From: Candidatus Dormiibacterota bacterium
GTDB lineage: Bacteria; Chloroflexota; Dormibacteria; CF-121
Direction of reading: 5' to 3'
DNA length: 64,000 nucleotides
NCBI GenBank assembly: GCA_035544955.1
Contig: DASZZN010000014.1
Coordinates: forward strand, 196,811-260,810
Part shown: positions 1 through 64,000 of the stretch, one piece after another
Position numbering within the stretch: position 1 is the first letter of the stretch
How the letters are laid out: every line of letters starts with the position of its first letter
Made by a program: the position numbers and the translations under genes
The notes under the pieces: model-generated
The model's input: the letters and a program-made list of their open reading frames with translations, nothing else
Told to the model about the DNA's origin: nothing
Database searches by the model: none

Positions 1-27
1 TTCATCCTTGGGGATCTTGAGGCTGCC

Positions 28-3000
28 ATGCCAACCCACCCTCCGAAGCTTCGGCGCCCAATCAGGGGATACCTTGCGACGCTCACGTGCACGAACGGCT
101 TCGCCCTATGGCTGGCTCCAGCGGGATCCGCTATCACGCTGAAGGCGGTCGGTAATCTCACGCATGCCACCGCGGACCTGGTCTGGGCCGATGGGGAGCG
201 GGTACAAGCGACTGTTGACGGTCAGGCGCAGGAGGTGTCAGTTCAGGCGGAGGGGGCCGGCTGGCGGTTCGGGAACCTTACCGTGCGCCGCGGGCGCACA
301 TCGGACTCGGCCTTGCTTGCTATCTATTTCGCAGAGGGCAGCTGGTTTCCGGTCGAGGCCGGAACGGTCATTGACATCGACAATCAAGCGTTCCTCGTCG
401 AAGCGGACGCCGAGGCCTACCTGGTGAGCCCAGCACGGAACCTCGGCCGCGTTGAGATTGATACATCAGGGGATCCGACCGACGAGCGCATCTTCAAGAC
501 GATTGAGCGCAACCAGGAGCAGCATGACCTGCCCATCTACCTGCAAGGCCAAGGAGACCAGATCCCTGGCCCGGAAGGCCCGGACGAGCCTCCCGATGAG
601 AAGCCTGATGAGCCAATCGACGAGATCAGTCCGGTCCACGCCATGGTCCTGGGCGAATCGGCCGACATCAGGCTGTCGGAGCGCGGGGACGTCGATGAGC
701 TAGAGATGACCGTTGGAGGTCGCCCTTACCGGCTTGCGCCGCAGCAAGTGGGGAGCCTGAACGGCCTTTCGCTGGAGCGCGAGATCCTCGCATCACCGGC
801 TGCGTGGGCGTTCACCGCCGTGAGCGGAGATTCCGGTGGGATCCGGCCGGACGCGTCACTCGAACGAGTCTCGATGGTCGGCGTACCCCAGCGGGAGCTT
901 AATGATTTCCAGCGGTCGCGCAGCGAACTGTTCGCGGCACTGGCGCCGTTTGGCTCGGCTTATGCGGTGATCGACGAGGCGGTGCGTCCTAAGGCTTTTG
1001 CATACGTTCGCGCCTACAAGAAGCTGGTTGAGGCCCTTCCGAAGGCAGGCCGTTACCAGCCGGAATACGACCGGATCCTCCTTATCGACACAGTCTTTTT
1101 AACTGGCGCCGGGGATCGGTACATCGCGCCGACCAACCCGCTAACGATCGCCTTCTATCTGAGCTTCTGGGGAGCTGCGGCAGATTGGTGTGTCGCTGGG
1201 AGCCGCCCATCCGATGCAGATCTGCGGACGATCAGCCCTCGGCATCTTCTGCCGCTCCTCAATGCCGGCGCCATCTGGCATGAAGCAGTCAATTGCGACG
1301 CGTTCCTGTGGCGGCGTTACCAGCCGTTGGTAACGAGCATCCCAGCGATGGACTATGACGATCGCTTCATTGCCCGGAAGCTCGATTTCTTCCTTGATGT
1401 GCACCCGGCCTACAGTGATCCAGACCAGTCGCTGAGCATCTCGCTGTATGAGCCCGGAGATGGCGTGGCAGTAGTGCGAGCTCTCGAAAGGTTCTACTGG
1501 CCCGACTTGACTGCGGAACAGTACGCCAGGCCCAGGCTGCAGCTGAACCTGCTATCCAGAGGGGCGGCCCTGCCGGAGGCGATCGCCCGGCTACTTGGCG
1601 GATCAGGTACCCGCCCAATCGACCATCTTGTCCGATCCCGGGTGACAGTTTCCTCACACGACGCACTGCCGGAACAGGGGTTCGCCAACCTTCCGTTCAG
1701 CCACATTACGTTCGTTCATCGCACAGCAACCGAGCGTCGGCCGGGTCCCGTCAGTCTGGACGAGCGTGCATCGACTTTATTTGTTGCTGGCTTGTGCCCG
1801 GCCTCCCGCCGCGCGTCAACCCGCACACCCAACGGCTGGGAGTTTTACTGGGGAACCTTCGGCGGTGCACTTGTCGGAAGCTTGAACGGGGCAGATGCTG
1901 CCTCCGATCTACAGGCAATCGAACGGCGTTGCCTTGAACTGGTTGGTGGCCAGAACCAGGAGATGCTCCATCAGGGCGAGACCAGGATGCTGGCAACGCG
2001 CGTCAGCTCTAATTTCATGCGGGACGTGTACGCCCGATCCATCTGGGTCGTCCATATGGAACGCCTGATTGGTCTCGAGCTGTTCGAGCCGCAGCCTGGA
2101 TCTCATCAGCGCTATCTCATCCAGTACGAGGAGAGCTTTGCAGGCCTGCCTGGTCTCGACGGGATCACAGCTACGGAGCACGTAGACCCTTATCACAAAG
2201 CGCTGAAGGAGGCGCTCCGCTCGATCGAGATATCGCGGCAGGGGCTCGATCGCCTCTTGAACTTGCTTAATGCCGTCGCCGGTGGATGGGCTCTCGAGCT
2301 CCTACACAGCGGAACGGAGGACGTCCTGGCCATGGTGGGCGTTGTAGCCGCCATAGCGGCCTTGCAGGATCTCGATAATAGCTTCGATCGGAAGGAAGGG
2401 CTTGGTGTCCTTCTCTCCGTTCGCGAGATGCTGGAAGTCCTGCCGGCAACCGTGCGGCCGCCCGATCGATCTGCGTCCGACGATCTCGTCTTCGTCTGGA
2501 TTCCCTTCAACCAGCGAGAGGCTGTTTCCCTAACGGCACGGCTGGTTGAGGTGAAATTCTCAACCCTAGGCCGGCCCGAATTCGCTCTGGCCCGCCAGCA
2601 GCTTGAAAACACGAAGCACTGGCTGGAAGCAACATTCAACTCTCCCGGGCCGGAGCACCTATTTCGAGCCCGAGATATGTCCGAATTCATCCGCGCCGCG
2701 GCAGCCCGCAACCGAACGTTTGGCCTGGGCCCCGCTCCGGATCGTGCCCCGTTTGAGGCCGCACTCGCACTGATTGCGGCGGGTAGCTTTCGAGTCGACG
2801 CGCGGTTCTGGGTCGAGGGGCGCGAACTAGCAAGTGACGTAGTCTCCATCGAGCTAGAAAGTGATTCCGATGCCGTGCGAACCGATCTGCCCGGTGCTGG
2901 TGAGGCGTGCGGCCTGATCCGGCTCGGCAGGCAATGCATAGAGGATCTCGCGGATGGGCGCAGGCTATCGTCAAGCCAGCCCTGGAGCGCACCAGCCTTC

Positions 3001-4209
3001 GCCCAGCCCGGGAAGCCACAAACCTCCAACGAAGCCTCGCCAGCTGCATCCACATCCGCTGGCGCTGGCCAGCCTGGCAGGACTGCCACACCCTCGGTTC
3101 AGCCAGAAGTAGAGGCGGAGGTACGCCGCCTTGCCCGGGAGCTTGATGCCGCCGTCATCAAGTACGATCTCGAGCTCGAGCCGTTCCGTCCGCAACTCGC
3201 CCAGGTGGGGCCCTCGGTAATTAGGTTCAGATCCAAGCCTCTTGGGAAGCAGGCGCTCGAAGGCATTGCGCGCCGGGCCGCTGATCTCGGTAGGGAGGTT
3301 GGCGTGCCGGAGGGCGTGTTAATTGGTCAGGAGCCTTACTACGTGACGGTGGACGTTCCCCGCAGAGAGAGGCAGGTTGTTTACTTCTCCGATCATGTCG
3401 AGAAGCTTTCGGTGGCCCGGCTACCGGGAGCCCTCAGCTTTCTTTTGGGAATCGCGCCGTCCGGCGACGTTGCTGTCGAGGACATCGCTCGTCTGCCGCA
3501 TCTGCTGATCGCCGGCGCGACCGGATCAGGAAAGAGCATCCTTCTCCGGTCTATTCTCTGTTCGCTCCTCCTAGTGCATCCTCCGGATGAGCTGCGTATC
3601 TTCCTCGTCGACCCAAAGCAGATCGACTTCATGCCATTTGAGGATGTGCCTCACCTCGTCAACGGGCGGATCATTACAGATCCCGTTCAAGCTGTTGCGG
3701 ACCTCCAGGAAAACATTGAGGTCGAGCTCTCGCGGCGGCGGCCCATTCTCAAGCGGGCAGGCGTTACAAATGCTCTCGATTTCTATGAGGCGGGCGGAAC
3801 GCGGAAGCAGATGCCGCAGATGGTGATCATGGTTGATGAGTTTGCTGACCTGGCGTCTACGCTCGATCGCACGGGCCGGGCGGCTTTCATGTCGATCATC
3901 CAGCGGTACGGGCAGCTAACTCGTGCATTTGGAATCTACCTGGTCCTGGCCACGCAGCGGCCGAGCGTTCAGGTCATCACAGGCGACATCAAAGCGAATC
4001 TCACAGCACGCGTCGCGCTCAAGCTGCTAGCGCCTCAGGACTCCGTGACCATCCTCGGCCATGGGGGCGCTGAGTCACTGCGAGACAAGGGCGACCTCAT
4101 CTTCGAACATGCTGGTCGGCGGGACCGGCTTCAAGGATTTCTCGTGCGGCCGCAGGACGTTGCTTCCGCGGTCAACCGCTGGAGGCGCGACGGCGGGTCG
4201 GCGCTGTAG
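28..4209 (+). CDS. Giant (1393 aa) FtsK/SpoIIIE-family P-loop ATPase; ~1050-aa N-terminal region of unknown function, C-terminal FtsK-like motor domain
   Basis: Long ORF with GAGG ~6 nt upstream of the ATG at 28. The C-terminal ~310 aa carry Walker A (LLIAGATGSGKS), Walker B (MVIMVDEFADL) and an LATQRPS motif typical of FtsK/SpoIIIE/TraB translocases. The N-terminal region has an acidic low-complexity stretch (PEGPDEPPDEKPDEPIDE), no predicted TM segments and no motif I recognise. Confidence 0.8.
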   Translation: MPTHPPKLRRPIRGYLATLTCTNGFALWLAPAGSAITLKAVGNLTHATADLVWADGERVQATVDGQAQEVSVQAEGAGWRFGNLTVRRGRTSDSALLAIYFAEGSWFPVEAGTVIDIDNQAFLVEADAEAYLVSPARNLGRVEIDTSGDPTDERIFKTIERNQEQHDLPIYLQGQGDQIPGPEGPDEPPDEKPDEPIDEISPVHAMVLGESADIRLSERGDVDELEMTVGGRPYRLAPQQVGSLNGLSLEREILASPAAWAFTAVSGDSGGIRPDASLERVSMVGVPQRELNDFQRSRSELFAALAPFGSAYAVIDEAVRPKAFAYVRAYKKLVEALPKAGRYQPEYDRILLIDTVFLTGAGDRYIAPTNPLTIAFYLSFWGAAADWCVAGSRPSDADLRTISPRHLLPLLNAGAIWHEAVNCDAFLWRRYQPLVTSIPAMDYDDRFIARKLDFFLDVHPAYSDPDQSLSISLYEPGDGVAVVRALERFYWPDLTAEQYARPRLQLNLLSRGAALPEAIARLLGGSGTRPIDHLVRSRVTVSSHDALPEQGFANLPFSHITFVHRTATERRPGPVSLDERASTLFVAGLCPASRRASTRTPNGWEFYWGTFGGALVGSLNGADAASDLQAIERRCLELVGGQNQEMLHQGETRMLATRVSSNFMRDVYARSIWVVHMERLIGLELFEPQPGSHQRYLIQYEESFAGLPGLDGITATEHVDPYHKALKEALRSIEISRQGLDRLLNLLNAVAGGWALELLHSGTEDVLAMVGVVAAIAALQDLDNSFDRKEGLGVLLSVREMLEVLPATVRPPDRSASDDLVFVWIPFNQREAVSLTARLVEVKFSTLGRPEFALARQQLENTKHWLEATFNSPGPEHLFRARDMSEFIRAAAARNRTFGLGPAPDRAPFEAALALIAAGSFRVDARFWVEGRELASDVVSIELESDSDAVRTDLPGAGEACGLIRLGRQCIEDLADGRRLSSSQPWSAPAFAQPGKPQTSNEASPAASTSAGAGQPGRTATPSVQPEVEAEVRRLARELDAAVIKYDLELEPFRPQLAQVGPSVIRFRSKPLGKQALEGIARRAADLGREVGVPEGVLIGQEPYYVTVDVPRRERQVVYFSDHVEKLSVARLPGALSFLLGIAPSGDVAVEDIARLPHLLIAGATGSGKSILLRSILCSLLLVHPPDELRIFLVDPKQIDFMPFEDVPHLVNGRIITDPVQAVADLQENIEVELSRRRPILKRAGVTNALDFYEAGGTRKQMPQMVIMVDEFADLASTLDRTGRAAFMSIIQRYGQLTRAFGIYLVLATQRPSVQVITGDIKANLTARVALKLLAPQDSVTILGHGGAESLRDKGDLIFEHAGRRDRLQGFLVRPQDVASAVNRWRRDGGSAL

Positions 4210-5958
4210 CTTTGGATGATCGTCGCTCGGCGCTAGCAAGCCGTCTTCCTCCATCAGGCCACGGATATGAGCGGCGATTCTTCGCGCAAGGGCGGGAGGT
4301 ACTGCGTTAGCGACCTGAAGCGGCTGCGTTGAGCGCGGCCCGCAGAAGACATAGGTATCCGGGAAACCCTGGATGCGGGCGGCTTCACGGACGGAGATAG
4401 TGCGGTTGAGAACCGGGTGCACAGGAAACGCACGGTGTCCCGCAATCAGCGTCGGGGCGAGGTCAGTCCCCAGGCGACGGTACGAGATCGGACCCTTACC
4501 CGATCCCTTGATACGCGCGATTTTGGCGACGACGGCAGCGCTGTGCGCCATCGTGGAGGCATTAAGAAGGACAGTCCCATTGTCCTGGTGGGCGTATTCC
4601 GCAATCGTTCCCGATGGAAGCCAGGGCAGATCCTCGAGCGCCCTCATCAGCCGGCCCTCCACCGGTTGCACTACGGGCGCTGGAGGCGCTGGCGGAGGAG
4701 CGTCCTTAATATTGCGGCGACGACCGAGGAAAATAAACCGCTTCCTTACTTGAGCGACCCCGAAGTCTGCGGCATTCAGCAGATATTCCCCGGCTGCATA
4801 ATGACTTCTTCCAAGGGAAACCCTCACGCCGTGGAGGAAGCTGAAGCCTTGGACATTCTTCAGACCTGGCACGTTTTCGATGACGATATAGGCCGCATTC
4901 AGCTCCCGAGCGAGCCGAGATACATGCTTGAACAAGACGTTCTTGGGGTCGTTCGCTTGACGGGCGCCCGCGGCTGAATAGCCCTGGCATGGCGGCCCCG
5001 CAAGAAGGACAGCAGGTTCGCCAACGCCCGGTACGAGCCGCCTGACATCGAAAGCTTTAAGCCGCGTCACATCCGCCTCGACAACGGGCACGCCAGGGTG
5101 ATTGGCGCGGTACGTCTGGGCAGCATTGCGGTCCAGCTCAACCGCAAGAGCGATTTGGAAGCCTTCCTGGCGGCAACCAGTCCCAAAGCCACCTGCACCA
5201 GCGAAGAGCTCGACAGCGACCGGATGACGGTCATCCCGGCTTAGTACGCGCCCGGTCCGGCAGAACGAGACCAGCACACACCTATCGCACTTCGGCCTCT
5301 GGCTCGTACATATGGCTCGTCCGTGGTGGACCAGATTCATGTGGAGGCGTTTGCGTATGGCGGGCGTGATCGCGCTCTCGAGCGGGTCGTGGTCCGCCTT
5401 GCGGTTTCCGGTTGTCAATATGCCCAGCCGCTCGACGATTCTGTGCACGTGAGTGTCTACCGCGAACCGCTTTCGGTCGAGCGAATAGGATTGTATGCAG
5501 CGAGCGCTCTTGGGACCGATTCCTGGAAGCGCGTCTAGAAATCTTTCGGCAGCAGCGTCGGACATTGTTCGCAGGTGATCGAGCGTTAGATCTCTTGGTG
5601 GGCTTGCGTATGGCCCTATCTTGCGAGCTTCGTTGTCCGCGCGAACCGCCTCGAGGATCCCGACCAGCTCCCGGGTTCTCGCCCGGTGGAAACCGCCGGG
5701 ACGAAGAAGTTCCCTGAGGTCGGTCGGCCTAGCCGAAAGGACATCCATCCATCTCGGGTAGCGGGCGCGGAGCTTTCTGAACAGCTTCTGATAACAGTCT
5801 TCGCGTGTTTGCCGGCTAAGCAAAATGTAGACCGTCTCGGCAAGCGGGTCTGTGAGATTGCCCAGATCAGCTGACCTGTATGTCACCTCGAGAAGCTCGT
5901 CGATGCGTTCAAGCGTTTGGGCCTGGGTTAGCTCTACCATCGGGCTCTTCCGCCTCAT
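4075..5958 (-). CDS. Fusion protein: N-terminal HhH-GPD (endonuclease III/Mig-like, [4Fe-4S]) DNA glycosylase + C-terminal DNA (cytosine-5) methyltransferase
   Basis: HhH motif LPGIGPKSARCI, catalytic Asp in FAVDTHVHRIV, and a C-x6-C-x2-C-x5-C cluster loop (CTSQRPKCDRCVLVSFC). C5-MTase motifs follow: I (FAGAGGFG), IV (GPPCQGYS), VI (IENVPGL) and X (QVANAVPP). The ORF runs to 6030, but the ATG at 5958 overlaps the upstream gene's TGA (ATGA), so I take the start as 5958. Confidence 0.85.
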   Translation of the reverse strand: MRRKSPMVELTQAQTLERIDELLEVTYRSADLGNLTDPLAETVYILLSRQTREDCYQKLFRKLRARYPRWMDVLSARPTDLRELLRPGGFHRARTRELVGILEAVRADNEARKIGPYASPPRDLTLDHLRTMSDAAAERFLDALPGIGPKSARCIQSYSLDRKRFAVDTHVHRIVERLGILTTGNRKADHDPLESAITPAIRKRLHMNLVHHGRAICTSQRPKCDRCVLVSFCRTGRVLSRDDRHPVAVELFAGAGGFGTGCRQEGFQIALAVELDRNAAQTYRANHPGVPVVEADVTRLKAFDVRRLVPGVGEPAVLLAGPPCQGYSAAGARQANDPKNVLFKHVSRLARELNAAYIVIENVPGLKNVQGFSFLHGVRVSLGRSHYAAGEYLLNAADFGVAQVRKRFIFLGRRRNIKDAPPPAPPAPVVQPVEGRLMRALEDLPWLPSGTIAEYAHQDNGTVLLNASTMAHSAAVVAKIARIKGSGKGPISYRRLGTDLAPTLIAGHRAFPVHPVLNRTISVREAARIQGFPDTYVFCGPRSTQPLQVANAVPPALARRIAAHIRGLMEEDGLLAPSDDHPKLQRRPAVAPPAVDRGSNVLRPHEKSLKPVPPTSMFEDEVALVSQ

Positions 5959-6155
5959 CCCTGCGACCCCGGGTGCGGCGACCTTAGGCGCGCCCACGTG
6001 AGAACATCGGCCTTTCGATAGCGGTAGCACCCGCCAACCTTAGTAAAGGGAAGGCCGCTCGCCTTTCTGAGACGCCACAAGGTGGTGCGGGACGCCTTCA
6101 GGAACTTCCGGAGCTCAGCGTCGGTCAAGAGCTCGTCCGATTCTAGATCACGCAT
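5955..6155 (-). CDS. AlpA/Xis-like small HTH DNA-binding protein (prophage regulatory/excisionase family)
   Basis: 66-aa protein with LLTDAELRKFLKASRTTLWRLRKASGLPFTKVGGCYRYRKADVLTW, matching the AlpA-type HTH. Its stop overlaps the MTase start codon (ATGA). Confidence 0.7.
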   Translation of the reverse strand: MRDLESDELLTDAELRKFLKASRTTLWRLRKASGLPFTKVGGCYRYRKADVLTWARLRSPHPGSQG

Positions 6156-6225
6156 GGATGCTGAAACATTCTGAAACGTCCCGCGGCAGCATAGCAGGTT
6201 CGCCGAACATACGTTCGCCCAACCG

Positions 6226-7371
6226 CTACATAAGGAATTCCGTCATGAGGCGGGCTGCTTCGCGCTGCATGTCTGGTGTGACGTGCGAGTAGACATCGAG
6301 GGTGATAGCAACGGTGGCATGGCCGAGCATCTCGGCGACGATCTTCGGGTGTATGCCGCGGCTGAGCATTAGCGTTGCGGCCGTGTGCCGAAGATCATGG
6401 AACCGGATCGTCGGCAACCCAGCCTTTCTAAGGAGCGGACGGAAGGCACGTCGCACGACCCACTCTGCCGACAGCGGTCGGCCGAGCTCATCACAGAAGA
6501 CGAGCGTCGTGTCCACCCAGGCCGGGCCGGCTTGCAGGTTTTCCGCAGCCTGAGCCGTTCGGTGTCGGCGAAGAGCCGCAACGGCTTGGTCGGTGAGCGC
6601 GATCTGGCGGCGCGAACGCGCGGTCTTGGGCTCGGTAATAGCGGGTCCGTTTGGCCCTGGCGCCAGCGTTGCCGTCACCCTCGCGGCCGCACGGTCGAGG
6701 TCGAGCTCTGGCCATCTGAGAGCGAGGAGCTCGCCTTGCCGCATGCCCGTAGTCGCGGCCAGGACCCATAGCGCTTCGAGGCGCTCGCCGACGGCAGCCT
6801 CGAAGAGGGCGGCAACGTTTTCGCCGGAAAGAGTCCGCATTTGCGGGCAGGCCATCTTTGGCGGGCGGACTAGACCGGCCGCGTTCCGCGGCACCAAACC
6901 CCAGCGGACCGCGTCCTCAAGTGCCCGATGCAGCACGGCCTGCGCGTGATGAACGGAGGTCGGGCTTGCGCCTCCAGTGAGCATCCGTTCCTGCATCGTC
7001 CGAATATGAAGCGGACCCAGGCGGACGAGCGGGATTCTGCCGATGGCGGGCACGATATGGACTCGGAGGTACTTCTCGTACCGGATCCACGTCGAGAACC
7101 GCAGGTGCGGACGCATGCCAGGCAGCCAGTTCCGCAGGAAACTGCCAGCCGTTTCACGCGTTGGTCGTTGGTGGAGGCCGTCTTCGCGGGCCTTGAGGCC
7201 GGCCATCAGGCGGCGGTGAACCTCAGGCCGCGACTTGCTCACGAAACGATGGCGGTGGCCATCGACCGTGTAGGCAATTTCCCAACGACCGTCCTTGCGC
7301 TCATAGAGGGTACCGTCGCCATTGGCGCCCTTCCTTTTCCGAGTGGTCTTTCGCGAACGTGTATCAATCAT
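6226..7371 (-). CDS. int: Tyrosine site-specific recombinase (phage-type integrase)
   Basis: C-terminal catalytic signature IRFHDLRHTAATLMLSRG...LGHATVAITLDVYSHV (R/HxxR/Y box), an N-terminal SAM-like DNA-binding region, 381 aa. Confidence 0.9.
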   Translation of the reverse strand: MIDTRSRKTTRKRKGANGDGTLYERKDGRWEIAYTVDGHRHRFVSKSRPEVHRRLMAGLKAREDGLHQRPTRETAGSFLRNWLPGMRPHLRFSTWIRYEKYLRVHIVPAIGRIPLVRLGPLHIRTMQERMLTGGASPTSVHHAQAVLHRALEDAVRWGLVPRNAAGLVRPPKMACPQMRTLSGENVAALFEAAVGERLEALWVLAATTGMRQGELLALRWPELDLDRAAARVTATLAPGPNGPAITEPKTARSRRQIALTDQAVAALRRHRTAQAAENLQAGPAWVDTTLVFCDELGRPLSAEWVVRRAFRPLLRKAGLPTIRFHDLRHTAATLMLSRGIHPKIVAEMLGHATVAITLDVYSHVTPDMQREAARLMTEFLM

Positions 7372-7434
7372 CGAAATCAGCTCCCATTGCTCGAGTCAAA
7401 CAGTGTCGACATGGTACCGTCGACGCGCGCATTG

Positions 7435-7749
7435 TCAAGGGCGTTTCTTAGGCGTGTCCCAGGAGTCGTGCGCGATGCGGCGAGATTTATGTCGGCTGAG
7501 TCTCGACAGGCTTTCATCTGCGCCTTCAAGGTGCTGCCAGATCCAGTCCTGCAACGCCTCTCGTGGGACACGAACCGATCGACCGATCCGAACCACGGGC
7601 AGCTCGCCGGTTCTTACCAGGGCGCACACCTTGGTCCGACCAAGCCCAAGCGTCGTCGCCACCTCGGTGATTCGTAATAGCAGCGGTTCCATCTTCTCGA
7701 CGTCGCTCGCTACCGACAGGTCCTCAGCCGAAGGCGTTTGGTCCCTCAT
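7435..7749 (-). CDS. xis: Excisionase-family/MerR-like HTH DNA-binding protein
   Basis: 104 aa with LLRITEVATTLGLGRTKVCALVRTGELPVVRIGRSVRVPREALQDWI (excisionase-type HTH). It sits immediately upstream of int on the same strand. Its start overlaps the stop of the upstream ORF by 4 nt. Confidence 0.7.
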   Translation of the reverse strand: MRDQTPSAEDLSVASDVEKMEPLLLRITEVATTLGLGRTKVCALVRTGELPVVRIGRSVRVPREALQDWIWQHLEGADESLSRLSRHKSRRIAHDSWDTPKKRP

Positions 7750-8102
7750 TGCTTCGACGCTTCAGCCCACAGGGGAAGGGAGACGAAGCCAATCCGGTCA
7801 AGGGATCGGATGAAGGTCTGGTCCGAGGCAACGTTGATGGTGGCGCCATCGCGGTCAGCGATCGAGAGCGCGTCCCCGCTGGCGCCGGCGAGGAGCTTGA
7901 CATCGTCCGCGAGGCGAAGGCGGGTGATCAGCCGGTCTTCCGCACTTCCTTGCTCGTGGCCCGGATCATCCAGGAGAGCCGCAACGAGGCCGCGGAAGCT
8001 GTCCGCCTCGCAACCCCGGAGGAAAACGCCGTCTCCGACCGGATGGAAGAGCATGCGAAGCGGCAGCTCTTGCTGGTCGGCCGGATGGATGGGCCGGTAC
8101 AT
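7746..8102 (-). CDS. Hypothetical 118-aa protein, distal gene of the ligase operon
   Basis: ORF begins 2 nt after the amidoligase stop and overlaps the xis start by 4 nt. No recognisable motif. Confidence 0.35.
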   Translation of the reverse strand: MYRPIHPADQQELPLRMLFHPVGDGVFLRGCEADSFRGLVAALLDDPGHEQGSAEDRLITRLRLADDVKLLAGASGDALSIADRDGATINVASDQTFIRSLDRIGFVSLPLWAEASKQ

Positions 8103-8103
8103 G

Positions 8104-9390
8104 TCAGGCGGCTGCCCCTCGGCGCGTCCGTTGCCAGGCTGACCGCTGGTAGACCCAATAGAGCTTTAACTTGTCCTGCGGCCGGACGAAGATCAGGTCG
8201 GCAAAGCGGCGCAGCAAGCGATCGCCGTCGTCGGGATCGCGTGGGCTGCGGTGACTCCCGAGCGTATGTCGCTCCGGCGGGATGGCCGCGTCGGGCAGCT
8301 CGGCTGCGCGCTTGGTCACCCAGCAGGCCAGCTTGATGTTGGCCTGCAGGCGAACGGGGTCGAGGCTCGAGTCAAAGTACCGATACTCGATCGTCCGATT
8401 GCGGTCCAGGATGTTGCCGAAGTTCAAGCCAACCGAATGGCTGCTACCGACTCGGTTGGCAAGATCGCTGAGGCCCTGGACCTCTTCGAACTGGCCGGAG
8501 CCCATGGGACCACACCAGCGGTAGCCATTGGTACTGCCGCGGTGGCTGCGTCCCCGCTGACCCGTCGCGGCAGCTAGACGGTACATGAGATCCTCCGCCC
8601 AGGCGCACACCTTCGCGACGCGTCGGAATTTGTTCACGTCGTGGTCCATGCCGGCGGAGTCGACCCCCACGTGGACATGCCCACCGGTTCGGCCGGTCGC
8701 TCTCGCTCCGTGCGCTTGCAGGATCTGGCAGACGCGTTCCAGCTGGGCCCACGCCTCGGGGGTGTCCTGGAGGACCGGGCTTACGACCTCGCCCGAAACG
8801 GTGGCGTCGTGCTCAAGCGTCCATTTGCCGGCTACGCGGCTGCTCGAGTGGTATGGCTCCTGGCGAGCGCTCGACGTGAGCCCCGCTTCGTGCAGTGCCC
8901 GAGCGACGGCATTGGGGTCGGCACCGTCGAACTCGATCTCGATACCGAAGGTCTGGTTGGGGTCGCCGATGACGTTCTCGCGCTCATAGCTGGCTGCTTG
9001 TCCGGTCATGGCCAGCCGTTTGAGCTCTCGATGCAGGGCCTCATTGGCCACCAGCGATCGCTCGCCTTCGGGCACCTCCTGTCCCTGAATCCGGAGGAAT
9101 TCGTCCCAGAGCCGCTGGGCCTGCTGCTGCTCTCGGTCCGTGCGCTCCCGCTGCTCCTGATATCTGGCAACCGCTCGGCTGTAGAGCTCGGCCCACTCGG
9201 GCGTGCCGACTGGCGGGTCATCGTCAACGATCGGGGTGGAGGCGACGACCGCCACCGCTGCTCCAAGAACCTCTGGGGCCTGGGCGATAGCGAGAGCGGG
9301 ACCGCCCCGGCCGGATGCTTGGACGGAGACGGCACCATCAGCGACGGCAATCGTGCCGTGCGACGCTCGACTTCCACCCTTGCTCGGCAT
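8104..9390 (-). CDS. Amidoligase (Amidoligase_2 / GCS2-like carboxylate-amine ligase family)
   Basis: Motifs TFGIEIEFDG, TLEHDATVSGEVVSPVL and TGGHVHVGVD match the glutamine-synthetase-like amidoligase/YbdK signature (GxExE ... EivSP ... HvHvg). The start codon directly abuts the stop of the ATP-grasp gene (9391). N-terminal peptide MPSKGGSRAS. Confidence 0.65.
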   Translation of the reverse strand: MPSKGGSRASHGTIAVADGAVSVQASGRGGPALAIAQAPEVLGAAVAVVASTPIVDDDPPVGTPEWAELYSRAVARYQEQRERTDREQQQAQRLWDEFLRIQGQEVPEGERSLVANEALHRELKRLAMTGQAASYERENVIGDPNQTFGIEIEFDGADPNAVARALHEAGLTSSARQEPYHSSSRVAGKWTLEHDATVSGEVVSPVLQDTPEAWAQLERVCQILQAHGARATGRTGGHVHVGVDSAGMDHDVNKFRRVAKVCAWAEDLMYRLAAATGQRGRSHRGSTNGYRWCGPMGSGQFEEVQGLSDLANRVGSSHSVGLNFGNILDRNRTIEYRYFDSSLDPVRLQANIKLACWVTKRAAELPDAAIPPERHTLGSHRSPRDPDDGDRLLRRFADLIFVRPQDKLKLYWVYQRSAWQRTRRGAAA

Positions 9391-10764
9391 CTACCCGGCA
9401 CGAGCCAGCCGTCCGCGCAGCGTCTGTTGGATATGCGCATAAACACTCTTGACCGTTTCCGCCGACATGCCCGGCGCAGCGTTTGCCTCTAGGCAATACA
9501 CCCGGTCGGTCTGCAGGTCCTCGATCACGTCCACGCCCGCGTAATCGAGGCCGACGCGGCGAGCGCCTTCGCGTGCCACGGCCGCGACAGAGCGCGGGAT
9601 GACCTGCGACCGTTCGAAGCTCCACTCCGGCCGCAGATCGTCGGGGGTAGCACCTTCCGGAGGTCGCTTCAGGTAGGCGGAGACAATCCGGCCGGAGAGC
9701 ACCGACACTCGATACTCGCGGCGATCGGGGATGAACTCCTGGAAGCAGTCGTAGCCAGCGCGCTCGGCCTGCGGCCCATCGGCCGGGAGCAGCGCCTTCC
9801 CGCTGCCCCGTGACCCGTGCCGACGCTTGCCGACGACGTGGTTCGAGCCAAGCAACGCGAGGTCTCCCGGATTAACGACGGTCCGCGGCGCGAGCTCGCG
9901 CAAACGCCCCAGCGACTCCACCTGGTCGGAGGCAACCCGGACGGCCTCCGGCTGGTTGAGCGCGACGGCCTCTTGAGGCAGCGGCTGAACAGATCCCCAG
10001 TTGAGGATCAACGCAGGGGAGCCTCCCGGAGGAACTTCCCTGGCGTCTCGAACAATCCGAATCTGGGCGCCCTGCGACGCAACGGCTTCGATGTTGTGTG
10101 CCATAGCCTCGGAAGGGATCGAGGATGGGACCAGGACACACACCGGTACGTCATCCCGGGACGGAGCAAAGGCAATCTCCCGGATTCGCACGCTTCCTGA
10201 TGGTTGATTGGGCGGTGCCTCTGCGCCGGCGACCAAGCCGTGCGGTCGTTGGCTCGCGATTGCGAGCAGGCGCGTCATCGCTTGCTCCTCGGCGGATGGT
10301 TCAACCGCGTATCCTGCCGACAATCCAGCCTCCCGCCGCGCGGCTTCGAAGGTGCGCAGTTCCTGGCGGCGTTGGCGGAAGTCGTCGAGCGCCTGCCGGA
10401 GTGATTCCTCGTCCCCGCTACCAGCGATTCGCTCCAGTTTCCGCAGGCGGGCCAGCACCCGGCGGAGGCGATACCGGTAAAGCTCGTCCGATTCTTCCGG
10501 GCTGAGGCTCCCCTGGCGAGCGGAGAGCTCGTTGAATCGGTCGACCTCCGGACCTCGCCGCAGTCCACGTGCCAGCTCGGCAGCGTCGAAGGCGGGCGCG
10601 AGGAGATCTATAGCCTCCGGCGTCCCGGAGCTCATCGGTTCCGCCGTGTCGGAGGGAATCGAGGAGACGTGCGGTTGAGCAATCTCGTCAAGACCGGGGA
10701 GCGACACGGAGAGCGGTCCCGCGCCGCCGCCGCCCGACGCCCTGCTCCCGCGCTTAGATGGCAT
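9391..10764 (-). CDS. ATP-grasp family ligase (RimK/glutathione-synthetase-like C-terminal domain) with ~200-aa N-terminal region of unknown function
   Basis: C-terminal motifs VVGKRRHGSRGSGKAL, GYDCFQEFIPDRREYRVSVL and VYCLEANAAPGMS (the E-x-N ATP-grasp signature). The ORF extends to 10809, but I prefer the internal start at 10764 (MPSKRGSRAS...), which mirrors the amidoligase N-terminus and overlaps the upstream gene by only 11 nt. Confidence 0.7.
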   Translation of the reverse strand: MPSKRGSRASGGGGAGPLSVSLPGLDEIAQPHVSSIPSDTAEPMSSGTPEAIDLLAPAFDAAELARGLRRGPEVDRFNELSARQGSLSPEESDELYRYRLRRVLARLRKLERIAGSGDEESLRQALDDFRQRRQELRTFEAARREAGLSAGYAVEPSAEEQAMTRLLAIASQRPHGLVAGAEAPPNQPSGSVRIREIAFAPSRDDVPVCVLVPSSIPSEAMAHNIEAVASQGAQIRIVRDAREVPPGGSPALILNWGSVQPLPQEAVALNQPEAVRVASDQVESLGRLRELAPRTVVNPGDLALLGSNHVVGKRRHGSRGSGKALLPADGPQAERAGYDCFQEFIPDRREYRVSVLSGRIVSAYLKRPPEGATPDDLRPEWSFERSQVIPRSVAAVAREGARRVGLDYAGVDVIEDLQTDRVYCLEANAAPGMSAETVKSVYAHIQQTLRGRLARAG

Positions 10765-11941
10765 CTGCAAGCCTGTCTTCGTCGAGGAGTGCGCCGTAGG
10801 TGCGGTCATTGTGGGCGCAATTCAGCAGGAAGCAATTGCGAGCCGAGCGAGCGACGGCCGTCCCGTGTTCCGTTCCCAGGAGACGTCGTCGCTGGGCGAG
10901 CGCGTAGGCCATGCCATTGCAGATCACCAGGCGCCGGCCGGGAGCCGCGCGTCGGTAGGCGGCCAACCGATCCGGCGCATGGACGCCCCCAAGGAGGAAG
11001 GTGACATCGTGCCGCACCGCCTGGTGAAAGAGCGCAATGTCTTCCAGCGTCTCGCGCAGCGCCCGCTCACTGGCGTGGACTTTGCGGCCGTCGCAGAAGA
11101 GCGAGACGGCCGTCAAGGACGGCTGGCTGTTGACCCAGTCAGCCCACAGCTGGCCGTCGGGCTCGAACCGGCTCCAGCCGATGTCAGCGATGGCGGGCAG
11201 CCCAGCCTCGATCAGCTCGTGGAAGAAGATGAACGAGCGGCGTTGCTGAATGAGCTGCTCAAAGCGCGAGTGGTCGTACCAGACGGAGAAGTTCGGCGCC
11301 AGGATCAGGTCGAAACCGAGTCCTCGGAGTTCCTGGATGACCGAGCGGCGATTCAACCAGAGCCCCTCAAGCACGCGATCTTCCACAAAGCACTCCAGTG
11401 CGACCTTCGTGGCGGGGCCCAGCCGGTACACCTCTCGAAGAGGCCGATGGTGCTTGGGCGTGATCCGACTTCCTGTAACCCCGAACACCCGGCCTGCATG
11501 AAGGGCCACCCACGGAATATCCACCGGGTCGGCGTATGCCTGGATCAGCACGGGGAGATGGACAGGCAGGTCCACGGGTTGGTGATGGACGATCGGGCGC
11601 CGCCACGTGAGGTCGAGGCCGCCCAGTTGATTGCTAACGGCTTGGCGGACATCCATACGAAGAAGGGGATTGGTCAGGCAGAGGGCGCACCGATCGTTGC
11701 CGGTGGGGCCATCGCGATGTCCGACCCGGCAGAAGTTGGGTGTCTTTCCGCATCGAGCAGCGGCCGGACAGAGATCACAATTCAGGCCGCAGGCTGAAGC
11801 CACCTCAGGACTCCTCCTCGAAGGCGCTGATGGCCTGCCGGAGGTCAACGAGGACATTGACGACGCCCTGGCATTCGCTCGGCGATAGGCGGCGTCGAAT
11901 ATTGGCGAGCGTCCGGGCGAGTTGGCGGCAGAGGTCGACAA
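10754..11941 (-). CDS. Cys-rich protein of unknown function (N-terminal 7-Cys cluster including CxxxCxxC; possible Fe-S/Zn-binding enzyme)
   Basis: 395-aa ORF co-directional and overlapping with the ATP-grasp gene. It contains ACGLNCDLCPAAARCGKTPNFCRVGHRDGPTGNDRCALC and a second Cys/His patch near the C-terminus (VICNGMAYA...NCFLLNCAHN). The first ~45 aa are low-complexity, so the true start may be the internal MSSLTSG. Confidence 0.5.
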   Translation of the reverse strand: MSTSAANSPGRSPIFDAAYRRANARASSMSSLTSGRPSAPSRRSPEVASACGLNCDLCPAAARCGKTPNFCRVGHRDGPTGNDRCALCLTNPLLRMDVRQAVSNQLGGLDLTWRRPIVHHQPVDLPVHLPVLIQAYADPVDIPWVALHAGRVFGVTGSRITPKHHRPLREVYRLGPATKVALECFVEDRVLEGLWLNRRSVIQELRGLGFDLILAPNFSVWYDHSRFEQLIQQRRSFIFFHELIEAGLPAIADIGWSRFEPDGQLWADWVNSQPSLTAVSLFCDGRKVHASERALRETLEDIALFHQAVRHDVTFLLGGVHAPDRLAAYRRAAPGRRLVICNGMAYALAQRRRLLGTEHGTAVARSARNCFLLNCAHNDRTYGALLDEDRLADAI

Positions 11942-12768
11942 CGATCCCGAGCTGAACCTCGAAGGCGAGCCGGTCTTCCGCCGGCCCAGCGGTGCCGCCC
12001 TCGGCGGTGAGGGCTGCCTCCACCGTTAGGTGCCGATCCTGTCGAAGGCGGTCCACCGCCGCGTGGACTTGGTTGTGGGTGAGGCGGCCAGGTCGGTAAA
12101 CCAGGGCCGCCTGTCGCTCCGGATCATCCAGGCGGGCGATCTGGATTGCGTGCTCAGCCGGCAGGTGGCGCACCCCATCCTGAAGGTGGGGGTCCAGGCG
12201 CAGGATCCTGACCTTGTCCTTGCGCGCCGTCTCCGAAATCCGTAGCGCCCTCTCGGTGTCGCGCCAGCGGGCAAGCGGTTTCGGGACCAGCCCGCCTTCG
12301 AACTTCATCAGGTGAACGTTCTGGGCGATCAGCAGTTGCTTGAGGCCGTCAAGGTGTTCGGTGAAGCCGCCCCGAGTCGTGATGTGCCTCTCGTCTAAGG
12401 GCTGGAAGGGGACAATCGCGTCCCGGAGGAGTTGCTCGGCGACCGTGATGTCGCGGAGTGTCTTGTCCAGCAGAATGCAGTGGGCCTCCTCCACGGGATC
12501 GAGGTCGGAGCGAAGCTGGTTCTCCTCGTACTGTTTCTCGAGGCGCTCGAGGTAGCGCAGCCGAGGATGAAGGCGGGCCAGGACCTGGCTGATGCCCGCC
12601 GCCCGCGCCGCCCGCCACCGCTGCTCGCCGCACACGATCTCGATATCGGCCCGGCGTTCCTGCCGCCGGCTCGACCTCCAGCAGCGGCTGATGGCGCCCC
12701 GCCTTCATCGAGGCCGCGAGCTTGTCGACCAGGTCCATCGACCGTGCCCCTCCTTCGGTTGGGTCCAC
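11805..12768 (-). pseudogene. ParB/Srx-like nuclease-domain protein, disrupted by a frameshift (or sequencing error) near 12640-12650
   Basis: The upstream frame (ORF 12349..12768) gives MDLVDKLAASMKAGRHQPLLEVEPAAGTPGRY, the ParB N-terminal box. The downstream frame (ORF 11805..12635) continues as (D)IEIVCGEQRWRAARAAGI, the GxRRxRAA ParB motif. The two frames join if a single C is removed in ...GRY|EIVCGEQ.... Confidence 0.6.
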
Positions 12769-12847
12769 GACCTCAGAGAGCTACCCCGATCCGGCCCCCA
12801 TTCGCGACCGGGATGCGGGAACTGCACCAGGCAGATTTGATCCCTCG

Positions 12848-13699
12848 TCATTCTCTGCTTGATGGCTGGGAGTCGCCACTCTCCCTCAAAAACTGCGAAA
12901 GTGTGGCACCGAGTTCCTGCTCGCCCCGCCGGCCTAAGCCGGTCGGCCGCACAAGCGGCAGATTCCACCCCATTACCCAGACGGCCTTGGCTCGTTGTCG
13001 AGAGATAGAAGCCCACCAGGTAAGGCGACCAAGCCTCGATTCCGCAACCTGCATCGCTCCGAGGATGCGACCTACCTCAACGTAAACGCCTCGGCCGTTG
13101 CAAAGAAGTGCGGTCGCTGGAAGCGCGGCCACCTGCCACCGAAAGAATTCGGTGTCTGTTGCCCAGAGGGCTGCCGCCTCGGCCGGCCAAGTGCGACCTA
13201 GCTCCGACCACGTTGGGAAGGTCGCCTCCTGGATCAGGTCTAGGTGAACCGCCATTCCAGTGGCGTACGAGATGCCCATCCCGTCAAGCACGTTATTCAT
13301 GTGACCGAACCACCGACCAAAGGTGGGTCGGCCGGGGTCGAAGTAATGCCTCATCGTTTCGATTGCTCGTTCGCACTGTAGATCGCTGAGAGTGTCGCGG
13401 CCAACTGCACCCAGCGAAGTTAGCGTTTCGAAACGTCGGACATTGGAGCCATCGAGCTCAATTAGTCGAGCGCTGTCAGATCGACCGGCGTGTCGTGCGT
13501 ATTCGCGGTACGAAGGGTTGATGGCCACAGTCGCTGTGATGGCCCGGTCTGGATCGCCGAAGAAGAGAACGGGAAGCGACCTGGGCACCGAGTGTGGCGA
13601 TGGAGCTGCTCGCAAGCGCTGGTTGAGGTTCCGCTTCTGCGAAACCGTAAAGGCCTCCGATGGGCGGGCGCGGCTCGTATCACACTCTGCCATAGACAT
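12848..13699 (-). CDS. Hypothetical protein (283 aa)
   Basis: Long minus-strand ORF in the same co-directional array. Protein-like composition, no motif recognised. Confidence 0.4.
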   Translation of the reverse strand: MSMAECDTSRARPSEAFTVSQKRNLNQRLRAAPSPHSVPRSLPVLFFGDPDRAITATVAINPSYREYARHAGRSDSARLIELDGSNVRRFETLTSLGAVGRDTLSDLQCERAIETMRHYFDPGRPTFGRWFGHMNNVLDGMGISYATGMAVHLDLIQEATFPTWSELGRTWPAEAAALWATDTEFFRWQVAALPATALLCNGRGVYVEVGRILGAMQVAESRLGRLTWWASISRQRAKAVWVMGWNLPLVRPTGLGRRGEQELGATLSQFLRESGDSQPSSRE

Positions 13700-13708
13700 C
13701 GGTCGGGT

Positions 13709-14422
13709 TCATGAATTCTTCTTGGGCGAGGACCCTACGCTGCCGAGTCGCGGGTTAGTGGGAAGGCCCTGGGCCTTGGCTTCCCGGTAGTAACCGCGGC
13801 TCTCTGCCTCCATCCATATAAGAACTTCAAGGATCCTTACCGGCGTGACGACGTATCCGCCCTTCACCAGATCATCTCTCAGGGCCTTTATCTCGGTCAG
13901 GTTTGCCCGGAGATCCTCTCGGAAAGCACGCCATGCGGGCATCGTTGCCTGGGCGGCTTTCGTCTTGTCCTGAAGTCTGCCTTGGGTTGACTTCAAGTGG
14001 AGCGCATCGAGATAGAAGAGCACCACCACTGAGTCGAGCATCGGGATATAGTTCCGCCTCTTGCGATGTAGCACTTTTGTTGCTACGGCAGACAGCACGC
14101 CGGGTACCGAGATGGCTGCGCTCAGAAGCGACTCGCCAACTTCTAAATCCGGGTCGAATATCAGGATGTCGGCGTCTACCGGGATTCGCGGGAGTAGCGG
14201 ATCGCAAGCAGCGGCCATCCCACGGTGAACCTTCTGGACCTTTTCTCCAGTAGCCACTCGAGAGTTCATAGAGACTGTCACAAGGATGTCGAGAGGTTCA
14301 ATGCGGTTCGGATCATTCGTTGGGATTGCATCGTAGTACGCGTACTCATTCGGAAAGAAGCGCAAAAGGCGATCCCTGCAGTTCGACAGACTGGGCCCGC
14401 TAGGCAGCTGCAGGTTCATCAA
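13709..14422 (-). CDS. Hypothetical protein (237 aa)
   Basis: Lower-GC ORF directly upstream of 12848..13699 on the same strand. No recognisable motif. Confidence 0.4.
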   Translation of the reverse strand: MMNLQLPSGPSLSNCRDRLLRFFPNEYAYYDAIPTNDPNRIEPLDILVTVSMNSRVATGEKVQKVHRGMAAACDPLLPRIPVDADILIFDPDLEVGESLLSAAISVPGVLSAVATKVLHRKRRNYIPMLDSVVVLFYLDALHLKSTQGRLQDKTKAAQATMPAWRAFREDLRANLTEIKALRDDLVKGGYVVTPVRILEVLIWMEAESRGYYREAKAQGLPTNPRLGSVGSSPKKNS

Positions 14423-14472
14423 ACGGAGAACATTCCGTTCCGAGTCCCTACCATTCCGTAGCGCGGGTCCGA

Positions 14473-14904
14473 TCAGGCATCATCGGTGCGTAGATATAGG
14501 AGTGACCCTGAGGTCCTGAACAGCCCGAGTATTGGGCTAGGGGCACCCGCCAGCTTCGTCAGGCATGGCAAATTCAGGCCTACGAATTGCTGCTCGGACG
14601 ACATACAGCTGTCAAAGACCGAGCGTATGCTTGCCTCCGTCCAGGATTTGAAATTTAGGGTAGGTAGGTGATGAAACTGGATTCGGAAGTCTGCCGGTGC
14701 TTTGCGGGCGGGTTGTTTCCGCCGATTAGAGTCGGTTTTCGCTCGATCGGGCAAGGCTACCGCAGCGAGGACGATTATCGCGAGTTCGATCATGAAGGTC
14801 ATCGAGGGTGGTGCATCACTAAGCATGAAGGTCATTGCAACCCTGAGCATATTCCTATACGCGAAATCGACTAAGCCTAGGAGGAACACCCAAGATGCAG
14901 ACAT
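14473..14904 (-). CDS. Hypothetical small protein (143 aa), possibly membrane-associated
   Basis: ORF in an AT-richer segment with a hydrophobic stretch (MIELAIIVLAAVALP). Weak support. Confidence 0.25.
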   Translation of the reverse strand: MSASWVFLLGLVDFAYRNMLRVAMTFMLSDAPPSMTFMIELAIIVLAAVALPDRAKTDSNRRKQPARKAPADFRIQFHHLPTLNFKSWTEASIRSVFDSCMSSEQQFVGLNLPCLTKLAGAPSPILGLFRTSGSLLYLRTDDA

Positions 14905-15305
14905 TTGAGGGTGCGCTAATCCGAGAGCAAGGCGTGGCGTTCGGGGTCGTCGTCTGCCGACGAGGCCTCCCGAACAGAGACAAGACGGTGCTTATGGAAA
15001 GCGTAAGTCGCATCTTTGGCCGCGTACCGGTCGTAGCCATGGAGCAGGATCACCGGGGCGTGCCGACATACTATGGGCGCACTGACTTGGTTCGTTTCTT
15101 GGCCTCGGTTCCGATGGAAGCCATTCCTTGGAAGAAATACACGATCACCTAGGGGCGTCCTTTTCATGATCGACGATCCGTTGGAAACCCGGGTGCTCAC
15201 CAAGAAGCTTCGACAGACGGCACTTGCTGCCGGCGTCCTTCGGAGCCGCTCGGGGAGCGACCAAGCGGCGCATTAACGAGATTCCAGCTACGATTCCCAC
15301 GTAAA

Positions 15306-16238
15306 GTGGCGGTCCCCGATTTTCAGTCCATCATGCTTCCCTTCCTCCAGTCGCTGGCAGATGGTCAACAACAGCGAACGCGGGAGCTAATGCCTCGGCT
15401 TGCGTCGCAGTTTCACCTCTCAGATACGGACCTTCGGCAGCTGCTGCCAAGCGGCACGCAGCGTGTCTTCGAGAACCGCGTCTACTGGGTGAGCAGCTAT
15501 CTAAGGCACGCAGGGCTGATCGAGAGCCCGCAACGCGGGGTTGTCCGGATCACGGAAAATGGGCGCAAGGTCCTAGCTAATCCCCCGGATCGCATCACCG
15601 TCGGATATCTGATGCGACTTCCCAGCTTCCAACCATTCGGAAGCCAAACGACCGCGGCAGGCGGCTTAGGTATAGGACACGTGCCCCCCGCCGTCAAGGC
15701 TTCAGATAGAACACCTGAGGAAGATCTCGAAGCGACCTGGCTCACGATTCGCGACGCGCTGGGTCAGGATCTCCTGGGAAGGATCAAGACTTGCTCTCCC
15801 AGTTTTTTCGAACGCCTCGTGGTTGACCTGCTGGTCACGATGGGGTACGGCGGATCTGTCGTCGATGCAGGCCAGAGCGTCGGCATGTCCGGCGACGGTG
15901 GAGTGGACGGAATCATTAAAGAGGACAAACTCGGTCTTGACGTTGTCTACATTCAGGCCAAGCGCTGGGAGGGGCAGGTCGGTCGGCCAGTGGTACAGGC
16001 CTTCGCGGGGAGCCTTGAGGGATTCCGAGCCCGGAAAGGCGTACCGATTACGACCTCGGGATTCTCAGCCGACGCCCGAACCTACGCGAACCAGATCGAG
16101 AAAAGAATCGTGCTCATCGATGGGACCAACCTCGTCCGGCTGATGATGGAGCACGGCGTGGGCGTTACCAGGGCGAAAACCTACGACGTCCAAAGGATTG
16201 ACCTTGATTACTTCGACGAAGAGGCATTATCCGGTTAG
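15306..16238 (+). CDS. mrr: Mrr-family type IV (modification-dependent) restriction endonuclease
   Basis: N-terminal Mrr_N winged helix (MAVPDFQSIMLPFLQS...LRHAGLIESPQRGVVRITENGRKVL). Mrr_cat motif GMSGDGGVDGIIKEDKLGLDVVYIQAKRW (GDGGxDG ... D ... QxK). GTG start. Confidence 0.9.
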   Translation: MAVPDFQSIMLPFLQSLADGQQQRTRELMPRLASQFHLSDTDLRQLLPSGTQRVFENRVYWVSSYLRHAGLIESPQRGVVRITENGRKVLANPPDRITVGYLMRLPSFQPFGSQTTAAGGLGIGHVPPAVKASDRTPEEDLEATWLTIRDALGQDLLGRIKTCSPSFFERLVVDLLVTMGYGGSVVDAGQSVGMSGDGGVDGIIKEDKLGLDVVYIQAKRWEGQVGRPVVQAFAGSLEGFRARKGVPITTSGFSADARTYANQIEKRIVLIDGTNLVRLMMEHGVGVTRAKTYDVQRIDLDYFDEEALSG

Positions 16239-16485
16239 CAGGGCAAGCACCCAGAACTCGAACCTAGGAAAACCTGATCTACTGATGGCTGATCGGAAGT
16301 GGGGCCTGCGGTCTCGGAAGGGAGAGATCTAAGTCTTGAAGAAGCGTTCTGGTACGCCTACGAAACGCGTCGTCTTCATGGTTTGCCCGTGCAAGGCGGA
16401 GTCGCCGGCAGCATCTAAGTAGTCACGTGCCGGTGCTTATCGATTCGTCTATTTCCCTCGGCTTATCCGCGAATCAATTCCGGGA

Positions 16486-17341
16486 TCAGTTCTCGTTCAA
16501 CCCGAATTTGCGACTCAACAGCTTTTTCTTCCAAGCAGCTTCGGCTTGGAGGATATCCTCGTCGTCTGAAGTCAGAGCTTGCAAGACGCTGAATTGGTAA
16601 GGTCGAGGCCCGAGTCGCCTCAATTCCACGTTGTTTCCATGTCCAGTCCGCGCGTAATGCATAAGTCGTCCCCAAAGATTCTCCGTCCCAGTTGCCGACC
16701 CAACGTATTGTCGTCCCCTTTCTGTATCGACCAACAGGTACACCCCTCTAACAGCCTGGAGGATCGGCTGCCAGTTTGGTGGAACCAGATCTGCCTCTGC
16801 GACTAGCCATGAGAAAGCACCAAAGCCAGGCCACGGTTCGTCGGCCGCTTCCTGCCTCCGGATCTCGAGTACTCGTTTTCTGATTGCGATGTGCGCGTTG
16901 CGCCCATTGGCGGTATCCAGCTCCCCATTCGACAATAAGCTTGCCCGCGTAGTCCGCAAGCCGATTGTCACGTGAGATGTCGTAGTAGTACAGACCTGCG
17001 ACGGAATGACCGCCGATAGGGTCGAGAATCTCCTCGGGGACCCTCCCGATAGCTACCACCGAGTAAAGGCCGATGTAGAGGGTCTCATCCCGAGGAGTTA
17101 CGACGAAACTTGCCAGCGTGTCACCTGGAGAAAAACGCTTCTGGCCCTGGATGCGCTGGTATTCCTCAAGCCGCGGATCACGCCTTCTCCACAAGCCATA
17201 AGGTGTCGGAGCACCGGGCCGGCTACGCACTTGGTGCCGCACAAGAACACCCCAGAGGGGTCGATCCTTTCGATGGCGAGGATGTCGTTGAAAGTCAACA
17301 TAGTCCCTTCCGGAAGTGTCGCTGGATTCATGGTATGGCAC
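16486..17341 (-). pseudogene. GIY-YIG nuclease-domain protein split over two overlapping frames (probable frameshift near 16880-16910)
   Basis: The C-terminal frame has GVYLLVDTERGRQYVGSATGTENLWGRLMHY...GHGNN (GIY-YIG core). The N-terminal frame (16748..17341) overlaps it by 224 nt and reads smoothly into it (…YRQWAQRAH / IAIRKRVLEIRRQ…). Confidence 0.55.
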
Positions 17342-17369
17342 CCGGAGTGGTTCCCCATACCGATAATGG

Positions 17370-18062
17370 ATGCGGCATATCCGGCCGCATCTCCTACTCG
17401 ATCCCGGATATGCGGGAGGACGGGTGGCTGTACCGTCGATGGTCTGCGAGACTTGTCACAGTGAGCTACCGGCAGCCGAACAACCTTGCCCGAACTGCGG
17501 CGCACCAGGCGTCGCCTATGAAGCGCGCCTGGCGACGATCCTCGAAAAGCTAGGCGATCTCGTTCTCGGAGTACCCGCTCTGCGCGACCTTCTGGACTTT
17601 GCTATCGGAGCGGCCGCGAGCTTCATGCGCGCCGACCAGCTCGGCTATAAAGATCGGTCCTTCGCTCTCCCCGGCGACTACTATGAGCACCTTGCCGCAC
17701 GAGCCAAATGGATGGCCAAAGGAAGCTTGCCGCCTTATGGCCTCTGGATCTCTGGCTACTACTTCAACTCCGGTCTCCTGAGACTTTGGTCCGTCCGAGA
17801 CCAACTTGGGCGATTAGAAGAGGACATCGCCGGGCGACCGGCGGGCGCCGCGCCTATCCCCGTCAAGCTCCGAGATGAGGCCAACCGGCTAAAGCATCAG
17901 CTTTCCGGCTTGGGTGAAAAGAGGGAGCTAACTTTTGCGGAAGCTGTCGCATTGCTCGACGAACTGGTCTCGATCGTCGATCAACGGAAGGGACTCTTTA
18001 ACGATCCGTCAGTGAAAATCCCGAAAATGAAGAGCCATCCGCGGAAGAAACGAGAACAGTGA
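17370..18062 (+). CDS. Hypothetical protein with N-terminal zinc-ribbon (CxxC-x~10-CxxC)
   Basis: MVCETCHSELPAAEQPCPNCGAP near the N-terminus, the rest unknown. The real start is possibly the internal MVCETCH. Confidence 0.4.
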   Translation: MRHIRPHLLLDPGYAGGRVAVPSMVCETCHSELPAAEQPCPNCGAPGVAYEARLATILEKLGDLVLGVPALRDLLDFAIGAAASFMRADQLGYKDRSFALPGDYYEHLAARAKWMAKGSLPPYGLWISGYYFNSGLLRLWSVRDQLGRLEEDIAGRPAGAAPIPVKLRDEANRLKHQLSGLGEKRELTFAEAVALLDELVSIVDQRKGLFNDPSVKIPKMKSHPRKKREQ

Positions 18063-18243
18063 CCCGCGGGTGCCCTGATCGACCCGGGATCCTGATGTCG
18101 GCTGTCTGGGTCCTGGGGCCTCATCGCCTCATGCCCAAACCGGGGTCTTGAGAGGAGGTCTTCAACCAAAACCATAGCCAGCCTCGCGATTGCAATGAGC
18201 TCTGCTACTCCAACTCGCACGTTAAACTTGAGACCAGGGGGGA

Positions 18244-20103
18244 TTGACATGTATCTGCGTCGGTTGCAGCAGAAGGCGCTCGGCCAAACCACGCCTCGGC
18301 CATAGGGTCATACTGACCGTGACTGCTCCTGAGTGGATCGGGCTGGATGAACTCTCCCGCATCCACCGCATGCGCGGGCCTCAGTTGATGTGGTTTCTAG
18401 GTGCTGGCGCGTCCGCGGCTGCAGGTGTACCGACAGCCGAGAACATGACCTGGGAGTTCAAGCAGGTGTTGTATTCGACCAAGCAAGGCGCTCCTATCAC
18501 GAGCCTCGATCTATCGGAGGACGCCGTCCGCGACCGCCTCACCGAGTACTTTGCCAGGAATCCGGACTTCCCAAAGCCCGGCGATCCCCTGGAGTACGGC
18601 GCGTTGTTCGAAGCTGCTTGGAAATCGCCACAAGATCGACGCCAATACATTGACCAGCAGATCGCTAGGGGCAAGCCCGCGTATGGCAACCTTGCACTCG
18701 CCGCGTTATGGCGAGTCGGCAATGCGCCGGCTGTGTGGACCACGAATTTCGACCGGGTCATGGAAGATGCCGCCACCGCGATGGTGCAGCCTCCCATGAG
18801 ACTGACAATCTCAACCACCGACTCGAGCCAGATCGCTATGCAGGCTCTCAATCAGTCGCGCTGGCCTTTGTATGTGAAGCTTCACGGCGATTACCAGTCC
18901 GACAGTTTGAAGAACGTGTCGACCGAACTTCGTGAGCAGGACACGGGACTCCGTCAGGCTCTGGAGCAAGCGACGCAGCGTATGGGCATGATCGTCGTTG
19001 GTTACAGCGGGCGTGACGACTCGGTCATATCAGCCCTACATGCGGCCTTAGAGACATCGTCTCCATATCCATTCGGACTCTTTTGGTGTTGTCGGTCAGA
19101 CTCGCCGCCGAGTAGCGCGGTTCGTGAGTTAATGCAAGCCTGCGCCACGAAGGGCGTCGAAGCTAGATTCGTCGCGGTGGAGACGATGGACGAGCTACTC
19201 GGCCGATTGCTCCTGCCGCTTGATCTTCCTCCAGACGTCTCTCAGCTGCTCGCCGCGGCCCTCCCGGCACAACCACGGCTGCCATTCATCACTCCGCAGC
19301 GCGGACGAGGTCGCCCAATCCTTCGTTTCAATGCCCTTGAAGTCATGAAATTTCCAACGACGGTTCGTAAGGTCGTCTGTGGCATTTCTGGTACCAAGGA
19401 GGTACGGGAGGCTTTGGCGACCGCAGGGGCCAACGCACTGGCCGTACGACGACGTGACGCGGTCATCGGCTTCGGAGAGGACCGGGGCTTGCGTACCGCG
19501 CTTGAGCCATACGGAATTACGGACTGGACTGTGGGTGCGATTGACATGTCTTCGCTCTTCAAGGAGAGCTCCACAGACCTAGGCCTTTTGTATGAAGCAC
19601 TCGTCGTGGCGTTGGCACGGTCTGAGTCCCTGCAAGCGCGCCGACTTCGCGGCGAACATTTTCTGGTAGTCAAAGACTCGGGATCCGGTGATGCCTTGGC
19701 TGAACTAACGAGGGCTGCGACCACGGTGGCTGGTCAGTGGACAACCCCCGGAGGTTCAGAAATAGCGGGTGAGGTCAGTGGAGTCGGTAAATGGAGCGAA
19801 GGCGTACACCTTCGTTTGGAGTACCGCTTCGACCGTCTCTGGTTAATATTCGAGCCAACCGTTTGGGTTGAGCGAACGGCAAATCTAATCGACGAGGCTA
19901 TCCGGAAAAATCGCCAGGAGTTCATTCGCCAGCGGCTGGAACACCGCTACAACCGCAACGCCTTCGAGTTCTTGACGGCGTGGACGATCCTACTAACCGA
20001 GGAGAAGAATCTTGTCTCGTTCGGCCTGGCTGAAGGCACCGGAATCGATGCCGGCTTCGCTCTCTCAGACCGCAGCGCCCTGTCATTCCATAGGTTCTCC
20101 TAG
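18244..20103 (+). CDS. SIR2-APAZ protein of a short-pAgo (SPARSA) defense system
   Basis: SIR2_2-type motifs FLGAGASAAAGVP, TTNFDRVMEDA and VVGYSGRDDSV in the N-terminal half. The ~300-aa C-terminal extension is consistent with APAZ. The stop overlaps the next gene's GTG start (TAGTG). Confidence 0.8.
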   Translation: MTCICVGCSRRRSAKPRLGHRVILTVTAPEWIGLDELSRIHRMRGPQLMWFLGAGASAAAGVPTAENMTWEFKQVLYSTKQGAPITSLDLSEDAVRDRLTEYFARNPDFPKPGDPLEYGALFEAAWKSPQDRRQYIDQQIARGKPAYGNLALAALWRVGNAPAVWTTNFDRVMEDAATAMVQPPMRLTISTTDSSQIAMQALNQSRWPLYVKLHGDYQSDSLKNVSTELREQDTGLRQALEQATQRMGMIVVGYSGRDDSVISALHAALETSSPYPFGLFWCCRSDSPPSSAVRELMQACATKGVEARFVAVETMDELLGRLLLPLDLPPDVSQLLAAALPAQPRLPFITPQRGRGRPILRFNALEVMKFPTTVRKVVCGISGTKEVREALATAGANALAVRRRDAVIGFGEDRGLRTALEPYGITDWTVGAIDMSSLFKESSTDLGLLYEALVVALARSESLQARRLRGEHFLVVKDSGSGDALAELTRAATTVAGQWTTPGGSEIAGEVSGVGKWSEGVHLRLEYRFDRLWLIFEPTVWVERTANLIDEAIRKNRQEFIRQRLEHRYNRNAFEFLTAWTILLTEEKNLVSFGLAEGTGIDAGFALSDRSALSFHRFS

Positions 20104-21527
20104 TGGCTGACCGACAGTTTCCCGACTTTCTGGCGCTTCGCGAGCCGGAACTCCTGTTTGATCCTATTGATTCCAAACAACGCCATATCCATCCCCTTGA
20201 GGGACTCCTCGCCTACGGACCATATAGCCAGGCAATAGTTGAGGCCGTTCCAAAGCTAATCCGGATAGCGACAATATTGCCTCGCGGCGAAGGAGAACGA
20301 ATCGCAAACTTGCTGAGTCAGCTGAGGAAGCCCATGTCGCCCGAGATCCGAGGCCAGTACCTTCCGCGTTTCCCAGGGTTCGAACCGTTGTTGCGCACAA
20401 CGATGGCGTTGGCGGATCCATCGGCGCGCATCGAACTTGATCCGTCCGTCGAATCCGAGATCACTGGATCAAGTCGTCCGCATGAGGTGCTCGCCAGAGC
20501 ACTGACCGACGCCATCCGACGCCTAGCAGCCCAAAGGGGCGTATTCGACATTGTGATGATTTATCTCCCAGACAGGTGGTCGGTTGGCTTCGAGGGGCCC
20601 GGGGACTTCGACCTTCATGACTTCTTGAAAGGCGTAATGGCTGGGCAGGGCATACCCTCCCAGGTCATCAATGAGCCAACTACAGGCCACAAACCAGATC
20701 AGTGCGGGGTGTTATGGAGCCTGAGCATCGCAATCTACGCCAAAGCTGGAGGTGTGCCTTGGAAGCTGAAAGCCTTCAATCCAGAGGCGATGTATCTAGG
20801 CCTCAGCTACAGCCTCGGCTTGACTCCGGCCGGAGTTCCAAGGTTCGTCACTTGCTGTAGCCAGGCCTTCGATGCGGAAGGTACAGGGTTTGAGTTCATC
20901 GCTTACGAGACTGATGTCAGCCGAGTTCGCGTTGTCGGCCGCAATCCATATTTGGATCGAGAACAAATGCGGGCGGTGATGTCTCGCAGTTTGGCAATGT
21001 ACCTGGCGCGACGGGCAGGCAAGCTTCCGAAACGCATTGTTGTTCATAAGACCACACGCTTCACAAAAGAAGAAGCCGAAGGTGCGATGGACGCCCTAAA
21101 CAAGGTTCGCGAAGTTGAACTTCTACAAGTTCAAGATGACACCCGTTGGAGAGCAGTCAAGACCGACAACATGAACGGCAAGATCGCACCTACTCCCTTC
21201 CCCGTTGAACGCGGCTCGCTTCAGCACCTCGGGCCATATGAGCTTCTGTTGTGGACCCAGGGCAACACCCAACTGGTAGGAGGGCGAAACTTCTTTAAAG
21301 AAGGCACCGCGATTCCGCGGCCGATCCTCCTAAGACGGTGGGCAGGCTCGTCGCCAGCGGAAACGCTGGCTGAGGAGGTTCTCGGCTTGACCAAGATGAA
21401 TTGGAACAACGATGCGCTCTACGACTTTCTTCCGACGACGGTTCGGTATTCTCAAGAACTCGCACAGATTGTTGGAGCAATTCCAAAACTCGACGCTAGA
21501 CCGTACTCGGTCCGGTTCTTTATGTAG
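20103..21527 (+). CDS. Short prokaryotic Argonaute (MID-PIWI, catalytically inactive)
   Basis: 474 aa, immediately coupled to SIR2-APAZ. The PIWI-like segment LPKRIVVHKTTRFTKEEAEG corresponds to the RIxxxRDGVSE region with the catalytic residues replaced. The size and gene order match SIR2-APAZ/Ago systems. Confidence 0.75.
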   Translation: MADRQFPDFLALREPELLFDPIDSKQRHIHPLEGLLAYGPYSQAIVEAVPKLIRIATILPRGEGERIANLLSQLRKPMSPEIRGQYLPRFPGFEPLLRTTMALADPSARIELDPSVESEITGSSRPHEVLARALTDAIRRLAAQRGVFDIVMIYLPDRWSVGFEGPGDFDLHDFLKGVMAGQGIPSQVINEPTTGHKPDQCGVLWSLSIAIYAKAGGVPWKLKAFNPEAMYLGLSYSLGLTPAGVPRFVTCCSQAFDAEGTGFEFIAYETDVSRVRVVGRNPYLDREQMRAVMSRSLAMYLARRAGKLPKRIVVHKTTRFTKEEAEGAMDALNKVREVELLQVQDDTRWRAVKTDNMNGKIAPTPFPVERGSLQHLGPYELLLWTQGNTQLVGGRNFFKEGTAIPRPILLRRWAGSSPAETLAEEVLGLTKMNWNNDALYDFLPTTVRYSQELAQIVGAIPKLDARPYSVRFFM

Positions 21528-21712
21528 GGTACCCTGCCACCTGAGGAATCCGGTTTGACAGCAACGCTGGCGAACTTTGGCGAACCCCGGCGAACGCCAA
21601 CGAACTGTTGACCCCGTCACTCAACTACAAGATGAACGCTGGCGAATCGCGGCGAATGCTGGCGGACGATGCGCCCGCAGGTCAGCCGCTGATGGCACGG
21701 ACCCCGAGGCTG

Positions 21713-22753
21713 CTATCCAGCGGTCTCAGCCGCGGCGGCGACCACCATGTACTTCTTGCAGTCGGCGCTCGTAAGACGACTGAGCTCCTCCTCGAAGCCA
21801 ACATATCCCGAATCGCTAAGCACGGCCGCCCCGAATTTGCAGGCAATCTGCCACGGGTCGGTCTTCGGCTTCGCTTGGTAGTCGAGTAGCAGCCTGTAGC
21901 CCCTTGGCCATTGATCCGAAAACCGCTTCACGCTTAGAAGGCCCTCCACGCTCAAACCCTTATCGGGCCAATTGCTCAGGGCAATCCGGAAGGTGCGCCG
22001 CTTTCGTGACACCCAATCACTGGACGCATCGCTAAGGCAGAAGCGAATTGCATCCTCGACATGGCTAAGGACCCATCCAAGATGAATTGGGTCATCACCC
22101 GTCGTTCGTTGCACCTCCAGGGCAGCTGTTGTGTCTTCGATGCCCGCTTGCACATCTAGCTGAGGTGACACAAACATGTCCTTCGGGAGGCGTAGTTGAA
22201 CGCCACCTGTAAACGTCCGCCGAAACAATGCCTGCTCGGAGGATCCAAACCATTGGACAACGGCCTTGATAAGGGTGGTGTAGGTTGCGGTTTCCAGGGA
22301 TCTCGCTCCAGGCGAACCGTAAAGGATCACGGCAAGCCAAGTGCCGCCACCGCTGGCCATCGTTGAGGTAGCAGCCCAGTAGGGCAAGGGGTTGGACTTG
22401 ACGAGCGTACGGGATCGAGTCTTATGGAAGATTTCGAATTGCGCCGCAACCAGTCCGAGGAGAAGGGCGATGAGCCAGATCGGACGCGGAATGTTCAAGT
22501 GGGCCGCGAACGTCAAAATCAGGCCGCCAAGGGTTAGAAGGAAACCCGCAATGGCCCACCATTGCCGAATGAGCATTGGCACGTACGACTTGAGGGAGAC
22601 CCAGCGTGCTTCCATATAGGGCCTTCTAACGAGCCGCTCAGAGGGTCCGGATCGGAATACGGATTGGACTGCATTGCTCGTTGCTGAACAGGCTACCCGC
22701 TCCTGGGTGACACTGTCTGTCACCGGCCCTTGGTGCAACAACCCAAACGGCAC
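21713..22753 (-). CDS. Hypothetical membrane protein (2 predicted N-terminal TM helices + ~250-aa soluble domain)
   Basis: Hydrophobic segments WWAIAGFLLTLGGLILTFAAHL and IWLIALLLGLVAAQF. The real start is probably the internal MEARWVSL. No recognised domain. Confidence 0.45.
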   Translation of the reverse strand: MPFGLLHQGPVTDSVTQERVACSATSNAVQSVFRSGPSERLVRRPYMEARWVSLKSYVPMLIRQWWAIAGFLLTLGGLILTFAAHLNIPRPIWLIALLLGLVAAQFEIFHKTRSRTLVKSNPLPYWAATSTMASGGGTWLAVILYGSPGARSLETATYTTLIKAVVQWFGSSEQALFRRTFTGGVQLRLPKDMFVSPQLDVQAGIEDTTAALEVQRTTGDDPIHLGWVLSHVEDAIRFCLSDASSDWVSRKRRTFRIALSNWPDKGLSVEGLLSVKRFSDQWPRGYRLLLDYQAKPKTDPWQIACKFGAAVLSDSGYVGFEEELSRLTSADCKKYMVVAAAAETAG

Positions 22754-22825
22754 GCTGACTGCCGGACGCCTTCAGCTCCAAACCGTAATCCGATCCTCTT
22801 GCCGTCGTTGGAAGCGGATGGGCGT

Positions 22826-25192
22826 CTATGGCTTCGGACCAGGTCTTCTACGACGGTGGCGTGCGGGAGGGCCGCCATGGCTGCGTAGCCGATGCCCTCT
22901 CTCCATGGCGTGGAGCGCTCCAACGCCAGCCACTCGACCCTCCCGCCTGGTCTGGTCCAACAGCGGCTGGTACAGATCTTGACCCTCATGGCCGGTGATC
23001 GTGTCAATGTTCCCAACTACGATCAGCAGCCGTTGAGCCCTGGAAACAGCCACATTTAGGCGCTGAGCCTTCTTGAGAAAACCAATGCGCTGCGCCTCGT
23101 TGCTCCGCACGAGGCTTAGGATCACCACGTCGGCCTCCTTGCCCTCGAAGGCATCCACGGTGTTGATCGCTAGCCAGGGCAATTTCATTGGTTCAAGTTC
23201 GTGCTGCAAGGCCTTGACTTGATCTTGGTACATGGCGATTACGGCGGCCTTAAGCTTGGCCGCGCCCAGCTCCTTAAGGCGTCGCACGACGCGGCCAACG
23301 GCCTTAATTTCAGCCGTATTGGAAACGCTTCCGGAGGCTCCCTTCTTTTCGCTACCGGCGATCGTGAGCCAGGCGAGATTGCGATTGAATGGCCAGCGCA
23401 ACGGGGAGCGGAACTCCGACGTATCGGGTCCATTCTTGAGGCGACCGTCGTAGAAAGCGGTGGATACGTAGCTCCCGATCGCCGGGGACATACGGTACTG
23501 CTCCTCTAACATTTGGCGATTGTTTGGAAGTCGGTCCCACCACAGCTCGAAGAAGCTGGCGTCCCTTACACTTGCCCGAGACTCGTCCGATCCGACTGGA
23601 AAGTCTGCGGCACCCTCGTCAACCACCGGCGGTAACTGACGGTGGTCCCCGACTAACACCCAGCGCTGCGCAAAGCTAAGGATAGGCACCATTTCAGAAA
23701 TCCGAACCTTGTTGGCCTCGTCGAGGATCAGCCACTCGAACATACCAGTCGGCCACTGGCACAGAGCCAGGCGGTTCACCGTTCCGAGAATGACCTGAGC
23801 TCGGTCGAGACGTGGATCATCGGCGCTCACGAGGCTATCGTGAAATTTCTTGTCCACTTTCGTGGCGTCAGCGACCCGCACGATGTTCAAGCCAAGGTCC
23901 GCTAGCCTCTCTTGCGCACTATCCACCGCGGTATTTGAGTGGGAGGTCACCACGATGTGCAATTCAGGTTCGAGCTCTAGCAGGAGACGGACTGTCTCCA
24001 CGATCGAAGTTGTCTTCCCCGTCCCCGGCGGGCCCTGAACGAGAAGCACTTCACCAGGTTCCAAATTGATTGCCCCAAGAACGGCAGTCTTCTGGCTCCG
24101 ATTCAGCTCACGCCTGAGGTCGAGTTCACCAGCTTCTTCAGTGTCGATTGTTGGGGCCTGAAAGGCTTCTGGCGTGGCAAGCAACTTCGCTAAGCCGGCT
24201 AAGCCCAGATCGCCGGCGTTGAGTCCGGAAAAGCCACGCAACTGAGCACGAGGAACGGCCGTGTTAAGGCGCAGCTTGATTGAGCCGTCAGTAAGTTGCC
24301 CATGCTCGTCAAGGGCTACGAGCCAAACAAGGCCGGCAGGCTTGCCTTTAACGGCAGATCCCCGTGATTCGGGGGCGTTAACCGGAAATAGGACGACGTC
24401 CACGCCCTCTTCCAGCGGCATCGGTCGAGACAGACGGATTCGAGCGCCGTAAGCCTTGACCGGCCGGTGGCAAGCCGTGCAGTCGCTTCGACCGCTGGGC
24501 TGAAGGCGCTTGCAGCTCATGCAAATCCAGCCCTGCGATTCAATTGCGTATGTACGCCGGGACAGCTCTTCCTGCCTCTCGTGCCACTCGACGTCGTGTT
24601 GAGTAAAGGCTTCCGCCGCCCGTATGAGAGGCGTCGCAGCGGCTCGTTGGATGGAATCGACGAGACCACCGAGCCAGTCCTGCTCGGGATTGAACTGCGC
24701 CGAGCCGGCAGTTGGCCGGCCCAGAGACACATCACCCAGCGGCCCCCAATTTGGGTTCGTCGGAAGCCCTGATGCGAGATCCTCGATGGCAAATGCTGTC
24801 ACTCTGACGCCTCTGGCGGCGGCGCCGAAGGCCGGGCCTACTAAAGTCACAGAGCCGAACCCCACGAGAGAGGTTGCCCGGACGGATACGGCCAAGCGCA
24901 AAGGGCGGAGTGTGTTATCGAGCCGCCAATCCATTGGCAAGACCGTGGCGCGATCGAGTACCGCGACGATCGTGGCGAGATCGAGGCCTCGTTCGGCAGC
25001 CGCGGATCGTGCGCTGGCGGATAGCGATACGAGTAGCTGTTGGGCCAATTCCAATTGGATTATTGAGTCGGCTACAGCCTCGTCATTTACCCGGCTGCCG
25101 CTTCGCGTGCTTCTTCGTTTGTTCGAGCGCGCTGCCCGCGATCTCCTTCTCCTTCTTTGTGCTCTTTGGATTCGACAGCATTTTCGAGGCAT
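22826..25192 (-). CDS. Superfamily-1 Upf1/DNA2-like helicase (AAA_11/AAA_12) with ~370-aa N-terminal region containing a zinc ribbon
   Basis: Motifs I GPPGTGKTT, II LILDEANKV, III LVGDHRQLPPVV, IV QYRMSPAIGSYV, V VNTVDAFEGKEADVVILSLVRSN and VI NVAVSRAQRLLIVVG. N-terminal CMSCKRLQPSGRSDCTACH. The first ~50 aa are Arg-rich, so the true start is possibly downstream. Confidence 0.85.
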   Translation of the reverse strand: MPRKCCRIQRAQRRRRRSRAARSNKRRSTRSGSRVNDEAVADSIIQLELAQQLLVSLSASARSAAAERGLDLATIVAVLDRATVLPMDWRLDNTLRPLRLAVSVRATSLVGFGSVTLVGPAFGAAARGVRVTAFAIEDLASGLPTNPNWGPLGDVSLGRPTAGSAQFNPEQDWLGGLVDSIQRAAATPLIRAAEAFTQHDVEWHERQEELSRRTYAIESQGWICMSCKRLQPSGRSDCTACHRPVKAYGARIRLSRPMPLEEGVDVVLFPVNAPESRGSAVKGKPAGLVWLVALDEHGQLTDGSIKLRLNTAVPRAQLRGFSGLNAGDLGLAGLAKLLATPEAFQAPTIDTEEAGELDLRRELNRSQKTAVLGAINLEPGEVLLVQGPPGTGKTTSIVETVRLLLELEPELHIVVTSHSNTAVDSAQERLADLGLNIVRVADATKVDKKFHDSLVSADDPRLDRAQVILGTVNRLALCQWPTGMFEWLILDEANKVRISEMVPILSFAQRWVLVGDHRQLPPVVDEGAADFPVGSDESRASVRDASFFELWWDRLPNNRQMLEEQYRMSPAIGSYVSTAFYDGRLKNGPDTSEFRSPLRWPFNRNLAWLTIAGSEKKGASGSVSNTAEIKAVGRVVRRLKELGAAKLKAAVIAMYQDQVKALQHELEPMKLPWLAINTVDAFEGKEADVVILSLVRSNEAQRIGFLKKAQRLNVAVSRAQRLLIVVGNIDTITGHEGQDLYQPLLDQTRREGRVAGVGALHAMERGHRLRSHGGPPARHRRRRPGPKP

Positions 25193-25276
25193 CGCGGGCG
25201 ACCCGTTTACTGGTCATTTCGAGCTCCTTTCGCTTCGTCGTGCCGACCGCATCGGCGGCTATGTTAAAGGGCAGCG

Positions 25277-26248
25277 TTGACAGCTGTCTGTCGCAACGTG
25301 GCCAGGGCCGCCTGGGCGGCTCGGCGTCACTACGGTGTTCCCTGCGACAGTCGTTGGCTGGCTCAGTGGGTTTTCCCAACGTTGATCTCGAAAATGCGCC
25401 ACTCTATGAGCGTGGGAGTTCAACGGACTCCGGCTCCGGAGTTTCCGATCGATCAGAGCAATTTGCTGAATTCCTTCGATCTCTTGCTGCAGAGAGCCGT
25501 TGGTCTGGCCGCCGAGGCCGGAGGGAAGCCGCGTCGATCGCCGGGGCCGTTCATTATCTTTGCGATTTTTGTCCGATTGGTCCAACTGGCGCGAAGCATT
25601 CAGGCGATGGCCCGTTCGGGCTATGCAAATGAGGCGCAGCCTCATGCCAGGGCGATGGTTAACGCAGCGGTAAACCTGATCTTTATCGCCGATGCCGAGA
25701 GCGATGCTCGCGGGCTGCTCTTTGCCTCCTTTTCTCAGAAGAGGCGCGCACGACGTGCCGAATCGCTCGTCAAGCAAGGTTTTCTGGATCGAAAGCGCGC
25801 GGAAGAGCTGGAAGTAGCGGAGATAAAGAAAGATGAAGAGGCGCTGAAGCACCAGGAGGAGAGTGGCGTGAAACCGGCGGCCAAATTGGGCAGTGCCAAT
25901 ACCTGGACCGGGCTTTCCGACCAAGACCTAATGAAGCTGGTCGGTCGCTCCGATTGGTACGACATCTATTACGTGCCATTTTCGGATGCCGTGCACGCCA
26001 ACATCGTAGGTGTTCAGCAGGAAATCATTCAACTGAGCAGGGGACAGATCTCGTATGGCCCGCGATACCCAGGCCGAGTCCTTCTACTGGTGGTGATGGC
26101 TGCAGCGGATGCACTTAGCGAGGCACTCCTCAACCTCACTAAATACTTCGGCCTCAACAAGGAAAAGGAGATCGAAGGTCTGAAGGCTGATATCCACTCT
26201 GCACTAAAGACATACGCTGCCGGCACCTCGTTTCAACAGAATGTCTAG
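25277..26248 (+). CDS. Hypothetical protein (323 aa), divergent from the helicase gene
   Basis: ORF with a charged coiled-coil-like middle (EELEVAEIKKDEEALKHQEESG). The probable real start is an internal M (MRHSMSVG / MSVGVQ). No motif recognised. Confidence 0.45.
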   Translation: MTAVCRNVARAAWAARRHYGVPCDSRWLAQWVFPTLISKMRHSMSVGVQRTPAPEFPIDQSNLLNSFDLLLQRAVGLAAEAGGKPRRSPGPFIIFAIFVRLVQLARSIQAMARSGYANEAQPHARAMVNAAVNLIFIADAESDARGLLFASFSQKRRARRAESLVKQGFLDRKRAEELEVAEIKKDEEALKHQEESGVKPAAKLGSANTWTGLSDQDLMKLVGRSDWYDIYYVPFSDAVHANIVGVQQEIIQLSRGQISYGPRYPGRVLLLVVMAAADALSEALLNLTKYFGLNKEKEIEGLKADIHSALKTYAAGTSFQQNV

Positions 26249-26827
26249 GTGTCGATGCTCCTTTCGAAAAGAGTCACGCCTTTATTCGCCAGTGGTCCGG
26301 CGGAAGCATCAGGCCCTCCGAAGTTCCTCGAAGTCGCGGTGAATGCCGAGATAGCAAGGCATGGCTACCACGGTCGCCGCGAGTCAAGGACCGACGGAAA
26401 ACTGACTCAGACCTTGTAGGCGCGAGTGCCCGTGAGATTGCGCAAACTGTGCGCCATCGCCTGATTGTTCGCGGCTTGGTTTATCCAAAGGTTGATCAGA
26501 TTGCCAGCGCGAACCTCTTCTGGTGACCACCATCGCGCGTACCCAAGACGGGGCACCGTCGTATATCCGAGACTCCGCAGGCGTCTCGCCCATCGGGGAA
26601 GAACGCGGCGAAGCCTTTCGACGGACTGAGAAACCAAACCGGACCATATGAGGAAGTCGACAAGGCCATCCACCATTGCGTCATCCGAAGGGCGCGGCTT
26701 GGTGGCCGTGAGGAGTCGCGTGAAGGCCGGTCGCATGTTCATAAACCGATAGTACCCGGCTCGACGGCTACCGATTCAAGAACTCTTGAAACATGCTGAG
26801 ACGTTGTCGGCGCTCCTGGCCCAAGCC

Positions 26828-27346
26828 TCATCGACTTGAGCGGTCGTGCGTGCCCGCTCCGGCGCCGCCTCCGGCAGCTAATCGAGAGGCCGTATGTGCG
26901 ATGTGCACGCCACGCAGATGACACTCGTCCACTATCTGGGCTCGAGCAAAGCTGCAAAGCGGGAATCGCTCAAGCAGGTCGATCCAAGCGCGTACGAACG
27001 CTGGACCGTGCGCTTCTTCCGTCGGACAAAGAACATGAGTAGCTTCATGGAACAAATGTAGTAATCGCGTCAGCGGCTCCTTGCCGACGTCGATAAGGTT
27101 GATCGCACGTTCTCCCGATACCACAAAGGCTTCCGCCCGGGTCCGGGTACTCGCCAGCCATCCGATTGACTGTGCTTCGGACCGAGATAGCAATCGCACT
27201 GTAATTGGGGGCTCTCCGATCAGAGTCATGGCCCGATCAAGCCAATCCTGAGCAGCTTGCACGTTCTTTAGATCAGGTGTTAGGTGGCCAGCCTGGGTGT
27301 CGATTGCATAGACGGCGTCACGCTGCGGGTCCTCTCGACCGGGCAT
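26828..27346 (-). CDS. Putative HExxH zinc-metallopeptidase-like protein
   Basis: LLHLFHEATHVL...HGPAFVRAW, an HExxH motif plus a downstream HGP(A/E)F as in SprT/WLM-type metallopeptidases. Weak. Confidence 0.4.
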   Translation of the reverse strand: MPGREDPQRDAVYAIDTQAGHLTPDLKNVQAAQDWLDRAMTLIGEPPITVRLLSRSEAQSIGWLASTRTRAEAFVVSGERAINLIDVGKEPLTRLLHLFHEATHVLCPTEEAHGPAFVRAWIDLLERFPLCSFARAQIVDECHLRGVHIAHTASRLAAGGGAGAGTHDRSSR

Positions 27347-27627
27347 CTGCTTTCCATTCTTACCAAAAGATGCGTGTGCGAAAGAACGTAACTCCGCCTC
27401 GCCGTACCCTCTTACTTGAAAGGCGAGCTCCCGCGAAGCGGATGTAGGTGTTAGCGATATATGCTCCCGGCTGGAGCGCTTCCTTGAGCGCGCGATCGTA
27501 GTGTTTCTCGGCGTTCGAAAACTTGGCCTGCTGCCAATCCTTTCGGCCCGATTCCACGCTCGTCTCGAAAATGAAGTTGCTGAAGGCCATGCCCCGCCTC
27601 AGCGCGGAGTCTAGCAGTCGGACGCTT

Positions 27628-28440
27628 CTAAGGAGTGAGCACCGGGGCCGAACCCTGCAACCGCTGGCACTCACCCAATCCACCGCCGGTCAGCGTTCGC
27701 AAATCGTCATACGCCGAAACCGTTGCCTGCGCGACCGGTGCCCAAGGGTTCGGGAATCCGCTGTAGGTGAAGGACTCACGGAAGACGATGCGGACGGGTG
27801 TCGGCCCATCTGCCGTCGTCAGCTGCTGGCTCTCAAACCCGCTCACGTGCCCAGCGCTGTCATAGAGCACGGCTTGCGCCTGAAGGCCCTGGCGAGCGGG
27901 CTGCACCTGCAGCGTCCCGGTGACCTCACCCGGATACTGCTGCCCGGCGTACTTCGGATCCACGCGCGGCTTCGTCCAGATGCCGGGTGCAGACGGGACG
28001 GGGGCGGGCTGCTTGCTCGCGTTCACGATCGGATAGGCGCACGGAGCGCTCTCCCGCGGGTCAGGGGTCAGGGCGAAGCGAACCGCTGGCGCCGTGGTGT
28101 CGCCGCCGGCACCAACGGCGACCGTTTCTCCCGGCAAGAGGTTGGCTTCCGAGACGCTGAAGACGCCAACCTGCGCTCCCTGCGCGTCGTAGAGGGTCGC
28201 CTGATACCTGACGGTGTAGGCGTAGGTCGTGCTCACGTCTTTCAGGACCATGCCAATCGATCTGCCCCCAAGTCCGGCCGCCACGATCCGCACATCAGCC
28301 AGAGTGGGCTTTGGGGTGGGTGAGGCAGCCGCTAGGGTACTCGTTCCACCGGATGTGCCGCAAGCCGTTAACAAGGCGAGGCTGATAGCGAATCCAACGC
28401 TGGTCCCGATGCGACGCCCGGCGACAGGCGCCTCAGACAT
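27628..28440 (-). CDS. Hypothetical lipoprotein
   Basis: Signal peptide with lipobox (SLALLTAC|GTSG), Thr/Ala/Pro-rich linker, secreted-protein composition. Confidence 0.5.
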   Translation of the reverse strand: MSEAPVAGRRIGTSVGFAISLALLTACGTSGGTSTLAAASPTPKPTLADVRIVAAGLGGRSIGMVLKDVSTTYAYTVRYQATLYDAQGAQVGVFSVSEANLLPGETVAVGAGGDTTAPAVRFALTPDPRESAPCAYPIVNASKQPAPVPSAPGIWTKPRVDPKYAGQQYPGEVTGTLQVQPARQGLQAQAVLYDSAGHVSGFESQQLTTADGPTPVRIVFRESFTYSGFPNPWAPVAQATVSAYDDLRTLTGGGLGECQRLQGSAPVLTP

Positions 28441-28922
28441 GAATGATGAGGGCCCCTTGATGACAGAGGATGACGATCTGCCCGCCAGTCTCGATCACGT
28501 GAAAGCCGCGCTTTCTGGCCTCTGCGATGACGATGTCCAGGGAGCCGTACGTATCGACACCTTCTCTTGCTCGACGCACGACTCCGCCGTTAGCCGATTG
28601 TGCCTTAAAGATCGCGGCGACGTATCGCTCTCGAGCCCCCAAAATCCTCGTCCTTCCTCAGCGGTGAGTCTACATCTCCTGCTACGGCCGTTAACCCGAA
28701 AACGACCTTCCTGCTGAGCTAAAACGGCGGCAATTGGCCGTCAAAATGGTCGTCGGGCCCCGGCGCTCGAGGTCGTCAAACGACGAGCGCTGGTGCAGAG
28801 GGTGTGGCTAAGCTGATTCGCATGGCACGAGCCACCAGCCGTCGGAAACCATTGGAGCGGGCGTTTGAGCGCAACCTCACCGTCGGCCGCCTCGCATCCC
28901 TGACCGGTCATCTCACGGCGCA

Positions 28923-29924
28923 ATGGAGCCCCATCCGGAAATTCTTGCTCGATCACATATCCTCGACGCTGCCTGTCGCAGTCAGGGCCCGCTTAAGGGC
29001 GTGGAGGCACTCACGGAGCCGGGCATGGAGTCCTGGGAGCACGCGCTGGTGGGCACGGCGCTCGACTACCGCATCCGATACAGCTTCGCCGTGACGGCGG
29101 CTGAGCACCTTCTGGCTGGTAAAGCGGCCACTCAGTTACTGGGCGCTGTCTTGGCGAACGGCCGCCTTGTGCGCCGTGCTCTGGGTACGAACGTGGTGCT
29201 CGATATTCAGGCTCTGCGCGACGAGGGGATGGAGATAGCAGAGGTGCCAGTCCCCATGTTGCACGCCGTACAGGAATTCATGGCCGGGCTCGATAGTGCC
29301 GTGTACGCCCTGAATCCAGTGAATCGGCGCCTTGACGATGCGAATGAAGAGCTGTTGGCACGCTACTGCCTTGTGCTCGCTAATCTCGATGCCGTCTTCC
29401 GGGCTGCTGTCATCCCTCGGCCATTCATTGAGCCGAGGGTATGCGCCACGTCAGCGGATCTCCTCGCCACCGCGCGGCCTGCCTGGCTTCGAGACATGCG
29501 TGCCCTGACCGCTAAGTTCGTTGACACCACCGCCTCGGATGGGTTCCTAGAGTTGCCCGCAGTGTTAAACTCGACCTTTGTCGGCTCGGCGGATATGGCT
29601 GCCGACGCCGATCTCATCGTCGACGCATGTCTCGTTGAGGTCAAGTGCACCGTCGATCCCGGCCGCGGCCTGGTCCAGACGCTCGCCCAGCTGCTTGGCT
29701 ACGTTCTCCTCGATTATGAGGATCAGTACAAGATCGACTCGGCGGCCATCTACTTCGCGCGGCAGGGACGCCTGCTCAGATGGTCGCTAGCCGAACTGAT
29801 GGGCGGCGCCGTGACTCAAAACGGGCTCCGCGCCTTGCGAGCGGAGTTCCGCGAGCTCCTGAGGAGACTGGGCTCCAAGACGCGATCTGGGTGGGCTAAG
29901 CCCTCATCAACTTCCCAAGCATAG
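28923..29924 (+). CDS. Hypothetical protein (333 aa)
   Basis: Long ORF, no recognised motif. An upstream alternative frame (28804..29094) makes the start uncertain. Confidence 0.4.
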   Translation: MEPHPEILARSHILDAACRSQGPLKGVEALTEPGMESWEHALVGTALDYRIRYSFAVTAAEHLLAGKAATQLLGAVLANGRLVRRALGTNVVLDIQALRDEGMEIAEVPVPMLHAVQEFMAGLDSAVYALNPVNRRLDDANEELLARYCLVLANLDAVFRAAVIPRPFIEPRVCATSADLLATARPAWLRDMRALTAKFVDTTASDGFLELPAVLNSTFVGSADMAADADLIVDACLVEVKCTVDPGRGLVQTLAQLLGYVLLDYEDQYKIDSAAIYFARQGRLLRWSLAELMGGAVTQNGLRALRAEFRELLRRLGSKTRSGWAKPSSTSQA

Positions 29925-30166
29925 CCTTGGTAACTCCGACTGGAATCCCTCTCCCTCCGCCAGCATCTGAATGCGAACGAGCTACCGGGATTGTTGCTTT
30001 GCATGGCGGTCGAGACCCGGAGTTCGCCTATGAACGGCGTCGAGAGGCAATCCGGCGTCTACGAATGGAATCGCCACGACGAGCGCCTGCAGTGGTGGCA
30101 GTGAGGCATAGATCTCTTCGGCACGACGTAGCGCTGCGCCAACGGCTCCGGGCTGCTCTTCCGAAG

Positions 30167-30430
30167 TCATGATCGTTTCTCCTTTGGCTCCAACACTTGC
30201 TCGCGCCCGGTCTCGCCATCGACTAACACCAACTGGAACAGGTCCTCGAACCGGCAGGCGAAATATTTGACGAGTTGCTCCTGAAGCTTCGGGCCGGCAC
30301 GGCGGGTGCCGGCCTCGATGGCGGGAATGTAATTCTGGGAGATGCCGAGATCGTGAGCCAGCTTGCGCTGGGTAAGGCCCTTCTTCTCCCGCATCGTCTT
30401 GAGGCCGACAGCTCGGACCTCGACCTTCAC
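30167..30430 (-). CDS. XRE-family (Cro/C1-type) HTH transcriptional regulator
   Basis: KKGLTQRKLAHDLGISQNYIPAIEAGTRRAGPKLQEQLVKYF, the canonical HTH_3 signature. 87 aa. Confidence 0.75.
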   Translation of the reverse strand: MKVEVRAVGLKTMREKKGLTQRKLAHDLGISQNYIPAIEAGTRRAGPKLQEQLVKYFACRFEDLFQLVLVDGETGREQVLEPKEKRS

Positions 30431-30439
30431 TTAGCCAAC

Positions 30440-30679
30440 CTAACGTTGTGCATGCTGGGCAGCGACGACAGCACAAGCCCCCAGGTCGCCTCTGTTGCAC
30501 TTGCCTTCTGCCGTGTCATAGACCAAGAAATACCAAGCGAGTCCACCTGCGACAGCGCCTGCCAACAGCAACCCCCTGAGAATGTCCCGATAGGGCTGAA
30601 GGCGTTTGACCCTCGTGCTAAAGACGACAAACAGCACGGCAGCCGCAAATAGCAGTAAGAGTGCTGTTTCGGCGTCCAC
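30440..30679 (-). CDS. Small membrane protein, member of a local paralog family (WYFxVYDTAEGKCNRGDLGAC motif)
   Basis: One TM helix followed by AWYFLVYDTAEGKCNRGDLGACAVV. The motif is shared with the next gene. Confidence 0.45.
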   Translation of the reverse strand: MDAETALLLLFAAAVLFVVFSTRVKRLQPYRDILRGLLLAGAVAGGLAWYFLVYDTAEGKCNRGDLGACAVVAAQHAQR

Positions 30680-30720
30680 CGCCTAAACCTGCATCGCAGT
30701 GGCGCGCTTGGTCCTTTGGC

Positions 30721-31320
30721 TCAGGGTTGCCACCTCGGCAGGTTGCCAGCGCTGAGAGTTTGGCAGTCCTGCTGCCCATATATTTGCCCACCTGTGTCGG
30801 TCACGGTCATGATGTCTGTGTTAGACCACGGCATTTGACACACCTGGGTCGCACCGTCAACACCTGCGGCCGCTGCCCATCCGGATTGCACGAGCTGTTG
30901 GCATATGCTCTGCTCGGCCGTTGATGACCGAACCGTGATCCGAACGTTGTGCGAACCATCCCCTGGCCCGACCGTGCAACTGATTGGCATGCCGGCAATT
31001 GACGCCTGCGCGCTTGCCGCGACAGCGGCTTCACTCTCCTGGACGCTTGCAGCGACGGCAGCCGCGCTGGCCGATACCACCGCCGCGCTCGCTGACGCTT
31101 CTGCCGATTGCTTGGCATAGACGACAAGGCATGCACCGAGGTCGCCACGGTTGCACTTCCCCTCGGCGGTGTCGTATACGCCGAAGTACCATGCGGCCCC
31201 GAGGGCGAGCACCAGGACCGCCCCGCCCATCCACCAGCCACGCCCGCCGGTCCCACCGCCACCGGTGGCAGCCGGCGTCGGGCGATACCCGGGGGGAGGG
31301 AACGGCGGGTCGTTGCTCAA
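30721..31320 (-). CDS. Membrane-anchored/secreted protein, paralog family member
   Basis: Pro/Gly-rich N-terminus, a TM helix, then AWYFGVYDTAEGKCNRGDLGACLVV. The C-terminal ...TDTGGQIYGQQDCQ is shared with the 31317..31982 protein. Confidence 0.5.
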   Translation of the reverse strand: MSNDPPFPPPGYRPTPAATGGGGTGGRGWWMGGAVLVLALGAAWYFGVYDTAEGKCNRGDLGACLVVYAKQSAEASASAAVVSASAAAVAASVQESEAAVAASAQASIAGMPISCTVGPGDGSHNVRITVRSSTAEQSICQQLVQSGWAAAAGVDGATQVCQMPWSNTDIMTVTDTGGQIYGQQDCQTLSAGNLPRWQP

Positions 31321-31982
31321 CGTGCCGACAGTTGATTGACGAGCGCACAGCCCTGGCGCCCGTAAACCTGGCCTCCACTATCGAAAACGCCCCAGACGAC
31401 TCCGGCGTGGCTCGTACCGGAGCAAATCGATGTAAGCCCAGCGGCGGGCGCCGTGGCGGTGGACTTAAACCAGTTGCCATCCGTCTGGGTGACCTTCGAG
31501 CACCAGTCGTTCGCGCCAGGACCGTTGAAGCTCACCGTCGCATCGTGGCCCTGATAGACGAGTAGGCAGAGTGCGGCGGGAGGTTGAAGCACCACATCGA
31601 TATTGGGCGTCGTGATTCCGGCCTGGACCGGCACCGGCGAACCGAAGGCGCCTCCAGCGTCACCCGGCGCGTCGGTGTAGACCTCGACGGAATAGCTCCC
31701 CGGCGCCAGGCCATCAACCCGATAAGCGCCCTCTGCGCCATGCCACGTTGTGACTGGCGTGCCGTCCGAGCGCTTCACGTTTACGGTGACAGGTGGTGGA
31801 GCGCAGCCAGCGAACGGAACCACGCCGCAGTCGATATTCGCCCAAACAGCCGTGCCCGCGATGGCACCCGTGCTGGCAGTGCCGCCCGTGGCCGCAGTCG
31901 ACCCTGCGCCAGTCTGGGGCGTACCGGTCTCGCAAGCGGCCAAGAGGAGCGCGGCGACACCGATGAGAGTCGCCTTTTTCAC
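31317..31982 (-). CDS. Lipoprotein, paralog family member
   Basis: Preferred GTG start at 31982 gives MKKATLIGVAALLLAAC|ETG (lipobox). The C-terminal VFDSGGQVYGRQGCALV is homologous to the C-terminus of 30721..31320. The upstream extension of the ORF to 32324 looks spurious. Confidence 0.5.
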   Translation of the reverse strand: MKKATLIGVAALLLAACETGTPQTGAGSTAATGGTASTGAIAGTAVWANIDCGVVPFAGCAPPPVTVNVKRSDGTPVTTWHGAEGAYRVDGLAPGSYSVEVYTDAPGDAGGAFGSPVPVQAGITTPNIDVVLQPPAALCLLVYQGHDATVSFNGPGANDWCSKVTQTDGNWFKSTATAPAAGLTSICSGTSHAGVVWGVFDSGGQVYGRQGCALVNQLSAR

Positions 31983-32936
31983 GGTCTGGCCAGCCCCCGT
32001 CCCTCCGTGCACAACTATGCTCTCGATTCCCGTTCCTGTCCAGAGCCGTCCGGCATAGCCGAACCGCCTCGAAGGGTCCGGGACGGGCTCTGAGTTAGCG
32101 AACCTGGAGCTACGCGGCTGCCATAGGACGCGGAGCCGGTGCGCCAGTGGCGTGCGCTTCGACCGGTGCCACCAGGACGCTATGTGTATACCTTCCACGC
32201 CGTGATGAACTGCCTCGCTTTGGTCGCCGTAAACGCCTCCGCGTCTGCAACTCCACGCCTCTAGCGCTGACGCCGCCCCGCGTGGAATGTCCGCTAACCT
32301 TGCCTCAAAGGAAGGTGGTACCAAGTGCCAGTAAAAATCAAGTCGATGGAGACCGCGCCCAACGGGACAGTTAGCGTCAAGCTCTCGTTTCCCGACAGCG
32401 AGCTAGATAAGTTCCTGACCTGGTACGCGAGCGGCAACGGCAATCCTAAGAGGCGTCGCAGTCCAGCCGCCAGCCGCAAGGCGGTTCGTACCAGGAGGAA
32501 AAACGCAGCCGCCAAGTAAGAGACGCGTTCGACGTTCGGGAAGCTCGGTGGCAAAGCCCCCCGCTACCGGGCTTCGCTCTTTCAGGCCTAAACAAAGCCC
32601 GCTCAGTCAAGATCACTCCGGTTCGCTGTGCGCCGGGGACAGGGCCGTGCTCACCGAGCTCCGCCATCTCTTGGGCCAAAACCTCCCCCAATGCTCGGGG
32701 AGCGCGCCTCGCCGAGTCGCCTGCCTCCAGTCCTTGGAGGTCGCCCGTCACTAGGATTGCATCTAGCTTTGAGGCGAGGCTGTCCACCACGGCTCGGACC
32801 ACCGCAGGATTCGAGTCTCGGGGCCCTGTCGGCGTGGTCCCGCGTTCTCTAAGAGAATCTCGTGCCTGGGCGACCACAGCAGTCGGAGCCATTCGGATGA
32901 TCGAAGCGCTTAGTCCAACGTGCGTAAGTAGCTCAG

Positions 32937-33908
32937 ATGCGGCCTGTGATCAAGCTCTACCTTGACAGCAGCGTCATAGAGCCGATTGCCCAGCAGAGTG
33001 CCGGCAACAGGATCAAGGCCTTGCTCCAACAGAGGGGCGCGGTCGTCTTTGCCTCGATGCAGAATCTAGTCGAGGCCTGGCGTATTCCCGATCCGGCAAC
33101 GCGAGGGCGATTCGTGCGCGCCATTCTGCAGGTAGCGCGTACTCGCGAAGTAGATCCTATGTTGCATGGCCTTGTCGTACCAGTGATAAATGAGCTCCGC
33201 CGCAACCAGCATCACGAGTGGTTGCTACCCCAGCCTCGACACACGCACCTGCATGACCTGCGAATCCTGCACCATTCCATTTGGGAGCGCTTAAAAGCGG
33301 ACCCCGCAGCCCTCCCTGACAACCCAAGAGCGATGGAAGCGTTCGTCTACCACAATGTCGGCGACGCCATGCAACTCCAGCGTCTTCGGCGACAGGCCAT
33401 GAAAGCCGGGCCGGTTGCAAGCCCCCTTCTGAGCAAAGCAATGTCGGCGCGGCTACAGCCAATGATCGACAGGGTTTCAGAGGCCGAGGCATATTGGCGG
33501 CAGTCCGCAGCCTCGACATGGTGGAACAGCTTCTTCAATCCATCGCCCGGCTCGTTCGAGTTGCGCAATTGGCTGGCGGAATATCTGATACCAGAGCGGT
33601 TGGAATTGGAATCGTGGATGACGTTCTGGCTGGTCGAAGCCGACCGTGACGCGCTGATACTCGAGCGCGTGTACGGTTTCTTCGACTTCTTCCAGTCTCA
33701 TTTGAAGGTCGACTCGGGTAATTGGGGGGACCTTAATCATGTGGGTTTCGCCGTAGGACGCGATTACTTCTTGACAGCGGATAAGCAATTTAATGCCGTC
33801 ATGGAGAGAGTGCGGAATCAGCCAGATACTCCTATCGCGAGGCCAGTGCTAATCGATCGGGCCTCGACCGACATTGTGAGCGAAATTAGATCAGGACTAG
33901 GATGGTGA
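32937..33908 (+). CDS. Hypothetical protein (323 aa)
   Basis: ORF with N-terminal IKLYLDSSVIEP, faintly PIN-like. No confident assignment. Confidence 0.4.
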   Translation: MRPVIKLYLDSSVIEPIAQQSAGNRIKALLQQRGAVVFASMQNLVEAWRIPDPATRGRFVRAILQVARTREVDPMLHGLVVPVINELRRNQHHEWLLPQPRHTHLHDLRILHHSIWERLKADPAALPDNPRAMEAFVYHNVGDAMQLQRLRRQAMKAGPVASPLLSKAMSARLQPMIDRVSEAEAYWRQSAASTWWNSFFNPSPGSFELRNWLAEYLIPERLELESWMTFWLVEADRDALILERVYGFFDFFQSHLKVDSGNWGDLNHVGFAVGRDYFLTADKQFNAVMERVRNQPDTPIARPVLIDRASTDIVSEIRSGLGW

Positions 33909-34444
33909 AGTAGGAGGATTCGTTTTCTGCTCCCGAGGGTTCGCAGGCCGTCGATCTCGAGGCGTTGCTAGTTTGTCGCTAATCAGCTAATCTGCGGTGC
34001 CGAAATCCCGATCTACAGGACCGGCCCTGGCGCGGCTGACCCGCTGTTTACAAATCAGACGGCAATTGAATTCAACTTGAGATTTGGGCTTTCCATGTAT
34101 TCGTAACGCTTCCATATGGTCTCAGGTGTTCCTTCGGGTTGGCTACAAAATTGGCTACAGTAAATCGAGCCCAAAATCCCGCGCGTGGTGAGCATTTCGT
34201 TCTTCGTCTCGACCTTCATCTGGATGAGGTGGGATGATCGAGGCGGCCGGACGAAGTCTTGACTTCGCTTAACAGCTCAAACGGCGTCCTCCGGCGGCCA
34301 GGGCGCCGACAACCGTCACAGCATCCGAGGCGTTGCCCCTTTGCCTCCACACGCGGCGCCGGAGCCCGCCGTCGGAGGTTTGGCGTCGGAGGACGGTCAG
34401 GCCGGCTGAGGGCCGGTGCGCGATTTCGTCTCGGGGGCTCAATT

Positions 34445-34470
34445 GGAACCTTTCCGGGCCGACCGCGTCT
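34445..34470 (+). promoter_or_regulatory. ECF-sigma-type promoter GGAAC-N16-CGTCT upstream of the first ECF sigma gene (likely autoregulatory)
   Basis: ttGGAACctttccgggccgaccgCGTCTcag lies ~90 nt upstream of the sigma gene start. It matches the canonical sigE/sigW-type -35/-10 with a 16-nt spacer. Confidence 0.45.
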
Positions 34471-34555
34471 CAGACATGCCAGCCATCTGAGGTGACACGG
34501 ATTTGCCCTTCCGAGCGTATATACAGTTGACGCCAAATGGGGGGACGACCTCGAG

Positions 34556-35065
34556 GTGACGGCTGATGACCGGGAAAGCGATCGAAACCGCTTTGAGGAT
34601 CTGCTGGTCCCGCTCGTCAAGCCAGGCTTCCGGCTTGCCTTCGCCATGCTCCAGAGCCGTGAAGAGGCAGAAGACGCGGTTCAGGAGTCAGCTTTGAAGG
34701 CGTGGAGGAATTTTCGGAACTTTCGGGCCGGGTCCGACATGGGCCCATGGTTCCTCACGATCGTTGCCAACCAGTGCCGCTCCGTCCGACGAACACACAG
34801 ATGGTCGGCTGTCTTAGTGTCGGACGAACATGTCTTCATCAACGTCGATGAGGAACGGCTGGCTCAGGGCGCGGACCTCCGTCGGGCGCTGAACGGGCTT
34901 CCTCACGCAAAGCGGCTGGTCGTTGTGCTCCATTTCTACTTGGACCTTCCATTCGATCAGATTGGCAAGATCATCGGCACTTCAGAACAAGCCGCAAAAA
35001 CCCGCATGTATAGAGCGCTTCGAGACTTACGACCCAAGCTCAATGTAAGCGAGGCGGTTACATGA
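34556..35065 (+). CDS. ECF (sigma-70 family, group 4) RNA polymerase sigma factor
   Basis: Region 2 (DAVQESALKAWRNFRNFR...WFLTIVANQ) and region 4 HTH (LPHAKRLVVVLHFYLDLPFDQIGKIIGTSEQAAKTRMYRALRDLR). Confidence 0.85.
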   Translation: MTADDRESDRNRFEDLLVPLVKPGFRLAFAMLQSREEAEDAVQESALKAWRNFRNFRAGSDMGPWFLTIVANQCRSVRRTHRWSAVLVSDEHVFINVDEERLAQGADLRRALNGLPHAKRLVVVLHFYLDLPFDQIGKIIGTSEQAAKTRMYRALRDLRPKLNVSEAVT

Positions 35066-36390
35066 TCGAAGACCTGATCCGTGATCGAATGCACGAGGCC
35101 CTTGATATCGCCTTGCCTAGTCCAGATCTCGAGAGAAGGGTCGTCGCTGCGGTGCGGGCGCATTCCGAGGCGCCTATCCGACCCTCGTGGAGGCTCCAAG
35201 TGGCCGCGGCGCTGGCGATCGTGGTCCTAGGTCTGGGATTTGGCGCCGTTCTGCGGAGCATACGACACTCCGTGCCGAATGCCTTGGCGAGTCCACGGCC
35301 GTCGCCCACAGTCGCTGCAAACTCTCAATCATCCAGTCTTTCTCCGATCCACTTCGTCGGAACATCCACCTTGCGCTTGATCAATCGGTCCCACGGTTGG
35401 GCGATCACGACGACTCAAATTCTCTCAACCAGTGATGGTGGACTGCATTGGACCAACCGAACGCCTCTCGGGTTTTCCACATCGTCGATCCGCGGAGCGT
35501 TCTTTCTAGACAACACTCACGCATGGCTCGCAGCTGCCGCGAATGGAAGCCTCGTCTTGTACAGAACGGCTGATGGTGGGATGAGTTGGACTACATCAAG
35601 GCTTGCACCCCTGAACACCGCATATACGGAACGGTCGGCACCAGCCTACGTCGATTTCGCCGACAGCCAACATGGCTGGGTGGTCATGGTCTGTGCGACT
35701 GCCTGCCCCTTTGCCGAGCTATACCGAACGACCGACGGAGGGGTTACCTGGGTCAAGCTTTCAATCCCTGAGGGGAATCCCATCCGCTTTGCCAGCCCAT
35801 CCGACGGATGGACATACACGGGTTCCGACCACGGGCAACTCTACGTTACTCATGATGCCGGCGCCAGCTGGCAGTCCGAACATCTCGCATCACCACCCGG
35901 ATTCGAAACCTGGCAACCGGGCTATGAGCTTCCAACCTTTACAGACAGGCTCGATGGGGTCTTGCCGGTCCAACTCCTCTCACAGAAGGCCTTCACCGTT
36001 AGTTTTTACGTGACCAGCGATGGCGGGCGAACATGGAGATCCAAGCAGACCTTGCCTGCGCTCAGCACTTCGCCAATGGAACTACCGGAGATTGATGTCG
36101 TCAGCACGAACCTTTGGATCGCGGTGTACCGCAACCAGATTCTCAGGACCGAGGACAGAGGTCAGACTTGGTCAGCAGTATCGACCAGCGGCGGTCCTAC
36201 GTCCGAGGTCGACTTTGTTAATGGCCAGGCTGGGTGGGGACGCATGGAGCGCTCCGAGGGAAACTGCGGCATCGTCGATGGCGTATTCCCCAACGGGACG
36301 CCGCCGCAAAACTGCAAGCAATTCGCCGATCTGTTGGGGACGACCGATGGGGGTAGAACATGGACGAAGATCGATCTAGTGACCAGCTAA
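35062..36390 (+). CDS. Putative membrane-anchored anti-sigma factor with extracytoplasmic BNR/Asp-box (SxDxGxTW) repeat domain
   Basis: Start overlaps the sigma gene stop (ATGA). One TM helix (VAAALAIVVLGLGFGAVL). Seven Asp-box-like repeats (SDGGLHWT, TADGGMSWT, TTDGGVTWV, THDAGASWQ, SDGGRTWR, TEDRGQTWS, TTDGGRTWT). Confidence 0.65.
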   Translation: MIEDLIRDRMHEALDIALPSPDLERRVVAAVRAHSEAPIRPSWRLQVAAALAIVVLGLGFGAVLRSIRHSVPNALASPRPSPTVAANSQSSSLSPIHFVGTSTLRLINRSHGWAITTTQILSTSDGGLHWTNRTPLGFSTSSIRGAFFLDNTHAWLAAAANGSLVLYRTADGGMSWTTSRLAPLNTAYTERSAPAYVDFADSQHGWVVMVCATACPFAELYRTTDGGVTWVKLSIPEGNPIRFASPSDGWTYTGSDHGQLYVTHDAGASWQSEHLASPPGFETWQPGYELPTFTDRLDGVLPVQLLSQKAFTVSFYVTSDGGRTWRSKQTLPALSTSPMELPEIDVVSTNLWIAVYRNQILRTEDRGQTWSAVSTSGGPTSEVDFVNGQAGWGRMERSEGNCGIVDGVFPNGTPPQNCKQFADLLGTTDGGRTWTKIDLVTS

Positions 36391-36764
36391 GCGCCGGCGC
36401 GACGCCGCCGGTACCGGGGCAATATTTTGAGGCCACGCTGCATGTGCCAGCCACCGGCGTTGTCGGCCACGCGCTCAATTACGAAGTGACCTTGAGAAGC
36501 GTGTACAGCCGCAGGAAGGAACTCGCCCGGTACAGCGGCGACCGCCGGCGTGTCGACATGCCTCGGTGGAGTTCGTTGATCAAGTCCTCACTCCGATAGT
36601 CGAGCAGGCGCCATGCCATGAGCACCCGTAGTGCTGGCCGAACGATGACGCCTACTGGCCGGTTTAGAGCGGAGAGCTCGGATGACCCTAATCCGATCAG
36701 ATAGCGGTTGAAACGATCCAACTCCTCAGCCGTTGTATAGGCAATCCGACTAGTAGGAGATGGC

Positions 36765-37289
36765 GTGCGAGCAGCCGGTGGCGATGGTCTCGAGTTCGAG
36801 AAGCTCTATCGCGAGCTCTATCCGCTCGTCGTCCGGACGGTCTTCCTCGTCATCTTCGACCGAGATGTCGCGCAGGAGATTACACATGATGCGTTTCTTC
36901 GACTCTGGCAGCGCCGAGAGCGGCTCGGGGAAAACGCCAATATTCGAGCCTGGCTTATGAAAGTAGCCGTAAACCTAGCAATCGACCACAAACGGGCGTT
37001 TCTAACAGCCCTTAAGGAGCGATTGGTGCCGACGCCCAGCGAAGATCCGGCACACACGGCGCTGCGCAATTTGCAACGAGATGAGATGAGACGTGCTCTG
37101 GTGGCGTTGCCGGCTCGAGACCGTGCCCTCCTCGTTCTTCGATTTGAACAGGGACTCAGCTTCCCCGAGATTGGACAGATTCTGACCCGACCAGAGCCGA
37201 CGGTAAAAACTTGGCTACACCGCGCCCTTGACCGCCTTCAACGGCAGCTCGGCGACGCCGAGGCAGGCCGAATGGTGGAGGAGGGATGA
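36765..37289 (+). CDS. ECF RNA polymerase sigma factor (second copy)
   Basis: Region 2 (EITHDAFLRLWQRRERL) and region 4 (LPARDRALLVLRFEQGLSFPEIGQILTRPEPTVKTWLHRALDRLQ). A GAAAC-N16-CGTTG element lies ~40 nt upstream. Confidence 0.85.
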   Translation: MRAAGGDGLEFEKLYRELYPLVVRTVFLVIFDRDVAQEITHDAFLRLWQRRERLGENANIRAWLMKVAVNLAIDHKRAFLTALKERLVPTPSEDPAHTALRNLQRDEMRRALVALPARDRALLVLRFEQGLSFPEIGQILTRPEPTVKTWLHRALDRLQRQLGDAEAGRMVEEG

Positions 37290-38527
37290 TGGACCGGCGC
37301 GAGCGGTTGATTAACCGATTGACGGCTTTCTATCAAGAAGCAGGAAGCGAAGCACCATCGTCGCCTCCCCCCTGGGCAGTTGAGGCGCGCCACAAGGTTA
37401 GTTGGCTGCAGCCGGTGCTCGCCAGCGTGGCGTTAGCCCTCCTTGTCATCGGAGCCGTGGTCGGGCTGCGGATGGCCCGACAGCAGGCGAACCGGATTAC
37501 CGCGAAGCCCACGCCAACCGTGCTGTTCTCTCCCTCAGCGCAGCCCACAGCTTCGGCTTCTCCAACACCTTTGTCGAGCTGGATCACCCGCCGGGTTCCC
37601 CTTGCTGGTCAGCTGTACTACGGAATGGCGCTCGATAGTTCAGCAGTTTTCGCGCTTTACACCCCAACAGCGAACAACCCGCACGACACGTCGCAGACGA
37701 CGCTTGCACGGATTGACCGAACAACCGGGCGGGTCGTCACCAACGGGCCCTTCGCGGGAGGGTTCCAGCTGCTCCGAGTGGATGCAGGGCTCTGGGTTGT
37801 CGGAGGCATGAGCGGAGGTCCGACCGTCGATAAGTATTGGATGGATTTGGTGGATCCCGTAACGTTGCAAGTGAAGTCGCGAACCTGGGTACCGGGCCGG
37901 CCGGGCCCAGGCGTATTCGGACTGCCGGAGCTCACGGGCGCCTCGAAACTCCTCTGGTTGGGTTACGGCCAGCAGATTTATCGCCTTGACCCCGCTACCG
38001 GAAAGATCCTGGCGACCGTCAGCTTTTCGGGAACGGTAACCAGTGTTTCACTGGACCCGTCTGGACAGCACCTGTATGTCGGCATCGAACCGACGTCATC
38101 CCAGGACAACCAGGATCAGATCGTCGAACTCGATAGCAATACCGGAGCACGACTGGCTTCCGCGCCAACGGGTGGCGCCGGCCTGGGTGGGCCCCACGTT
38201 GTAGGGTCGGCGGATGGAGTCTGGGTTGCGTATGCGACCGGCATGATGGGGCAAGTGGAGCACCGGAGTGCTTCCAACCTCGCGTTGCTTCCCATACCGT
38301 CACAATTTGGACATACCAATGGAGTCAGCGTCGTCGTGGGTGCAGGCAGCGTGTGGTTTGTCGATGGCGGTGCGCAGCGAGTCGCTTGCGCCGATCCACG
38401 TACCGGAACAATTGCCGCATCCACCGAGCTCCCTTTCCCCACGGTTCTCGTGACCGACTCAAAGGGTACCTACGTGGCCGTCCAAGACGAGGTTGATTTC
38501 CTCCAGCCGAATTCCTGCCCGCATTGA
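37286..38527 (+). CDS. Membrane-anchored putative anti-sigma factor with large extracytoplasmic beta-propeller-like domain
   Basis: Overlaps the sigma gene stop by 4 nt. TM helix LASVALALLVIGAVVGL. Repetitive Gly/Thr-rich C-terminal domain. Confidence 0.5.
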   Translation: MMDRRERLINRLTAFYQEAGSEAPSSPPPWAVEARHKVSWLQPVLASVALALLVIGAVVGLRMARQQANRITAKPTPTVLFSPSAQPTASASPTPLSSWITRRVPLAGQLYYGMALDSSAVFALYTPTANNPHDTSQTTLARIDRTTGRVVTNGPFAGGFQLLRVDAGLWVVGGMSGGPTVDKYWMDLVDPVTLQVKSRTWVPGRPGPGVFGLPELTGASKLLWLGYGQQIYRLDPATGKILATVSFSGTVTSVSLDPSGQHLYVGIEPTSSQDNQDQIVELDSNTGARLASAPTGGAGLGGPHVVGSADGVWVAYATGMMGQVEHRSASNLALLPIPSQFGHTNGVSVVVGAGSVWFVDGGAQRVACADPRTGTIAASTELPFPTVLVTDSKGTYVAVQDEVDFLQPNSCPH

Positions 38528-39153
38528 TGCGAGACGGGCAACATAGACTTAGACACGACGCACCTATGGCGCTGATGCACCGGCGATTAGCCGACTCCAT
38601 CGTCCCGGCAGCCTGCTTCCGTGTCCTCAAAACGGCCTTGCCGGCAGACCAGTGTGGTCAGCGCCTTGCCGGGCGGATAGGGTACGGGTCGATGGGGGTC
38701 GCCGAGCAACAATGGTCATCCATTGGTATGAGCGACGCGTTTTCGGCCGAGGCTCTAGCGAGACAGCCTCTTCGAGGGTCCGTCAATTCGAGAGGGTTTC
38801 AGGTCGCCAAGAGAGTTCCTATCGGCTTTCCGCCTCAACTGGCAATGGCCCGAATGCTCTTCGAAACTTGGGCTCGTGGAACGTTCGTTCCTGAGCAAGA
38901 TGGAACGAATGTAGTCCTTCGCATCGGAGGGCCGCGCGGACTGCGCTGCCTCTGGCTCGGTATCGGCATCGTCGCGTTCTTCCTGGCTCTTGGAGCGGCA
39001 GGGAATGCATTTTCGAGCTGGTCAGTACTCGCAATACCCGGAGCCTTCGCAGCCGTGATTCTGCTGAGTCGTCTAGCGGCTTGGAATGACGTCGATTACT
39101 TGATCGACGTTATTTTGACAACCCTGCAGGCTGGAGACTCCCGGGCCGCATAG
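38524..39153 (+). CDS. Hypothetical membrane protein
   Basis: Overlaps the previous stop by 4 nt. C-terminal TM helices (LWLGIGIVAFFLALGAAGNAFSSWSVLAIPGAFAAVILL). Confidence 0.35.
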   Translation: MMRDGQHRLRHDAPMALMHRRLADSIVPAACFRVLKTALPADQCGQRLAGRIGYGSMGVAEQQWSSIGMSDAFSAEALARQPLRGSVNSRGFQVAKRVPIGFPPQLAMARMLFETWARGTFVPEQDGTNVVLRIGGPRGLRCLWLGIGIVAFFLALGAAGNAFSSWSVLAIPGAFAAVILLSRLAAWNDVDYLIDVILTTLQAGDSRAA

Positions 39154-39266
39154 GAGCTGCGGCAGCTACTTGCGGGTCTTGGGCTCGCGGAGCGAGCCAT
39201 CTCTCTGACGGCATAACTCCGTGGCGGTCCCGTGTAGCTAATCGATGACACAGCCGTTATACAGCC

Positions 39267-39587
39267 ATGACCGATGCAGTTCAAAAGAGGTCTCTTGTCG
39301 CTCGGCTGGCCCGTTGGTGGGTAGCAGCCGTTTTGTGCTGGCTCCTGGGCCTAATGTTTTCGGAAACCGCTGCCGATGGGATCGCGCAGACCCCGCAGGC
39401 AGACCAGGCAATGTGGGTGCTCGTCTTTCGCTTGTTGCCCTTGGGCCCTTTGGTGGCGACCCTCGGCTATGGGGGTCTTCAGGTAGCTCGGAGGCACTGG
39501 TCAGCCGGGCTTGGCTTGCGGTGTGCGCGAATCGTGCTGATTGGTGGCATCGTTCTGATTGCTATCGCGACGCCCAAGCCCTCGTAG
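39267..39587 (+). CDS. Hypothetical small membrane protein
   Basis: Three hydrophobic segments, no motif. Confidence 0.3.
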   Translation: MTDAVQKRSLVARLARWWVAAVLCWLLGLMFSETAADGIAQTPQADQAMWVLVFRLLPLGPLVATLGYGGLQVARRHWSAGLGLRCARIVLIGGIVLIAIATPKPS

Positions 39588-39768
39588 CCTCCGAACGCCC
39601 GAATGCAGTCAACGAAATAGAGATTGATTCGAACGCCAATCCTTCCACCTGACTACCGGTAGGTCGTGGCTAACGCATCCTAGTTCGCGGTGTTAAGAAG
39701 CGATCAAGGGGACGGATTCTTCGTTTCCTTAAGACGTGCTGACCAGCAGCACGCAGCAGCGCCACGGA

Positions 39769-40677
39769 TCACCTCAGCTTGGCCAACACCCTTCCAACCC
39801 ACTGCTCGAATCGTTCCCAAGTCGCAGCTTGCCGCCGTGTCCGCGGGGGTTCTTCGTCTCGTAGCAGGTCGATTGCGTCAACGAGATCCCAGTAGGGCTC
39901 ATGCACAAAGTCTGAGCCGGCGCGGTCGCTGTAGAGGGCAAGGAAGCGGTCCGCGGACGCGAGGTCGTAATCCCCCACCAGGTTGAGACGCATGCGCGCC
40001 AAGTCGATCGACCGGGGTCCCCTGCAGGCCGTCGGCCAGTCCACGATCCCGGCGATCCGACTCTTGGCCACGAGGATGTTTCCAGGATGGTAGTCGCGGT
40101 GGATAAAGCGGCCTTCATCGTGAGGTGCCGGTCCGCCCAGAACGTCGAGGACCCGCGCCCAAAGGGCCGACCGTGAAGACCATCCCAAAATCGGTTGGGT
40201 CGGCAAAGGCTCGTAGGGCGCATAGGTGGGCAGCGCTTGGATACGGACGGGGGTGACGGCGTGGACTTGGCACAGAACCGCTGCCGCTTCCTGAAGGTAT
40301 GCGTCAAAGTTGGCAAGGCGTCGGCGGACTGGCCGCCCTGAGATTCGCGTCTCCAGCAATGTCGGCACGTCACACCATTTGGGCTCTACATCCTCGGCAA
40401 CGAGCCGGGGCGCGGGAACGTTCACCTCGGCCAAGATCCTCAGCGCCTCGGCTTCCTGTTCTGGTCGATACCACGGATCGCTATCGAGGCGATTGACATC
40501 AACGTACCGCCGCAGTGCGAGTCGCCGGATCTGACCAGACTCGTCGACGATGTCCACGGCGTGCATCTCGGTGGAGCTTCTGCCCATCCAGACCACGGTA
40601 AGGACGCTGTAGCGCGAACCGATCGTTTGAGCGATCCACTCCAGTGTCCGCCGCGGGATTTTCGCGTGCTTCAGCAT
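39769..40677 (-). CDS. Aminoglycoside/small-molecule phosphotransferase (APH, protein-kinase-like fold)
   Basis: FIHRDYHPGNILV (Brenner motif variant) and GIVDWPTACRGPRSIDL (DFG-equivalent IDW). Confidence 0.75.
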   Translation of the reverse strand: MLKHAKIPRRTLEWIAQTIGSRYSVLTVVWMGRSSTEMHAVDIVDESGQIRRLALRRYVDVNRLDSDPWYRPEQEAEALRILAEVNVPAPRLVAEDVEPKWCDVPTLLETRISGRPVRRRLANFDAYLQEAAAVLCQVHAVTPVRIQALPTYAPYEPLPTQPILGWSSRSALWARVLDVLGGPAPHDEGRFIHRDYHPGNILVAKSRIAGIVDWPTACRGPRSIDLARMRLNLVGDYDLASADRFLALYSDRAGSDFVHEPYWDLVDAIDLLRDEEPPRTRRQAATWERFEQWVGRVLAKLR

Positions 40678-40862
40678 TTCAGCGCGGACTTTCGATCCTG
40701 CACCAGTTCGCGGTATACATCCATTTGCCCAATTGTCCGCAACCTAACACCGCCTTTGGCCGCCCGGGTGGTGCTTGTTAAGAATCGATGAGGACTTCGT
40801 CCAGTCGCGCGATCATCTGGACGATGGTCGAGGTAGCAAAGGCTTCCGTCTGGAGACTTGCC

Positions 40863-41651
40863 TCAGCGGCGCGCGTAGACAAATAACCGGTCCTCGGATG
40901 AATGCCATCGAGGGACGGGTACTGCCTCGATACGCCGCCAGGACCACTGTAGCCGCGCCTGAAAGCCCTCACTACCAGGACCTTGCTCGCCCGGTTCCCC
41001 GACCACCGCGACGTGCTCGCCCGGGTAGGCGAGCAGCGAGGCTTCGTCAAAACCGCTCCAGGGATCCGGCCAGCACAGTAGGAGGGTTCGCTCAGAATGG
41101 CGCAGAAGGACTTCCGGACCGCCTTGCAGGACCTCCGTCCAGAGCACAGGCTCCGCGCGCTGCGGATGCGGCCGAGCCACAATCGCACGGGTGCCGCGAT
41201 GTCGAATCTCCGTCACGATGGATGGACGGAACCAGGAGCGCCATGACTCACCCATGATGTCGTAGGCGACGATATCCACATCTCGCTCGCGCAGGCAACG
41301 AGCCCAGTATCCTGTGCCGGCACCGATTTCGACGAGGGGCCCGTACCGGGCGAGACAGTCGAGCGCGTCATTCCCTGGGACTCCGAACGCGTACTTGCGG
41401 CTGAGATGGTCTCTGATCTGCAGCCTGCTGTTCTCGTCTTCTTTCCAGCACGCGATCATTCGGTACTCCGACGGGTCGGTACCCAGCTCGGAGCAACAGA
41501 TCCAACCAGGAACGCGCGAGCCATTCGCAGCGGCCCATTCCTCAAGGTATGGATTCCAAGGCATGGCCAAGATGCTAGAGAATCGGAACCGGCCGCGACC
41601 CATTGAATCCCCTTTCACGCTGGTTACCTGGATTGCGTCCGCCGTGCCCAA
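40863..41651 (-). CDS. Class I SAM-dependent methyltransferase
   Basis: Motif I LVEIGAGTGYWARCL and the acidic post-I residue in DVDIVAYD. The N-terminus is uncertain (possible internal start MPWNPY). Confidence 0.65.
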   Translation of the reverse strand: MGTADAIQVTSVKGDSMGRGRFRFSSILAMPWNPYLEEWAAANGSRVPGWICCSELGTDPSEYRMIACWKEDENSRLQIRDHLSRKYAFGVPGNDALDCLARYGPLVEIGAGTGYWARCLRERDVDIVAYDIMGESWRSWFRPSIVTEIRHRGTRAIVARPHPQRAEPVLWTEVLQGGPEVLLRHSERTLLLCWPDPWSGFDEASLLAYPGEHVAVVGEPGEQGPGSEGFQARLQWSWRRIEAVPVPRWHSSEDRLFVYARR

Positions 41652-41785
41652 GGCAGTTTGGCGGCAACGCCGGCGGTGCGGAGCAGGTCATCTTCGTCGA
41701 GGCATGGCGCGGCTTAGTCGAGGGAGCCGCCCCCAGATCCCTGGGCTGAAACCTGCGAACCCCTTCGTGCGTGTAATAAGCAGGG

Positions 41786-42352
41786 ATGACCGACTCCGAA
41801 GCGGTCCAAGCTCTGCAGCGGGGTGACCAACGCGGCTTAGAGGCTTTGGTGGAGCGCTATGAGCTCCGTGCGCTCCGTACGGCGTACCACGTCACAAGAG
41901 ATCCGGAATCGGCCAAGGACGTCGTGGCCGATGCGTTCTTGGCCGTGTTCGAGCGTATCGATAGCTGCGACCCAGACCGTCCATTCGAGCCATGGCTCGT
42001 CAGAATCGTCGTTAACCGCGCCATTTCGATAACGCGCCGGGTCAACCGCTACCAAAAAGTCCTATCCCTGCTCAGGCGAGGACCGGAGCCGCACGACCCC
42101 GAAGCTGAAGTCCTCCGAAACGAATTGCACATCGTGCTAGCTGAAGCGCTTAGGTCACTGCCCGTCCAGGAGCGGGCCGCACTCTCGTTGCGTTACCTCC
42201 TCGATCTAGGCGAGCGTCAAATAGCGGAATCTCTCGGTTGGCCGCTGGGCACCGTGAAGACCCGACTCCACAGAGGACGCGCCCATTTGCGGAAGAAACT
42301 GGAAACGGATGGCGGCGGTCTATGGACCACATACGCAATGGAGGGTGATTGA
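41786..42352 (+). CDS. ECF RNA polymerase sigma factor (third copy)
   Basis: Region 2 (DVVADAFLAVFER...WLVRIVVNRAI) and region 4 (LPVQERAALSLRYLLDLGERQIAESLGWPLGTVKTRLHRGRAHLRKKL). Confidence 0.85.
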   Translation: MTDSEAVQALQRGDQRGLEALVERYELRALRTAYHVTRDPESAKDVVADAFLAVFERIDSCDPDRPFEPWLVRIVVNRAISITRRVNRYQKVLSLLRRGPEPHDPEAEVLRNELHIVLAEALRSLPVQERAALSLRYLLDLGERQIAESLGWPLGTVKTRLHRGRAHLRKKLETDGGGLWTTYAMEGD

Positions 42353-43104
42353 GACCGATGCAAGACCAGATGTTTGATCGTCGGCTTGGGATGCTATTCG
42401 TCTCCGACGCCGTTAGAGCCATTCCTGAGGGAACGTCGGTGCTGTTCGACATCAACAGGCGACTCGCGCGCCAACGCTCACCGCGACGGCGCTCGCTCGT
42501 GATCGTCGCGAGTGTCACGGCTGTGGCTCTCGGCTTGCTTCTCGCGGTCACGCCGGCTCGGGCTGCGGTCGGCGACTTCCTTCGCTTCGCTTTCGTGCAA
42601 CGGTTCGGGACTGTGCTTGTCACTCCAACACCGACCCAAGCAACTGGAGCAGCAACGGCGCCAGGGGTGGTCGGAGGGAGCCAACAAATGCCCAGACTTA
42701 CCCTGGCGGAGGCTCAGCAGTTGGCAGGCTTCCCCATCCCGCAGCCATCCTTCCTTCCCCAGGGCGTGGTGTTCCGGTTTGCCTTCGCATCCACCGACCA
42801 CACAGGCGTCGTGCTCTCCTACGGGCGAGTCGGCGACGAATCGAGCGGTATGGGCATTCAGATTGCCCAAGGGGCGCATAGCGGCGGCTATGCGATTCCC
42901 GCCTCAGCCGCCCGAACCGTGAAAGTCAACGGCCACGACGCCGTCTATGCGCACGGATCGTGGGATCAGTCGCAGAACTGGAACGGCTCGGCTGACTCGG
43001 CCTTGCTGTCGTGGCAAGGGGGCGGCTTCACCTATGTAATGAGTTACTCCGGCCTTCGCCTCAGCCAAGCTGACATGATCCGGATCGCCGAGTCTTTGCA
43101 CTAG
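42349..43104 (+). CDS. Putative membrane-anchored anti-sigma factor
   Basis: Overlaps the sigma stop by 4 nt. Single TM helix (LVIVASVTAVALGLLLAV) followed by an extracytoplasmic domain. Confidence 0.5.
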   Translation: MRPMQDQMFDRRLGMLFVSDAVRAIPEGTSVLFDINRRLARQRSPRRRSLVIVASVTAVALGLLLAVTPARAAVGDFLRFAFVQRFGTVLVTPTPTQATGAATAPGVVGGSQQMPRLTLAEAQQLAGFPIPQPSFLPQGVVFRFAFASTDHTGVVLSYGRVGDESSGMGIQIAQGAHSGGYAIPASAARTVKVNGHDAVYAHGSWDQSQNWNGSADSALLSWQGGGFTYVMSYSGLRLSQADMIRIAESLH

Positions 43105-43446
43105 CTGGCATATCTCCGCCCGAGCCGACGGCACCTGCGCGATCGGCAGGAGCGAAAACGTCGGACCAGGCTGGAACCGGCCCGCGACCTAGTTGAGAAA
43201 GCGTCCGGCCGCCCTCGGCCGTAGCCTCCCGAGCGCTTTGGCGGGCCCGGAGATTCGGGGTGGTCAAGGTTGTGCGGCGCGGCTAGTGTAGAGGGTATGG
43301 GGCTGGGATCTCGAGTCGGCCGTACGCCGTCGATGCGGTCTCATCGAAAGCGACAGCCCCACGAAAGTATCTGGAGTCGACGCGGTGCTGGGGTATCGAG
43401 AATTCATCGGATAAGGCCGCGGTGAGAGTCGCAGGCTACGTATCTG

Positions 43447-43647
43447 ATGAAACTGTTGGGTGTCGCCTTGATCGTCGGAGGAACTCTCACGCTGCTGTTC
43501 AATGGGATCTGCACGCGTCTAACGATGGTACTACGGGAGAAGGTGGGCGTCTTCGTGTATCGAAGCCCGCGATTTGCTCGTATCGTATCGATCGCCATTA
43601 GTCTCGCATGGATCGGTGAGGGACGACATCTCGTGCTGAAATACTGA
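43447..43647 (+). CDS. Small two-TM membrane protein (paralog A)
   Basis: 66 aa (LLGVALIVGGTLTLLFNG...IVSIAISLAWIG). Paralogous to the next ORF. Confidence 0.35.
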   Translation: MKLLGVALIVGGTLTLLFNGICTRLTMVLREKVGVFVYRSPRFARIVSIAISLAWIGEGRHLVLKY

Positions 43648-43690
43648 GGCGTCCAATGTGTGTTAGGTCGACTGCTCATGCAGCGGTTCC

Positions 43691-43894
43691 ATGACAGCTG
43701 TCAAAGTTTGGGGTGTATTCCTCATCCTGGTTGGAGCTGGTCTACTCATCTTCAACAAGGCGTGGGTCGCGTTCACCAAGACACACGGTTTGGTGCCGTT
43801 CTACGTCAGGGGATGGTGGATCCCTCGACTCGTGACTGTGCTGGTTGGATTCGTCATGGTGGTTGCTGGTGTTCAGGCACTACTAGCGAGGTGA
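43691..43894 (+). CDS. Small two-TM membrane protein (paralog B)
   Basis: 67 aa (VWGVFLILVGAGLLIFNK...LVTVLVGFVMVVAGV). Same topology and length as the previous ORF. Confidence 0.35.
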   Translation: MTAVKVWGVFLILVGAGLLIFNKAWVAFTKTHGLVPFYVRGWWIPRLVTVLVGFVMVVAGVQALLAR

Positions 43895-43940
43895 GATTCG
43901 GAGAGACTCCGAGCTCGCCGCACGACCATGGGGAGGGGCA

Positions 43941-44588
43941 ATGGAGTTGACGTCCGTCCGAGCCAACCTGGAACTGAGAAACCCTGACGGCTCCCTTGGC
44001 TGGGCCGGGTATTGGATCATGGGCGTCGGTGCGTTGATGGTTTTGGGCGGATTGGCAAACGTTGCCGGCTTGCCGCGCCAATGGCTTCCGCCCAAGGTTC
44101 CCCGATGGGTTCAAGTCATTTGGGGCGCTGTCGGGTTGTGCGCCGGGACCGGCTTCATTCTATGGGCTGCGCTTTCTGGGCCCGGGGTTGTTTATGGGGC
44201 GTCAGGTTCTGTCTCTCAGCCTTCAAGTGGGCAGCATTCATCGACCGCTCGTACGGTCGTTTTCCTCGCGCTGGCCGGTGGCGCCGTAGTCTGCTGGACG
44301 GTTGGACTTATAAGTGCTCTGCTGGCGTGGCCAGCAACATCTCGATGGCGGAGGACGTTAAAGAAGCGTGAAGGGCTCCCGGGACCATGGGACTTTACGA
44401 TGGATATGACCAAGCAGTACGAGGTGTTCGGGCGTCTCTTTGGACGGCAACCCGACCCTGACCCAATCGCAGAAATTGATCGAGCCGCCGCCAGGCGCCA
44501 CTACGCACGTTTTTTCATTGCCATTGGCGGGTTCGTCGGTTTGTTGGCCATTGGTGCGGTAATTGTCAGTTTGATTCCCCAACGATAG
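43941..44588 (+). CDS. Hypothetical multi-TM membrane protein
   Basis: Four or more hydrophobic helices. No motif. Confidence 0.45.
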   Translation: MELTSVRANLELRNPDGSLGWAGYWIMGVGALMVLGGLANVAGLPRQWLPPKVPRWVQVIWGAVGLCAGTGFILWAALSGPGVVYGASGSVSQPSSGQHSSTARTVVFLALAGGAVVCWTVGLISALLAWPATSRWRRTLKKREGLPGPWDFTMDMTKQYEVFGRLFGRQPDPDPIAEIDRAAARRHYARFFIAIGGFVGLLAIGAVIVSLIPQR

Positions 44589-44652
44589 GGCTATCGACAC
44601 CTTCTCGCCCTGTAACGATTGAGCCGAAAGTCTTCGGGCCGACACGGGATCT

Positions 44653-45183
44653 CTAGGCATCGACCGGCGGGCGGCCCGCCTCCCAATCGCGAGCGCGCTG
44701 CATAACTTGCTCGATGAACGGCGCTTTCCTATCACCGTACGATCCTGGTCCGGACAACAGGCTAGTCGATCGCTTTAGTGCTCCATACTCCCGCGCGGCG
44801 TCCGGATGGCTCCGGAGATAGTCACGGAAGAGAAGGTTGTCGTGCCACAGCGAACCACCCCACTCGACGAGGTGGACGTTGAACTCTCTCGGGTAGGTAG
44901 GTCCCTTGCGGAAATAACGCCGGCCTGGCACTCCCATCTCGCCGCGAAACTCGTACCCGATTCGCTCCATTCGACGAAAGATATCGGCATCCAAATCCAG
45001 CTCCCGGGCGCCAACCATGATGTCTACGGTCGGCTTGCCGACTAGCCCGGGAATGGATGTGCTCCCGATATGCTCGATCGCCACGAGCACGGATCGGAGC
45101 GCGTGGGCGACGCGCTCTGCCTCAGCGAGGTACCGCCGCGGCCAATCGGGGTCATATTCAGAGAGTTCGGGACCTCGGGGCAC
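44653..45183 (-). CDS. GrpB-family (UPF0157) nucleotidyltransferase-fold protein
   Basis: YDPDWPRRYLAEAERV...IEHIGSTSIPGLVGKPTVDIMVGA matches the GrpB signature. I placed the start at the in-frame GTG (45183); the 140-aa upstream extension of the ORF is Arg/Ser-rich and looks spurious. Confidence 0.65.
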   Translation of the reverse strand: MPRGPELSEYDPDWPRRYLAEAERVAHALRSVLVAIEHIGSTSIPGLVGKPTVDIMVGARELDLDADIFRRMERIGYEFRGEMGVPGRRYFRKGPTYPREFNVHLVEWGGSLWHDNLLFRDYLRSHPDAAREYGALKRSTSLLSGPGSYGDRKAPFIEQVMQRARDWEAGRPPVDA

Positions 45184-45432
45184 AACAATCAGTGAGAGGC
45201 TAACCGGATTCTCGGGAGATGTATAGCGGCCGCTCAGCAGACGCCAGTCTATGCCGCGTCGACTTTTGCACTTCTGCCGTGGCAATTGGCCGCTTAACCT
45301 ATGTCCTTCAGTCCTCAGGTCTAGCTCCAGTGTCAAAACCGCGCCATGGCGGCTTGACAACGTAACAGACGCCAGGGCTGGGACCGCCGCCTGTAAGGAA
45401 CCAAACCGAGCTTGGCGATGTAGAACTGTCAG

Positions 45433-46500
45433 ATGGCCAGGCGGGTCTCTGCTGCTCTGCTTCTTGGCCTTAGCCTCGCCGCGTGCAGCTGGACCCTTCC
45501 CGGGACAAGTACTGCTCCGGCGACACCCAGGCCTGGGGCTCCTGGAACTGCTTTCGCAGCCCTCAGCAAAGTTCCGCTGAAACTGCCCCACCTTGGACCC
45601 GGACAAGCCTGTCCAGTGTCAGCCCCAAGGCAGCTTGGCCCCGGGTTGGGGACGGGGTTGGGAAGTGGTCCCGTGTACGTGCTCAGCGGCGAGAACGTGC
45701 GCAGCGACCCGGCGCATTCGAACAAGGTGGCCTACGGTGCCGACCCCAGCTACTCGGGGCCGATCAGGATCCGCGGTGGCCGAATCGACGGCGCCGGCCA
45801 GTTCCTTCTGGAGACCTTTGACAATAAGTATCGCGGCGCGCCGGTAAAGACCGTAGACGGCGACCATTTGATGCAGGAGTTGGACCTCCTGGAGTCGCAC
45901 TCCACTTTCCCGAATGTGCCATCCGGTTGGCGGATATGGCCGACCGGGACCTATGTCGCCGCCCCTGGCTGCTACGCCTGGCAGGTGGACGGACTCGGTT
46001 TTACCGAGCTCATCATCTTTCACTCTCTTGATCTTCGGATGCTCTCACCAGGCGCCACTTGCCCAGTGAGCTCGCAACAGGTTGCGCACACCCTTTCGCC
46101 CGAGTTCGGCAGTGGGCCAGCGGTGGGATCCGGGCCGATCTACGCGCTGATGGCCGAAATGACGGGAGGTTCACTCAAGTACAGCCAGTCGTACAACCAG
46201 TCCCACTACAAGAACGGATGGGCCCACTCAAAAGTGCTCTGGATGGCGAAACCAGCGGTTACGGGAACCGTGCTGATTCGCGGCCAACAGATCGATGGGC
46301 CGATCAATAGCCAGCAATGGATCGGTTTTGGGGAGGGTGATGTCCCTGACTTCACACTGCATTGGGAGATTGCGTCCGAGGCGGGATGGGCTAACCTGCC
46401 GTCCGATGTCCGCATTCCCACGCCCGGCTGCTACGCGTACCAGGTCGACGCTCAGGGCCGAAGTGAAGTTATCGTCTTCCAGGTTGTCGGTGTCGACTGA
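45433..46500 (+). CDS. Hypothetical lipoprotein
   Basis: Signal peptide with lipobox (LLLGLSLAAC|SW). Secreted-protein composition. Confidence 0.55.
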   Translation: MARRVSAALLLGLSLAACSWTLPGTSTAPATPRPGAPGTAFAALSKVPLKLPHLGPGQACPVSAPRQLGPGLGTGLGSGPVYVLSGENVRSDPAHSNKVAYGADPSYSGPIRIRGGRIDGAGQFLLETFDNKYRGAPVKTVDGDHLMQELDLLESHSTFPNVPSGWRIWPTGTYVAAPGCYAWQVDGLGFTELIIFHSLDLRMLSPGATCPVSSQQVAHTLSPEFGSGPAVGSGPIYALMAEMTGGSLKYSQSYNQSHYKNGWAHSKVLWMAKPAVTGTVLIRGQQIDGPINSQQWIGFGEGDVPDFTLHWEIASEAGWANLPSDVRIPTPGCYAYQVDAQGRSEVIVFQVVGVD

Positions 46501-46813
46501 CGGTCGTACCGGCCACCGCTTATGGGTGTGGGATAAACGATGAGGAAGAAGGTTACGCCGGGCTCCAGCGCTAGGTGGTGGAAGTGGATTCGAGCCGCCA
46601 ATCGATCTCACTGAATCGGTAGACAAGGCCAAAGGCCGCGGCTGTTAAGGAGCGATCAAGAGTTCGTCCAGTCGCGCGATCATCTGGACGAAGGCCGCCA
46701 TAGCAACTGGGCTGCTCACCCCGGCATCGCTCGCATTGACGTGTTGGTGCGGCAGGCCGGTGTCATCTGTATCGCCCGCGCGTCGGGGTGGATATTTCCC
46801 TGGACGGTGATGC

Positions 46814-47770
46814 TCAGGATTGAGCAACGGCGACGGTTGGCTTGCCTTGCCACCAGGCGAGAGTCTCTTGAATTGCCTGCTCGTGTTGGGTCGGCCGGCT
46901 CCCAAACGCTCGGGCGAATTTGCTGTGGTCCACCACCCACGGGCGCTCCGACTGGTAGAGCGTCTCCTTGACGGCTCGCATCGCAGGGATGAAGAGACCG
47001 AGCGTTGAGATCATGAGCCTCGGGACCGTCTGCAGCCGCGCCGGCCGCTGGAGCTGCTCGAAGACCATCTCGATGAACCTTCGCGTCGTAACGGTCTCGG
47101 CGCTGGGGATATGCCAGACCTCTCCCAGGGCCTCGTCCCGTTGCGCCAGGGTCAGGAGCCCCGCCGCGAAATCGTCAATAAACGTGTAGGTGTGGAGCGT
47201 GTCCGGATCGCCCACGGTCTGAGCCGGCTTCCCGGCAAGCGCCCGGGCAAACACGCCATTGCCCACCTTGGACTGCCGGGCGCGTGGACCGTAGAAATCT
47301 GACGCCCGGCCGATAGTCGCGCGCACCGTGCCAGCCGCGTGCGCGTTCATGAGCGTGGTCGCCACCTGAGCTCTAGCACGGGTGGTGGGACCGATTGGTC
47401 GATAGGGCAGGTTCTCGCGAATGGGACCGTCGACCGGCCCGTACGCATAAAGGTTATCGCCGTACACCAGTCTGGCCCCGGACGCGGTCGCCCCGTCGAT
47501 GATGCCGTTCATGATGGGCGGCAGGGTCTGCGTCCATCGACCGTAGGGGCCACTGGCGCAGTGAAACACGATGGCCGCTCCCTCACAAACCCTCCGAGCG
47601 GCCGCCGGATCGGTCACATCGGCGGCGACGACTTCCACCCCTTGCGGCGCATCCGCTTTCCCGCTTCGATTGACCAGTCGGACTGGTTGGCCCGACGACA
47701 TCAGCCGGCCGGCGACGGCGAGTCCCAGGGGTCCGGTGCCGAAGACCACGTTCTCTGCATTTGGCTGCAT
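46814..47770 (-). CDS. NAD(P)-binding SDR-family epimerase/dehydratase-like protein
   Basis: I placed the start at the ATG at 47770, which has an AGGAAG RBS. Rossmann motif VFGTGPLGLAVAGRL. 318 aa. Confidence 0.7.
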   Translation of the reverse strand: MQPNAENVVFGTGPLGLAVAGRLMSSGQPVRLVNRSGKADAPQGVEVVAADVTDPAAARRVCEGAAIVFHCASGPYGRWTQTLPPIMNGIIDGATASGARLVYGDNLYAYGPVDGPIRENLPYRPIGPTTRARAQVATTLMNAHAAGTVRATIGRASDFYGPRARQSKVGNGVFARALAGKPAQTVGDPDTLHTYTFIDDFAAGLLTLAQRDEALGEVWHIPSAETVTTRRFIEMVFEQLQRPARLQTVPRLMISTLGLFIPAMRAVKETLYQSERPWVVDHSKFARAFGSRPTQHEQAIQETLAWWQGKPTVAVAQS

Positions 47771-47888
47771 GCTTCCTCTTCTCTCTGAGTTAGTGTATGC
47801 CGAGCACTTCAACGATTAGGGGTGTGTCCAGCCACACGTGGGGCGCGATCGCGTGGTGGGGGCGCTGCTTCATGCGCTCATCGTTCTG

Positions 47889-48731
47889 TCACCGGTTGGA
47901 AGACACGGAAGAAATGTTAATGAAGAGATGGATGGTGGCCGCTCCACCAACCACGGCGACTAAAACCGCGAAGAAGAGCACAGGAGTCACAAGTTGGATC
48001 CCGGCGGCGGCCGCGGCGATCTGGATGCCAATTAGGGCCAGGCCAAACGTCGTGGCCCACAGCAGCAGGATCGGCGACAGCAGATAGCCAACCGGGTGAC
48101 GCCGCAGCAGCAGAACGCCGGCGACGATCAGGAGCGGAACGATGAGGCTAAGGTCAACGGCTTGGACAACCAGTGTCGTGTAGCTCTCGAGCCCTGGAGG
48201 CGCGCTGTTTGAGGAGATCGACGGGAGGATGCGGCCGAGCCAGAGGAGGAGAACGATGACGCCGATGCCTATCAGCAACCCGCCAACCCTTCGCCTTGCC
48301 AATCGGGACCCGGTGGCACCTTGGAGCTGGCCGACGTCGATCGACAATACCGATAGCACGAGTGCAAACGAGCTGGCCGAGAACAGGGCCACATACACGA
48401 GGAAGAACGGGTTGTAGGCCGCGCCGAAGGCAAAGATGAGGTAGGTGTAGGCGAAGTAGAAAAGCGCGCCGGACTGGAGCAGCTGGGCCCTAAGGGAACC
48501 CGTTCGTGCCAGATACGTGGCCACCAAGAGCAGCGGGATTCCGACGATAAGGGTCACGACGTCCAACCCAACACCCTGCGCCGCCGCTGACACTGATTCG
48601 TGGCCGTAGAGCCCGCCGCCCTGAATGGAGACAAGCTCATCCCGCAGCGATACGAACTGGTGATGCCGGTGACCGGCGGACGTCAAGATCCCGACCAGGG
48701 TGGCTGGCAGGGCCAAGAGCGCCGTGAGCAC
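47889..48731 (-). CDS. Hypothetical polytopic membrane protein
   Basis: Eight or more hydrophobic helices. Confidence 0.5.
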   Translation of the reverse strand: MLTALLALPATLVGILTSAGHRHHQFVSLRDELVSIQGGGLYGHESVSAAAQGVGLDVVTLIVGIPLLLVATYLARTGSLRAQLLQSGALFYFAYTYLIFAFGAAYNPFFLVYVALFSASSFALVLSVLSIDVGQLQGATGSRLARRRVGGLLIGIGVIVLLLWLGRILPSISSNSAPPGLESYTTLVVQAVDLSLIVPLLIVAGVLLLRRHPVGYLLSPILLLWATTFGLALIGIQIAAAAAGIQLVTPVLFFAVLVAVVGGAATIHLFINISSVSSNR

Positions 48732-48832
48732 GGAAAGACCGGTGATCCAAGGGCGAGCGATCCGGTTCAGTTTCGGGTCACCCCGGTAACCTGCATCTGG
48801 GTTTCCAGTCTCGCGGCATCATCCGATCTCCC

Positions 48833-49306
48833 CTAGGTCAACGCTGGACGGACGACCCAAGTCGTTATTGCGAGCCCAGCCAAGATAGCGATGTCGATAG
48901 CGAGGCCGAATTTCGCGTCGTTCCACCAAGCCAAACAGAGGACCAGCGAGAGAACCGCCGCAGCAGCGGCGAGGAGCCTCCACCACCCGGCGCCTGATGC
49001 CACCCCTACCGCCGCCCCGACGAACGCCACCGCCAGGAGCAGCCAGAGCAGGCCAAGGAATTGCACCAGTGTGGTGCCAGAACCGAGGCCCGATGGAAAG
49101 GTTGGCGTGGTCGAGATGGCGTTGATCTGACCCAGTCGCCAGGTGGCCGCGAAACCAATCGCATGAATCACGCCATGCAATCCGAGAATCGCCGCGATGA
49201 GGTAGCGCCAGATCATGCCAGCGGTGCCTTCTCCGAGGGCGAGGAACGCCACCAAGTCACGCCGACCGCCGCGATGCAAGTGCCGAGCATAAGGTAGAAG
49301 GCCCAA
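48833..49306 (-). CDS. Hypothetical membrane protein
   Basis: Four hydrophobic helices. Confidence 0.45.
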   Translation of the reverse strand: MGLLPYARHLHRGGRRDLVAFLALGEGTAGMIWRYLIAAILGLHGVIHAIGFAATWRLGQINAISTTPTFPSGLGSGTTLVQFLGLLWLLLAVAFVGAAVGVASGAGWWRLLAAAAAVLSLVLCLAWWNDAKFGLAIDIAILAGLAITTWVVRPALT

Positions 49307-49521
49307 AAAAGAGAGCCGATTCCGGCGAGCATCACCATCTCGGCCGATATCCAGCCAATCAGCGTCAAGCCGACCGCGATAGCGGCAACGGGGGAGATCG
49401 CCTGCCAGCGGACTGTCATCGCCGCGGCCAGCAGTGGTGCAACCCCGATGAAGACGAACAGGATGATGCCGGGTACCAGGTCCGAGCGGAACGGCGTCCC
49501 CGCCAACTGCCCGGTCGTCAT
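49213..49521 (-). CDS. Hypothetical small membrane protein
   Basis: Three hydrophobic helices. Its 3' end overlaps the start of the 48833..49306 gene. It lies divergent from TetR. Confidence 0.35.
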   Translation of the reverse strand: MTTGQLAGTPFRSDLVPGIILFVFIGVAPLLAAAMTVRWQAISPVAAIAVGLTLIGWISAEMVMLAGIGSLFWAFYLMLGTCIAAVGVTWWRSSPSEKAPLA

Positions 49522-49737
49522 CCCGAGCAGGTGGCCGTCAGGCGCGAGGATGAACTGGCCTCCCCCGAACAGGGCGCCGAGGCCGAGGAAGATCTAGCAG
49601 TACGGCGCGACGCGCGATCCCGGGGAGCGAGCGGAATGTGCTCCAACCAATCTCCCATTGCTGATAACTCCTTTGGAACTCACCGGGCAGGTGCTCTATC
49701 TCGCTCAGGCTGGCCTTGATTTGTTATTAGCGTATCT

Positions 49738-49751
49738 GCTCTAATTAGAGC
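49738..49751. promoter_or_regulatory. Perfect 14-bp palindrome GCTCTAATTAGAGC, candidate TetR operator
   Basis: AT-rich perfect inverted repeat ~12 nt upstream of the TetR ATG, in the divergent intergenic region. Confidence 0.45.
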
Positions 49752-49763
49752 AACTATTCTAAC

Positions 49764-50429
49764 ATGGCCACGAGACCCCTAAAGAAGTCGGAGCGGACAG
49801 CCAAGCGGATCATGGACGCGGCCCGCCGGCTCTTCAACGAGCGCGGCGCTTCGGCGGTTAGCACTAACCACATCGCGGCGGCCGCCGGCATCAGCCCAGG
49901 GAACCTGTACTACCACTTCGAGGACAAGCAAGCGATCATCCGGGCGCTGCACTCAGAGTACGCGGCGGCGCACGAGGAGCGATGGGAGCCGGCCGCCGAT
50001 GCGAGGGAGAACCTGGCGAGGCTCGGCCAGAACGTCGCTGATGGGATCGAGCTTGCCTGGGACTACCGGTTCTTCGAGCGTGAGATCCTCGTGCTGCTTC
50101 GTGCCGATCCCAAGCTGCGCGTCTCCTACCGTGAGGTATACCAGCGCCGACTCGGAGAATGGCTGGCGTTCGGAAAGCAACTCGTCGCCCAGGGGTTAGT
50201 GCGGCTGCCCCGACCGCCGCGCACACTTCGCGACCTCGCGGTCGCCATCTGGCTCGTCGCCGAGAGCTGGCTTCCGTTCCTGGATGTGACCGGCGATCCG
50301 CAGGACCCACGGCAGGTGGCCAAAGGGACCGACCTAATCATGGTCGTGCTCGAGCCCTACCTCACCGCCAAGGGACGCAGTTTGATGGAGAGCTCACCAA
50401 GCGTAGTTCGCAGGACCAAGGAGGGGTAG
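49764..50429 (+). CDS. TetR-family transcriptional regulator
   Basis: N-terminal HTH TAKRIMDAARRLFNERGASAVSTNHIAAAAGISPGNLYYHFEDKQAI. Confidence 0.85.
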   Translation: MATRPLKKSERTAKRIMDAARRLFNERGASAVSTNHIAAAAGISPGNLYYHFEDKQAIIRALHSEYAAAHEERWEPAADARENLARLGQNVADGIELAWDYRFFEREILVLLRADPKLRVSYREVYQRRLGEWLAFGKQLVAQGLVRLPRPPRTLRDLAVAIWLVAESWLPFLDVTGDPQDPRQVAKGTDLIMVVLEPYLTAKGRSLMESSPSVVRRTKEG

Positions 50430-50431
50430 CG

Positions 50432-51673
50432 ATGACGACATCGAGAACGACCGGGGAGTTGGATGCCTCGACGAGCGAGGGCAGGGCCTCCGCTGGCGGG
50501 GTCAGCAGGCGGGCCTTTCTCCGCTTGGCCGGCCGTGGAGCCGGCCTTGTCGCCGTCGTGGGGAGCGGTCTCGTAACTTTGCGCGCACTCGATCAGGGCG
50601 TGTTCAGCACCGGCAGCGGTCCGGCATATTCGGCCTGGAATCAGTGGGCAGCAGCGCCCACGCAACCGCTAGACCTGATCCGGGCGGCGGTGCTCGCTGC
50701 GAACGCTCACGACACTCAGCCCTGGTTGTTCCGAGTGAGCCTTGATCGCATCGATCTGTACGCGGTCCCCAGCCGGAGCATCGGGATGATTGACCCTCTC
50801 CGGCGGGAGATGTTCCTCTCGCTGGGCTGCGCTCTCGAGAACCTTGTGCTTGCCGCAGCCGCGGCCGGCACGGCGCCATCGGTGCAGGTCGTCCCGAACT
50901 CGGCCGATCCGACCCTCGCCGCGTCAGTACGGCTCGGATCCGGGCAGCGCGAGATCTCAAGCCTCTACCGCGCCATTCCGATGCGACATACCAACCGAGG
51001 TCCGTATGACACGGCGAGATCAGTCGCCCCCGACGTGCTGACCAGCATGGAAAGCCTGATCTCCGAAACGGACGTCGCTATCGTCTGGTGGACGAGCGCG
51101 GCCGACAAGCGACGCTTCGCTGACCTCACTGTTCGCGCCGCCCAGGCGATCGCCGCGGACGCGCAGCAAGCCGCGGACGACTTCCACTGGTGGCGCGGGA
51201 CCTGGAGCCAGACCCAGGCCAGCAAGGACGGAATCACCATCGACGCCTCGGGTCTGCCGCCGCTCATCCGGGCGCTGGGGAAGATCCTGCCAGGGCAAAC
51301 CCGCGACAGCTACGAGGATAGCTTCCTGAGCTCGCTGCGGAACACCCAGCTGCCCACCGCCGCAGTTATGGGCACCATTGTTGTGCGTGACTCTTCCAAC
51401 CCTGCTCAGCGGATCGGGGCTGGTCGCGCTTACCAGCGCCTGCAGCTGTGGGCGACCTTCCACGGCTTCGCTATGCAGCCACTCAATCAACCGTTGGAGC
51501 GCGCCGACCGGGAGAAGGCATCCGGCCTGGCGCCGGTGTTTGGAACTGAGCTCGGGGCGCTGTTCCCCGACCCCGGGATGCAGCCGGTCATGCCGTTTCG
51601 GCTCGGGTACCCGACTCTCCAGAGCCTGCCCTCGCCTCGCCGTCCGGCAGAGGACGTCATGGTGCGGGGCTAG
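50432..51673 (+). CDS. Tat-exported nitroreductase-family protein (Acg-like)
   Basis: Start ATG 3 nt after the TetR stop with an AGGAGG RBS. Twin-arginine signal SRRAFLRLAGRGAGLVAVVG. The nitroreductase-like segment DTQPWLFRV...IDLY is a weak match. The ORF-track N-terminal extension overlapping TetR is rejected. Confidence 0.6.
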   Translation: MTTSRTTGELDASTSEGRASAGGVSRRAFLRLAGRGAGLVAVVGSGLVTLRALDQGVFSTGSGPAYSAWNQWAAAPTQPLDLIRAAVLAANAHDTQPWLFRVSLDRIDLYAVPSRSIGMIDPLRREMFLSLGCALENLVLAAAAAGTAPSVQVVPNSADPTLAASVRLGSGQREISSLYRAIPMRHTNRGPYDTARSVAPDVLTSMESLISETDVAIVWWTSAADKRRFADLTVRAAQAIAADAQQAADDFHWWRGTWSQTQASKDGITIDASGLPPLIRALGKILPGQTRDSYEDSFLSSLRNTQLPTAAVMGTIVVRDSSNPAQRIGAGRAYQRLQLWATFHGFAMQPLNQPLERADREKASGLAPVFGTELGALFPDPGMQPVMPFRLGYPTLQSLPSPRRPAEDVMVRG

Positions 51674-51675
51674 AG

Positions 51676-52029
51676 GTGGCAGCAATGTCTTGGATCGGTC
51701 GCTACTGGTGGAACTTGCTGGTCGGCGCCGTCGGCCTTCTGTACCTCGCGATGGGTATCGAGGCCGACGCTTTAGCCAGGGTGCTGGGCATTGTCGGCGG
51801 CATCCTGATCCTCGCCGGGGCCTTCTACAGTCGTTTGCGGTTTGCTCCGTGGCTGGTGGCGGTCGGCGCGCTTCCGTTCGCCGCGCTGACTTGGTGGAGC
51901 GTGGTGTCCCCCCTCCTCGGAATCTTGGCCATCGTCTTTGGCTTGATCATGCGTCGTGACGCGCGACGTCGCGGCTTGGTGGCGGCGCCCGCCCGATCAA
52001 TCCCAGCGCCGGACGGTACTGGCCGCTGA
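51676..52029 (+). CDS. Hypothetical small membrane protein
   Basis: Three hydrophobic helices. It follows the nitroreductase gene by 3 nt. Confidence 0.4.
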   Translation: MAAMSWIGRYWWNLLVGAVGLLYLAMGIEADALARVLGIVGGILILAGAFYSRLRFAPWLVAVGALPFAALTWWSVVSPLLGILAIVFGLIMRRDARRRGLVAAPARSIPAPDGTGR

Positions 52030-52104
52030 AAGGCTGCCTTCATTGCAGTTGACCCGCGGCAAGCATGCGCCGAAGGCGTTTGCAAACCGAGGGACGACCC
52101 GATG

Positions 52105-52488
52105 TCAGCGAGCGGGGACGTCCGCCTCGTCCCGCATGGCTTCGGCTTTCGTCCGATGGACCGTGCCGGCGGCGTGCTGGGGCGGCGCATACACCGTAAA
52201 AAGCTTGAGCGGATCCTTCCCCGTGTTCTTGATGTTGTGGGGCGTGCCGGCCGGGACAGCCACGACGTCGCCCTTTTCAAAGGAGTTCGCACGGCCGTCA
52301 AGGATCGCTTCGCCTTCTCCCGAGACTCCGTACAGGATCTGGTCCACCGTGTGGACCTCCTCGCCGATCTCCTCACCCCGAGGCAGAGCCATTAATACGA
52401 GCTGGGCGTGCTGGCCCGTGAAGACCACGCGTCGAAAGTCGTCATTCTTCTTGCTGAGCTCCTTGAGTTGTGCTCGAAACGCTTCCAT
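52105..52488 (-). CDS. Cupin-domain protein
   Basis: Both cupin motifs are present (…GEEIGEEVHTVDQILYGVSGEG… and GDVVAVPAGTPHNIKNTG). Confidence 0.8.
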   Translation of the reverse strand: MEAFRAQLKELSKKNDDFRRVVFTGQHAQLVLMALPRGEEIGEEVHTVDQILYGVSGEGEAILDGRANSFEKGDVVAVPAGTPHNIKNTGKDPLKLFTVYAPPQHAAGTVHRTKAEAMRDEADVPAR

Positions 52489-52491
52489 ACC

Positions 52492-52935
52492 TTATTCCTC
52501 CTTGGCTGGGGTCCCTGTCGCTACGGTGCGTTCGCCTTCGCCCTTGAGCCCGAAGATTTCGCCCGTGGAGCAACGCGGCCACGACGAGTAGCACGCGTGG
52601 ATCGCCGCTAGATTGTGCGCAAACCATTTTGGCAAGTAGATGTCGGTGACTGAGCCCCGCCGCGCTCCAAGCCTCTCGGCCAGGCTCGTAAGCGGACACC
52701 GAAATCCACTTGCCGCGAAGACGAGACTCTCCCCACCGACGATCGCCCCGGCGATGGCGGCTCTCCGATCGGACCGCCTGGCAAAGCCAGCGTAGAGAAG
52801 GTAGATCATGCACGCCTCTATCGAGAACCAGGCGAGGGTATGGAGTCCCTTGATCGCGACCAGCGCCTGCCTTGATGCTCGCGGCAGCGGCCGCTCCGGC
52901 GGATACTCGCCCTGGCCCCGCCAGCCTGTCGTCAT
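52492..52935 (-). CDS. Hypothetical membrane protein
   Basis: I placed the start at the internal ATG that overlaps the upstream stop (ATGA). Hydrophobic helices (LAWFSIEACMIYLLYAGF, AAIAGAIVGGESLVFAASGF). The Arg-rich upstream extension of the ORF is rejected. Confidence 0.45.
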   Translation of the reverse strand: MTTGWRGQGEYPPERPLPRASRQALVAIKGLHTLAWFSIEACMIYLLYAGFARRSDRRAAIAGAIVGGESLVFAASGFRCPLTSLAERLGARRGSVTDIYLPKWFAHNLAAIHACYSSWPRCSTGEIFGLKGEGERTVATGTPAKEE

Positions 52936-53363
52936 CTCACGCTCGATCCGGCGCGGCCGCGTGCCACAACTAAGCACAGCAGCGCCTGGACGAGCGCGAG
53001 CGGACCCAGCAAGAAGCGTTCCCAATTGCTCGACGATGCGAAGTTTCCAAGCGCACTGAGCGTCAGTCCAGCGACTAACACCCATGTTCCCCAACGGGAC
53101 ACGTTCGGCGGGACCGGAACCTGGTAACCGGCGCGGCCGAGGACGATGAATGCTGCCAGAACCAGCACGGCAGCGGCAAACCCGCTCGCGATTCGGAGTC
53201 CGGCCGGCAGCTGGGCGTGGGCCCCTCCCCAGGCGCCACGACCCAACGGGGCGCCGAGCGCCAGGGCGACCTGGAAGGCTGCGAGAGCGATGAGGCTGCT
53301 CGCGGCCCCTACTGCCGCCACGCGCACAGGTCCTGCGGCGACTCGCCGCCAAGCGGACTCCAC
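52932..53363 (-). CDS. Hypothetical membrane protein
   Basis: Four hydrophobic helices. Translationally coupled to 52492..52935. Confidence 0.45.
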   Translation of the reverse strand: MESAWRRVAAGPVRVAAVGAASSLIALAAFQVALALGAPLGRGAWGGAHAQLPAGLRIASGFAAAVLVLAAFIVLGRAGYQVPVPPNVSRWGTWVLVAGLTLSALGNFASSSNWERFLLGPLALVQALLCLVVARGRAGSSVR

Positions 53364-53782
53364 TGAGCCGGCTCCTCGATGGCCGTTACGGTTAGTTATT
53401 CGGGCTGAGGTTACGGAAGGCGCACAAAACCTCCGGGCAAACCGGCGACACTAAGGTGCAAGCCTTGCTGACCGAACCAGTGACTTTGGTCAAGTGGCTG
53501 GCCAATGCGGACAGGCTCGCGATGTCCGCTCAATGTTCGCCGACTTTGCGCCTCTTCGTTGCGGCTTAGTGTGCGCCCGGGAGTCTTGCATTGGCTCAAG
53601 CCGTCGCAGCCAGCCGGTAGGTTATCTGAATCCGATTTTCAGGCGTGGTACTTGCGCGGGAGGCTCCCGACTCGCGCACCAAGTCACCGCACGCGCGAAC
53701 CAATTAACCGCCCAGGAGACCGACCTTGACGTCGCGCTTCTTCTTTAGACGGCCACTGGTCGTCTGACGACGGGAGGGTCGA

Positions 53783-54730
53783 CTATTCCAATTCTGACCC
53801 TGAGGCGATCAGAAGCGCCTCGCCGAGGGTGACGTAGTATTCCGCCTCGACGGGGTGCGCCAGGTCCTCGAGCACCCAGACAGCGTTCTCCGCAGCCCGC
53901 GCCACTCCCCATGCCGCCACTCGCCAGCGGGGCTCAGCCAGCCCTTCGGAAACCTGGTTCATGAGCCGCTCAGCTGCTCTCGGGTCCCGATCATCCCCGA
54001 GGAGGTCGCTGATCAGGTAGCCGGCATCGAACGCCGGATCGCCGACCAGGGGTTTCGGGTCGATCAGGAGCCAGGGCTCTCGGGTTGCGGCGAGGACGTT
54101 GTCCAGGTGTGCGTCCCGGTTGACAAGCAAACTGGCCGCATCCTCGGCTTCCAGCCTCGCCAATGCGCTCTGGGCGCGCGCCAACAGCACGGCAAGGCGT
54201 TGGGAATGTAGGCGGGCGTCGCTGAGGCCGAACCTTGCTTTCCATTCCGCCGCCTTGTCACGAACAAGGAGGAAGGGATGGCTCGACGGAACAGGCCGCC
54301 GAAGGCGGGCCAGGGTCTTGCAGGCGATATCGATCGCCGCCGAGCGGTCGCCGTACCGGGACAGCGGCGACCCCGGCTCGGCGAGCTCCAGAAGCATTGC
54401 ACCGCTCACGGCGTCGAATTCGTAGAGAAGGACAGCACCCTGCCCGGCATAGAGCCGCAGCGCTTCCGCCTCCGAGCGGTTCTCGTCGTCGACGAAGGGG
54501 ACCTTGATGATGGCGGGGCTGCCGTCGCTCCTCTGCACCGGAGCTACGAACGAGTGAGTACCACCCTCCAGCGCCGCTCCGACCTCGAGCTCCCACGCGT
54601 CCGCGATCCTGCTGACTAGGCGGGGGAGCCGGTCCAGCCACTCGCGTCCCCTGTCGCCATGCCATTCCAGGACGCGATGGACGACACTCGCCGGAAGCGT
54701 GGATTCGGTCACAGTTGAAGTTCTACTCAT
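53783..54730 (-). CDS. Aminoglycoside/small-molecule phosphotransferase (APH family)
   Basis: LVNRDAHLDNVLAA and LLIDPKPLVGDPAFDAGY (H-x-D-x4-N and D-x-x-G motifs of the APH/choline kinase fold). Confidence 0.75.
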   Translation of the reverse strand: MSRTSTVTESTLPASVVHRVLEWHGDRGREWLDRLPRLVSRIADAWELEVGAALEGGTHSFVAPVQRSDGSPAIIKVPFVDDENRSEAEALRLYAGQGAVLLYEFDAVSGAMLLELAEPGSPLSRYGDRSAAIDIACKTLARLRRPVPSSHPFLLVRDKAAEWKARFGLSDARLHSQRLAVLLARAQSALARLEAEDAASLLVNRDAHLDNVLAATREPWLLIDPKPLVGDPAFDAGYLISDLLGDDRDPRAAERLMNQVSEGLAEPRWRVAAWGVARAAENAVWVLEDLAHPVEAEYYVTLGEALLIASGSELE

Positions 54731-55090
54731 TCTGGCCGCAAGGCGTGGCCGGGGGCCTGAGTGGACGAGACCCAGATCTCCTCGAAGCAGGCGGTCTAGA
54801 GGCAGCCTCGCCCATTCGTCCAGGTCGATAGCGCTCCGGGCGGACCTTGGCGTGCCGGCCGCTCAGCGCGATCGCCGGCCCGCCCAACGCTTATATCGAG
54901 AAGATTTGCCTAAGTCCTCGGACGCCGAGAGGACCGCGCTGCGGCGACCATCTACATATATAGGTAGGGGCATACCACGAGCCCCGAGATGGTCGCGACC
55001 CAGTTTGCATTTCGGGAAGGGGAGATTTCGCTCTTGACCCTGCCGCGCAAGGTCGCTATGCTTGCGTCGTTCCACTAATGGGATAGCACA

Positions 55091-55486
55091 ATGATTCAAT
55101 TCCACCTCGATCGCACGTCTGGGGTCACGACTTACTGGCAACTGGTCCAACAGGTCCAGCAAGCGATCCGGGTCGGTCGGCTCAAAGCTGGTGACCAGCT
55201 TCCGACCGCTCGGGAAGTGGTAGCCAAGCTGGCGATCAACCCCAACACCGTGCTCAAGGCCTACCGCGAGCTCGAGCGCGACGGCCTGGTGGTCAGCCGA
55301 CCCGGCCAGGGTACGTTTGTCACTAACGCTGCCCACGCGATGCCCGTTACGACTCATGCCGCGTTGCGGCGGAGTCTCGAACGATGGGTCCGCTCCGCCA
55401 GAGAGGCCGGGTTGGATAACGAGAGCATCCGGGCGATCGTATCGACGACGCTCCAGGAGAGCGCGGACAAAGTTGGCATCGCGTGA
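55091..55486 (+). CDS. GntR-family (YtrA-like, short) transcriptional regulator
   Basis: Winged HTH QLPTAREVVAKLAINPNTVLKAYRELERDGLVVSRPGQGTFV. 131 aa. Overlaps the ABC ATPase start. Confidence 0.8.
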   Translation: MIQFHLDRTSGVTTYWQLVQQVQQAIRVGRLKAGDQLPTAREVVAKLAINPNTVLKAYRELERDGLVVSRPGQGTFVTNAAHAMPVTTHAALRRSLERWVRSAREAGLDNESIRAIVSTTLQESADKVGIA

Positions 55487-56388
55487 ACGCTGCGCTGGAG
55501 GCCACCGCACTAACCAAGCGTTACGGCACAACTCCTGCCCTCAGCGAATGCAACATTCGGATTCCTGCGGGGCACGTGGTTGCGCTCGTCGGTCCCAACG
55601 GCGCGGGCAAGACAACACTCCTCCACCTTGCCATGGGCTTTCTTAATCCGACGGCCGGCGGTATCAAAGTCTTCGGATGGTCGCCGCAGGAGCAGCCGAC
55701 CATCGTGCTGCCACGGGTCGGCTTTCTTGCTCAAGACCGTCCGCTGTACCGACGGTTCAAGGTTCGCGACCTCCTGGAGTTTGGGCGACGCCTGAATCCC
55801 AGGTGGGACGGTGAGCTGGCAAGGTTACGCCTCGAGCGCTTGGCGATCCCGCTCCACCGGCCTGTTGGCAAGCTGTCTGGTGGGCAGGAGGCCCAGGTGG
55901 CACTTGCCCTTACGCTCGCCAAGAAACCCGACATGCTTCTTCTCGACGAGCCACTGTCCAACCTCGACCCGCTTGCCCGGCGCGAGTTCATGCAGGTGCT
56001 CATGGACGCGGTCGCCGAAGAGGGCCTCACCGTCGTCCTCTCATCGCACATCATTGCCGACCTGGAGCGCACGTGCGATTACCTGGTCATCCTTGCGCAG
56101 GGCCAGGTGCAGCTCGCGGGTGAGATCGAGGGCCTTCTCGACAGTCATCGGACGCTTGTCGGTGGTCCGTCCGACCGAGCCCTGCTCGAGCGCGACGCTT
56201 CGGTCATCCATTCCAGCCACACCCCTCGGCAAACGACGATGCTGGTCAAGCTGAACGGCCGTCCAGCGGCGGGCCAATGGGAGGAACATCACGTTGGGCT
56301 GGAAGAACTCGTCCTCGCCTATCTCAGCCGGCCCTCTGGTGACAGTTCCGCCAAGTCAGAGCCAGTGGAACCGGCGAAGCTCGAATGA
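55483..56388 (+). CDS. ABC transporter ATP-binding protein
   Basis: Walker A GPNGAGKTTLL, signature LSGGQEAQVALA, Walker B MLLLDEPLSNLD, H-loop. Confidence 0.9.
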   Translation: MNAALEATALTKRYGTTPALSECNIRIPAGHVVALVGPNGAGKTTLLHLAMGFLNPTAGGIKVFGWSPQEQPTIVLPRVGFLAQDRPLYRRFKVRDLLEFGRRLNPRWDGELARLRLERLAIPLHRPVGKLSGGQEAQVALALTLAKKPDMLLLDEPLSNLDPLARREFMQVLMDAVAEEGLTVVLSSHIIADLERTCDYLVILAQGQVQLAGEIEGLLDSHRTLVGGPSDRALLERDASVIHSSHTPRQTTMLVKLNGRPAAGQWEEHHVGLEELVLAYLSRPSGDSSAKSEPVEPAKLE

Positions 56389-57362
56389 TCTGGGTAACGT
56401 GGGCGCAGCATCGACGGGAAGCGCTGGTCAGCGGGCTCATCCTGACCGTGGCCGCGGCTTTATTGGTGCTTACCGGCCTGATCATGCTCGCCGACTTCCA
56501 GAGCAGCGGGGCGGCGAGCTGCGCCCCGGCGGGTGGCCGGGCGGTCGGCGTCTTCGCTGCCGGAACCTCATGTGAACCGGTCGTCGGCGCCTTTTTCAAC
56601 CGGTGGCTCAGCTTGACGCAAACCGCCTTGCTCGCCCTGATGACCTTGCCCGTGCTGCTTGGCGTCTTTATCGCCGCTCCGCTCCTCAGTCGGGAATTCG
56701 AGCAAAGGACCCACCTCTTTGCCTGGAGCCAGAGCATCACCAAGCTCCGCTGGGTCTTGGTCAAACTGGGACTGTTCGCCGCGGTTGTCCTGGTAAGTGC
56801 CGCCGCTCTCACGGTCCTCGTCATCTGGTGGCACTCGCCACTGGACCGAGCGTTCTACGGCGGGCCCTGGGCCGCCTTCGACGTCGAGGGGCTCGCGCCC
56901 ATCGGATATGCCGTCTTCGCCCTGTCTCTTGGCACGCTGGCCGGACTCGTATTCCGGCGCACCATTCCTGCGATGGCCCTCACACTCTTCGTGTTTGTCG
57001 GCGCTCGTATCCTGATCGCCCAGGTCAGGCCGCACTTCATGACCGCGGTCACCGGCTCCGCTCTGGACGTCAAGCAGGGCTCATGGCTTGTCTCCGCGAA
57101 CTATTACACGGATGCCCAGGGCCATCACGTTTCTTTTGAGCAGGTCAACCAGATGGTGAGCGTATATGCATCCACTGCACCCAAGACTTTTAACGGCTCC
57201 GCAGTGATGGACTACCTGCACCAGCAGGGGATCAGCCTCCTGACCGACTACCAACCGCCCGACCGCTTCTGGACCTTCCAGCTGATCGAGGCCGCGCTGT
57301 TCTTTGGGCTGGCGATAAGCTTGATCGCCGCCAGCCTCTGGTGGCTTCAGCGTAGAGCCTGA
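56385..57362 (+). CDS. ABC-2-type transporter permease
   Basis: Overlaps the ATPase stop. Six hydrophobic helices. Typical GntR-ABC-permease operon. Confidence 0.6.
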   Translation: MIWVTWAQHRREALVSGLILTVAAALLVLTGLIMLADFQSSGAASCAPAGGRAVGVFAAGTSCEPVVGAFFNRWLSLTQTALLALMTLPVLLGVFIAAPLLSREFEQRTHLFAWSQSITKLRWVLVKLGLFAAVVLVSAAALTVLVIWWHSPLDRAFYGGPWAAFDVEGLAPIGYAVFALSLGTLAGLVFRRTIPAMALTLFVFVGARILIAQVRPHFMTAVTGSALDVKQGSWLVSANYYTDAQGHHVSFEQVNQMVSVYASTAPKTFNGSAVMDYLHQQGISLLTDYQPPDRFWTFQLIEAALFFGLAISLIAASLWWLQRRA

Positions 57363-57614
57363 TCGGAGTCGGCCAACCGCGCTTCGATGCGCCACATCGA
57401 GGTGATGCTCAAGGATGGGGAAGAGGGGGCCCTTGGCAAGGCCGTTAAGCAAGGCTCGTTGGCGGAGAACACTGAGCTCGTCCGGCGTTGGCGCGGCATC
57501 TTTTCAAATTGGTGGTGCTCTTTGGTAGTACGGCCCCTCGGCGAGTAGTGTGCCCTGGGTTTGGTGGAGTCGGATTACTGGAATGTCATGCCGCTGTCCA
57601 ATCAGGAGCACAGC

Positions 57615-57800
57615 ATGGGACGAAGGGGCTACCCGGGGGAGTTTCGCCAAAGGGTTCTTGACTGGTCGCTGCCGGCCGAAGTGTCGGTGACATCGCCCGC
57701 GACCTCGGCATCAGCGATCAGACGGTGTATAGCTGGCGCCGCCAGGAGCGCATCGACCAGGGGCTCGAGGCTGGACTGACGTCGCAGGAGCGTGCAGCAT
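57615..57800 (+). pseudogene. IS3-family transposase OrfA remnant (frameshifted, truncated)
   Basis: MGRRGYPGEFRQRVLD | LVAAGRSVGDIARDLGISDQTVYSWRRQERIDQGLEAGLTSQERAA read across two frames, the characteristic IS3/IS911 OrfA HTH. No OrfB and no inverted repeats were seen. Confidence 0.5.
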
Positions 57801-58316
57801 GCGTTCGTCCACAGTGCCGGATAGCGGGTCGCGCACCATTCGGCGAAAGCCAAGTGCGCGTGGCACCCGGACGTGTTTGTATGCCCCCGCCACTTGCTGT
57901 CGCTCCTCCGGAGTCAACCGTTGGGCAAGGGCCAACTGCATCTGGTTGTAGGTCGTGTCTTGAATCGTCGGAACTTGCTCGGGATCATGGTCCAACGAAA
58001 TCAATGTTGGCTTCCAACTCATCGGTCACCAACCCTGCCGCTGCCTCGAATTCCCGCCGATTTTCTCCCCTGCCGCGAGCCGGTCAAGCCAACGTAAAAG
58101 AAGCGCTGCTAAGAACCCACCAACGGTAGGCAGCAGGATGGCGAGCAGGGGGTTGAAGGGTTGAGTGGCGTTGGGACTGGAAGCGGGCGCAGTCGTCGCG
58201 GCGACGCCGGCCATCATCGTCGGTAAGTGGGACATTGCCCTGCTTACTGACGAGCGGCGTATGCAGCAGGTCGTGACCCCGCAGGCTGGTTTGGATCTGT
58301 CCGTCGGTCTCCCGGA

Positions 58317-58769
58317 TCACTCGCACGCGGAGGCAGCCGCGGCTTGGGCCCTGCTCACGGTCAGAAGCCGCCTGACGGCGCTGACCAGTGACTGGCGAGT
58401 GGGGCGCTCCAGCAACCCGACCTCGACATCCGTGAACCGGCGCACCGTGCCGCTCATAGGCCCGAGCAGCAAGATTGGTTTGTCCGCGCGCAGGTAGCAG
58501 CGCAGTAGCTCCCGACTGGGGGTGTGCTCTCGGTAGGCGCCGTCGAACACCCGGACGTCCACGATCGCCACGTCGGCGATCTCCACCAGGCCACACCGCT
58601 GGCCGCGGACGCCAAGGCACGTGAAATCAACGCGCTGGGGCCCGGGGCAGACCATCACCCCGATCCGCGCGCCTTCCAGCCAGGTTGCGAACCGCTCCCG
58701 CTCAGCCCCCTCGGGCTCGACCAGCAGGACCAGGGCGTTCGCATCTTTGGCTCGAACTGCGCGTCTCAT
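58317..58769 (-). CDS. Degenerate receiver (REC)-like protein with Cys-rich insert, paralog 1
   Basis: LVLLVEPEGAERERFATWLEGARIGVMVCPGPQRVDFTCLGVRGQRCGL…VAIVDVRVFDG has a receiver-like b-a-b layout but lacks the acidic pair. It is clearly paralogous to 62971..63468. Confidence 0.5.
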   Translation of the reverse strand: MRRAVRAKDANALVLLVEPEGAERERFATWLEGARIGVMVCPGPQRVDFTCLGVRGQRCGLVEIADVAIVDVRVFDGAYREHTPSRELLRCYLRADKPILLLGPMSGTVRRFTDVEVGLLERPTRQSLVSAVRRLLTVSRAQAAAASACE

Positions 58770-58936
58770 TTGCGATCAGCATGCACGCCCCGGCCCTGGT
58801 CCGATAGGCCATGGGGTCACGTCGCTTTCGGGTCCTTCGACCCTAAACGATGCACTTGGCGGAAGGCACGATTGGTGTACGGCATCGTTGGAAAACCCGC
58901 CGGCTTGCGTGAGCGGGCCGGCAACTGAGGTGCACC

Positions 58937-59326
58937 ATGAGAATCGGTCAGCTCTCGCGATCCGAACTGGTGACGGGCGCCCTGGCCGACACACTCAGTC
59001 AGGCGGCGAGCCGGATGCGCTACGCCGACGTGAGCGCGCTTCCCGTGGTGGAGGCCGGCGAATTGGTGGGCATCCTCACCGAGCGCGACCTGACTCGTGC
59101 CGCGGCGGAGGGGGTCGATCCCCGCAGCCATACGGTGGCTGCTTTCATGAGCCTGGGCCCGATCACCGCGGATCCGAACGAGGACTCGGACGATGTGGCA
59201 GCGCGCATGCTCGAACTCGGCATCCGGCATCTGCCGGTGATTGAGCGTGGCAAGCTGGCTGGGATCGTTTCGATGCGCGACCTGTTCCTGCTCCAGACCC
59301 TGCGCGGCCGACCAGACGTGTCATGA
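58937..59326 (+). CDS. CBS-domain pair protein (hypoxic-response-protein-like)
   Basis: Two CBS motifs (…SALPVVEAGELVGILTERDL… and …IRHLPVIERGKLAGIVSMRDLF). GAGG RBS. Confidence 0.8.
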   Translation: MRIGQLSRSELVTGALADTLSQAASRMRYADVSALPVVEAGELVGILTERDLTRAAAEGVDPRSHTVAAFMSLGPITADPNEDSDDVAARMLELGIRHLPVIERGKLAGIVSMRDLFLLQTLRGRPDVS

Positions 59327-59861
59327 GTCCCGTGCCTGGCCTGACAGAGGTCGGCGCCAGGGCCGGGTCATCGGCGGCCAACTCAGACTGGGCGCTGGCG
59401 CTCGGCGCCGTCGCCGCGGTCCTGGTTGTGGTGGGCTATGCCGTGGTTGTCGGGATGACGGTGGCCGGCTGGCGGGCGTCCCGGCGGCAGCGTGGACGGC
59501 CAGGGCCGCGGCGGCTGGCGGCCGTAATAGGCTCGGCGGGTCCAGTCACCGCGGACGATCTCATCGACGTGCACGCTGCTCTCTCGGATGCCACCAGTCT
59601 GCGGATGATCGCTGGGGAAACTCCTGCTGTACGAGAGCCGGACCTCACCTCCGCGCATCATTCTTAGCCCGTTCGGCAAGGTCCTGGCAATGGCCTGCGG
59701 TCAAGGCCTCCACTTGCGCCAGGAGGAGATCGGGCCGCCCTGGTCCTGAACTTCCGGTGACCTCGGTCCCGGCGGAATCGGGACGGATGGCCGATCAACC
59801 GCTTCCGGGCGGCCGATACGCTCAAGTCAGCACTCAAGCAAGTCTCAAAAGGAGGACTGAA

Positions 59862-60509
59862 ATGAGAGTCTTTGGGGTGAACCCCTCCGCAAGCACACAG
59901 ATTCCTGAACCGCCGATCGCTCGCTTCCTGTTCGCCGATACCCGCATGGCCTGGTTCTGGCTGATCGTCCGCCTCTACCTGGGCTACGAATGGCTGACCG
60001 CCGGTTGGGAGAAGATGACCGGCACCAGCATCAACATCACGTCGTTCGGCAAGTCGGTTGGAGGCGCCTGGGTCTTCGGGCCCAACGACGGCGCTGCGAT
60101 CGCCGGCTTCGCGAAGCACGCCGCGAGCCTGTCAACCGGCGCGCACCCGGCCGTCCAGAGCTGGTACGCGAGCTTCCTGACGAACTTCGTGCAGCCGAAT
60201 GCCGCGTTCTTCTCCTACCTCGTCACGTTCGGCGAGGTGCTGGTGGGGATCGGCCTGATCGTGGGTGGTCTGACCGGGATCGCCGCCTTCTTCGGGCTCG
60301 TGATGAACTTCAACTACCTGCTGGCGGGCGCGGTCAGCACCAACCCCGTCCTCGGCGTCCTGGCGCTCTTCGTGATCATGGCCTGGCGGATCGCCGGCTA
60401 CTATGGCCTCGACCGGTACCTGCTTCCCCTCCTGGGAACTCCCTGGACCGGCCCGCTGCCGAAAGCGTTCGCACCGGCAACGACCAACAAGCCCGCGGTG
60501 ACGGCCTGA
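59862..60509 (+). CDS. DoxX-like membrane protein
   Basis: I placed the start at the ATG at 59862 with an AAAGGAGG RBS. Four TM helices (WFWLIVRLYLGYEWLTAGW…). The ORF-track upstream extension overlapping the CBS gene is rejected. Confidence 0.5.
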   Translation: MRVFGVNPSASTQIPEPPIARFLFADTRMAWFWLIVRLYLGYEWLTAGWEKMTGTSINITSFGKSVGGAWVFGPNDGAAIAGFAKHAASLSTGAHPAVQSWYASFLTNFVQPNAAFFSYLVTFGEVLVGIGLIVGGLTGIAAFFGLVMNFNYLLAGAVSTNPVLGVLALFVIMAWRIAGYYGLDRYLLPLLGTPWTGPLPKAFAPATTNKPAVTA

Positions 60510-60680
60510 CCTCTTCGACACTGCGGTCGACCTGGAATGCCGGGCCGACCGCTTTTTCGTCTCGGGCCCCCTCGCAGCTATCTCCTGCCGGAAGTCCTCC
60601 CGGATTCGGGCCTAATGACTGGTGTTGCAACCGCGGGCCCGGCCGATCCTGAACCTAACCATGACAAGGAGGACATCACC

Positions 60681-61193
60681 ATGATCACCCTCACGCCGCC
60701 GATCCCAGACGAGCGTCGGCCGTTTGCAGCGCCGATCGAGGCAATGCAGCGCGCGGCCGAGGCGGTCGGCCAAGCATCACTTGCCGAACTCCGGGCGCAG
60801 ATCGACGCGACCTACACCTTCATGGCGGATCAGTTCATCCTGAAGGCCCAGGCCGGGGAGCAGACGACGGCGACACGCCTGGTTCGAAAGCTGCTGGCGC
60901 TTCGGGAGCGCCTCGTGTACAGCGAGTTCGGTGCCGCGGAGCAATATGCCCTTCGGAGCGTGCTATACGACCTCGATGAGCTCGTTGAACTTCACGCCTT
61001 TAAGGGCGGGACAACGATGGCACAGATCCCAGTCGGCGATCAAACGCCATTGCCTCCGCCACCGGATACCGCCACGACGAGCCAGGGCAGCTACTACCTG
61101 CGCTGGAAGCTCTATCGGGCCCAGGGTTCTCTGGTTGCCGCCGACGCTCAGCCTACGCTGGAGTCAAAGCCCACGACCGCCACCAAGCCGTAG
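60681..61193 (+). CDS. Hypothetical protein (170 aa)
   Basis: I placed the start at the internal ATG with an AAGGAGG RBS. No motif. Confidence 0.45.
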   Translation: MITLTPPIPDERRPFAAPIEAMQRAAEAVGQASLAELRAQIDATYTFMADQFILKAQAGEQTTATRLVRKLLALRERLVYSEFGAAEQYALRSVLYDLDELVELHAFKGGTTMAQIPVGDQTPLPPPPDTATTSQGSYYLRWKLYRAQGSLVAADAQPTLESKPTTATKP

Positions 61194-61316
61194 TCCTGTC
61201 CCCGATGCCGTCGATCATCCGCCGCTGAACGACCCAAAGATCCCGGGTCGTTCAGCCCTGGGCTGTGGCGCCCAATCCGGATACGTTGGTCAGCGGACAC
61301 CGTTCTAAGGAGGTGT

Positions 61317-61835
61317 ATGTCCATGTTAAGGAGCATTTGGGACGAGCTGGAGGACATGAATCGGAAGTTCGACGAGGCGTTTCCCACGTTTTCGCCGCCG
61401 CCGGTCCGGAGGTACTCGAGCTTCCTTCGCGTACCGACGGTGACTTACGAGCGTCCGTTCGTTCCGGTAAGCGACGTCTTTGCCCTCAAGGGTGACCTGG
61501 TGATCCGGCTCGAGCTGCCGGGTATCGACCCGGAGACGGACGTCAAGATCGCGCTCGCAGAGGGCGAACTGGTCATCACCGGGGAGCGCAAGGTCGAGAA
61601 GATGGTCGAGGAGAAGGCCTTCTATCGGATGGAGACCTGGTCTGGCACCTTCGAACGTCACTTTCCCGTCCCCGAGACGATCGATGAGAACGCCATTGCG
61701 GCGACCTACAAGGACGGCATCCTGGAGGTGGTCGTGAAGGGCGCCCTGCAGCACCTCGAGGCCAAGAAGGAGAAGGCCGCGACGATCCCGATCCAGGTGG
61801 AGAAGGAGAAGGAACTGCTCACGTCAAAGGCCTGA
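61317..61835 (+). CDS. Hsp20/alpha-crystallin family small heat-shock protein
   Basis: Alpha-crystallin domain (DLVIRLELPGIDPETDVKIALAEGELVITGER…GTFERHFPVPETID…ATYKDGILEVVV). AAGGAGG RBS. Confidence 0.85.
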   Translation: MSMLRSIWDELEDMNRKFDEAFPTFSPPPVRRYSSFLRVPTVTYERPFVPVSDVFALKGDLVIRLELPGIDPETDVKIALAEGELVITGERKVEKMVEEKAFYRMETWSGTFERHFPVPETIDENAIAATYKDGILEVVVKGALQHLEAKKEKAATIPIQVEKEKELLTSKA

Positions 61836-61856
61836 GCCTCGGCGACCTCGCTCTCA

Positions 61857-61879
61857 AGGCGGCGACGTTCGCCGCCTTG
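61857..61879 (+). terminator. Possible hairpin terminator after the Hsp20 gene
   Basis: AAGGCGGCG-acgtt-CGCCGCCTT (9-bp GC-rich stem) 22 nt after the stop. No U-tract. Confidence 0.3.
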
Positions 61880-61984
61880 ATCTCTAGTCAGGACCATGGT
61901 CCGCTCCCGGCCGGGCCCTAGGTCTCTATTTCAGCCCTGGTTGACCGGGCATCCTCAAGGTAGAAGCAAGTGAGGTGAACAAAA

Positions 61985-62458
61985 ATGTTTCAGCACATTC
62001 TGATCGCGGTCGACGGATCGCCGCATTCGCAGCAGACCATCCCGACGGCCATCGAACTCGCCAAGAAGTTCGGTGGCGACGTCTACGTCCTGCACGTGCG
62101 GGAGCGAGACATGGGACGGGCGGGTGCCTACCCGCTCGAGACGTCAGAGGATGCCCAGCAGCTAGTCAAGGAAGCCGTGAAGAAGGTCCGTGACGCCGGC
62201 GTTCCGGTACGGGGAGAGGCCTTCGGAGCGATGACCGGGCACGCGGCCAAGGCCATCGTGGAAACTGCGAAGACTGAGGGGTCGGATCTAATCATCATGG
62301 GATCCCGCGGGCTCTCCGACCTGGCGGGCCTGCTGTTGGGCAGCGTCACCCATAAGGTGGCCCAGCTAACCCACACGCCCGTATTGATCGTCCGCGCGCC
62401 CGAACTGGCCGCCAAGGCGGAGCCGGTCGGCGTAGCAGCCGAGAAGACCGTTTCGTAG
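61985..62458 (+). CDS. Universal stress protein (UspA family)
   Basis: ILIAVDGSPHSQ…DLIIMGSRGLSDLAGLLLGSVTHKVAQLTHTPVLIV (ATP-binding USP signature). Confidence 0.85.
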   Translation: MFQHILIAVDGSPHSQQTIPTAIELAKKFGGDVYVLHVRERDMGRAGAYPLETSEDAQQLVKEAVKKVRDAGVPVRGEAFGAMTGHAAKAIVETAKTEGSDLIIMGSRGLSDLAGLLLGSVTHKVAQLTHTPVLIVRAPELAAKAEPVGVAAEKTVS

Positions 62459-62970
62459 CCGCTCTTTCGAGTCCGTACGACTGGACCGCTCCTGCAGACT
62501 TTGGCGATCCATCCCGCTAGAGGCTGCAGGATCCGAGCGGCGACGACTCCGGCTAGGCGATTCGCAGAGCGCCGGGATGTGACAGACTGCTTACCGGCAC
62601 AAGGGCCTCGAACGGAGCGTAGAGCACTCGGAAGGTGCGATCAGCCAGCCTGTGCTTGACGGCGAGCGCGCTGGCCGCCGCGATCGCTGCATCAATCGCC
62701 GCGTTCGCCATGTCGGGTTCCATGAGGGCGTCGCGCTGTGGCCGTCGAGCTGCCTGAAGGACCGCGGCTGGAACTGACGCCCATAGCTCCGCACTGGCGC
62801 TGCGGGCGGCTTCGATCGCGGCCAGGCCCGTGGACCATTCTGGATCCTGAGAGGAGGTACGAAAACTCAGAGCGACTGTGTACCACCAGATTGGCTTCTG
62901 ATGATCGATGGCGGCAAGGAAACGCTCAACCAGATCTGCGTTGGGCGCTCTTGTACTCGGTCCGATGGGT

Positions 62971-63468
62971 TCACCAGTGTTGGGCGTCGCGGAGCAGGCG
63001 GCGCACGGCGAGCAGCAGGGATTCCCGTCCCGGATCGGCAGTCAGGCAGGCGATCTGTTCGGGCCGAAACGACTGCTTGCGATGCGGCTGGCTGGAGATG
63101 ACCACGACTGGCTTGCCCAGAGCCAGGTAGTGGCGAAGCAGTCGCCATCCCGGGAGTCCCTTGCGGGACACGGTACTTAGTGGCTGCGAGTTCAGAACCA
63201 CGATGTCGGCCGCCATGGACAGAGCACATCGCTCGCCACGCGCGCCCAAACACGTGAAGTCGGGCGCGTGCGGTCCCGGGCAGTTGATGGGTTGCAGACC
63301 GGCTTCTTCGAGCCAGGCGCCGTACTGGTCGCGGCGGACCTCGTTCGGTTCAACGAGAAGGACGGTGCCCGTCAATCGATCCTGACCGTGCCGCTCGCGG
63401 AGTAGGTCGCGTTCATCGGACGCCTTCGCTTCTGGCCGATTCCGGTCGATCTCGACGTCCATCGACAC
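62971..63468 (-). CDS. Degenerate receiver (REC)-like protein with Cys-rich insert, paralog 2
   Basis: VLLVEPNEVRRDQYGAWLEEAGLQPINCPGPHAPDFTCLGARGERCAL…ADIVVLN is homologous to 58317..58769. GTG start. Confidence 0.5.
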   Translation of the reverse strand: MSMDVEIDRNRPEAKASDERDLLRERHGQDRLTGTVLLVEPNEVRRDQYGAWLEEAGLQPINCPGPHAPDFTCLGARGERCALSMAADIVVLNSQPLSTVSRKGLPGWRLLRHYLALGKPVVVISSQPHRKQSFRPEQIACLTADPGRESLLLAVRRLLRDAQHW

Positions 63469-63700
63469 AATCCTGCGGCATAAGTTCGCTGGCCCTACGG
63501 GTCATCCGGCCCCCTGCTGCCGGGACCTTAGTCCCGCGGCCCAAGGGGGCGGTGATCGGTTCCCCCAAAGCGGTGACTCGGACAACCCTCGTTTCCAGAC
63601 TCTGCCGCGCTGAGGCGAACGGTCCTGAGAAGAGAGGACCAATGTCCCTGACGTGAAGAGGTGTGGGGAGGCATCCTTTGACGGACAAGGCTTAATAAGG

Positions 63701-64000
63701 ATGTTTGCCCAGCATGTCGTTCCGCTTCCGTACAGCTTTAGCACCGTCGAACGCGCTCTGACGGACCCAGAACGCGCCTGGACGGTCGGGCTGGACGGAG
63801 CAGGCGGTGCCGAACTGCTGGCTCGAGTCGGAGTGAAGATCGCTCGAGTGCCGGTGTACAAGCACGTGAAGCTCGAGCTCGGTCAGCCGCCGCTGAGGAT
63901 CGGCGCCAATCGGATGCTGATGCCCGTCAGCTGGCAGACCTCTGGGGGACCGCCGCTTTTTCCAGCGCTCGAAGGCCACCTCGAAATTGAGGGAGCCGGC
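63701..64000 (+). CDS. Hypothetical protein, 5' partial (runs off the window end)
   Basis: ATG at about 63701 preceded by taAGGatg. 100 in-frame codons without a stop to the window edge, with GC3-rich codon usage. Not in the ORF track because no stop lies within the window. Confidence 0.35.
   Translation, partial: MFAQHVVPLPYSFSTVERALTDPERAWTVGLDGAGGAELLARVGVKIARVPVYKHVKLELGQPPLRIGANRMLMPVSWQTSGGPPLFPALEGHLEIEGAG

Follow-up and report, generated by a model that had tools for sequence, protein, structure and literature searches.

A DptH-like protein with a predicted nuclease and an FtsK-type motor, encoded beside a glycosylase–C5-methyltransferase fusion in Candidatus Dormiibacterota

What is a giant protein with an FtsK/SpoIIIE motor at its C-terminus doing beside a DNA methyltransferase (MTase) gene? 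The question is raised by the first 4.2 kb of a 64,000-nucleotide stretch of DNA (hereafter, the window) from a metagenome-assembled genome (MAG) of Candidatus Dormiibacterota, where the locus sits in a defence island. The first-pass annotation had proposed either a conjugative translocase of an actinomycete-type element or the ATPase effector of a methylation-linked defence system resembling BREX and DISARM. The best reading is a DndFGH-type translocating nuclease that would be gated by 5-methylcytosine (5mC). The protein, designated H, probably belongs as a subunit to a restriction module of the DndFGH/DptFGH type that has diverged very far, with 5mC from the adjacent C5-MTase as its most probable self mark.

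Extent and domain architecture of H

The long plus-strand open reading frame ending at position 4209, with its C-terminal FtsK/SpoIIIE motor, is real, but the start and the length of 1393 aa given to it (28–4209) are not. No stop interrupts the frame between base 1 of the window and the ATG at 28, and the window protein is 100% identical to residues 280–1672 of P0001, a protein of 1672 aa. Base 1 of the window falls at about codon 271 of 1672; the ATG at 28 corresponds to an internal codon, number 280, and is preceded by 279 residues. The 1393 aa and the "~1050-aa N-terminus" are therefore products of the window edge, and the non-motor part of the full-length protein amounts to ~1300 aa. The gene comprises the following features:

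1–4209, plus strand: dptH/dndH-like gene (H), 3′ 4.2 kb (open frame, identity to P0001, DptH alignment)
40–543, plus strand: probable tandem Ig-like beta-sandwich domains (window-protein residues ~5–172)
610–2397, plus strand: middle alpha/beta body (window-protein residues 195–790)
2395–2955, plus strand: PD-(D/E)xK restriction-endonuclease domain (conserved motif, strand placement in the model)
3103–4140, plus strand: FtsK alpha+beta motor (Pfam PF01580, PDB 2ius/2iuu)

The motor was recognised with PF01580 (E = 9.5e-35, window-protein residues 1136–1314) and with the FtsK structures 2ius and 2iuu (E = 1e-47 to 5e-45, from chain residue 38; 2ius, E = 1.4e-47). It carries a Walker A motif GATGSGKS (3514–3537), a Walker B motif VDEFADL (3832–3852) and the motif ATQRPS (3949–3966).

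A nuclease fold had been suggested as one of the things to seek in the N-terminal part, and the search yielded an intact PD-(D/E)xK motif, DD...EVK, in 19 of 19 sequences; on this basis, the nuclease is predicted to be active. The motif consists of S-D-D-L at 2476–2493 and V-E-V-K-F at 2545–2559. Residues D1097, D1098, E1120 and K1122 (P0001 numbering) are invariant in the alignment of the 19 family members, with invariant equivalents in bona fide DptH (D1103, D1104, E1125 and K1127). In the structural model, the aspartate lies ahead of one strand and ExK inside the next.

The middle body was modelled with AF2 (pLDDT 86.0, pTM 0.87) and probably combines a target-recognition region with a degenerate MTase-like Rossmann region. 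Its best 50 Foldseek matches are nearly all SAM-dependent methyltransferases, but with low scores that reach E = 5.5e-3 and prob 0.93 at best. The DndH models of PADLOC match H within this body, and its family-wide motifs APTNPL (1126–1143) and WVVH (2044–2055) contain invariants common to DptH.

The claim that H has no transmembrane (TM) helices holds after correction of the start. A Kyte–Doolittle scan gave no convincing TM segment, and the most hydrophobic 19-mer (1.61, P0001 residues 1040–1058) contains E and D and sits within the folded body, in a helix that was modelled with confidence.

Assignment to the DndH/DptH family

The family assignment is firm: H is predicted to be the large subunit, combining nuclease and DNA motor, of an anti-phage restriction module of the DndFGH/DptFGH type. 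The alignment of the H family with bona fide DptH by hhalign runs end to end (Prob 100, E = 6.9e-52, 1535 columns, query 10–1692 vs. template 9–1727), with an identity of only 14%. The DptH reference set was spot-checked through P0115, P0128 and P0140, which scored 687–812 bits against the 620.65-bit cutoff of NCBIfam TIGR03237 (DptH); H itself reaches 45.6 bits on this model, at model positions 817–1062 only. With the motor-free part of H as query, phmmer recovered bona fide DptH from 1.84 billion proteins (E = 3e-7 to 1e-4). The best PADLOC match was SspH (E = 8e-53), with further matches to mad8 (E = 3e-21, on the motor) and DndH (E = 9e-19). Given its matches to DndH/DptH models and the alignment to bona fide DptH over the whole length, the N-terminal region can no longer be called uncharacterised.

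Published DndH/DptH proteins consist of two beta-sandwiches, a DAM-like MTase that is inactive and bears target-recognition domains, a nuclease and a HerA/FtsK-class ATPase (PMC10853773). In "clade 2" DndH, cellular FtsK was the source of the captured HerA/FtsK domain (Rakesh, Aravind & Krishnan, NAR 2024, PMC10853773). H is similar in length (~1700 aa), has the same DD...EVK motif and a C-terminal FtsK alpha+beta motor, probably also contains beta-sandwiches and a weakly MTase-like degenerate body, and is likewise encoded downstream of F and G partners. It differs in its low identity and its score below the curated cutoff, in that no dnd phosphorothioate (PT) genes were seen nearby, in the constant presence of an XRE/M78-like regulator gene and, in its nearest relatives, in the addition of a glycosylase–C5-MTase fusion. 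The earlier description of H as an ATPase effector stands as far as the FtsK ATPase goes; H is more than that, because it has a predicted nuclease and DNA-recognition body of its own. Among the 1.84 billion proteins, 113 represent the family, a rare and patchy occurrence that does not fit a housekeeping gene.

Gene neighbourhood and the methyltransferase fusion

In every homologous locus with a visible upstream side, H is the last gene of the order regulator–F–G–H, and transfer or replication genes were never found upstream of H across these loci. The regulator combines an XRE HTH with a non-catalytic M78-like domain. F is P-loop kinase-like, with an invariant GSAGGGKS and N-terminal matches to DptF/DndF; the F proteins score 21–32 bits on the DptF model, below its cutoff of 50. 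The G proteins match DptG, SspG and MAD7 and can be described as DptG/MAD7-like. On the DptG model (cutoff 20), two of four pass (29.0 and 20.3 bits) and two fail (17.5 and 15.7 bits). In the genome studied here (L001), G is directly upstream of H, and its last 219 aa were seen. PADLOC gave no Brx, Pgl or DrmA–C matches for H or its F/G partners.

On the other side, H converges on a DNA methyltransferase gene, as previously described; the enzyme is a C5-MTase, followed by mobile-element markers (6226–7749, minus strand):

4075–4209: tail-to-tail coding overlap of H and the MTase gene (135 nt, from stop positions)
4075–5940, minus strand: EndoIII-like HhH-GPD glycosylase fused to C5 DNA methyltransferase (621 aa from the ATG at 5940)
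6226–7371, minus strand: tyrosine recombinase (NCBIfam XerC/XerD-like, E = 8e-21)
7435–7749, minus strand: HTH_17 excisionase-like gene (PF12728, E = 3.6e-12)

The reading frame of the fusion extends as far as a GTG at 6030 (4075–6030, minus strand), and an identical protein is present at NCBI (P0160). The glycosylase occupies about 5257–5892 and the C5-MTase about 4246–5223. Pfam identified DNA_methylase (E = 3e-51), HhH-GPD (E = 8e-10) and an FeS loop; the score on NCBIfam dcm is 147 bits (cutoff 100.65), and the best PDB match of the glycosylase is D. radiodurans EndoIII-1 (E = 8e-23). Judging from its motifs FAGAGG, PPCQGYS, ENVPGL, QVRKR and ANAVPP, the C5-MTase looks active. The glycosylase carries GIGPKSA, VDTHVHR and C-x6-C-x2-C-x5-C. 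In PADLOC, the MTase resembles DrmMII/DruM, as would any C5-MTase. In locus L002, a serine recombinase takes the place equivalent to that of the tyrosine recombinase.

The homologous loci were divided into a near clade, in which the N-terminal part of H is at least 38% identical (8 loci), and more distant relatives (31–35%). The first-pass annotation had asked whether homologues are linked to MTases or to int/rep genes. The near clade is MTase-linked throughout: the fusion adjoins H in 8/8 loci, at H identities of 38–100%, with F/G genes upstream of H wherever that side is visible. This is in the spirit of the proposed methylation-linked defence, although the relatives are DndFGH and SspFGH, and more loosely MADS, and not BREX or DISARM. 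In L004, L006, L090 and L091, the fusion lies upstream of H and points the same way; in the other near-clade loci it lies downstream and converges on H. An overlap of 129–135 nt with H is common to L001, L002 and L092, and a tail of ~50 aa is missing from the MTase where it is co-directional with H.

These observations bear on the main alternative, which we regard as rather unlikely: a stand-alone DndFGH-type counter-invader system without a modification partner, the neighbouring glycosylase–MTase being an independent passenger that belongs to the mobile element, as an orphan or anti-restriction MTase, or else to another system. Rakesh et al. (PMC10853773) argue that DndFGH mostly occurs uncoupled from modification. 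The distant relatives mostly have no MTase, and the far-clade loci L088, L089 and L098 consist of HTH–F–G–H with no MTase within reach; methylation is therefore not obligatory for the H family. Fusion MTases of the same, homologous kind also adjoin unrelated helicase-based systems, and adjacency alone is therefore no proof of partnership. Against an independent passenger stands the unbroken near-clade linkage, which was kept through rearrangement from one side of H to the other, with the identity of the fusion tracking that of H. In far-clade L094, the corresponding convergent place is taken by a plain C5-MTase.

A PT-dependent DptFGH/SspFGH module with dnd or ssp modification genes elsewhere in the genome is improbable. 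All named relatives (SspH and DndH in PADLOC) are PT-associated, and the window gives a view of only 64 kb of the genome. H shares with SspH of SspABCD–SspFGH (PMC8092258) the C-terminal motor and the three-gene F–G–H module. However, the SspH match is confined to the shared FtsK-type motor (model positions 1209–1545 of 1561), whereas the body of H matches DndH models. Neither the window ORFs scanned nor the 10-kb flanks of related loci yielded any dnd or ssp modification gene, and in the survey of PMC10853773 all eight dnd genes are present in only 316 of 1798 DndFGH-bearing taxa. A text search of the same paper found no glycosylase or C5-MTase partner for DndFGH.

Proposed mechanism and comparison with other systems

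In the preferred reading, a DndFGH-type nuclease gated by 5mC, H would be made from an operon of the regulator, F, G (a putative DptG/MAD7-like DNA binder) and H. It would unite DNA-contact domains (the beta-sandwiches and the degenerate MTase-like/recognition body), the PD-(D/E)xK nuclease and an alpha/beta translocase that derives from FtsK. In PMC11662687, nickase and translocase activities are ascribed to DndFGH. By analogy with characterised DndFGH, F, G and H may form a complex that loads on DNA, translocates with ATP and nicks or cuts DNA without the self mark. In the near clade, this mark is most probably 5mC, written by the adjacent C5-MTase, and would block restriction. The fused EndoIII-like glycosylase most likely repairs deaminated or oxidised 5mC, so that the mutational cost of the mark would be paid.

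How DndFGH discriminates self from foreign DNA is debated; in the 2024 reappraisal (PMC10853773), most modules are uncoupled from PT and were proposed to be partnerless. Whether a DndFGH-type clade has swapped PT for a 5mC self mark, written by a portable MTase with its own EndoIII-like repair glycosylase, is in our view evenly poised. If it has, an obligate base-methylation partner would be on record for a DndFGH lineage for the first time, and self/non-self discrimination by DndFGH would become open to simple genetics. A clade consistently linked to a single C5-MTase gene would provide a two-component route to the question of whether base marks are read by the DndH body. The MTase–EndoIII fusion itself seems to be widespread, a self-repairing 5mC module that several restriction machineries have put to use.

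Membership of MADS, with MAD8 fused onto a larger protein, is very unlikely. MADS of P. aeruginosa (10.1101/2023.03.30.534895) is likewise a multigene defence based on methylation; its genes include an HTH regulator, a DptG-like MAD7 and an FtsK-like MAD8, and the two systems share the combination of regulator, MTase and FtsK-like ATPase. Precomputed Pfam PF26611 (the MAD7 family) matches the G proteins, as does PADLOC mad7 (E = 4e-6). However, G scores ~32 bits on the MAD7 NCBIfam model against a cutoff of 410, the mad8 match is limited to the motor of H, and no mad6 was matched by PADLOC. MADS comprises eight genes, among them a kinase, an N6-MTase that has a specificity subunit and a MAD8 that is small (314 positions), and it recognises a bipartite TCAGNNNNTCC motif; here, a C5-MTase–glycosylase fusion accompanies one giant protein that is DptH-like over its full length.

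The motor invites comparison with cellular FtsK (2ius, 2iuu): the alpha+beta ATPase is 30–35% identical, and the Walker A/B and Q/R motifs are conserved. In contrast to FtsK, H has no 4TM anchor, linker or KOPS-reading gamma domain, and its motor is preceded by the 1300-aa nuclease/recognition body. The FtsK model PRK10263 was matched only to position 1264 of 1355, with 168.9 bits vs. 1566, and the cellular FtsK proteins matched by H carry PF09397 and PF13491, neither of which is present in the H family. Either of two results, a septal FtsK or TM helices after correction of the start, had been named in advance as speaking against the first-pass interpretation; both were checked, and neither was obtained. 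H has a single ATPase domain, and its contexts are F, G, the regulator and the MTase; scores on the models of other translocases were 32.7 bits vs. 800 for TraB, 114.5 vs. 509 for EccCa and 93.6 vs. 778 for EssC of type VII secretion (T7SS). A TraB-like conjugative translocase of an integrative element, actinomycete-type or other, or the septal FtsK of the cell is thus extremely unlikely in this Candidatus Dormiibacterota host, which does not appear to be an actinomycete, in spite of the FtsK motor and the nearby integrase and excisionase-like gene, given these scores, the lack of TM segments, the nuclease motif, the full DptH homology, the DptF/DptG-like genes that always precede H and the rarity of the family. 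The labels "FtsK/SpoIIIE domain-containing" and "DNA translocase FtsK", which the ~1700-aa proteins of the H family now bear, are misleading.

Extent, domain architecture and family of the H protein

The ORF listing gives H, a DptH/DndH-like protein, 1393 aa in the window. The nine codons ahead of the ATG at 28 are free of stops, so the ORF extends past the window edge, and the 100% identical database protein P0001 has 1672 aa, of which residues 280–1672 constitute the window protein. The start, the length and the "~1050-aa N-terminus" described in the first-pass annotation are therefore effects of the window edge, while the C-terminal FtsK/SpoIIIE motor that it assigned is retained. The absence of transmembrane helices is borne out for full-length P0001: the top 19-residue Kyte–Doolittle mean is only 1.61, and this segment includes E and D and lies within a confidently modelled helix. 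The features of H are as follows:

28–4209 (+): H ORF, 1393 aa
2476–2493 and 2545–2559 (+): PD-(D/E)xK motif, from the alignment with 19 family members
window-protein residues 1136–1314 (+): FtsK/SpoIIIE ATPase (PF01580, Pfam E = 9.5e-35)

Over its final ~370 residues, H can be aligned with FtsK of E. coli and P. aeruginosa across the alpha and beta domains (E = 1e-47 to 5e-45), and its Walker A and B motifs are intact. In contrast to cellular FtsK, H carries the alpha + beta motor without the gamma domain and the 4TM anchor, both of which were missing in the model and domain comparison. The search of the N-terminal part for domains revealed a PD-(D/E)xK nuclease motif ahead of the motor, matching that of DptH (D1097-D1098...E1120-V-K1122 in the H family, invariant in 19/19 sequences; D1103-D1104...E1125-V-K1127 in DptH). 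The AlphaFold model of window-protein residues 1–1091 (pLDDT 82.9, pTM 0.79) opens with two all-beta domains (Foldseek match to tandem Ig domains, E = 1e-5) and puts the Asp pair directly before one strand and E-x-K inside the next, a modelled placement as expected for the PD-(D/E)xK nuclease fold. The top Foldseek matches of a second model (residues 195–1000; pLDDT 86.0, pTM 0.87) are almost all SAM-dependent methyltransferases; they are weak (best E = 5.5e-3) and compatible with the "inactive DAM-like" domain of DndH, short of proof. The published DndH layout comprises an inactive SWI2/SNF2-like domain, HTH, two beta-sandwiches, TRD, inactive DAM, REase and HerA/FtsK, and the "clade 2" motor was captured from cellular FtsK along with the alpha domain (PMC10853773). 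The features of H are in keeping with this layout, and its motor corresponds to clade 2.

Among the PADLOC models, the C-terminus of H matched SspH (E = 8e-53) and the middle part matched five DndH models (best E = 9e-19); the NCBIfam DptH match was weak (45.6 bits, cutoff 620.65). A search with motor-free H (window residues 1–1091) against 1.84 billion representatives yielded no more than 113 proteins at E ≤ 1e-3, of which 40 reached E ≤ 1e-30. Its weak tail consists of ~1700-aa proteins, and the three tested are bona fide DptH (687–812 bits). An hhalign comparison of the profiles of 19 H family members (A1) and 16 DptH-type tail proteins (A4) gave a probability of 100%, E = 6.9e-52 and 1535 aligned columns at 14% identity. 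Since this alignment spans residues 10–1692 of the H family and 9–1727 of DptH, the whole of H is, on profile evidence, a remote full-length homologue of DptH/DndH, and the likeness goes beyond the ATPase. Common motifs occur at near-equal positions (FSHLTF/YAHLTF, WVVHLD/NWV..D, DGITAT/DAITVT for H/DptH). H is very probably the DptH-family subunit of an FGH-type defence module. The earlier description as an atypical FtsK is explained by H being a new, very divergent member of the FtsK-capture clade of the known DndH/DptH family.

The FGH operon and the glycosylase–methyltransferase fusion

About a dozen independent loci, obtained from exact homologue look-ups and a metagenome scan, were surveyed by tblastn. 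In each locus with upstream sequence in view, four co-directional, often overlapping genes end with H, in the 5′ to 3′ order regulator, F, G and H. On the Logan contig L001, from the source genome, G is represented by its C-terminal 219 aa and extends 20 nt into H, whereas F and the regulator fall beyond the end of the contig.

In the regulator (~270 aa), an XRE-type HTH is joined to an M78-peptidase-like domain whose HExxH motif has become (L/I)AHxxxH, lacking the Glu, in 8/8 distinct proteins from nine loci (L004 and L005 hold the same protein with different called starts). It is probably, judging by its motifs, a non-catalytic sensor or regulator, and it matches CapH/CapP and RmrA weakly. 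The regulator genes are located as follows:

L002: 3362–4201
L004: 5790–6581
L005: 5742–6581
L006: 5766–6608
L088: 5754–6560
L089: 5745–6551
L090: 5755–6579
L091: 5720–6559
L092: 5685–6512

F (~600 aa) features an invariant GSAGGGKS Walker A motif, a Cys cluster and weak nucleotide-kinase matches; its N-terminus matches DndF/DptF (PADLOC E = 7e-11; DptF 21–32 bits, cutoff 50). G (~540 aa) matches DptG, SspG and MAD7. Against the DptG cutoff of 20 bits, scores of 29.0 and 20.3 lie above and 17.5 and 15.7 below.

The convergent DNA methyltransferase neighbour reported previously was confirmed at 4075–6030 (−). It is a glycosylase–C5-MTase fusion (METHYLTRANSFERASE), and an identical protein is present at NCBI in a Candidatus Dormibacteraeota (phylum Dormiibacterota) MAG.

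4075–5940 (−): glycosylase–C5-MTase fusion, 621 aa from the ATG, 651 aa from an upstream GTG at 6030

The N-terminal half is an EndoIII-like HhH-GPD glycosylase, with D. radiodurans EndoIII-1 as the best PDB match (E = 8e-23, versus just 2e-6 for Mig 1kea). It retains the HhH Lys (GIGPKSA), the catalytic Asp (VDTHVHR) and the C-x6-C-x2-C-x5-C FeS loop (4Fe-4S). The C-terminal half possesses C5-MTase motifs I, IV (PPCQGYS), VI, VIII and X.

The fusion was found in 8/8 near-clade loci, those whose H shares 38% identity or more with the window in its N-part (window/L001, L002, L004, L006, L090, L091, L092 and L096). In four it lies upstream on the same strand, in the rest downstream in convergent orientation, and its identity by tblastn (52–68%) tracks that of H. 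In the far clade (31–35%), tblastn found no MTase within reach at L088 (Sphaerisporangium), L089 (Actinacidiphila) and L098; a plain C5-MTase stands in the convergent position at L094, and the L097 locus is truncated. The MTase link suggested earlier holds for the near clade but not for these three far-clade loci.

Where H and the MTase converge, their genes always share a tail-to-tail overlap of 129–135 nt:

Window: 4075–4209
L001: 5525–5659
L002: 12561–12689
L092: 15017–15151

Co-directional MTases lack the extra tail of ~50 aa, which has thus been overprinted on the strand antisense to the conserved C-terminal end of H. If transcribed convergently, the overlap could coordinate the expression of restriction and modification.

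The fusion family is far larger than the H family, with more than 120 clusters (90% identity) at an identity of at least 54%, nearly all two-domain. Two 56%-identical fusions adjoin other machinery, a DEAD/ResIII helicase and a GHKL ATPase at L100 and a YjiV_N/Helicase_C/MZB helicase at L101, with an N6/N4-MTase in both; these helicase-based systems are unrelated to FGH. For these reasons, the fusion is a portable 5mC module, the FGH near clade being one user among others, and from its sequence it looks like a widespread "self-repairing" one. No description of an EndoIII-like glycosylase fused with a C5-MTase was found in the searchable literature.

Candidate mode of action and alternative readings

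Characterised DndFGH complexes show nickase and translocase activities, according to PMC11662687. The nuclease and motor motifs of H are intact and the F and G partners conserved. The F-G-H complex would bind DNA via G and the H body, translocate by the FtsK motor and nick or cleave the DNA. In the near clade, the protective self mark would be 5-methylcytosine from the linked MTase, an assignment we consider somewhat favoured. The fused glycosylase would most plausibly remove deamination or oxidation products of 5mC at methylated sites, and the XRE/M78-like first gene, present in both clades, probably controls expression like an R-M controller protein or an ImmR/CapH-type repressor. We infer all these steps, from loading, translocation and cutting to marking, repair and regulation, and the F-G-H + 5mC model is the most economical. 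The combined statement, a DptH-family FGH subunit with a 5mC self mark, is reasonably probable as worded.

A stand-alone DndFGH with the MTase as a passenger would agree with the MTase-less far clade and with the promiscuity of the fusion beside unrelated systems; the 8/8 linkage kept through rearrangement weakens this reading, which we regard as unlikely. Phosphorothioate (PT) dependence via unlinked dnd/ssp genes is improbable, as no dnd or ssp modification genes were found among the scanned window ORFs or in the flanks of related loci. Membership in MADS is still less credible: G scores ~32 bits against the curated MAD7 cutoff of 410, MAD6 is absent and the MTase is of a different type. A TraB-like conjugative translocase of an actinomycete-type integrative element, as hypothesised initially, or a septal FtsK can be practically dismissed, since H fails the curated TraB and FtsK models, the domain tests (gamma domain and 4TM anchor absent) and the gene-context test.

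The literature search found no description of a DndFGH-type module consistently paired with a C5-MTase–EndoIII fusion and an XRE/M78-like regulator. Since FtsK/DptG-like systems coupled to methylation (MADS) and DndFGH uncoupled from PT are known already, the pairing of FGH with a 5mC module falls short of categorically new, but it can help to address how DndFGH discriminates self from non-self DNA.

The surrounding mobile and defence island

The window represents an island of defence and mobile-element genes, and no tRNA gene was found in its 64 kb. It contains the following features:

Next to the MTase: tyrosine integrase and excisionase-like gene (profile/domain matches)
7746–14422 (−): block of Amidoligase_2, ATP-grasp-like, DUF4417 and further unknowns (L002: 16755–22689)
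15306–16238 (+): Mrr-type methyl-directed type IV restriction enzyme (PADLOC E = 4e-85)
18244–21527 (+): SIR2-APAZ protein (619 aa), then at once short pAgo (474 aa) (PADLOC E = 1e-163 and 2.5e-164)
22826–25192 (−): MkoA-like helicase, 788 aa, matching the C-terminal part of Mokosh MkoA models only (E = 5e-98)

At the corresponding position L002 has a serine recombinase, and there too the Amidoligase_2/ATP-grasp/DUF4417 block comes next; this block is probably the backbone of the mobile element carrying the defence module. Its window version includes DUF6308 and its L002 version ParB_N. The Mrr-type enzyme is encoded ~9 kb away from the C5-MTase, which looks active; the two are in potential epigenetic conflict if their motifs are incompatible. 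The SIR2-APAZ and short pAgo genes form a SPARSA-type short-Argonaute defence system, and the MkoA-like helicase could represent a Mokosh component in truncated or variant form. The GC-content drops from ~0.63–0.67 to 0.57–0.59 over positions 14000–28000, which include the Mrr, pAgo and MkoA-like genes; the drop suggests that this segment was acquired separately.

FGH loci of actinomycetes that lack the MTase also lie close to other restriction genes, and their surroundings are defence islands too:

L088, 24137–25111: NaeI-like and HNH genes and a 1772-aa SACS-like protein
L089, 4246–5331: ScoMcrA_N-HNH type IV enzyme

What the first reader, a model, noticed from the sequence alone, without database searches (positions are those of the whole stretch)
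7746..12768. Integrase-linked operon of amidoligase + ATP-grasp ligase + Cys-rich unknown + ParB-like protein: candidate undescribed modification system
Seven to eight genes on the minus strand form one overlapping or abutting array, with 0 to 11-nt gaps and stop/start overlaps. The order is ParB-like, Cys-rich protein, ATP-grasp, amidoligase, a 118-aa ORF, then xis and int. Two different ATP-dependent carboxylate-amine ligase folds sit side by side with a ParB/Srx-like domain, a Cys-rich possible Fe-S/Zn protein and a small terminal ORF. That combination is the layout of peptide-tagging and nucleotide or DNA-base aminoacylation systems, not of housekeeping biosynthesis. The operon is embedded in a mobile element next to a C5-MTase and a type IV restriction enzyme. 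I know of no named defense or modification system with this exact composition.
Basis: partly seen in the sequence, partly recalled or inferred. Interest (0 to 1): 0.8.

Follow-up and report, generated by a model that had tools for sequence, protein, structure and literature searches.

The report
ICE module: ParB, TGT-like enzyme, two ligases
The flagged genes are the integrase-proximal arm of a decayed integrative conjugative element, whose conserved cassette pairs a ParB-like DNA clamp and a tRNA-guanine-transglycosylase-fold enzyme (DUF4417) with two ATP-dependent amide ligases sharing an N-terminal tag, so it is probably an uncharacterised DNA- or protein-conjugating modification machine of mobile elements.

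Summary
The gene array is real and tightly coupled. parB-like, DUF4417, ATP-grasp, Amidoligase_2, orf118, xis and int lie on the minus strand at 6226-12738.

The five-gene cassette keeps the same order in 19 of 20 related loci, almost all from Candidatus Dormiibacterota. In intact relatives it sits between T4SS coupling protein/Replic_Relax genes and xis-int, so it is ICE backbone. It is not a free-standing defence system.

The window copy is a remnant. Homology to an intact ICE stops at 12741, no T4SS genes are present, and parB carries a 1-nt frameshift.

There are two new findings:
- Both ligases begin with an invariant MPSKGG(S/R)R leader on a variable linker. Streptomyces plasmids show lineage-specific equivalents on the proteins encoded after ParB-DUF4417. 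This recalls the Cap10-bound N-terminus of type IV CBASS.

The best reading is a ParB-guided, TGT-fold DNA modification module with leader-recruited ligases (about 0.35). Function is unproven.

The parts
11805..12738 (-). parB-like gene (ParB/Srx N-terminal NTPase-fold domain plus a helical C-terminal part). It is frameshifted in this window by a 1-nt insertion near 12641.
   Evidence: The GEQRWRAARAAG box is present. TIGR00180 and HTH_ParB match weakly on the fragment. Intact 310-351-aa orthologues carry PF02195, with TIGR00180 at 3e-11 to 9e-15. The DNA alignment with L001 shows one extra base. The window is 92.6% identical to L032, whose parB is intact and starts at the equivalent of 12738.
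10754..11803 (-). DUF4417-family protein (349 aa). It has an N-terminal Cys cluster (C5, C9, C12, C18, C25, C39, C42) followed by a TGT-like TIM barrel.
9391..10764 (-). ATP-grasp ligase (457 aa), RimK/MptN-like. It has an N-terminal MPSKRGSR leader, a variable linker and a conserved helical region.
   Evidence: phrog_2599 1e-21; NF040720 MptN 4.6e-10; RimK PF08443 0.002 (below cutoff); PDB RimK 0.009. The leader is conserved in all 18 homologues examined.
8104..9390 (-). Amidoligase_2 (glutamine-synthetase-like carboxylate-amine ligase, 428 aa) with an N-terminal MPSKGGSR leader.
   Evidence: PF12224 1.3e-18 (above cutoff) and phrog_2443 5e-16. The leader is invariant in 12 homologues. The two leaders in this window use different codons. 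The catalytic domain is homologous to the pCW3, Streptomyces and Nonomuraea amidoligases, E 1e-49 to 1e-61.
7746..8102 (-). orf118, a conserved small acidic protein with no known family or fold and a variable C-terminal tail.
7435..7749 (-). Excisionase-like HTH_17 protein (104 aa).
   Evidence: PF12728 3.6e-12. The same gene is present in L031 and L032.
6226..7371 (-). Tyrosine integrase (381 aa). It marks the end of the stretch homologous to the intact ICE.
   Evidence: PF00589 2.8e-25 and PF14659. Nucleotide homology to L031/L032 ends at 6233.

Best explanation
The region is the integrase-proximal arm of an integrative conjugative element (ICE) of a Dormiibacterota-type family.

**Shown.** Its conserved cassette is parB, DUF4417, ATP-grasp, amidoligase and orf118.

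**Inferred working model.**
1. The ParB-like NTPase loads on element DNA, as DpdB/ParB clamps do. It positions the translationally coupled DUF4417 enzyme on that DNA.
2. DUF4417 has a tRNA-guanine-transglycosylase-type TIM barrel, with invariant D142 and D216 at the C-terminal ends of the barrel strands (the catalytic face), and a 4-Cys metal site. These equip it for chemistry at a nucleobase or glycosidic bond.
3. The two ATP-dependent carboxylate-amine ligases are recruited to this complex through their common N-terminal MPSKGG(S/R)R leader. They build or extend an amino-acid/peptide-type amide decoration on the exchanged base or its precursor.
4. orf118 acts as an accessory or regulatory subunit.

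**Inferred outcome.** The element's DNA becomes covalently hypermodified, which helps it establish in new hosts by evading restriction. This fits the orphan DNA methyltransferases interleaved with the cassette in relatives.

**State of this copy.** In this window the machine is probably not functional as a whole, because parB is frameshifted and the transfer genes are gone.
For: - **Conservation and context.** The cassette is colinear in 19/20 loci. In intact relatives it lies between VirB4-like, CHAP/SLT, TrwB-like coupling protein and Replic_Relax genes on one side and HTH_17-integrase on the other.
- **TGT-like fold, found by two methods** on a confident model.
- **Link between ParB and DUF4417.** parB is translationally coupled to DUF4417 (1-nt gap). 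ParB-DUF4417 fusions are frequent in phages (bioRxiv 10.1101/2025.10.10.680097).
- **Precedent.** The TGT-like DpdA needs the ParB-like ATPase DpdB to exchange guanine for preQ0 in DNA (PMC10164549).
- **DNA methyltransferases interleaved or adjacent.** N6_N4 MTases occur in L026, L027 and L032, and dcm sits next to DUF4417 in pCW3.
- **Active-site conservation.** The invariant polar residues D142, S173, D216, R180 and R189 sit just after barrel strands. This argues for an active site rather than a scaffold.
- **Ligase families.** Both are carboxylate-amine ligase families.
- **Leader.** It is selected at the protein level and is restricted to the two ligases.
Against: - No modified base, substrate or activity was observed; everything mechanistic is inferred.
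- Profile-profile comparison of the DUF4417 family with E. coli Tgt is not significant (probability 0.2%). Its best local alignment puts the TGT nucleophile Asp on a variable N/D/S/T/H column, which is N296 in this protein.
- The TGT Zn motif is absent.
- PADLOC's models, which should include the Dpd system (not checked here), match neither protein.
- The ParB domain scores best with partition-type ParB models.
- No 7-deazaguanine synthesis genes appear in any annotated context.
- Amidoligases do not always accompany DUF4417. One Streptomyces cassette has two large unknown proteins instead, and Aminobacter has none.
- The shared leader is explained only loosely by 'recruitment'.
Confidence: 0.35

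Rival explanations
1. Nucleobase-protein (or other N-terminal) conjugation, as in type IV CBASS. The conserved N-terminal leaders of the 'client' proteins are the substrates. An ATP-dependent ligase attaches a carboxylated small molecule or nucleobase to the leader (the free N-terminus after Met removal, or the conserved Lys/Arg). The TGT-like DUF4417 protein binds that modified N-terminus in its base pocket. With ParB on DNA, it may then transfer or tether the client to nucleic acid.
For: - Cap10 is a TGT-fold protein that binds the NDG-modified N-terminus of CdnD. That N-terminus carries a conserved M(G/S)G(G/S)GG motif on an N-terminal extension, and the QueC-like ATP-dependent enzyme Cap9 is implicated in forming the conjugate (bioRxiv 10.1101/2025.04.06.647259).
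- Here both ligases carry an invariant MPSKGG(S/R)R leader on a variable linker.
- In Streptomyces sp. YIM 121038, all three amidoligases start with MGSG(S/T)RIDHQHH.
- In three other Streptomyces plasmids, two otherwise unrelated large proteins encoded after ParB-DUF4417 share only MGT(G/N)SKSSHxSYA.
- The second residue is always G, P or S, which is compatible with Met excision.
- The classical TGT nucleophile is not conserved, as expected if DUF4417 is a binder or transferase of a different kind.
Against: - There is no QueC-like protein and no CD-NTase.
- The leaders differ in sequence from the CBASS motif.
- Streptomyces clients without a recognisable ligase domain mean the ligase chemistry may be unrelated to the leader.
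- No complex prediction or mass-spectrometry data are available.
- ParB coupling and the phage ParB-DUF4417 fusions point first to DNA.
Confidence: 0.2
2. There are two separate functions that merely sit side by side in the ICE backbone. ParB and DUF4417 belong to DNA processing, partition or nicking, for example as a relaxosome accessory next to Replic_Relax (PHROGs labels the DUF4417 family 'nuclease'). The ATP-grasp, amidoligase and orf118 form a peptide-ligase system of the kind predicted for mobile elements. That system would modify a protein, a small metabolite or the cell wall to aid mating or exclusion. The leader would be a translocation or targeting signal for the T4SS.
For: - The position immediately after the coupling protein and Replic_Relax recurs in Dormiibacterota and Streptomyces.
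- The ParB domain is most similar to partition ParB, Noc and RepB.
- phrog_940 is annotated 'nuclease'.
- From my recollection of the PF12224 Pfam entry, which cites Iyer et al. 2009 (Mol Biosyst), these amidoligases lie in neighbourhoods with peptidases or Aig2-like cyclotransferases. A GGCT-family gene lies near the Streptomyces cassette.
- Peptidoglycan hydrolases (CHAP, SLT, NlpC/P60) are in the same elements.
- The DUF4417-amidoligase association is not universal.
Against: - Tight translational coupling runs across the whole cassette, including an 11-nt overlap between DUF4417 and the ATP-grasp.
- The DUF4417-amidoligase adjacency recurs in three phyla even without parB (pCW3).
- Known TIM-barrel nucleases were not the best structural matches.
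- No signal-peptide-like features are visible by eye in the leaders (no predictor was run).
Confidence: 0.25
3. It is a stand-alone anti-phage defence or restriction-modification-like system that happens to be carried by a mobile element.
For: In the window the cassette lies in a defence-rich neighbourhood: Mrr, a SIR2 plus short-pAgo-like pair, DUF6308 and an MTase. Relatives have CBASS or Bub-like loci beyond the integrase.
Against: - No PADLOC model matches.
- In intact relatives the cassette is inside the transfer backbone rather than in the variable cargo beyond the integrase.
- No nuclease or effector partner is conserved with it.
- The defence genes in the window lie outside the stretch homologous to the ICE.
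Confidence: 0.05

Closest known systems
DpdA/DpdB of the Dpd 7-deazaguanine DNA modification system (PMC10164549)
   Different: There is no detectable sequence similarity. The catalytic nucleophile Asp and the C-terminal Zn site are not recognisably conserved, and an N-terminal Cys cluster is present instead. DpdC and the DpdD-K restriction genes are absent. Two amide ligases and orf118 are present instead. The setting is conjugative-element backbone.
Type IV CBASS Cap9/Cap10/CD-NTase deazaguanylation (bioRxiv 10.1101/2025.04.06.647259)
   Different: The ligases here are ATP-grasp and GS-like, not QueC-like. The leader sits on the ligases themselves and has a different sequence (MPSKGG...). 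There is no CD-NTase or effector. A ParB partner is present, and the context is an ICE rather than a defence operon.
Amidoligase_2 (PF12224) systems of phages and conjugative elements. Predicted by Iyer, Abhiman, Burroughs and Aravind 2009, Mol Biosyst. That paper could not be read here; this is recalled from the Pfam description and from a citing paper.
   Same: The same amidoligase family is involved (1.3e-18). It is located on a mobile element, and a GGCT/Aig2-like gene lies nearby in a Streptomyces relative.
   Different: As far as I recall, the described neighbourhoods pair the amidoligase with a GATase-like peptidase or Aig2. They do not include ParB, DUF4417, an ATP-grasp ligase, orf118 or a shared N-terminal leader.
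Phage ParB-CTPase-fold / DUF4417 fusion proteins (bioRxiv 10.1101/2025.10.10.680097)
   Same: The same two domains are associated. In phages they are fused, and here they are adjacent, translationally coupled genes.
   Different: That survey treats DUF4417 as a domain of unknown function. Phage versions match only the core of the domain (residues about 117-245). Phage A25's stand-alone copy is only 227 aa. No ligases accompany them in the one phage context inspected.
PRTRC (ParB-related, ThiF-related cassette) of plasmids and ICEs (a TIGRFAMs/NCBIfam family)
   Same: A ParB-family protein on mobile elements is linked to an ATP-dependent conjugation-type enzyme set. TIGR03734 gives weak hits to the ParB here.
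   Different: PRTRC uses E1-like ThiF chemistry. It has no TGT-like or amidoligase components. Scores are far below the model cutoff.

Membership tests
Dpd (DpdA/DpdB) DNA 7-deazaguanine system | TGT-fold DNA transglycosylase | tested here: met
Dpd (DpdA/DpdB) DNA 7-deazaguanine system | Invariant catalytic Asp pair (general acid/base plus nucleophile) and a structural Zn site shared by TGT and DpdA | tested here: inconclusive
   Two invariant Asp residues exist (D142, D216). However, hhalign against Tgt is not significant, and its best local alignment puts the nucleophile on N296, a variable column. No CxCxxC...H motif follows the barrel. Model coordinates could not be superposed with these tools.
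Dpd (DpdA/DpdB) DNA 7-deazaguanine system | Adjacent ParB-like NTPase partner | tested here: met
   A ParB_N-domain gene lies 1 nt upstream. No PADLOC model matched it, so it is analogous to DpdB, not orthologous.
Dpd (DpdA/DpdB) DNA 7-deazaguanine system | DpdC and the DpdD-K restriction genes; preQ0 supply | tested here: not met
   PADLOC gives no hits. None of these genes, and no QueC/D/E genes, appear in the annotated contexts.
Type IV CBASS | QueC-like Cap9, and a CD-NTase with an M(G/S)G(G/S)GG N-terminus | tested here: not met
   No such proteins are present in the cassette. Only an analogous conserved leader is present on the ligases.
DUF4417 (PF14386) | Match to the Pfam model at the gathering score | tested here: inconclusive
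   The window protein scores 26.2 bits against a cutoff of 28.9. All 38 close relatives hit the model, best 3.9e-10. RefSeq annotates the plasmid homologues as DUF4417. It is an outlying subfamily carrying an extra N-terminal Cys cluster.
Amidoligase_2 (PF12224) | Match to the Pfam model above the gathering score | tested here: met
   68.2 bits against a cutoff of 22, E 1.3e-18.
RimK-type ATP-grasp ligases | Match to RimK/MptN models at their curated cutoffs | tested here: not met
   RimK scores 18.2 bits against a cutoff of 21. MptN scores 39 against 350. Only the C-terminal half of the fold aligns. The protein is an ATP-grasp superfamily member (phrog_2599, 1e-21), not a RimK orthologue.
Integrative conjugative element | Integrase/excisionase plus relaxase, coupling protein and T4SS genes in one element | tested here: not met
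   In the window, int and xis are present, but no T4SS or relaxase genes occur anywhere in the 64 kb. Homology to the intact ICE L032 stops at 12741. Relatives meet the definition. The window copy is therefore a remnant.
Ubiquitin/Pup-like protein tag (for orf118) | Conserved C-terminal residue used for ligation; beta-grasp or Pup-like features | tested here: not met

The most novel reading that the evidence does not exclude
DUF4417 proteins are a new functional branch of the transglycosylase fold. Guided by a ParB clamp, they would covalently couple leader-tagged 'client' proteins (here two amide ligases) or their products to DNA through the client's conserved N-terminus. That would make this a protein/peptide-nucleic acid conjugation system used by conjugative elements in at least three bacterial phyla. 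It would be mechanistically related to CBASS deazaguanylation, but with a different ligase chemistry and a DNA target.
Probability: 0.12. Interest if true: 0.9.

Novelty: new variant of a known kind. Interest (0 to 1): 0.72.

Why it matters
If the cassette modifies DNA, it would add a second, sequence-unrelated ParB plus TGT-fold DNA base-modification machine beside Dpd. This one would be coupled to amide-bond-forming enzymes. That combination predicts a new class of amino-acid- or peptide-decorated DNA bases carried by conjugative elements.

If instead the leaders are the substrates, nucleobase- or N-terminus-directed protein conjugation would extend beyond CBASS into plasmid biology.

Either way, the analysis does several useful things:
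- It gives a testable function to DUF4417, which has more than 1000 cluster representatives.
- It gives a testable function to the unexplained 'amidoligase' genes conserved in medically relevant C. perfringens pCW3-family toxin and resistance plasmids and in Streptomyces linear plasmids. These hosts are genetically tractable.
- It defines an ICE family in the poorly known phylum Dormiibacterota.

Tried and rejected
**Searches that gave nothing**
- Sequence searches of the PDB with the DUF4417 profile, the amidoligase and the ATP-grasp gave nothing useful beyond weak RimK hits.
- PADLOC gave no hits for any protein, including intact ParB orthologues and distant DUF4417 homologues.
- hhalign of the diverse DUF4417 alignment against E. 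coli Tgt was not significant, so catalytic residues could not be mapped by sequence.
- tblastn of the window DUF4417 protein against phage genomes found nothing. The pCW3 homologue found only core-domain matches in Streptococcus phages, and phage A25 was not informative about substrates.
- Pfam found no domains in the large Streptomyces and Euzebya proteins encoded after DUF4417. Custom HMMs of the amidoligase and ATP-grasp did not match them either.
- Att-site direct repeats and tRNA genes were sought, and none was convincing. Rfam gave no hits in 1-30000.

**Tools or papers not available**
- The afdb50 fold library was unavailable.
- Iyer et al. 2009 and 2013 could not be retrieved.
- Searches for functional data on the pCW3 DUF4417/amidoligase genes returned no paper addressing them, judging from titles and abstracts only.

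**Ideas rejected**
- Housekeeping cofactor or cell-wall biosynthesis is rejected, because all contexts found are mobile.
- orf118 as a Ub/Pup-like tag is rejected, because its C-terminus is not conserved.
- The leader as a nucleotide-level element is rejected, because the two copies use different codons.

Full report
**1. Observation**

The minus strand between 6226 and 12738 carries a tightly packed array of seven genes.

| Gene | Coordinates | Junction with the next gene downstream |
|---|---|---|
| parB-like | 11805-12738 | 1-nt gap |
| DUF4417 (the 'Cys-rich' protein) | 10754-11803, GTG start | 11-nt overlap (ATGCCATCTAA) |
| ATP-grasp | 9391-10764 | abuts |
| Amidoligase_2 | 8104-9390 | 1-nt gap |
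| orf118 | 7746-8102 | 4-nt overlap |
| HTH_17 excisionase-like | 7435-7749 | 63-nt gap |
| Tyrosine integrase | 6226-7371 | end of array |

- Family calls: Amidoligase_2 PF12224 1.3e-18; HTH_17 3.6e-12; Phage_integrase 2.8e-25; DUF4417 8e-6, just under the cutoff.
- The ATP-grasp is weak in Pfam (RimK 0.002). It is clear in PHROGs (phrog_2599, 1e-21) and against the NCBIfam MptN model (4.6e-10).
- No PADLOC model matches any of the proteins.
A C5 DNA methyltransferase, fused to an HhH-GPD glycosylase, lies at 4075-6030, and Mrr lies at 15306-16238.

**2. The genes are conserved together, inside conjugative elements**

- The DUF4417 protein has hundreds of close relatives at 60-95% identity and 337-350 aa.
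- A genome scan placed 22 loci almost entirely in Candidatus Dormiibacterota MAGs.
- tblastn of the window proteins against all fetched loci shows the same order and orientation. Wherever enough DNA is available, the ATP-grasp follows DUF4417 in 19/20 loci, the amidoligase in 13/14 and orf118 in 13/14, and parB precedes in 16/17. The one exception downstream of DUF4417 (L008) is a locus in which DUF4417 is split by an insertion.
- In long contigs the cassette lies within an ICE backbone: VirB4-like ATPase (DUF87 / P-loop_TraG), CHAP or SLT hydrolase, TrwB-like coupling protein, Replic_Relax, sometimes AAA_16, then parB-DUF4417-ATP-grasp-amidoligase-orf118. N6_N4 DNA methyltransferases are often interleaved. 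The backbone ends with HTH_17 and a tyrosine or serine recombinase.

**3. The window copy is a remnant**

- The window is 92.6% identical at the nucleotide level to locus L032 from 12741 to 6233 only. That stretch runs from the parB start to the end of int.
- L032 continues upstream into Replic_Relax, the coupling protein and VirB4. The window continues instead into orf283, DUF6308, Mrr, a SIR2 plus Piwi-like pair and an SF1 helicase. No T4SS gene occurs anywhere in the 64 kb.
- parB in the window has one extra base near 12641 (TATCGAGATC against TATC-AGATC). This splits the ParB N-domain between two frames. Orthologues are intact at 310-351 aa.
- The insertion does not lie in a homopolymer. 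Whether it is a real mutation or an assembly error cannot be decided here.

**4. The Cys-rich protein is a TGT-fold enzyme**

- An AF2 model built on 38 sequences is confident (pLDDT 83, pTM 0.86). It shows an eight-stranded alpha/beta barrel after a poorly modelled N-terminal Cys region.
- Foldseek independently returns only TGT-family structures among its top 50 hits (E 1.8e-5 to 2.5e-4, probability 1.00).
- An exhaustive HMM search finds 1033 cluster representatives of the family.
- In a 20-28% identity alignment of full-length members, the invariant residues are C18, D142, S173, D216 and G273. C9, C12, C25, R180 and R189 are nearly invariant. On the model's secondary structure these polar residues lie just after barrel strands, which is the catalytic face (inference).
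- Sequence-level kinship to TGT is not demonstrable. hhalign gives a probability of 0.2%. Its best local alignment places the TGT nucleophile Asp on N296, a variable column. The TGT Zn motif is missing.
- The fold is therefore TGT-like, but the catalytic apparatus is not the classical one.

**5. A shared N-terminal leader on both ligases**

- Every amidoligase orthologue starts MPSKGG(S)R, and every ATP-grasp orthologue starts MPSKGG(R)R (MPSKRGSR in the window).
- The leader is followed by a length-variable, low-complexity linker, then a conserved helical segment, then the catalytic domain.
- The two leaders in the window use different codons, so selection acts on the peptide.
- No other ORF in the window or in the related loci carries the motif.

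**6. Cross-phylum relatives**

Full-length DUF4417 homologues (23-27% identity, including the Cys cluster) occur on 107 plasmids.

| Replicon | Gene order | Leader or other note |
|---|---|---|
| C. perfringens pCW3 | dcm, small ORF, DUF4417, amidoligase; downstream of the tcp transfer genes | Amidoligase starts MPKRRSN |
| Streptomyces sp. YIM 121038 plasmid | T4CP-like ATPase, replication-relaxation protein, ParB, DUF4417, three amidoligases, an orf118-like 180-aa protein | All three amidoligases start MGSG(S/T)RIDHQHH; a GGCT gene lies nearby |
| Three other Streptomyces plasmids | The same T4CP, Replic_Relax, ParB and DUF4417 genes, followed by two large proteins | The two proteins have no detectable domains and share only their first ~30 residues, MGT(G/N)SKSSHxSYA |
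| Nonomuraea plasmid | ParB, DUF4417, orf118-like, amidoligase | Lies next to dnd genes |
| Aminobacter plasmid | Trb T4SS, then DUF4417 | No amidoligase |

The constant element is DUF4417, usually with ParB, in conjugative backbones. It is followed by 'client' proteins that share a lineage-specific N-terminal leader. In the window's family the clients are two amide ligases.

**7. Mechanism**

Shown:
- the composition, coupling, conservation and ICE context of the cassette;
- the TGT-like fold;
- the leader.

Established elsewhere:
- DpdA (TGT-like) exchanges guanine for preQ0 in DNA only with ATP hydrolysis by the ParB-like DpdB (PMC10164549).
- The ParB CTPase fold is often fused to DUF4417 and to DNA methyltransferases in phages.
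- In type IV CBASS, the TGT-like Cap10 binds the 7-amido-7-deazaguanine-modified N-terminus of a CD-NTase. That protein carries a conserved N-terminal motif, and the QueC-like enzyme Cap9 is implicated in forming the conjugate.

Inferred, best reading (about 0.35):
1. ParB loads on element DNA and positions DUF4417 for base- or glycosidic-bond-directed chemistry.
2. The two carboxylate-amine ligases are recruited through their leaders and build an amide-linked decoration.
3. The result is hypermodified ICE DNA that resists restriction in new hosts. This agrees with the methyltransferases interleaved with the cassette.

Rivals:
- Conjugation onto the leaders themselves, as in CBASS (0.2).
- Functionally separate DNA-processing and peptide-ligase modules, with the leader acting as a targeting signal (0.25).
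- An autonomous defence system (0.05).

The data do not discriminate firmly between the first three. The non-conserved nucleophile and the recurrence of leaders on non-ligase clients count against a simple Dpd-like picture.

**8. Comparison with known systems, and novelty**

- The cassette works most like DpdA/DpdB or Cap9/Cap10, but it is a member of neither. Defining components (DpdC-K, QueC-like ligase, CD-NTase) are absent, and sequence models do not match.
- Amidoligase_2 genes on mobile elements were predicted as peptide-ligase systems in 2009. I recall this from the Pfam entry; the paper was not retrievable.
- In the one paper found that discusses it functionally, DUF4417 is treated as a domain of unknown function (only four papers mention it).
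- I found no description of the TGT-like nature of DUF4417, of the five-gene cassette, or of the shared leaders.
- I therefore rate it a new variant of a known kind (a ParB plus TGT-fold nucleic-acid modification system). There is a modest chance that it represents something categorically new, namely leader-directed protein/peptide-DNA conjugation.
- The copy in this window is itself degenerate. The interest lies in the family it reveals.

Noticed in passing
window 4075-6030 (-): A single 651-aa ORF fuses an EndoIII-like HhH-GPD DNA glycosylase (with the Fe-S cluster loop motif) to a C5 cytosine DNA methyltransferase. The start of the ORF as listed (GTG at 6030) overlaps a 66-aa HTH gene (5955-6155), but the true start was not determined. 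The arrangement suggests a methylase with built-in repair of its own deamination damage.
   Followed up: partly
window 18244-21527 (+): A SIR2_2-domain protein (619 aa) is followed, with overlapping stop and start, by a 474-aa protein with a weak Piwi match (E 0.001). This looks like a short-pAgo/SIR2 defence pair. Mrr (15306-16238) and DUF6308 (13709-14422) make this a defence island abutting the ICE remnant.
   Followed up: partly
window 28-4209 (+): A 1393-aa protein has a C-terminal FtsK/SpoIIIE ATPase domain and weak STAND-NTPase matches. It lies just beyond the methyltransferase. Whether it belongs to a mobile element was not examined.
   Followed up: no
L002/L003 7959-15945 and L008 4392-16002: In three loci (L002 and L003 hold the same sequence from two sources, so this is two independent instances) the ICE's DUF4417 gene is split at about codon 182 by an insertion of about 7 kb or more. 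The insertion carries a complete second DUF4417 copy. In L002/L003, where gene calls were available, that copy is followed by two tandem tyrosine recombinase genes. The inserted element therefore targets this gene and brings a replacement.
   Followed up: partly
L034, L038, L039 (Streptomyces linear plasmids), about 9900-15700 in each locus: A conserved cassette runs T4CP, Replic_Relax, ParB, DUF4417, then proteins of about 135, 880, 750 and 154 aa. The two large proteins have no detectable domains and share only an N-terminal peptide of about 30 residues (MGT(G/N)SKSSHxSYA).
   Followed up: partly
L026 17910-19814; L028 17671-20265: Immediately beyond the ICE recombinase, relatives carry a Bub-like ubiquitin-type locus (BubE, ThiF/DUF6791, Multi_ubiq) or a CBASS locus (patatin, SMODS, E2-CBASS). 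The integrase-distal flank therefore appears to be a hotspot for defence cargo.
   Followed up: no
window 21563-21668: A cluster of imperfect GGCGAAC-type tandem repeats (period about 10 nt) lies directly downstream of the pAgo-like gene. Its function is unknown.
   Followed up: no
window 12848-13699 (-): A 283-aa ORF with no match in any family library lies directly upstream of the truncated parB. A 39%-identical match occurs on the opposite strand about 6 kb beyond orf118 in locus L004 (16428-16997).
   Followed up: no

Follow-up and report, generated by a model that had tools for sequence, protein, structure and literature searches.

A short N-terminal peptide shared by an amidoligase and an ATP-grasp ligase, apparently an address-like tag of conjugative-element cassettes

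Features of the locus

The window (the whole stretch of DNA analysed, 64 kb in length) contains an integrated element in which two ligase genes lie downstream of a DUF4417 gene and a ParB-like gene. The following features, all on the minus strand, are referred to below.

6226–7371, minus strand: tyrosine integrase, end of the integrated element (Pfam Phage_integrase, E 2.8e-25)
7435–7749, minus strand: probable HTH_17 excisionase-like gene, by synteny with an HTH_17 ORF there in related loci
7746–8102, minus strand: conserved 118-aa ORF, downstream of the amidoligase in related elements (homologues in L001, L004, L157 and L159)
8104–9390, minus strand: Amidoligase_2 gene (GS-like carboxylate-amine ligase), 428 aa (PF12224, E 1.3e-18)
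9226–9366, minus strand: amidoligase linker, residues 9–55, hypervariable and A/V/G/P-rich (pLDDT 25–30, no secondary structure)
9367–9390, minus strand: amidoligase N-terminal tag, codons 1–8, MPSKGGSR (sequence and conservation in homologues)
9391–10764, minus strand: ATP-grasp ligase gene, 457 aa, predicted RimK/PsnB/LysX-like fold with an N-terminal helical region (AF2 and Foldseek)
10600–10740, minus strand: ATP-grasp linker, residues 9–55, hypervariable (pLDDT 30–38, no secondary structure)
10741–10764, minus strand: ATP-grasp N-terminal tag, codons 1–8, MPSKRGSR, start codon at 10764 (sequence and homologues)
10754–11941, minus strand: DUF4417 gene with a Cys-rich N-terminus, start uncertain (PF14386, E 8e-6)
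11805–12768, minus strand: ParB-like gene, two ORFs split by a frameshift near 12630–12650

The amidoligase belongs to Amidoligase_2 by its score of 68.2 bits against PF12224 (gathering cut-off 22), and its FGIEIEF and HVHVG motifs were invariant in 83 homologues. The product of 9391–10764 scored 18.2 bits against Pfam RimK, under the cut-off of 21. Its AF2 model (pLDDT 84) had PsnB, RimK and LysX/ArgX as best Foldseek matches (E about 1e-11, probability 1.0), from which it is predicted to be an ATP-grasp ligase of the RimK/LysX/PsnB-like kind; it also matches PHROG 2599 (E 1e-21). An intact ParB_N gene is found at the position of the broken ParB-like gene in L001, L004 and L157. The element in the window has also lost its T4SS genes, with both tags still intact.

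A sequence-only reading of this DNA had placed the start of the ATP-grasp gene at 10764, and comparison with homologues makes this the probable, well supported start. Most homologues are called at 455–458 aa from the same position, PSK is in every case preceded by a start codon (read as M, V or L), and a GGAGG lies 6–10 nt upstream in several of them. The stop of the DUF4417 gene and the start of the ligase often overlap, and the 11-nt overlap seen in the window was found again in many loci.

The shared peptide in the window

The N-terminal peptide MPSK-GSRAS-G is common to the amidoligase (start 9390; MPSKGGSRASHG) and to the ATP-grasp read from 10764 (MPSKRGSRASGG), with 10 of 12 residues identical. 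Five of the first ten codons differ between the two genes, including AGC/TCT for Ser and CGA/AGG for Arg, which bears out the earlier claim of one peptide encoded by different codons. The pairwise alignment that had been proposed along with that claim, a local alignment of residues 1–45 of both ligases, gave a score of 49 against 25.9 ± 5.2 for shuffled sequences, with the real score matched in 3 of 5000 shuffles. When all ORFs of the 64-kb window were inspected, the motif was found at the N-terminus of none besides these two.

The module itself stood up to analysis, but not its claimed length, which is about 8 residues and not about 35. The SV...IAQ.P half of the proposed pattern is literally present in both proteins but is not significant. 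Profile–profile comparison of the N-terminal regions of both families (hhalign) gave an E-value of 9e-7 with the first 10 residues and 0.34 after their removal, by which a longer shared module of SV...IAQ.P and the helical regions was rejected. The SV...IAQ.P stretch is unalignable even between homologues that are 80% identical. These comparisons indicate that only the first 8 residues matter and that the extension is probably due to chance.

From the window alone it could be argued that the whole resemblance arose by chance or by a recent, functionless local duplication of a 5' segment, as just 10 residues match, in proteins rich in Ala, Gly, Ser and Arg, and shuffled sequences do reach the alignment score. 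This reading is already refuted by the comparative data, in which the motif is conserved in hundreds of homologues from several phyla with divergent codons and concerted changes between clades, and its probability is practically nil. The comparative evidence for the tag is far stronger than that of the window.

Conservation of the tag on both enzymes

In all related loci with both 5' ends present, the two enzymes begin with [M/V/L]PSKGG[SR]R, giving 25 distinct PSK/PSK pairs, mostly from Dormibacterota MAGs. Homologues of both families thus keep the N-terminal motif, as the sequence-only reading had suggested should be checked. Mean pairwise identity among 86 amidoligase homologues was 0.86 for tag residues 1–8 and 0.18 beyond them; for the same residues of the ATP-grasp it was 0.76 inside the family and 0.75 between the two families. 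By comparison, the catalytic domains show 57–67% identity against 0.76–0.86 for the tag, and the 30 residues after the tag only 0.12–0.18, the linker being variable between homologues in both length and sequence.

Synonymous sites within the tag vary freely (Pro CCN, Ser AGC versus TCN, Gly GGN), as does the start codon (ATG, GTG or TTG), and selection therefore acts on the peptide. This conservation of the peptide and not of the codons, in both families, agrees with the earlier view of a shared module. A pattern of start codon plus motif, searched in 627 kb of related loci, retrieved 55 amidoligases and 49 ATP-grasps, and the remaining matches were solely truncated copies of the same ligases and three short spurious ORFs; the position of the tag is strictly N-terminal. 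It was considered whether tag conservation is a by-product of the overlap with DUF4417, which is ruled out as the amidoligase tag overlaps no gene and is yet the better conserved. A co-variation of Arg and Gly at position 5 inside the PSK clade was only suggestive.

Tags of other clades

In a distant clade the PSK tag is replaced by MPKRR[SG] on both enzymes. Three to five PKRR/PKRR pairs were found, and no mixed PSK/PKRR pair occurred among these and the 25 PSK/PSK pairs. The tag thus switches jointly on both enzymes from clade to clade, although the contrast between PSK and PKRR is essentially one evolutionary switch between two clades and not many independent events. An MPKxR N-terminus was present in 108 of 120 clostridial amidoligases, including the protein of a C. 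perfringens Tcp plasmid. Elsewhere MSCD[ST]RRR is found on a GGACT protein, on a 1992-aa amidoligase and on ATP-grasp–amidoligase fusions, and the tag of a further clade, MSCRSNPGSSAITS, is found as MSCRSN.GSSA.TSYARATSGL on two consecutive genes. MGSG[TS]RIDHQHH is shared by three amidoligases of Streptomyces plasmids, whose overall identity is only 50%. Each clade's tag is common to all enzymes of its cassette and is portable across three folds. These related cassettes with analogous tags of their own again fit a shared module and not chance.

The fusions P0263 and P0266 both carry MSCDxRRR, the true start of P0266 being an upstream GTG. That the ATP-grasp and the amidoligase are fused in these proteins indicates that the two enzymes work together, and that the fusions are still tagged indicates that the tag does more than join those two enzymes. 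Phage-type amidoligases have no N-terminal extension or tag: a profile scan detected 81 in 80 IMG/VR loci, and the sole tagged case belonged to a Dormibacterota element. A scan of IMG/VR with a single sequence gave no match, nor did the ATP-grasp against the plasmids of PLSDB.

All tag types contain a cluster of Lys or Arg (K4 and R8; KRR; RRR; the R of GxRID), and ParB, methyltransferases and a DnaN-like clamp are DNA-centred neighbours of the cassettes. The tag could on these grounds be a generic basic arm which holds the enzymes near DNA or RNA by electrostatic binding, with no specific protein receptor. Such an arm would not need the invariant Pro2, the invariant Ser3 or Cys3, an exact place beside the initiator Met or the conserved N-T-I-A and HQHH segments, and so few charges (one or two) on the tip of a 50-residue tether would add little affinity. 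An AT-hook, which has an R-G-R-P core between basic residues, was rejected because none of the tag types contains the GRP of that core. A basic arm is thus considered improbable.

The N-terminus might instead set the protein level and not the location, as an N-terminal degron or stabiliser or as a nascent-peptide or early-codon translation element. The motif does lie strictly beside the start codon, overlaps between a start and the stop upstream of it are frequent and suggest translational coupling, and the Pro at position 2 dictates removal of Met. An RNA element is unlikely because codons vary freely at synonymous sites, however, and the tags are too long and specific for the simple N-end rule (the MSCRSN type has as many as about 27 conserved residues). 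Nor is it explained why a degron would switch jointly on every enzyme in a cassette, and this reading is regarded as very unlikely.

Predicted structure of the tag and linker

In AF2 models of the two window ligases, built on alignments of 70 and 83 sequences, residues 1–55 have a pLDDT of 25–38 and no secondary structure, and in neither is the tag docked onto its own catalytic domain. The linker behind the tag is accordingly predicted to be disordered. Linkers after tags are A/G/P/T/S-rich and hypervariable, unlike the h-region of a signal peptide. A Tat/Sec signal peptide, which would have an S/T-R-R-x-F-L-K motif or a basic n-region ahead of a hydrophobic h-region and an AxA cleavage site, was rejected by inspection only: RR occurs in many ATP-grasp tags, but there is no FLK and no hydrophobic core. 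Enzymes that depend on ATP would in addition not be expected to work after export.

A long flexible tether would allow the tail into an active site, and the nearest structural relatives of the ATP-grasp (PsnB, RimK, LysX/ArgX) modify peptide or protein tails. The tag may then act in cis as a substrate or pseudosubstrate, its Lys or Ser, or the N-terminal Pro exposed by removal of Met, being modified by the ligases for self-regulation, or as an autoinhibitor of the active site; the PSK and PKxR tags do contain an invariant nucleophile (Lys, and in PSK also Ser). This is doubtful and quite unlikely, since the AF2 models place no tag on a catalytic domain, three enzyme classes of different chemistry are tagged, including the GGACT cyclotransferase, and tags without Lys exist (MSCD..., MGSG...).

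Genomic setting of the cassettes

The tag was found restricted to cassettes of conjugative elements, which are usually located directly after a DUF4417 gene and often after ParB. Of 49 loci, 45 have DUF4417 on the strand of the ligases, and in 41 it is the gene immediately before the first tagged one. ParB_N precedes DUF4417 in L001, L004, L157, L072 and L161; VirB4, T4CP and Replic_Relax adjoin the cassettes in L001, L004, L157 and L072, and TcpC, TcpE or TcpH do so in L033, L071 and L074. Other neighbours are MTases, SET, nucleoside deoxyribosyltransferase and the DnaN-like clamp. L005 resembles the window in having intact tags and no adjacent T4SS. Within the sequence seen, DUF4417 was not detected in L161, a locus with the MSCD tag, and ParB was absent near the clostridial cassettes; for this reason neither is a universal candidate receptor.

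No solved structural relative of DUF4417 was found by single sequence or by profile. PADLOC gave no match to defence or anti-defence families for any cassette protein, and NCBIfam contained nothing specific for them. The searchable literature yielded no account of the tag, of the long tagged enzymes and their linkage to DUF4417/ParB or of the cassette function. The tag is widespread, address-label-like and apparently undescribed.

The position in conjugative elements raises the possibility that the tag recruits the ligases to the conjugation apparatus (T4SS) or serves for their translocation. They would then attach to the coupling protein or to the DNA being transferred, reach the recipient together with the element and act there at an early stage, perhaps countering restriction or another defence. 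All cassettes with sufficient sequence around them are part of a conjugative element and adjoin T4SS genes, among typical establishment and anti-restriction cargo (MTases, SET, nucleoside deoxyribosyltransferase), and the phage amidoligases are without a tag. Secretion substrates are usually marked in this manner, proteins of different families carrying one signal ahead of a disordered linker. The coupling protein usually recognises a T4SS substrate by a positively charged C-terminal tail or by an internal domain. Known signals of this kind are C-terminal or internal and not N-terminal, whereas the tag of the putatively transferred ligases is N-terminal. The same T4SS type (Replic_Relax, ParB, VirD4-like) also occurs with different tags, PSKGG in Dormibacterota and MGSGxRIDHQHH in Streptomyces, and the tag is on no relaxase or other T4SS-associated protein in the loci. 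The window and L005 have intact tags without an adjacent T4SS. That the window kept its tags despite a lost T4SS and a broken ParB fits a role in the donor cell, though recent decay is possible. Like T4SS substrates and polyvalent proteins, the ligases are encoded beside T4SS genes, and some relatives, giant proteins of many domains, are similar to the polyvalent proteins for which transfer along with the DNA has been proposed (PMC5512222), in which study the ATP-grasp and the amidoligase were not treated as polyvalent-protein domains. On balance a T4SS signal is possible but rather unlikely.

The same tentative standing is given to a wider form of this idea, in which the clade-specific peptides would be N-terminal loading signals of a class not recognised before that hand the ATP-grasp, amidoligase and GGACT proteins to the transfer apparatus or the nucleoprotein, the enzymes then modifying a target in the recipient. 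Its scope would include Dormibacterota/Chloroflexota-like soil bacteria, the pCW3-family Tcp plasmids of Clostridium perfringens and Streptomyces plasmids. The enzymes would enter the recipient with the DNA, and the target there would be the host's or the element's.

A proposed portable recognition tag

The explanation favoured here, with a probability of roughly one half, is that the tag is a portable N-terminal recognition tag by which the whole set of cassette enzymes is brought to a single shared receptor or site. It would be a short linear motif on a long disordered tether and would label every enzyme in a peptide-ligase cassette: in the window the ATP-grasp and the amidoligase, elsewhere also the GGACT cyclotransferase. 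Acting in trans, it would bind one common, element-encoded putative receptor inside the cell, most likely the DUF4417/ParB assembly encoded immediately upstream. Such binding would gather separately translated enzymes at one site for joint action on one substrate, the same effect as the gene fusion in some relatives. The sequence-only reading had left docking, tagging and localisation side by side, and it is a choice among these that we infer.

Comparison with known systems

The peptides that encapsulate enzymes in bacterial microcompartments such as Pdu/Eut form amphipathic helices, roughly 18 residues long, with which they attach to shell proteins. Like the tag, they are short and N-terminal, occur on several unrelated enzymes of one operon, are portable between folds and have a linker of low conservation between them and the catalytic domain. 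The tag, in contrast, sits in a conjugative element, and this identity was rejected as residues 1–55 contain no predicted helix and shell genes were absent from the window and the loci. The internal proteins of phage T4 carry a capsid-targeting signal which is specific for the phage prohead and is cut by the prohead protease. This sequence of about 10 residues is likewise N-terminal, on several unrelated proteins of one mobile element, and sends proteins along with DNA. It was rejected for the tag as the loci carry T4SS genes and not capsid genes, and the phage amidoligases are untagged apart from that of the Dormibacterota element.

In ParB/Spo0J, ParG and MinE, N-terminal Lys/Arg peptides activate the ParA/MinD ATPases. 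These peptides act on a partner protein, and resemble the tag in being basic and at the extreme N-terminus of a flexible tail; ParB-family genes are also adjacent to the tag cassettes. The tag lacks their GLGRGL-type motif, however, and a ParA-activating peptide was rejected because the tag is on ligases, the N-termini of ParB_N (L001, L004 and L072) are unrelated to it, and no ParA gene was called in the loci.

In 2009 Iyer and colleagues reportedly predicted that Amidoligase_2/ATP-grasp/GGACT/GATase systems carry out the ATP-dependent ligation of amino acids or peptide tags and also remove them. These systems of phages and plasmids have the same enzyme families and the same predicted chemistry as the cassettes, but the phage and AIG2-linked forms are short and untagged whereas the cassette forms are long and tagged. 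The Amidoligase_2 peptide-ligation system is taken here from the Pfam description of PF12224.

Significance

Short N-terminal address labels on unrelated enzymes usually betray hidden cell biology, be it a compartment, a scaffold or a route of export. In the present case the labelled unit is a conserved cargo module that conjugative elements carry. It is composed of DUF4417 and the tagged ligases and often ParB, and is found in uncultured soil phyla, on the well-studied Clostridium perfringens plasmids for toxins and resistance, and on plasmids of Streptomyces, so that it is directly testable in tractable systems. The tag is also a simple sequence signature with which such cassettes can be found, and it fixes the true start codons of many mis-called genes, starts being called too far downstream in about a quarter of database entries and in at least one RefSeq gene. 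Once identified, the receptor would show the target of the ligases and the stage at which they modify it, be it in the donor, on the DNA or in the recipient. Were the label a transfer signal, it would be a new signal type for type IV secretion.

The shared peptide in the window

The minus strand of the window carries an operon-like gene run extending from a DUF6308 gene to a tyrosine integrase:

13709–14422, minus: DUF6308 gene
12848–13699, minus: 283-aa ORF, no family given
11805–12768, minus: ParB-like gene, two overlapping ORFs with a frameshift near 12630–12650
10754–11941, minus: DUF4417 gene
9391–10764 (alternative start 10809), minus: ATP-grasp gene
8104–9390, minus: Amidoligase_2 gene
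between amidoligase and integrase, minus: 118-aa ORF, then HTH_17 gene
6226–7371, minus: tyrosine integrase

MPSKGGSRASHG opens the amidoligase, and MPSKRGSRASGG opens the ATP-grasp when its ATG at 10764 is taken as the start. As the sequence-only reading had proposed, the same peptide opens both ligases in different codons, with 10 of 12 residues identical and codons differing at five of the first ten positions; two of these changes, Ser AGC/TCT and Arg CGA/AGG, are switches within six-fold-degenerate sets. Aligned locally over their first 45 residues, the two proteins score 49 against 25.9 ± 5.2 for shuffled sequences (3 of 5000 reached 49), and the motif was found at the start of no other ORF within the 64 kb window. 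That the resemblance arose by chance is considered to have a negligible probability.

When the N-terminal regions of both families were compared profile to profile, the probability was 91% (E 9e-7), with the confidence lying wholly on residues 1–8; without the first ten residues, the match is lost (E 0.34). The SV…IAQ.P region is a hypervariable A/V/G/P-rich linker, unalignable even between 80%-identical homologues. The module is therefore an octapeptide rather than a 35-residue domain: the proposed common module stands for residues 1–8 but not for the SV…IAQ.P stretch.

The placing of the ATP-grasp start at 10764 rather than 10809 was also supported. Homologues are mostly called from that position (455–458 aa), the 15 codons from 10809 to 10765 are not conserved among relatives, GGAGG lies 6–10 nt 5' of the tag's ATG in several homologues, and in many loci the DUF4417 stop again overlaps the tagged start through ATGCCATCTAA. 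It should also be noted that in L157 (WNGJ01000005.1), an otherwise typical related element, CTG and not ATG, GTG or TTG precedes the PSKRGSG of the ATP-grasp (about 8700–8720), which reflects either rare CTG initiation or a start located elsewhere.

Conservation of the PSK tag

Soil metagenomes, and MAGs mostly labelled Dormibacterota or Chloroflexota, are rich in homologues of both ligases. A [M/V]PSK start was present in 86 of 120 amidoligase homologues; every one of the remaining 34 is shorter, suggesting that their starts were mis-called. The motif was present in 93 of 120 ATP-grasp homologues; in the 23 called further upstream, L, M or V precedes PSK in each case, a possible start codon. 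DNA loci for which the caller chose a downstream start likewise have an [ATG/GTG/TTG]-PSK start upstream. Both enzymes carried the tag in all 25 distinct pairs from loci with both 5' ends. A two-strand scan of related loci totalling 627 kb for a start codon plus motif identified 55 amidoligases and 49 ATP-grasps, the remaining matches being only truncated ligase copies and three short spurious ORFs.

Mean pairwise identity over residues 1–8 is 0.86 among amidoligases, 0.76 among ATP-grasps and 0.75 between the families, against 0.12–0.18 over residues 9–40, and the tag is more conserved than the catalytic domains (57–67% mean column identity). Its synonymous sites vary freely, with Pro as CCG, CCA, CCC or CCT, Gly as GGN, and Ser as AGC in the amidoligase and TCT, TCC, TCG or AGC in the ATP-grasp; the peptide, rather than an RNA or DNA element, is therefore what selection acts on. 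That the tag serves as an expression or stability element is regarded as highly improbable.

Tags in other lineages

An exhaustive ATP-grasp search recovered a more distant clade (35–48% identity, 547–622 aa) starting MPKRR[SG]. Its loci were taken from metagenomes and the starts of the partner amidoligases compared; in each, the partner opens with the same variant.

Starts of the paired ligases in MPKRR-clade loci
L026: MPKRRSGSG / MPKRRSSAI
L027: MPKRRAATA / MPKRRSAVI
L028, L029, L033: MPKRRSVAS or LPKRRSAIS / VPKRRGSGV
L065: LPKRRSRAP / LPKRREGRR

No locus combined PSK and PKRR tag types. Because each type probably marks one clade, the contrast amounts essentially to one concerted switch rather than many independent events, and this single switch changed two unrelated proteins alike (MP-K-RR vs MP-S-K-GG-RR).

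Amidoligase relatives of 35% identity occur in 101 Clostridium plasmid records (C. perfringens in every match listed) and on Streptomyces plasmids. One Tcp plasmid from C. perfringens has its genes arranged TcpH … dcm - DUF4417 - amidoligase, the last beginning MPKRRSNTIANT. Among clostridial homologues, which reach down to 44% identity, 108 of 120 have an MPKxR start, with M1, P2, K3 and R5 invariant, followed by a [SN]-[TN]-[IT]-[A/I/S] segment and a Gly/Ser-rich linker. Several clostridial amidoligases (P0390–P0420) have a SWIM zinc finger (PF04434) between tag plus linker and the amidoligase domain.

Streptomyces alboflavus pMDJK44.1 (L072) has the order Replic_Relax - ParB_N - DUF4417 - three amidoligases, all opening (M/V)GSG[TS]RIDHQHH[LA]VA; the first two are 50% identical overall. 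For the third (WP_159399817.1; L072 8502–10118), an in-frame upstream GTG gives (M)GSGSRIDHQHHAVAPT, matching the paralogues' tag, and the RefSeq start appears to lie about 230 nt too far downstream. In a further clade (L161/L162, 1659–14239), three consecutive giant proteins come after a ParB-like gene:

753-aa GGACT/AIG2 protein: tag MSCD[ST]RRR.[YH][WY]
1992-aa amidoligase: tag MSCD[ST]RRR.[YH][WY]
1412-aa ATP-grasp-amidoligase fusion: tag MSCD[ST]RRR.[YH][WY]

These have long N-terminal regions containing a Zn-ribbon and resemble polyvalent proteins known from mobile elements. The same tag, at an upstream GTG, opens another fusion protein (P0266). At one further locus, MSCRSN[PH]GSSA[IM]TSYARATSGL opens the ATP-grasp and the gene after it. 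The MSCD, MSCRSN, GSG, PSK and PKRR cases thus give three unrelated folds with one lineage-specific N-terminal peptide per cassette. Phage-type amidoligases, 81 from 80 IMG/VR loci, served as a negative control; they lack the tag and start 6–20 residues before the catalytic motif, the sole tagged exception in that set being a Dormibacterota element filed as viral.

Conjugative elements

Wherever the available sequence extends far enough, the cassettes are found within conjugative elements. Three loci (L001, L004, L157) have the order VirB4, CHAP or SLT, T4CP, Replic_Relax, ParB_N, DUF4417, ATP-grasp, amidoligase, integrase; another (L074) has TcpE, TcpF, TcpG and TcpH, and L033, with an MPKRR-type cassette, has a TcpC-like and a DnaN-like gene. 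The latter (9482–10579), encoding a beta sliding clamp, lies directly 3' of DUF4417 and adjoins the TcpC-like gene. The DUF4417 gene shares the strand of the tagged genes in 45 of 49 loci, and in 41 it immediately precedes the first of them, its stop often overlapping that gene's start.

The window is syntenic with L157 downstream of the amidoligase (120-aa ORF, HTH_17, integrase in L157); what it holds is therefore a relative of the L157 element in truncated form. The window element (6226–14422) retains the integrase-proximal ICE end, with ParB, DUF4417, two ligases, the 118-aa ORF, HTH_17 and integrase; it lacks the genes for VirB4, T4CP and relaxase that L157 has upstream, and its type IV secretion genes are missing. 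Related elements encode an intact ParB_N of 346–376 aa at the position of the split ParB-like gene, and the closest relative, L005, has no ParB gene. The frameshift junction reads ...GTPGRYR / IVCGEQRWRAARAAG..., representing either a pseudogene or an assembly error.

Where L157 has secretion genes, the window has a lower-GC island (57–59% GC, 14–28 kb). A defence-island-like stretch beside the cassette (15306–25192) encodes an Mrr restriction enzyme (15306–16238), a SIR2_2 protein (18244–20103) with a 474-aa ORF after it, and an SF1 helicase carrying AAA_11/AAA_12 domains (22826–25192). Just past the integrase (4075–6030, minus) lies a 651-aa protein in which an EndoIII-like HhH-GPD glycosylase domain bearing an Fe-S motif is fused to a C-5 cytosine DNA methyltransferase. 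A 1393-aa protein (28–4209, plus) with one C-terminal FtsK/SpoIIIE domain is a candidate DNA translocase or EccC-like ATPase. At 47900–49500, AT skew is strongly positive (0.2–0.5) across two minus-strand ORFs; a search there for tandem repeats gave none, and the skew is probably a composition effect of the coding strand.

Possible role of the tag

AlphaFold2 models (alignments of 70 and 83 sequences) gave residues 1–55 of both window proteins a pLDDT of 25–38 without secondary structure, and in neither did the tag dock onto its own catalytic domain. The ATP-grasp model (pLDDT 84) is nearest to PsnB, RimK and LysX/ArgX, ligases acting on peptide or protein tails. Because some relatives have both domains in one fused protein, ATP-grasp and amidoligase are taken to cooperate.

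What is to be explained is a strictly N-terminal, peptide-selected tag on a disordered hypervariable tether, its portability between three protein folds, its concerted change within a cassette and its restriction to the cassettes of conjugative elements. A recognition tag that a single common receptor reads would explain these most simply. The favoured reading, with a probability of roughly one-half, is that the tag docks on an element-encoded partner inside the cell; a DUF4417/ParB assembly would be the prime candidate, although neither protein is universal across cassettes in the sequence examined, and docking would gather the cassette enzymes at one site. The main rival, in which the transfer apparatus acts as receptor and the recipient takes delivery of the enzymes, is judged unlikely. 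In its N-terminal position the tag differs from known T4SS signals. Less likely still are a non-specific nucleic-acid-binding arm and a substrate or pseudosubstrate acting in cis.

Like microcompartment encapsulation peptides and the T4 capsid-targeting sequence, the tag is an N-terminal label common to unrelated proteins of one system, but it lacks the defining features of either. Those of a Tat/Sec signal, an AT-hook and a ParA-activating peptide are also absent. The literature searched contained no description of the tag or of a function for the DUF4417-ligase cassette. The tag would fall among targeting or docking peptides, and its presence on C. perfringens Tcp and Streptomyces plasmids opens it to experimental test.
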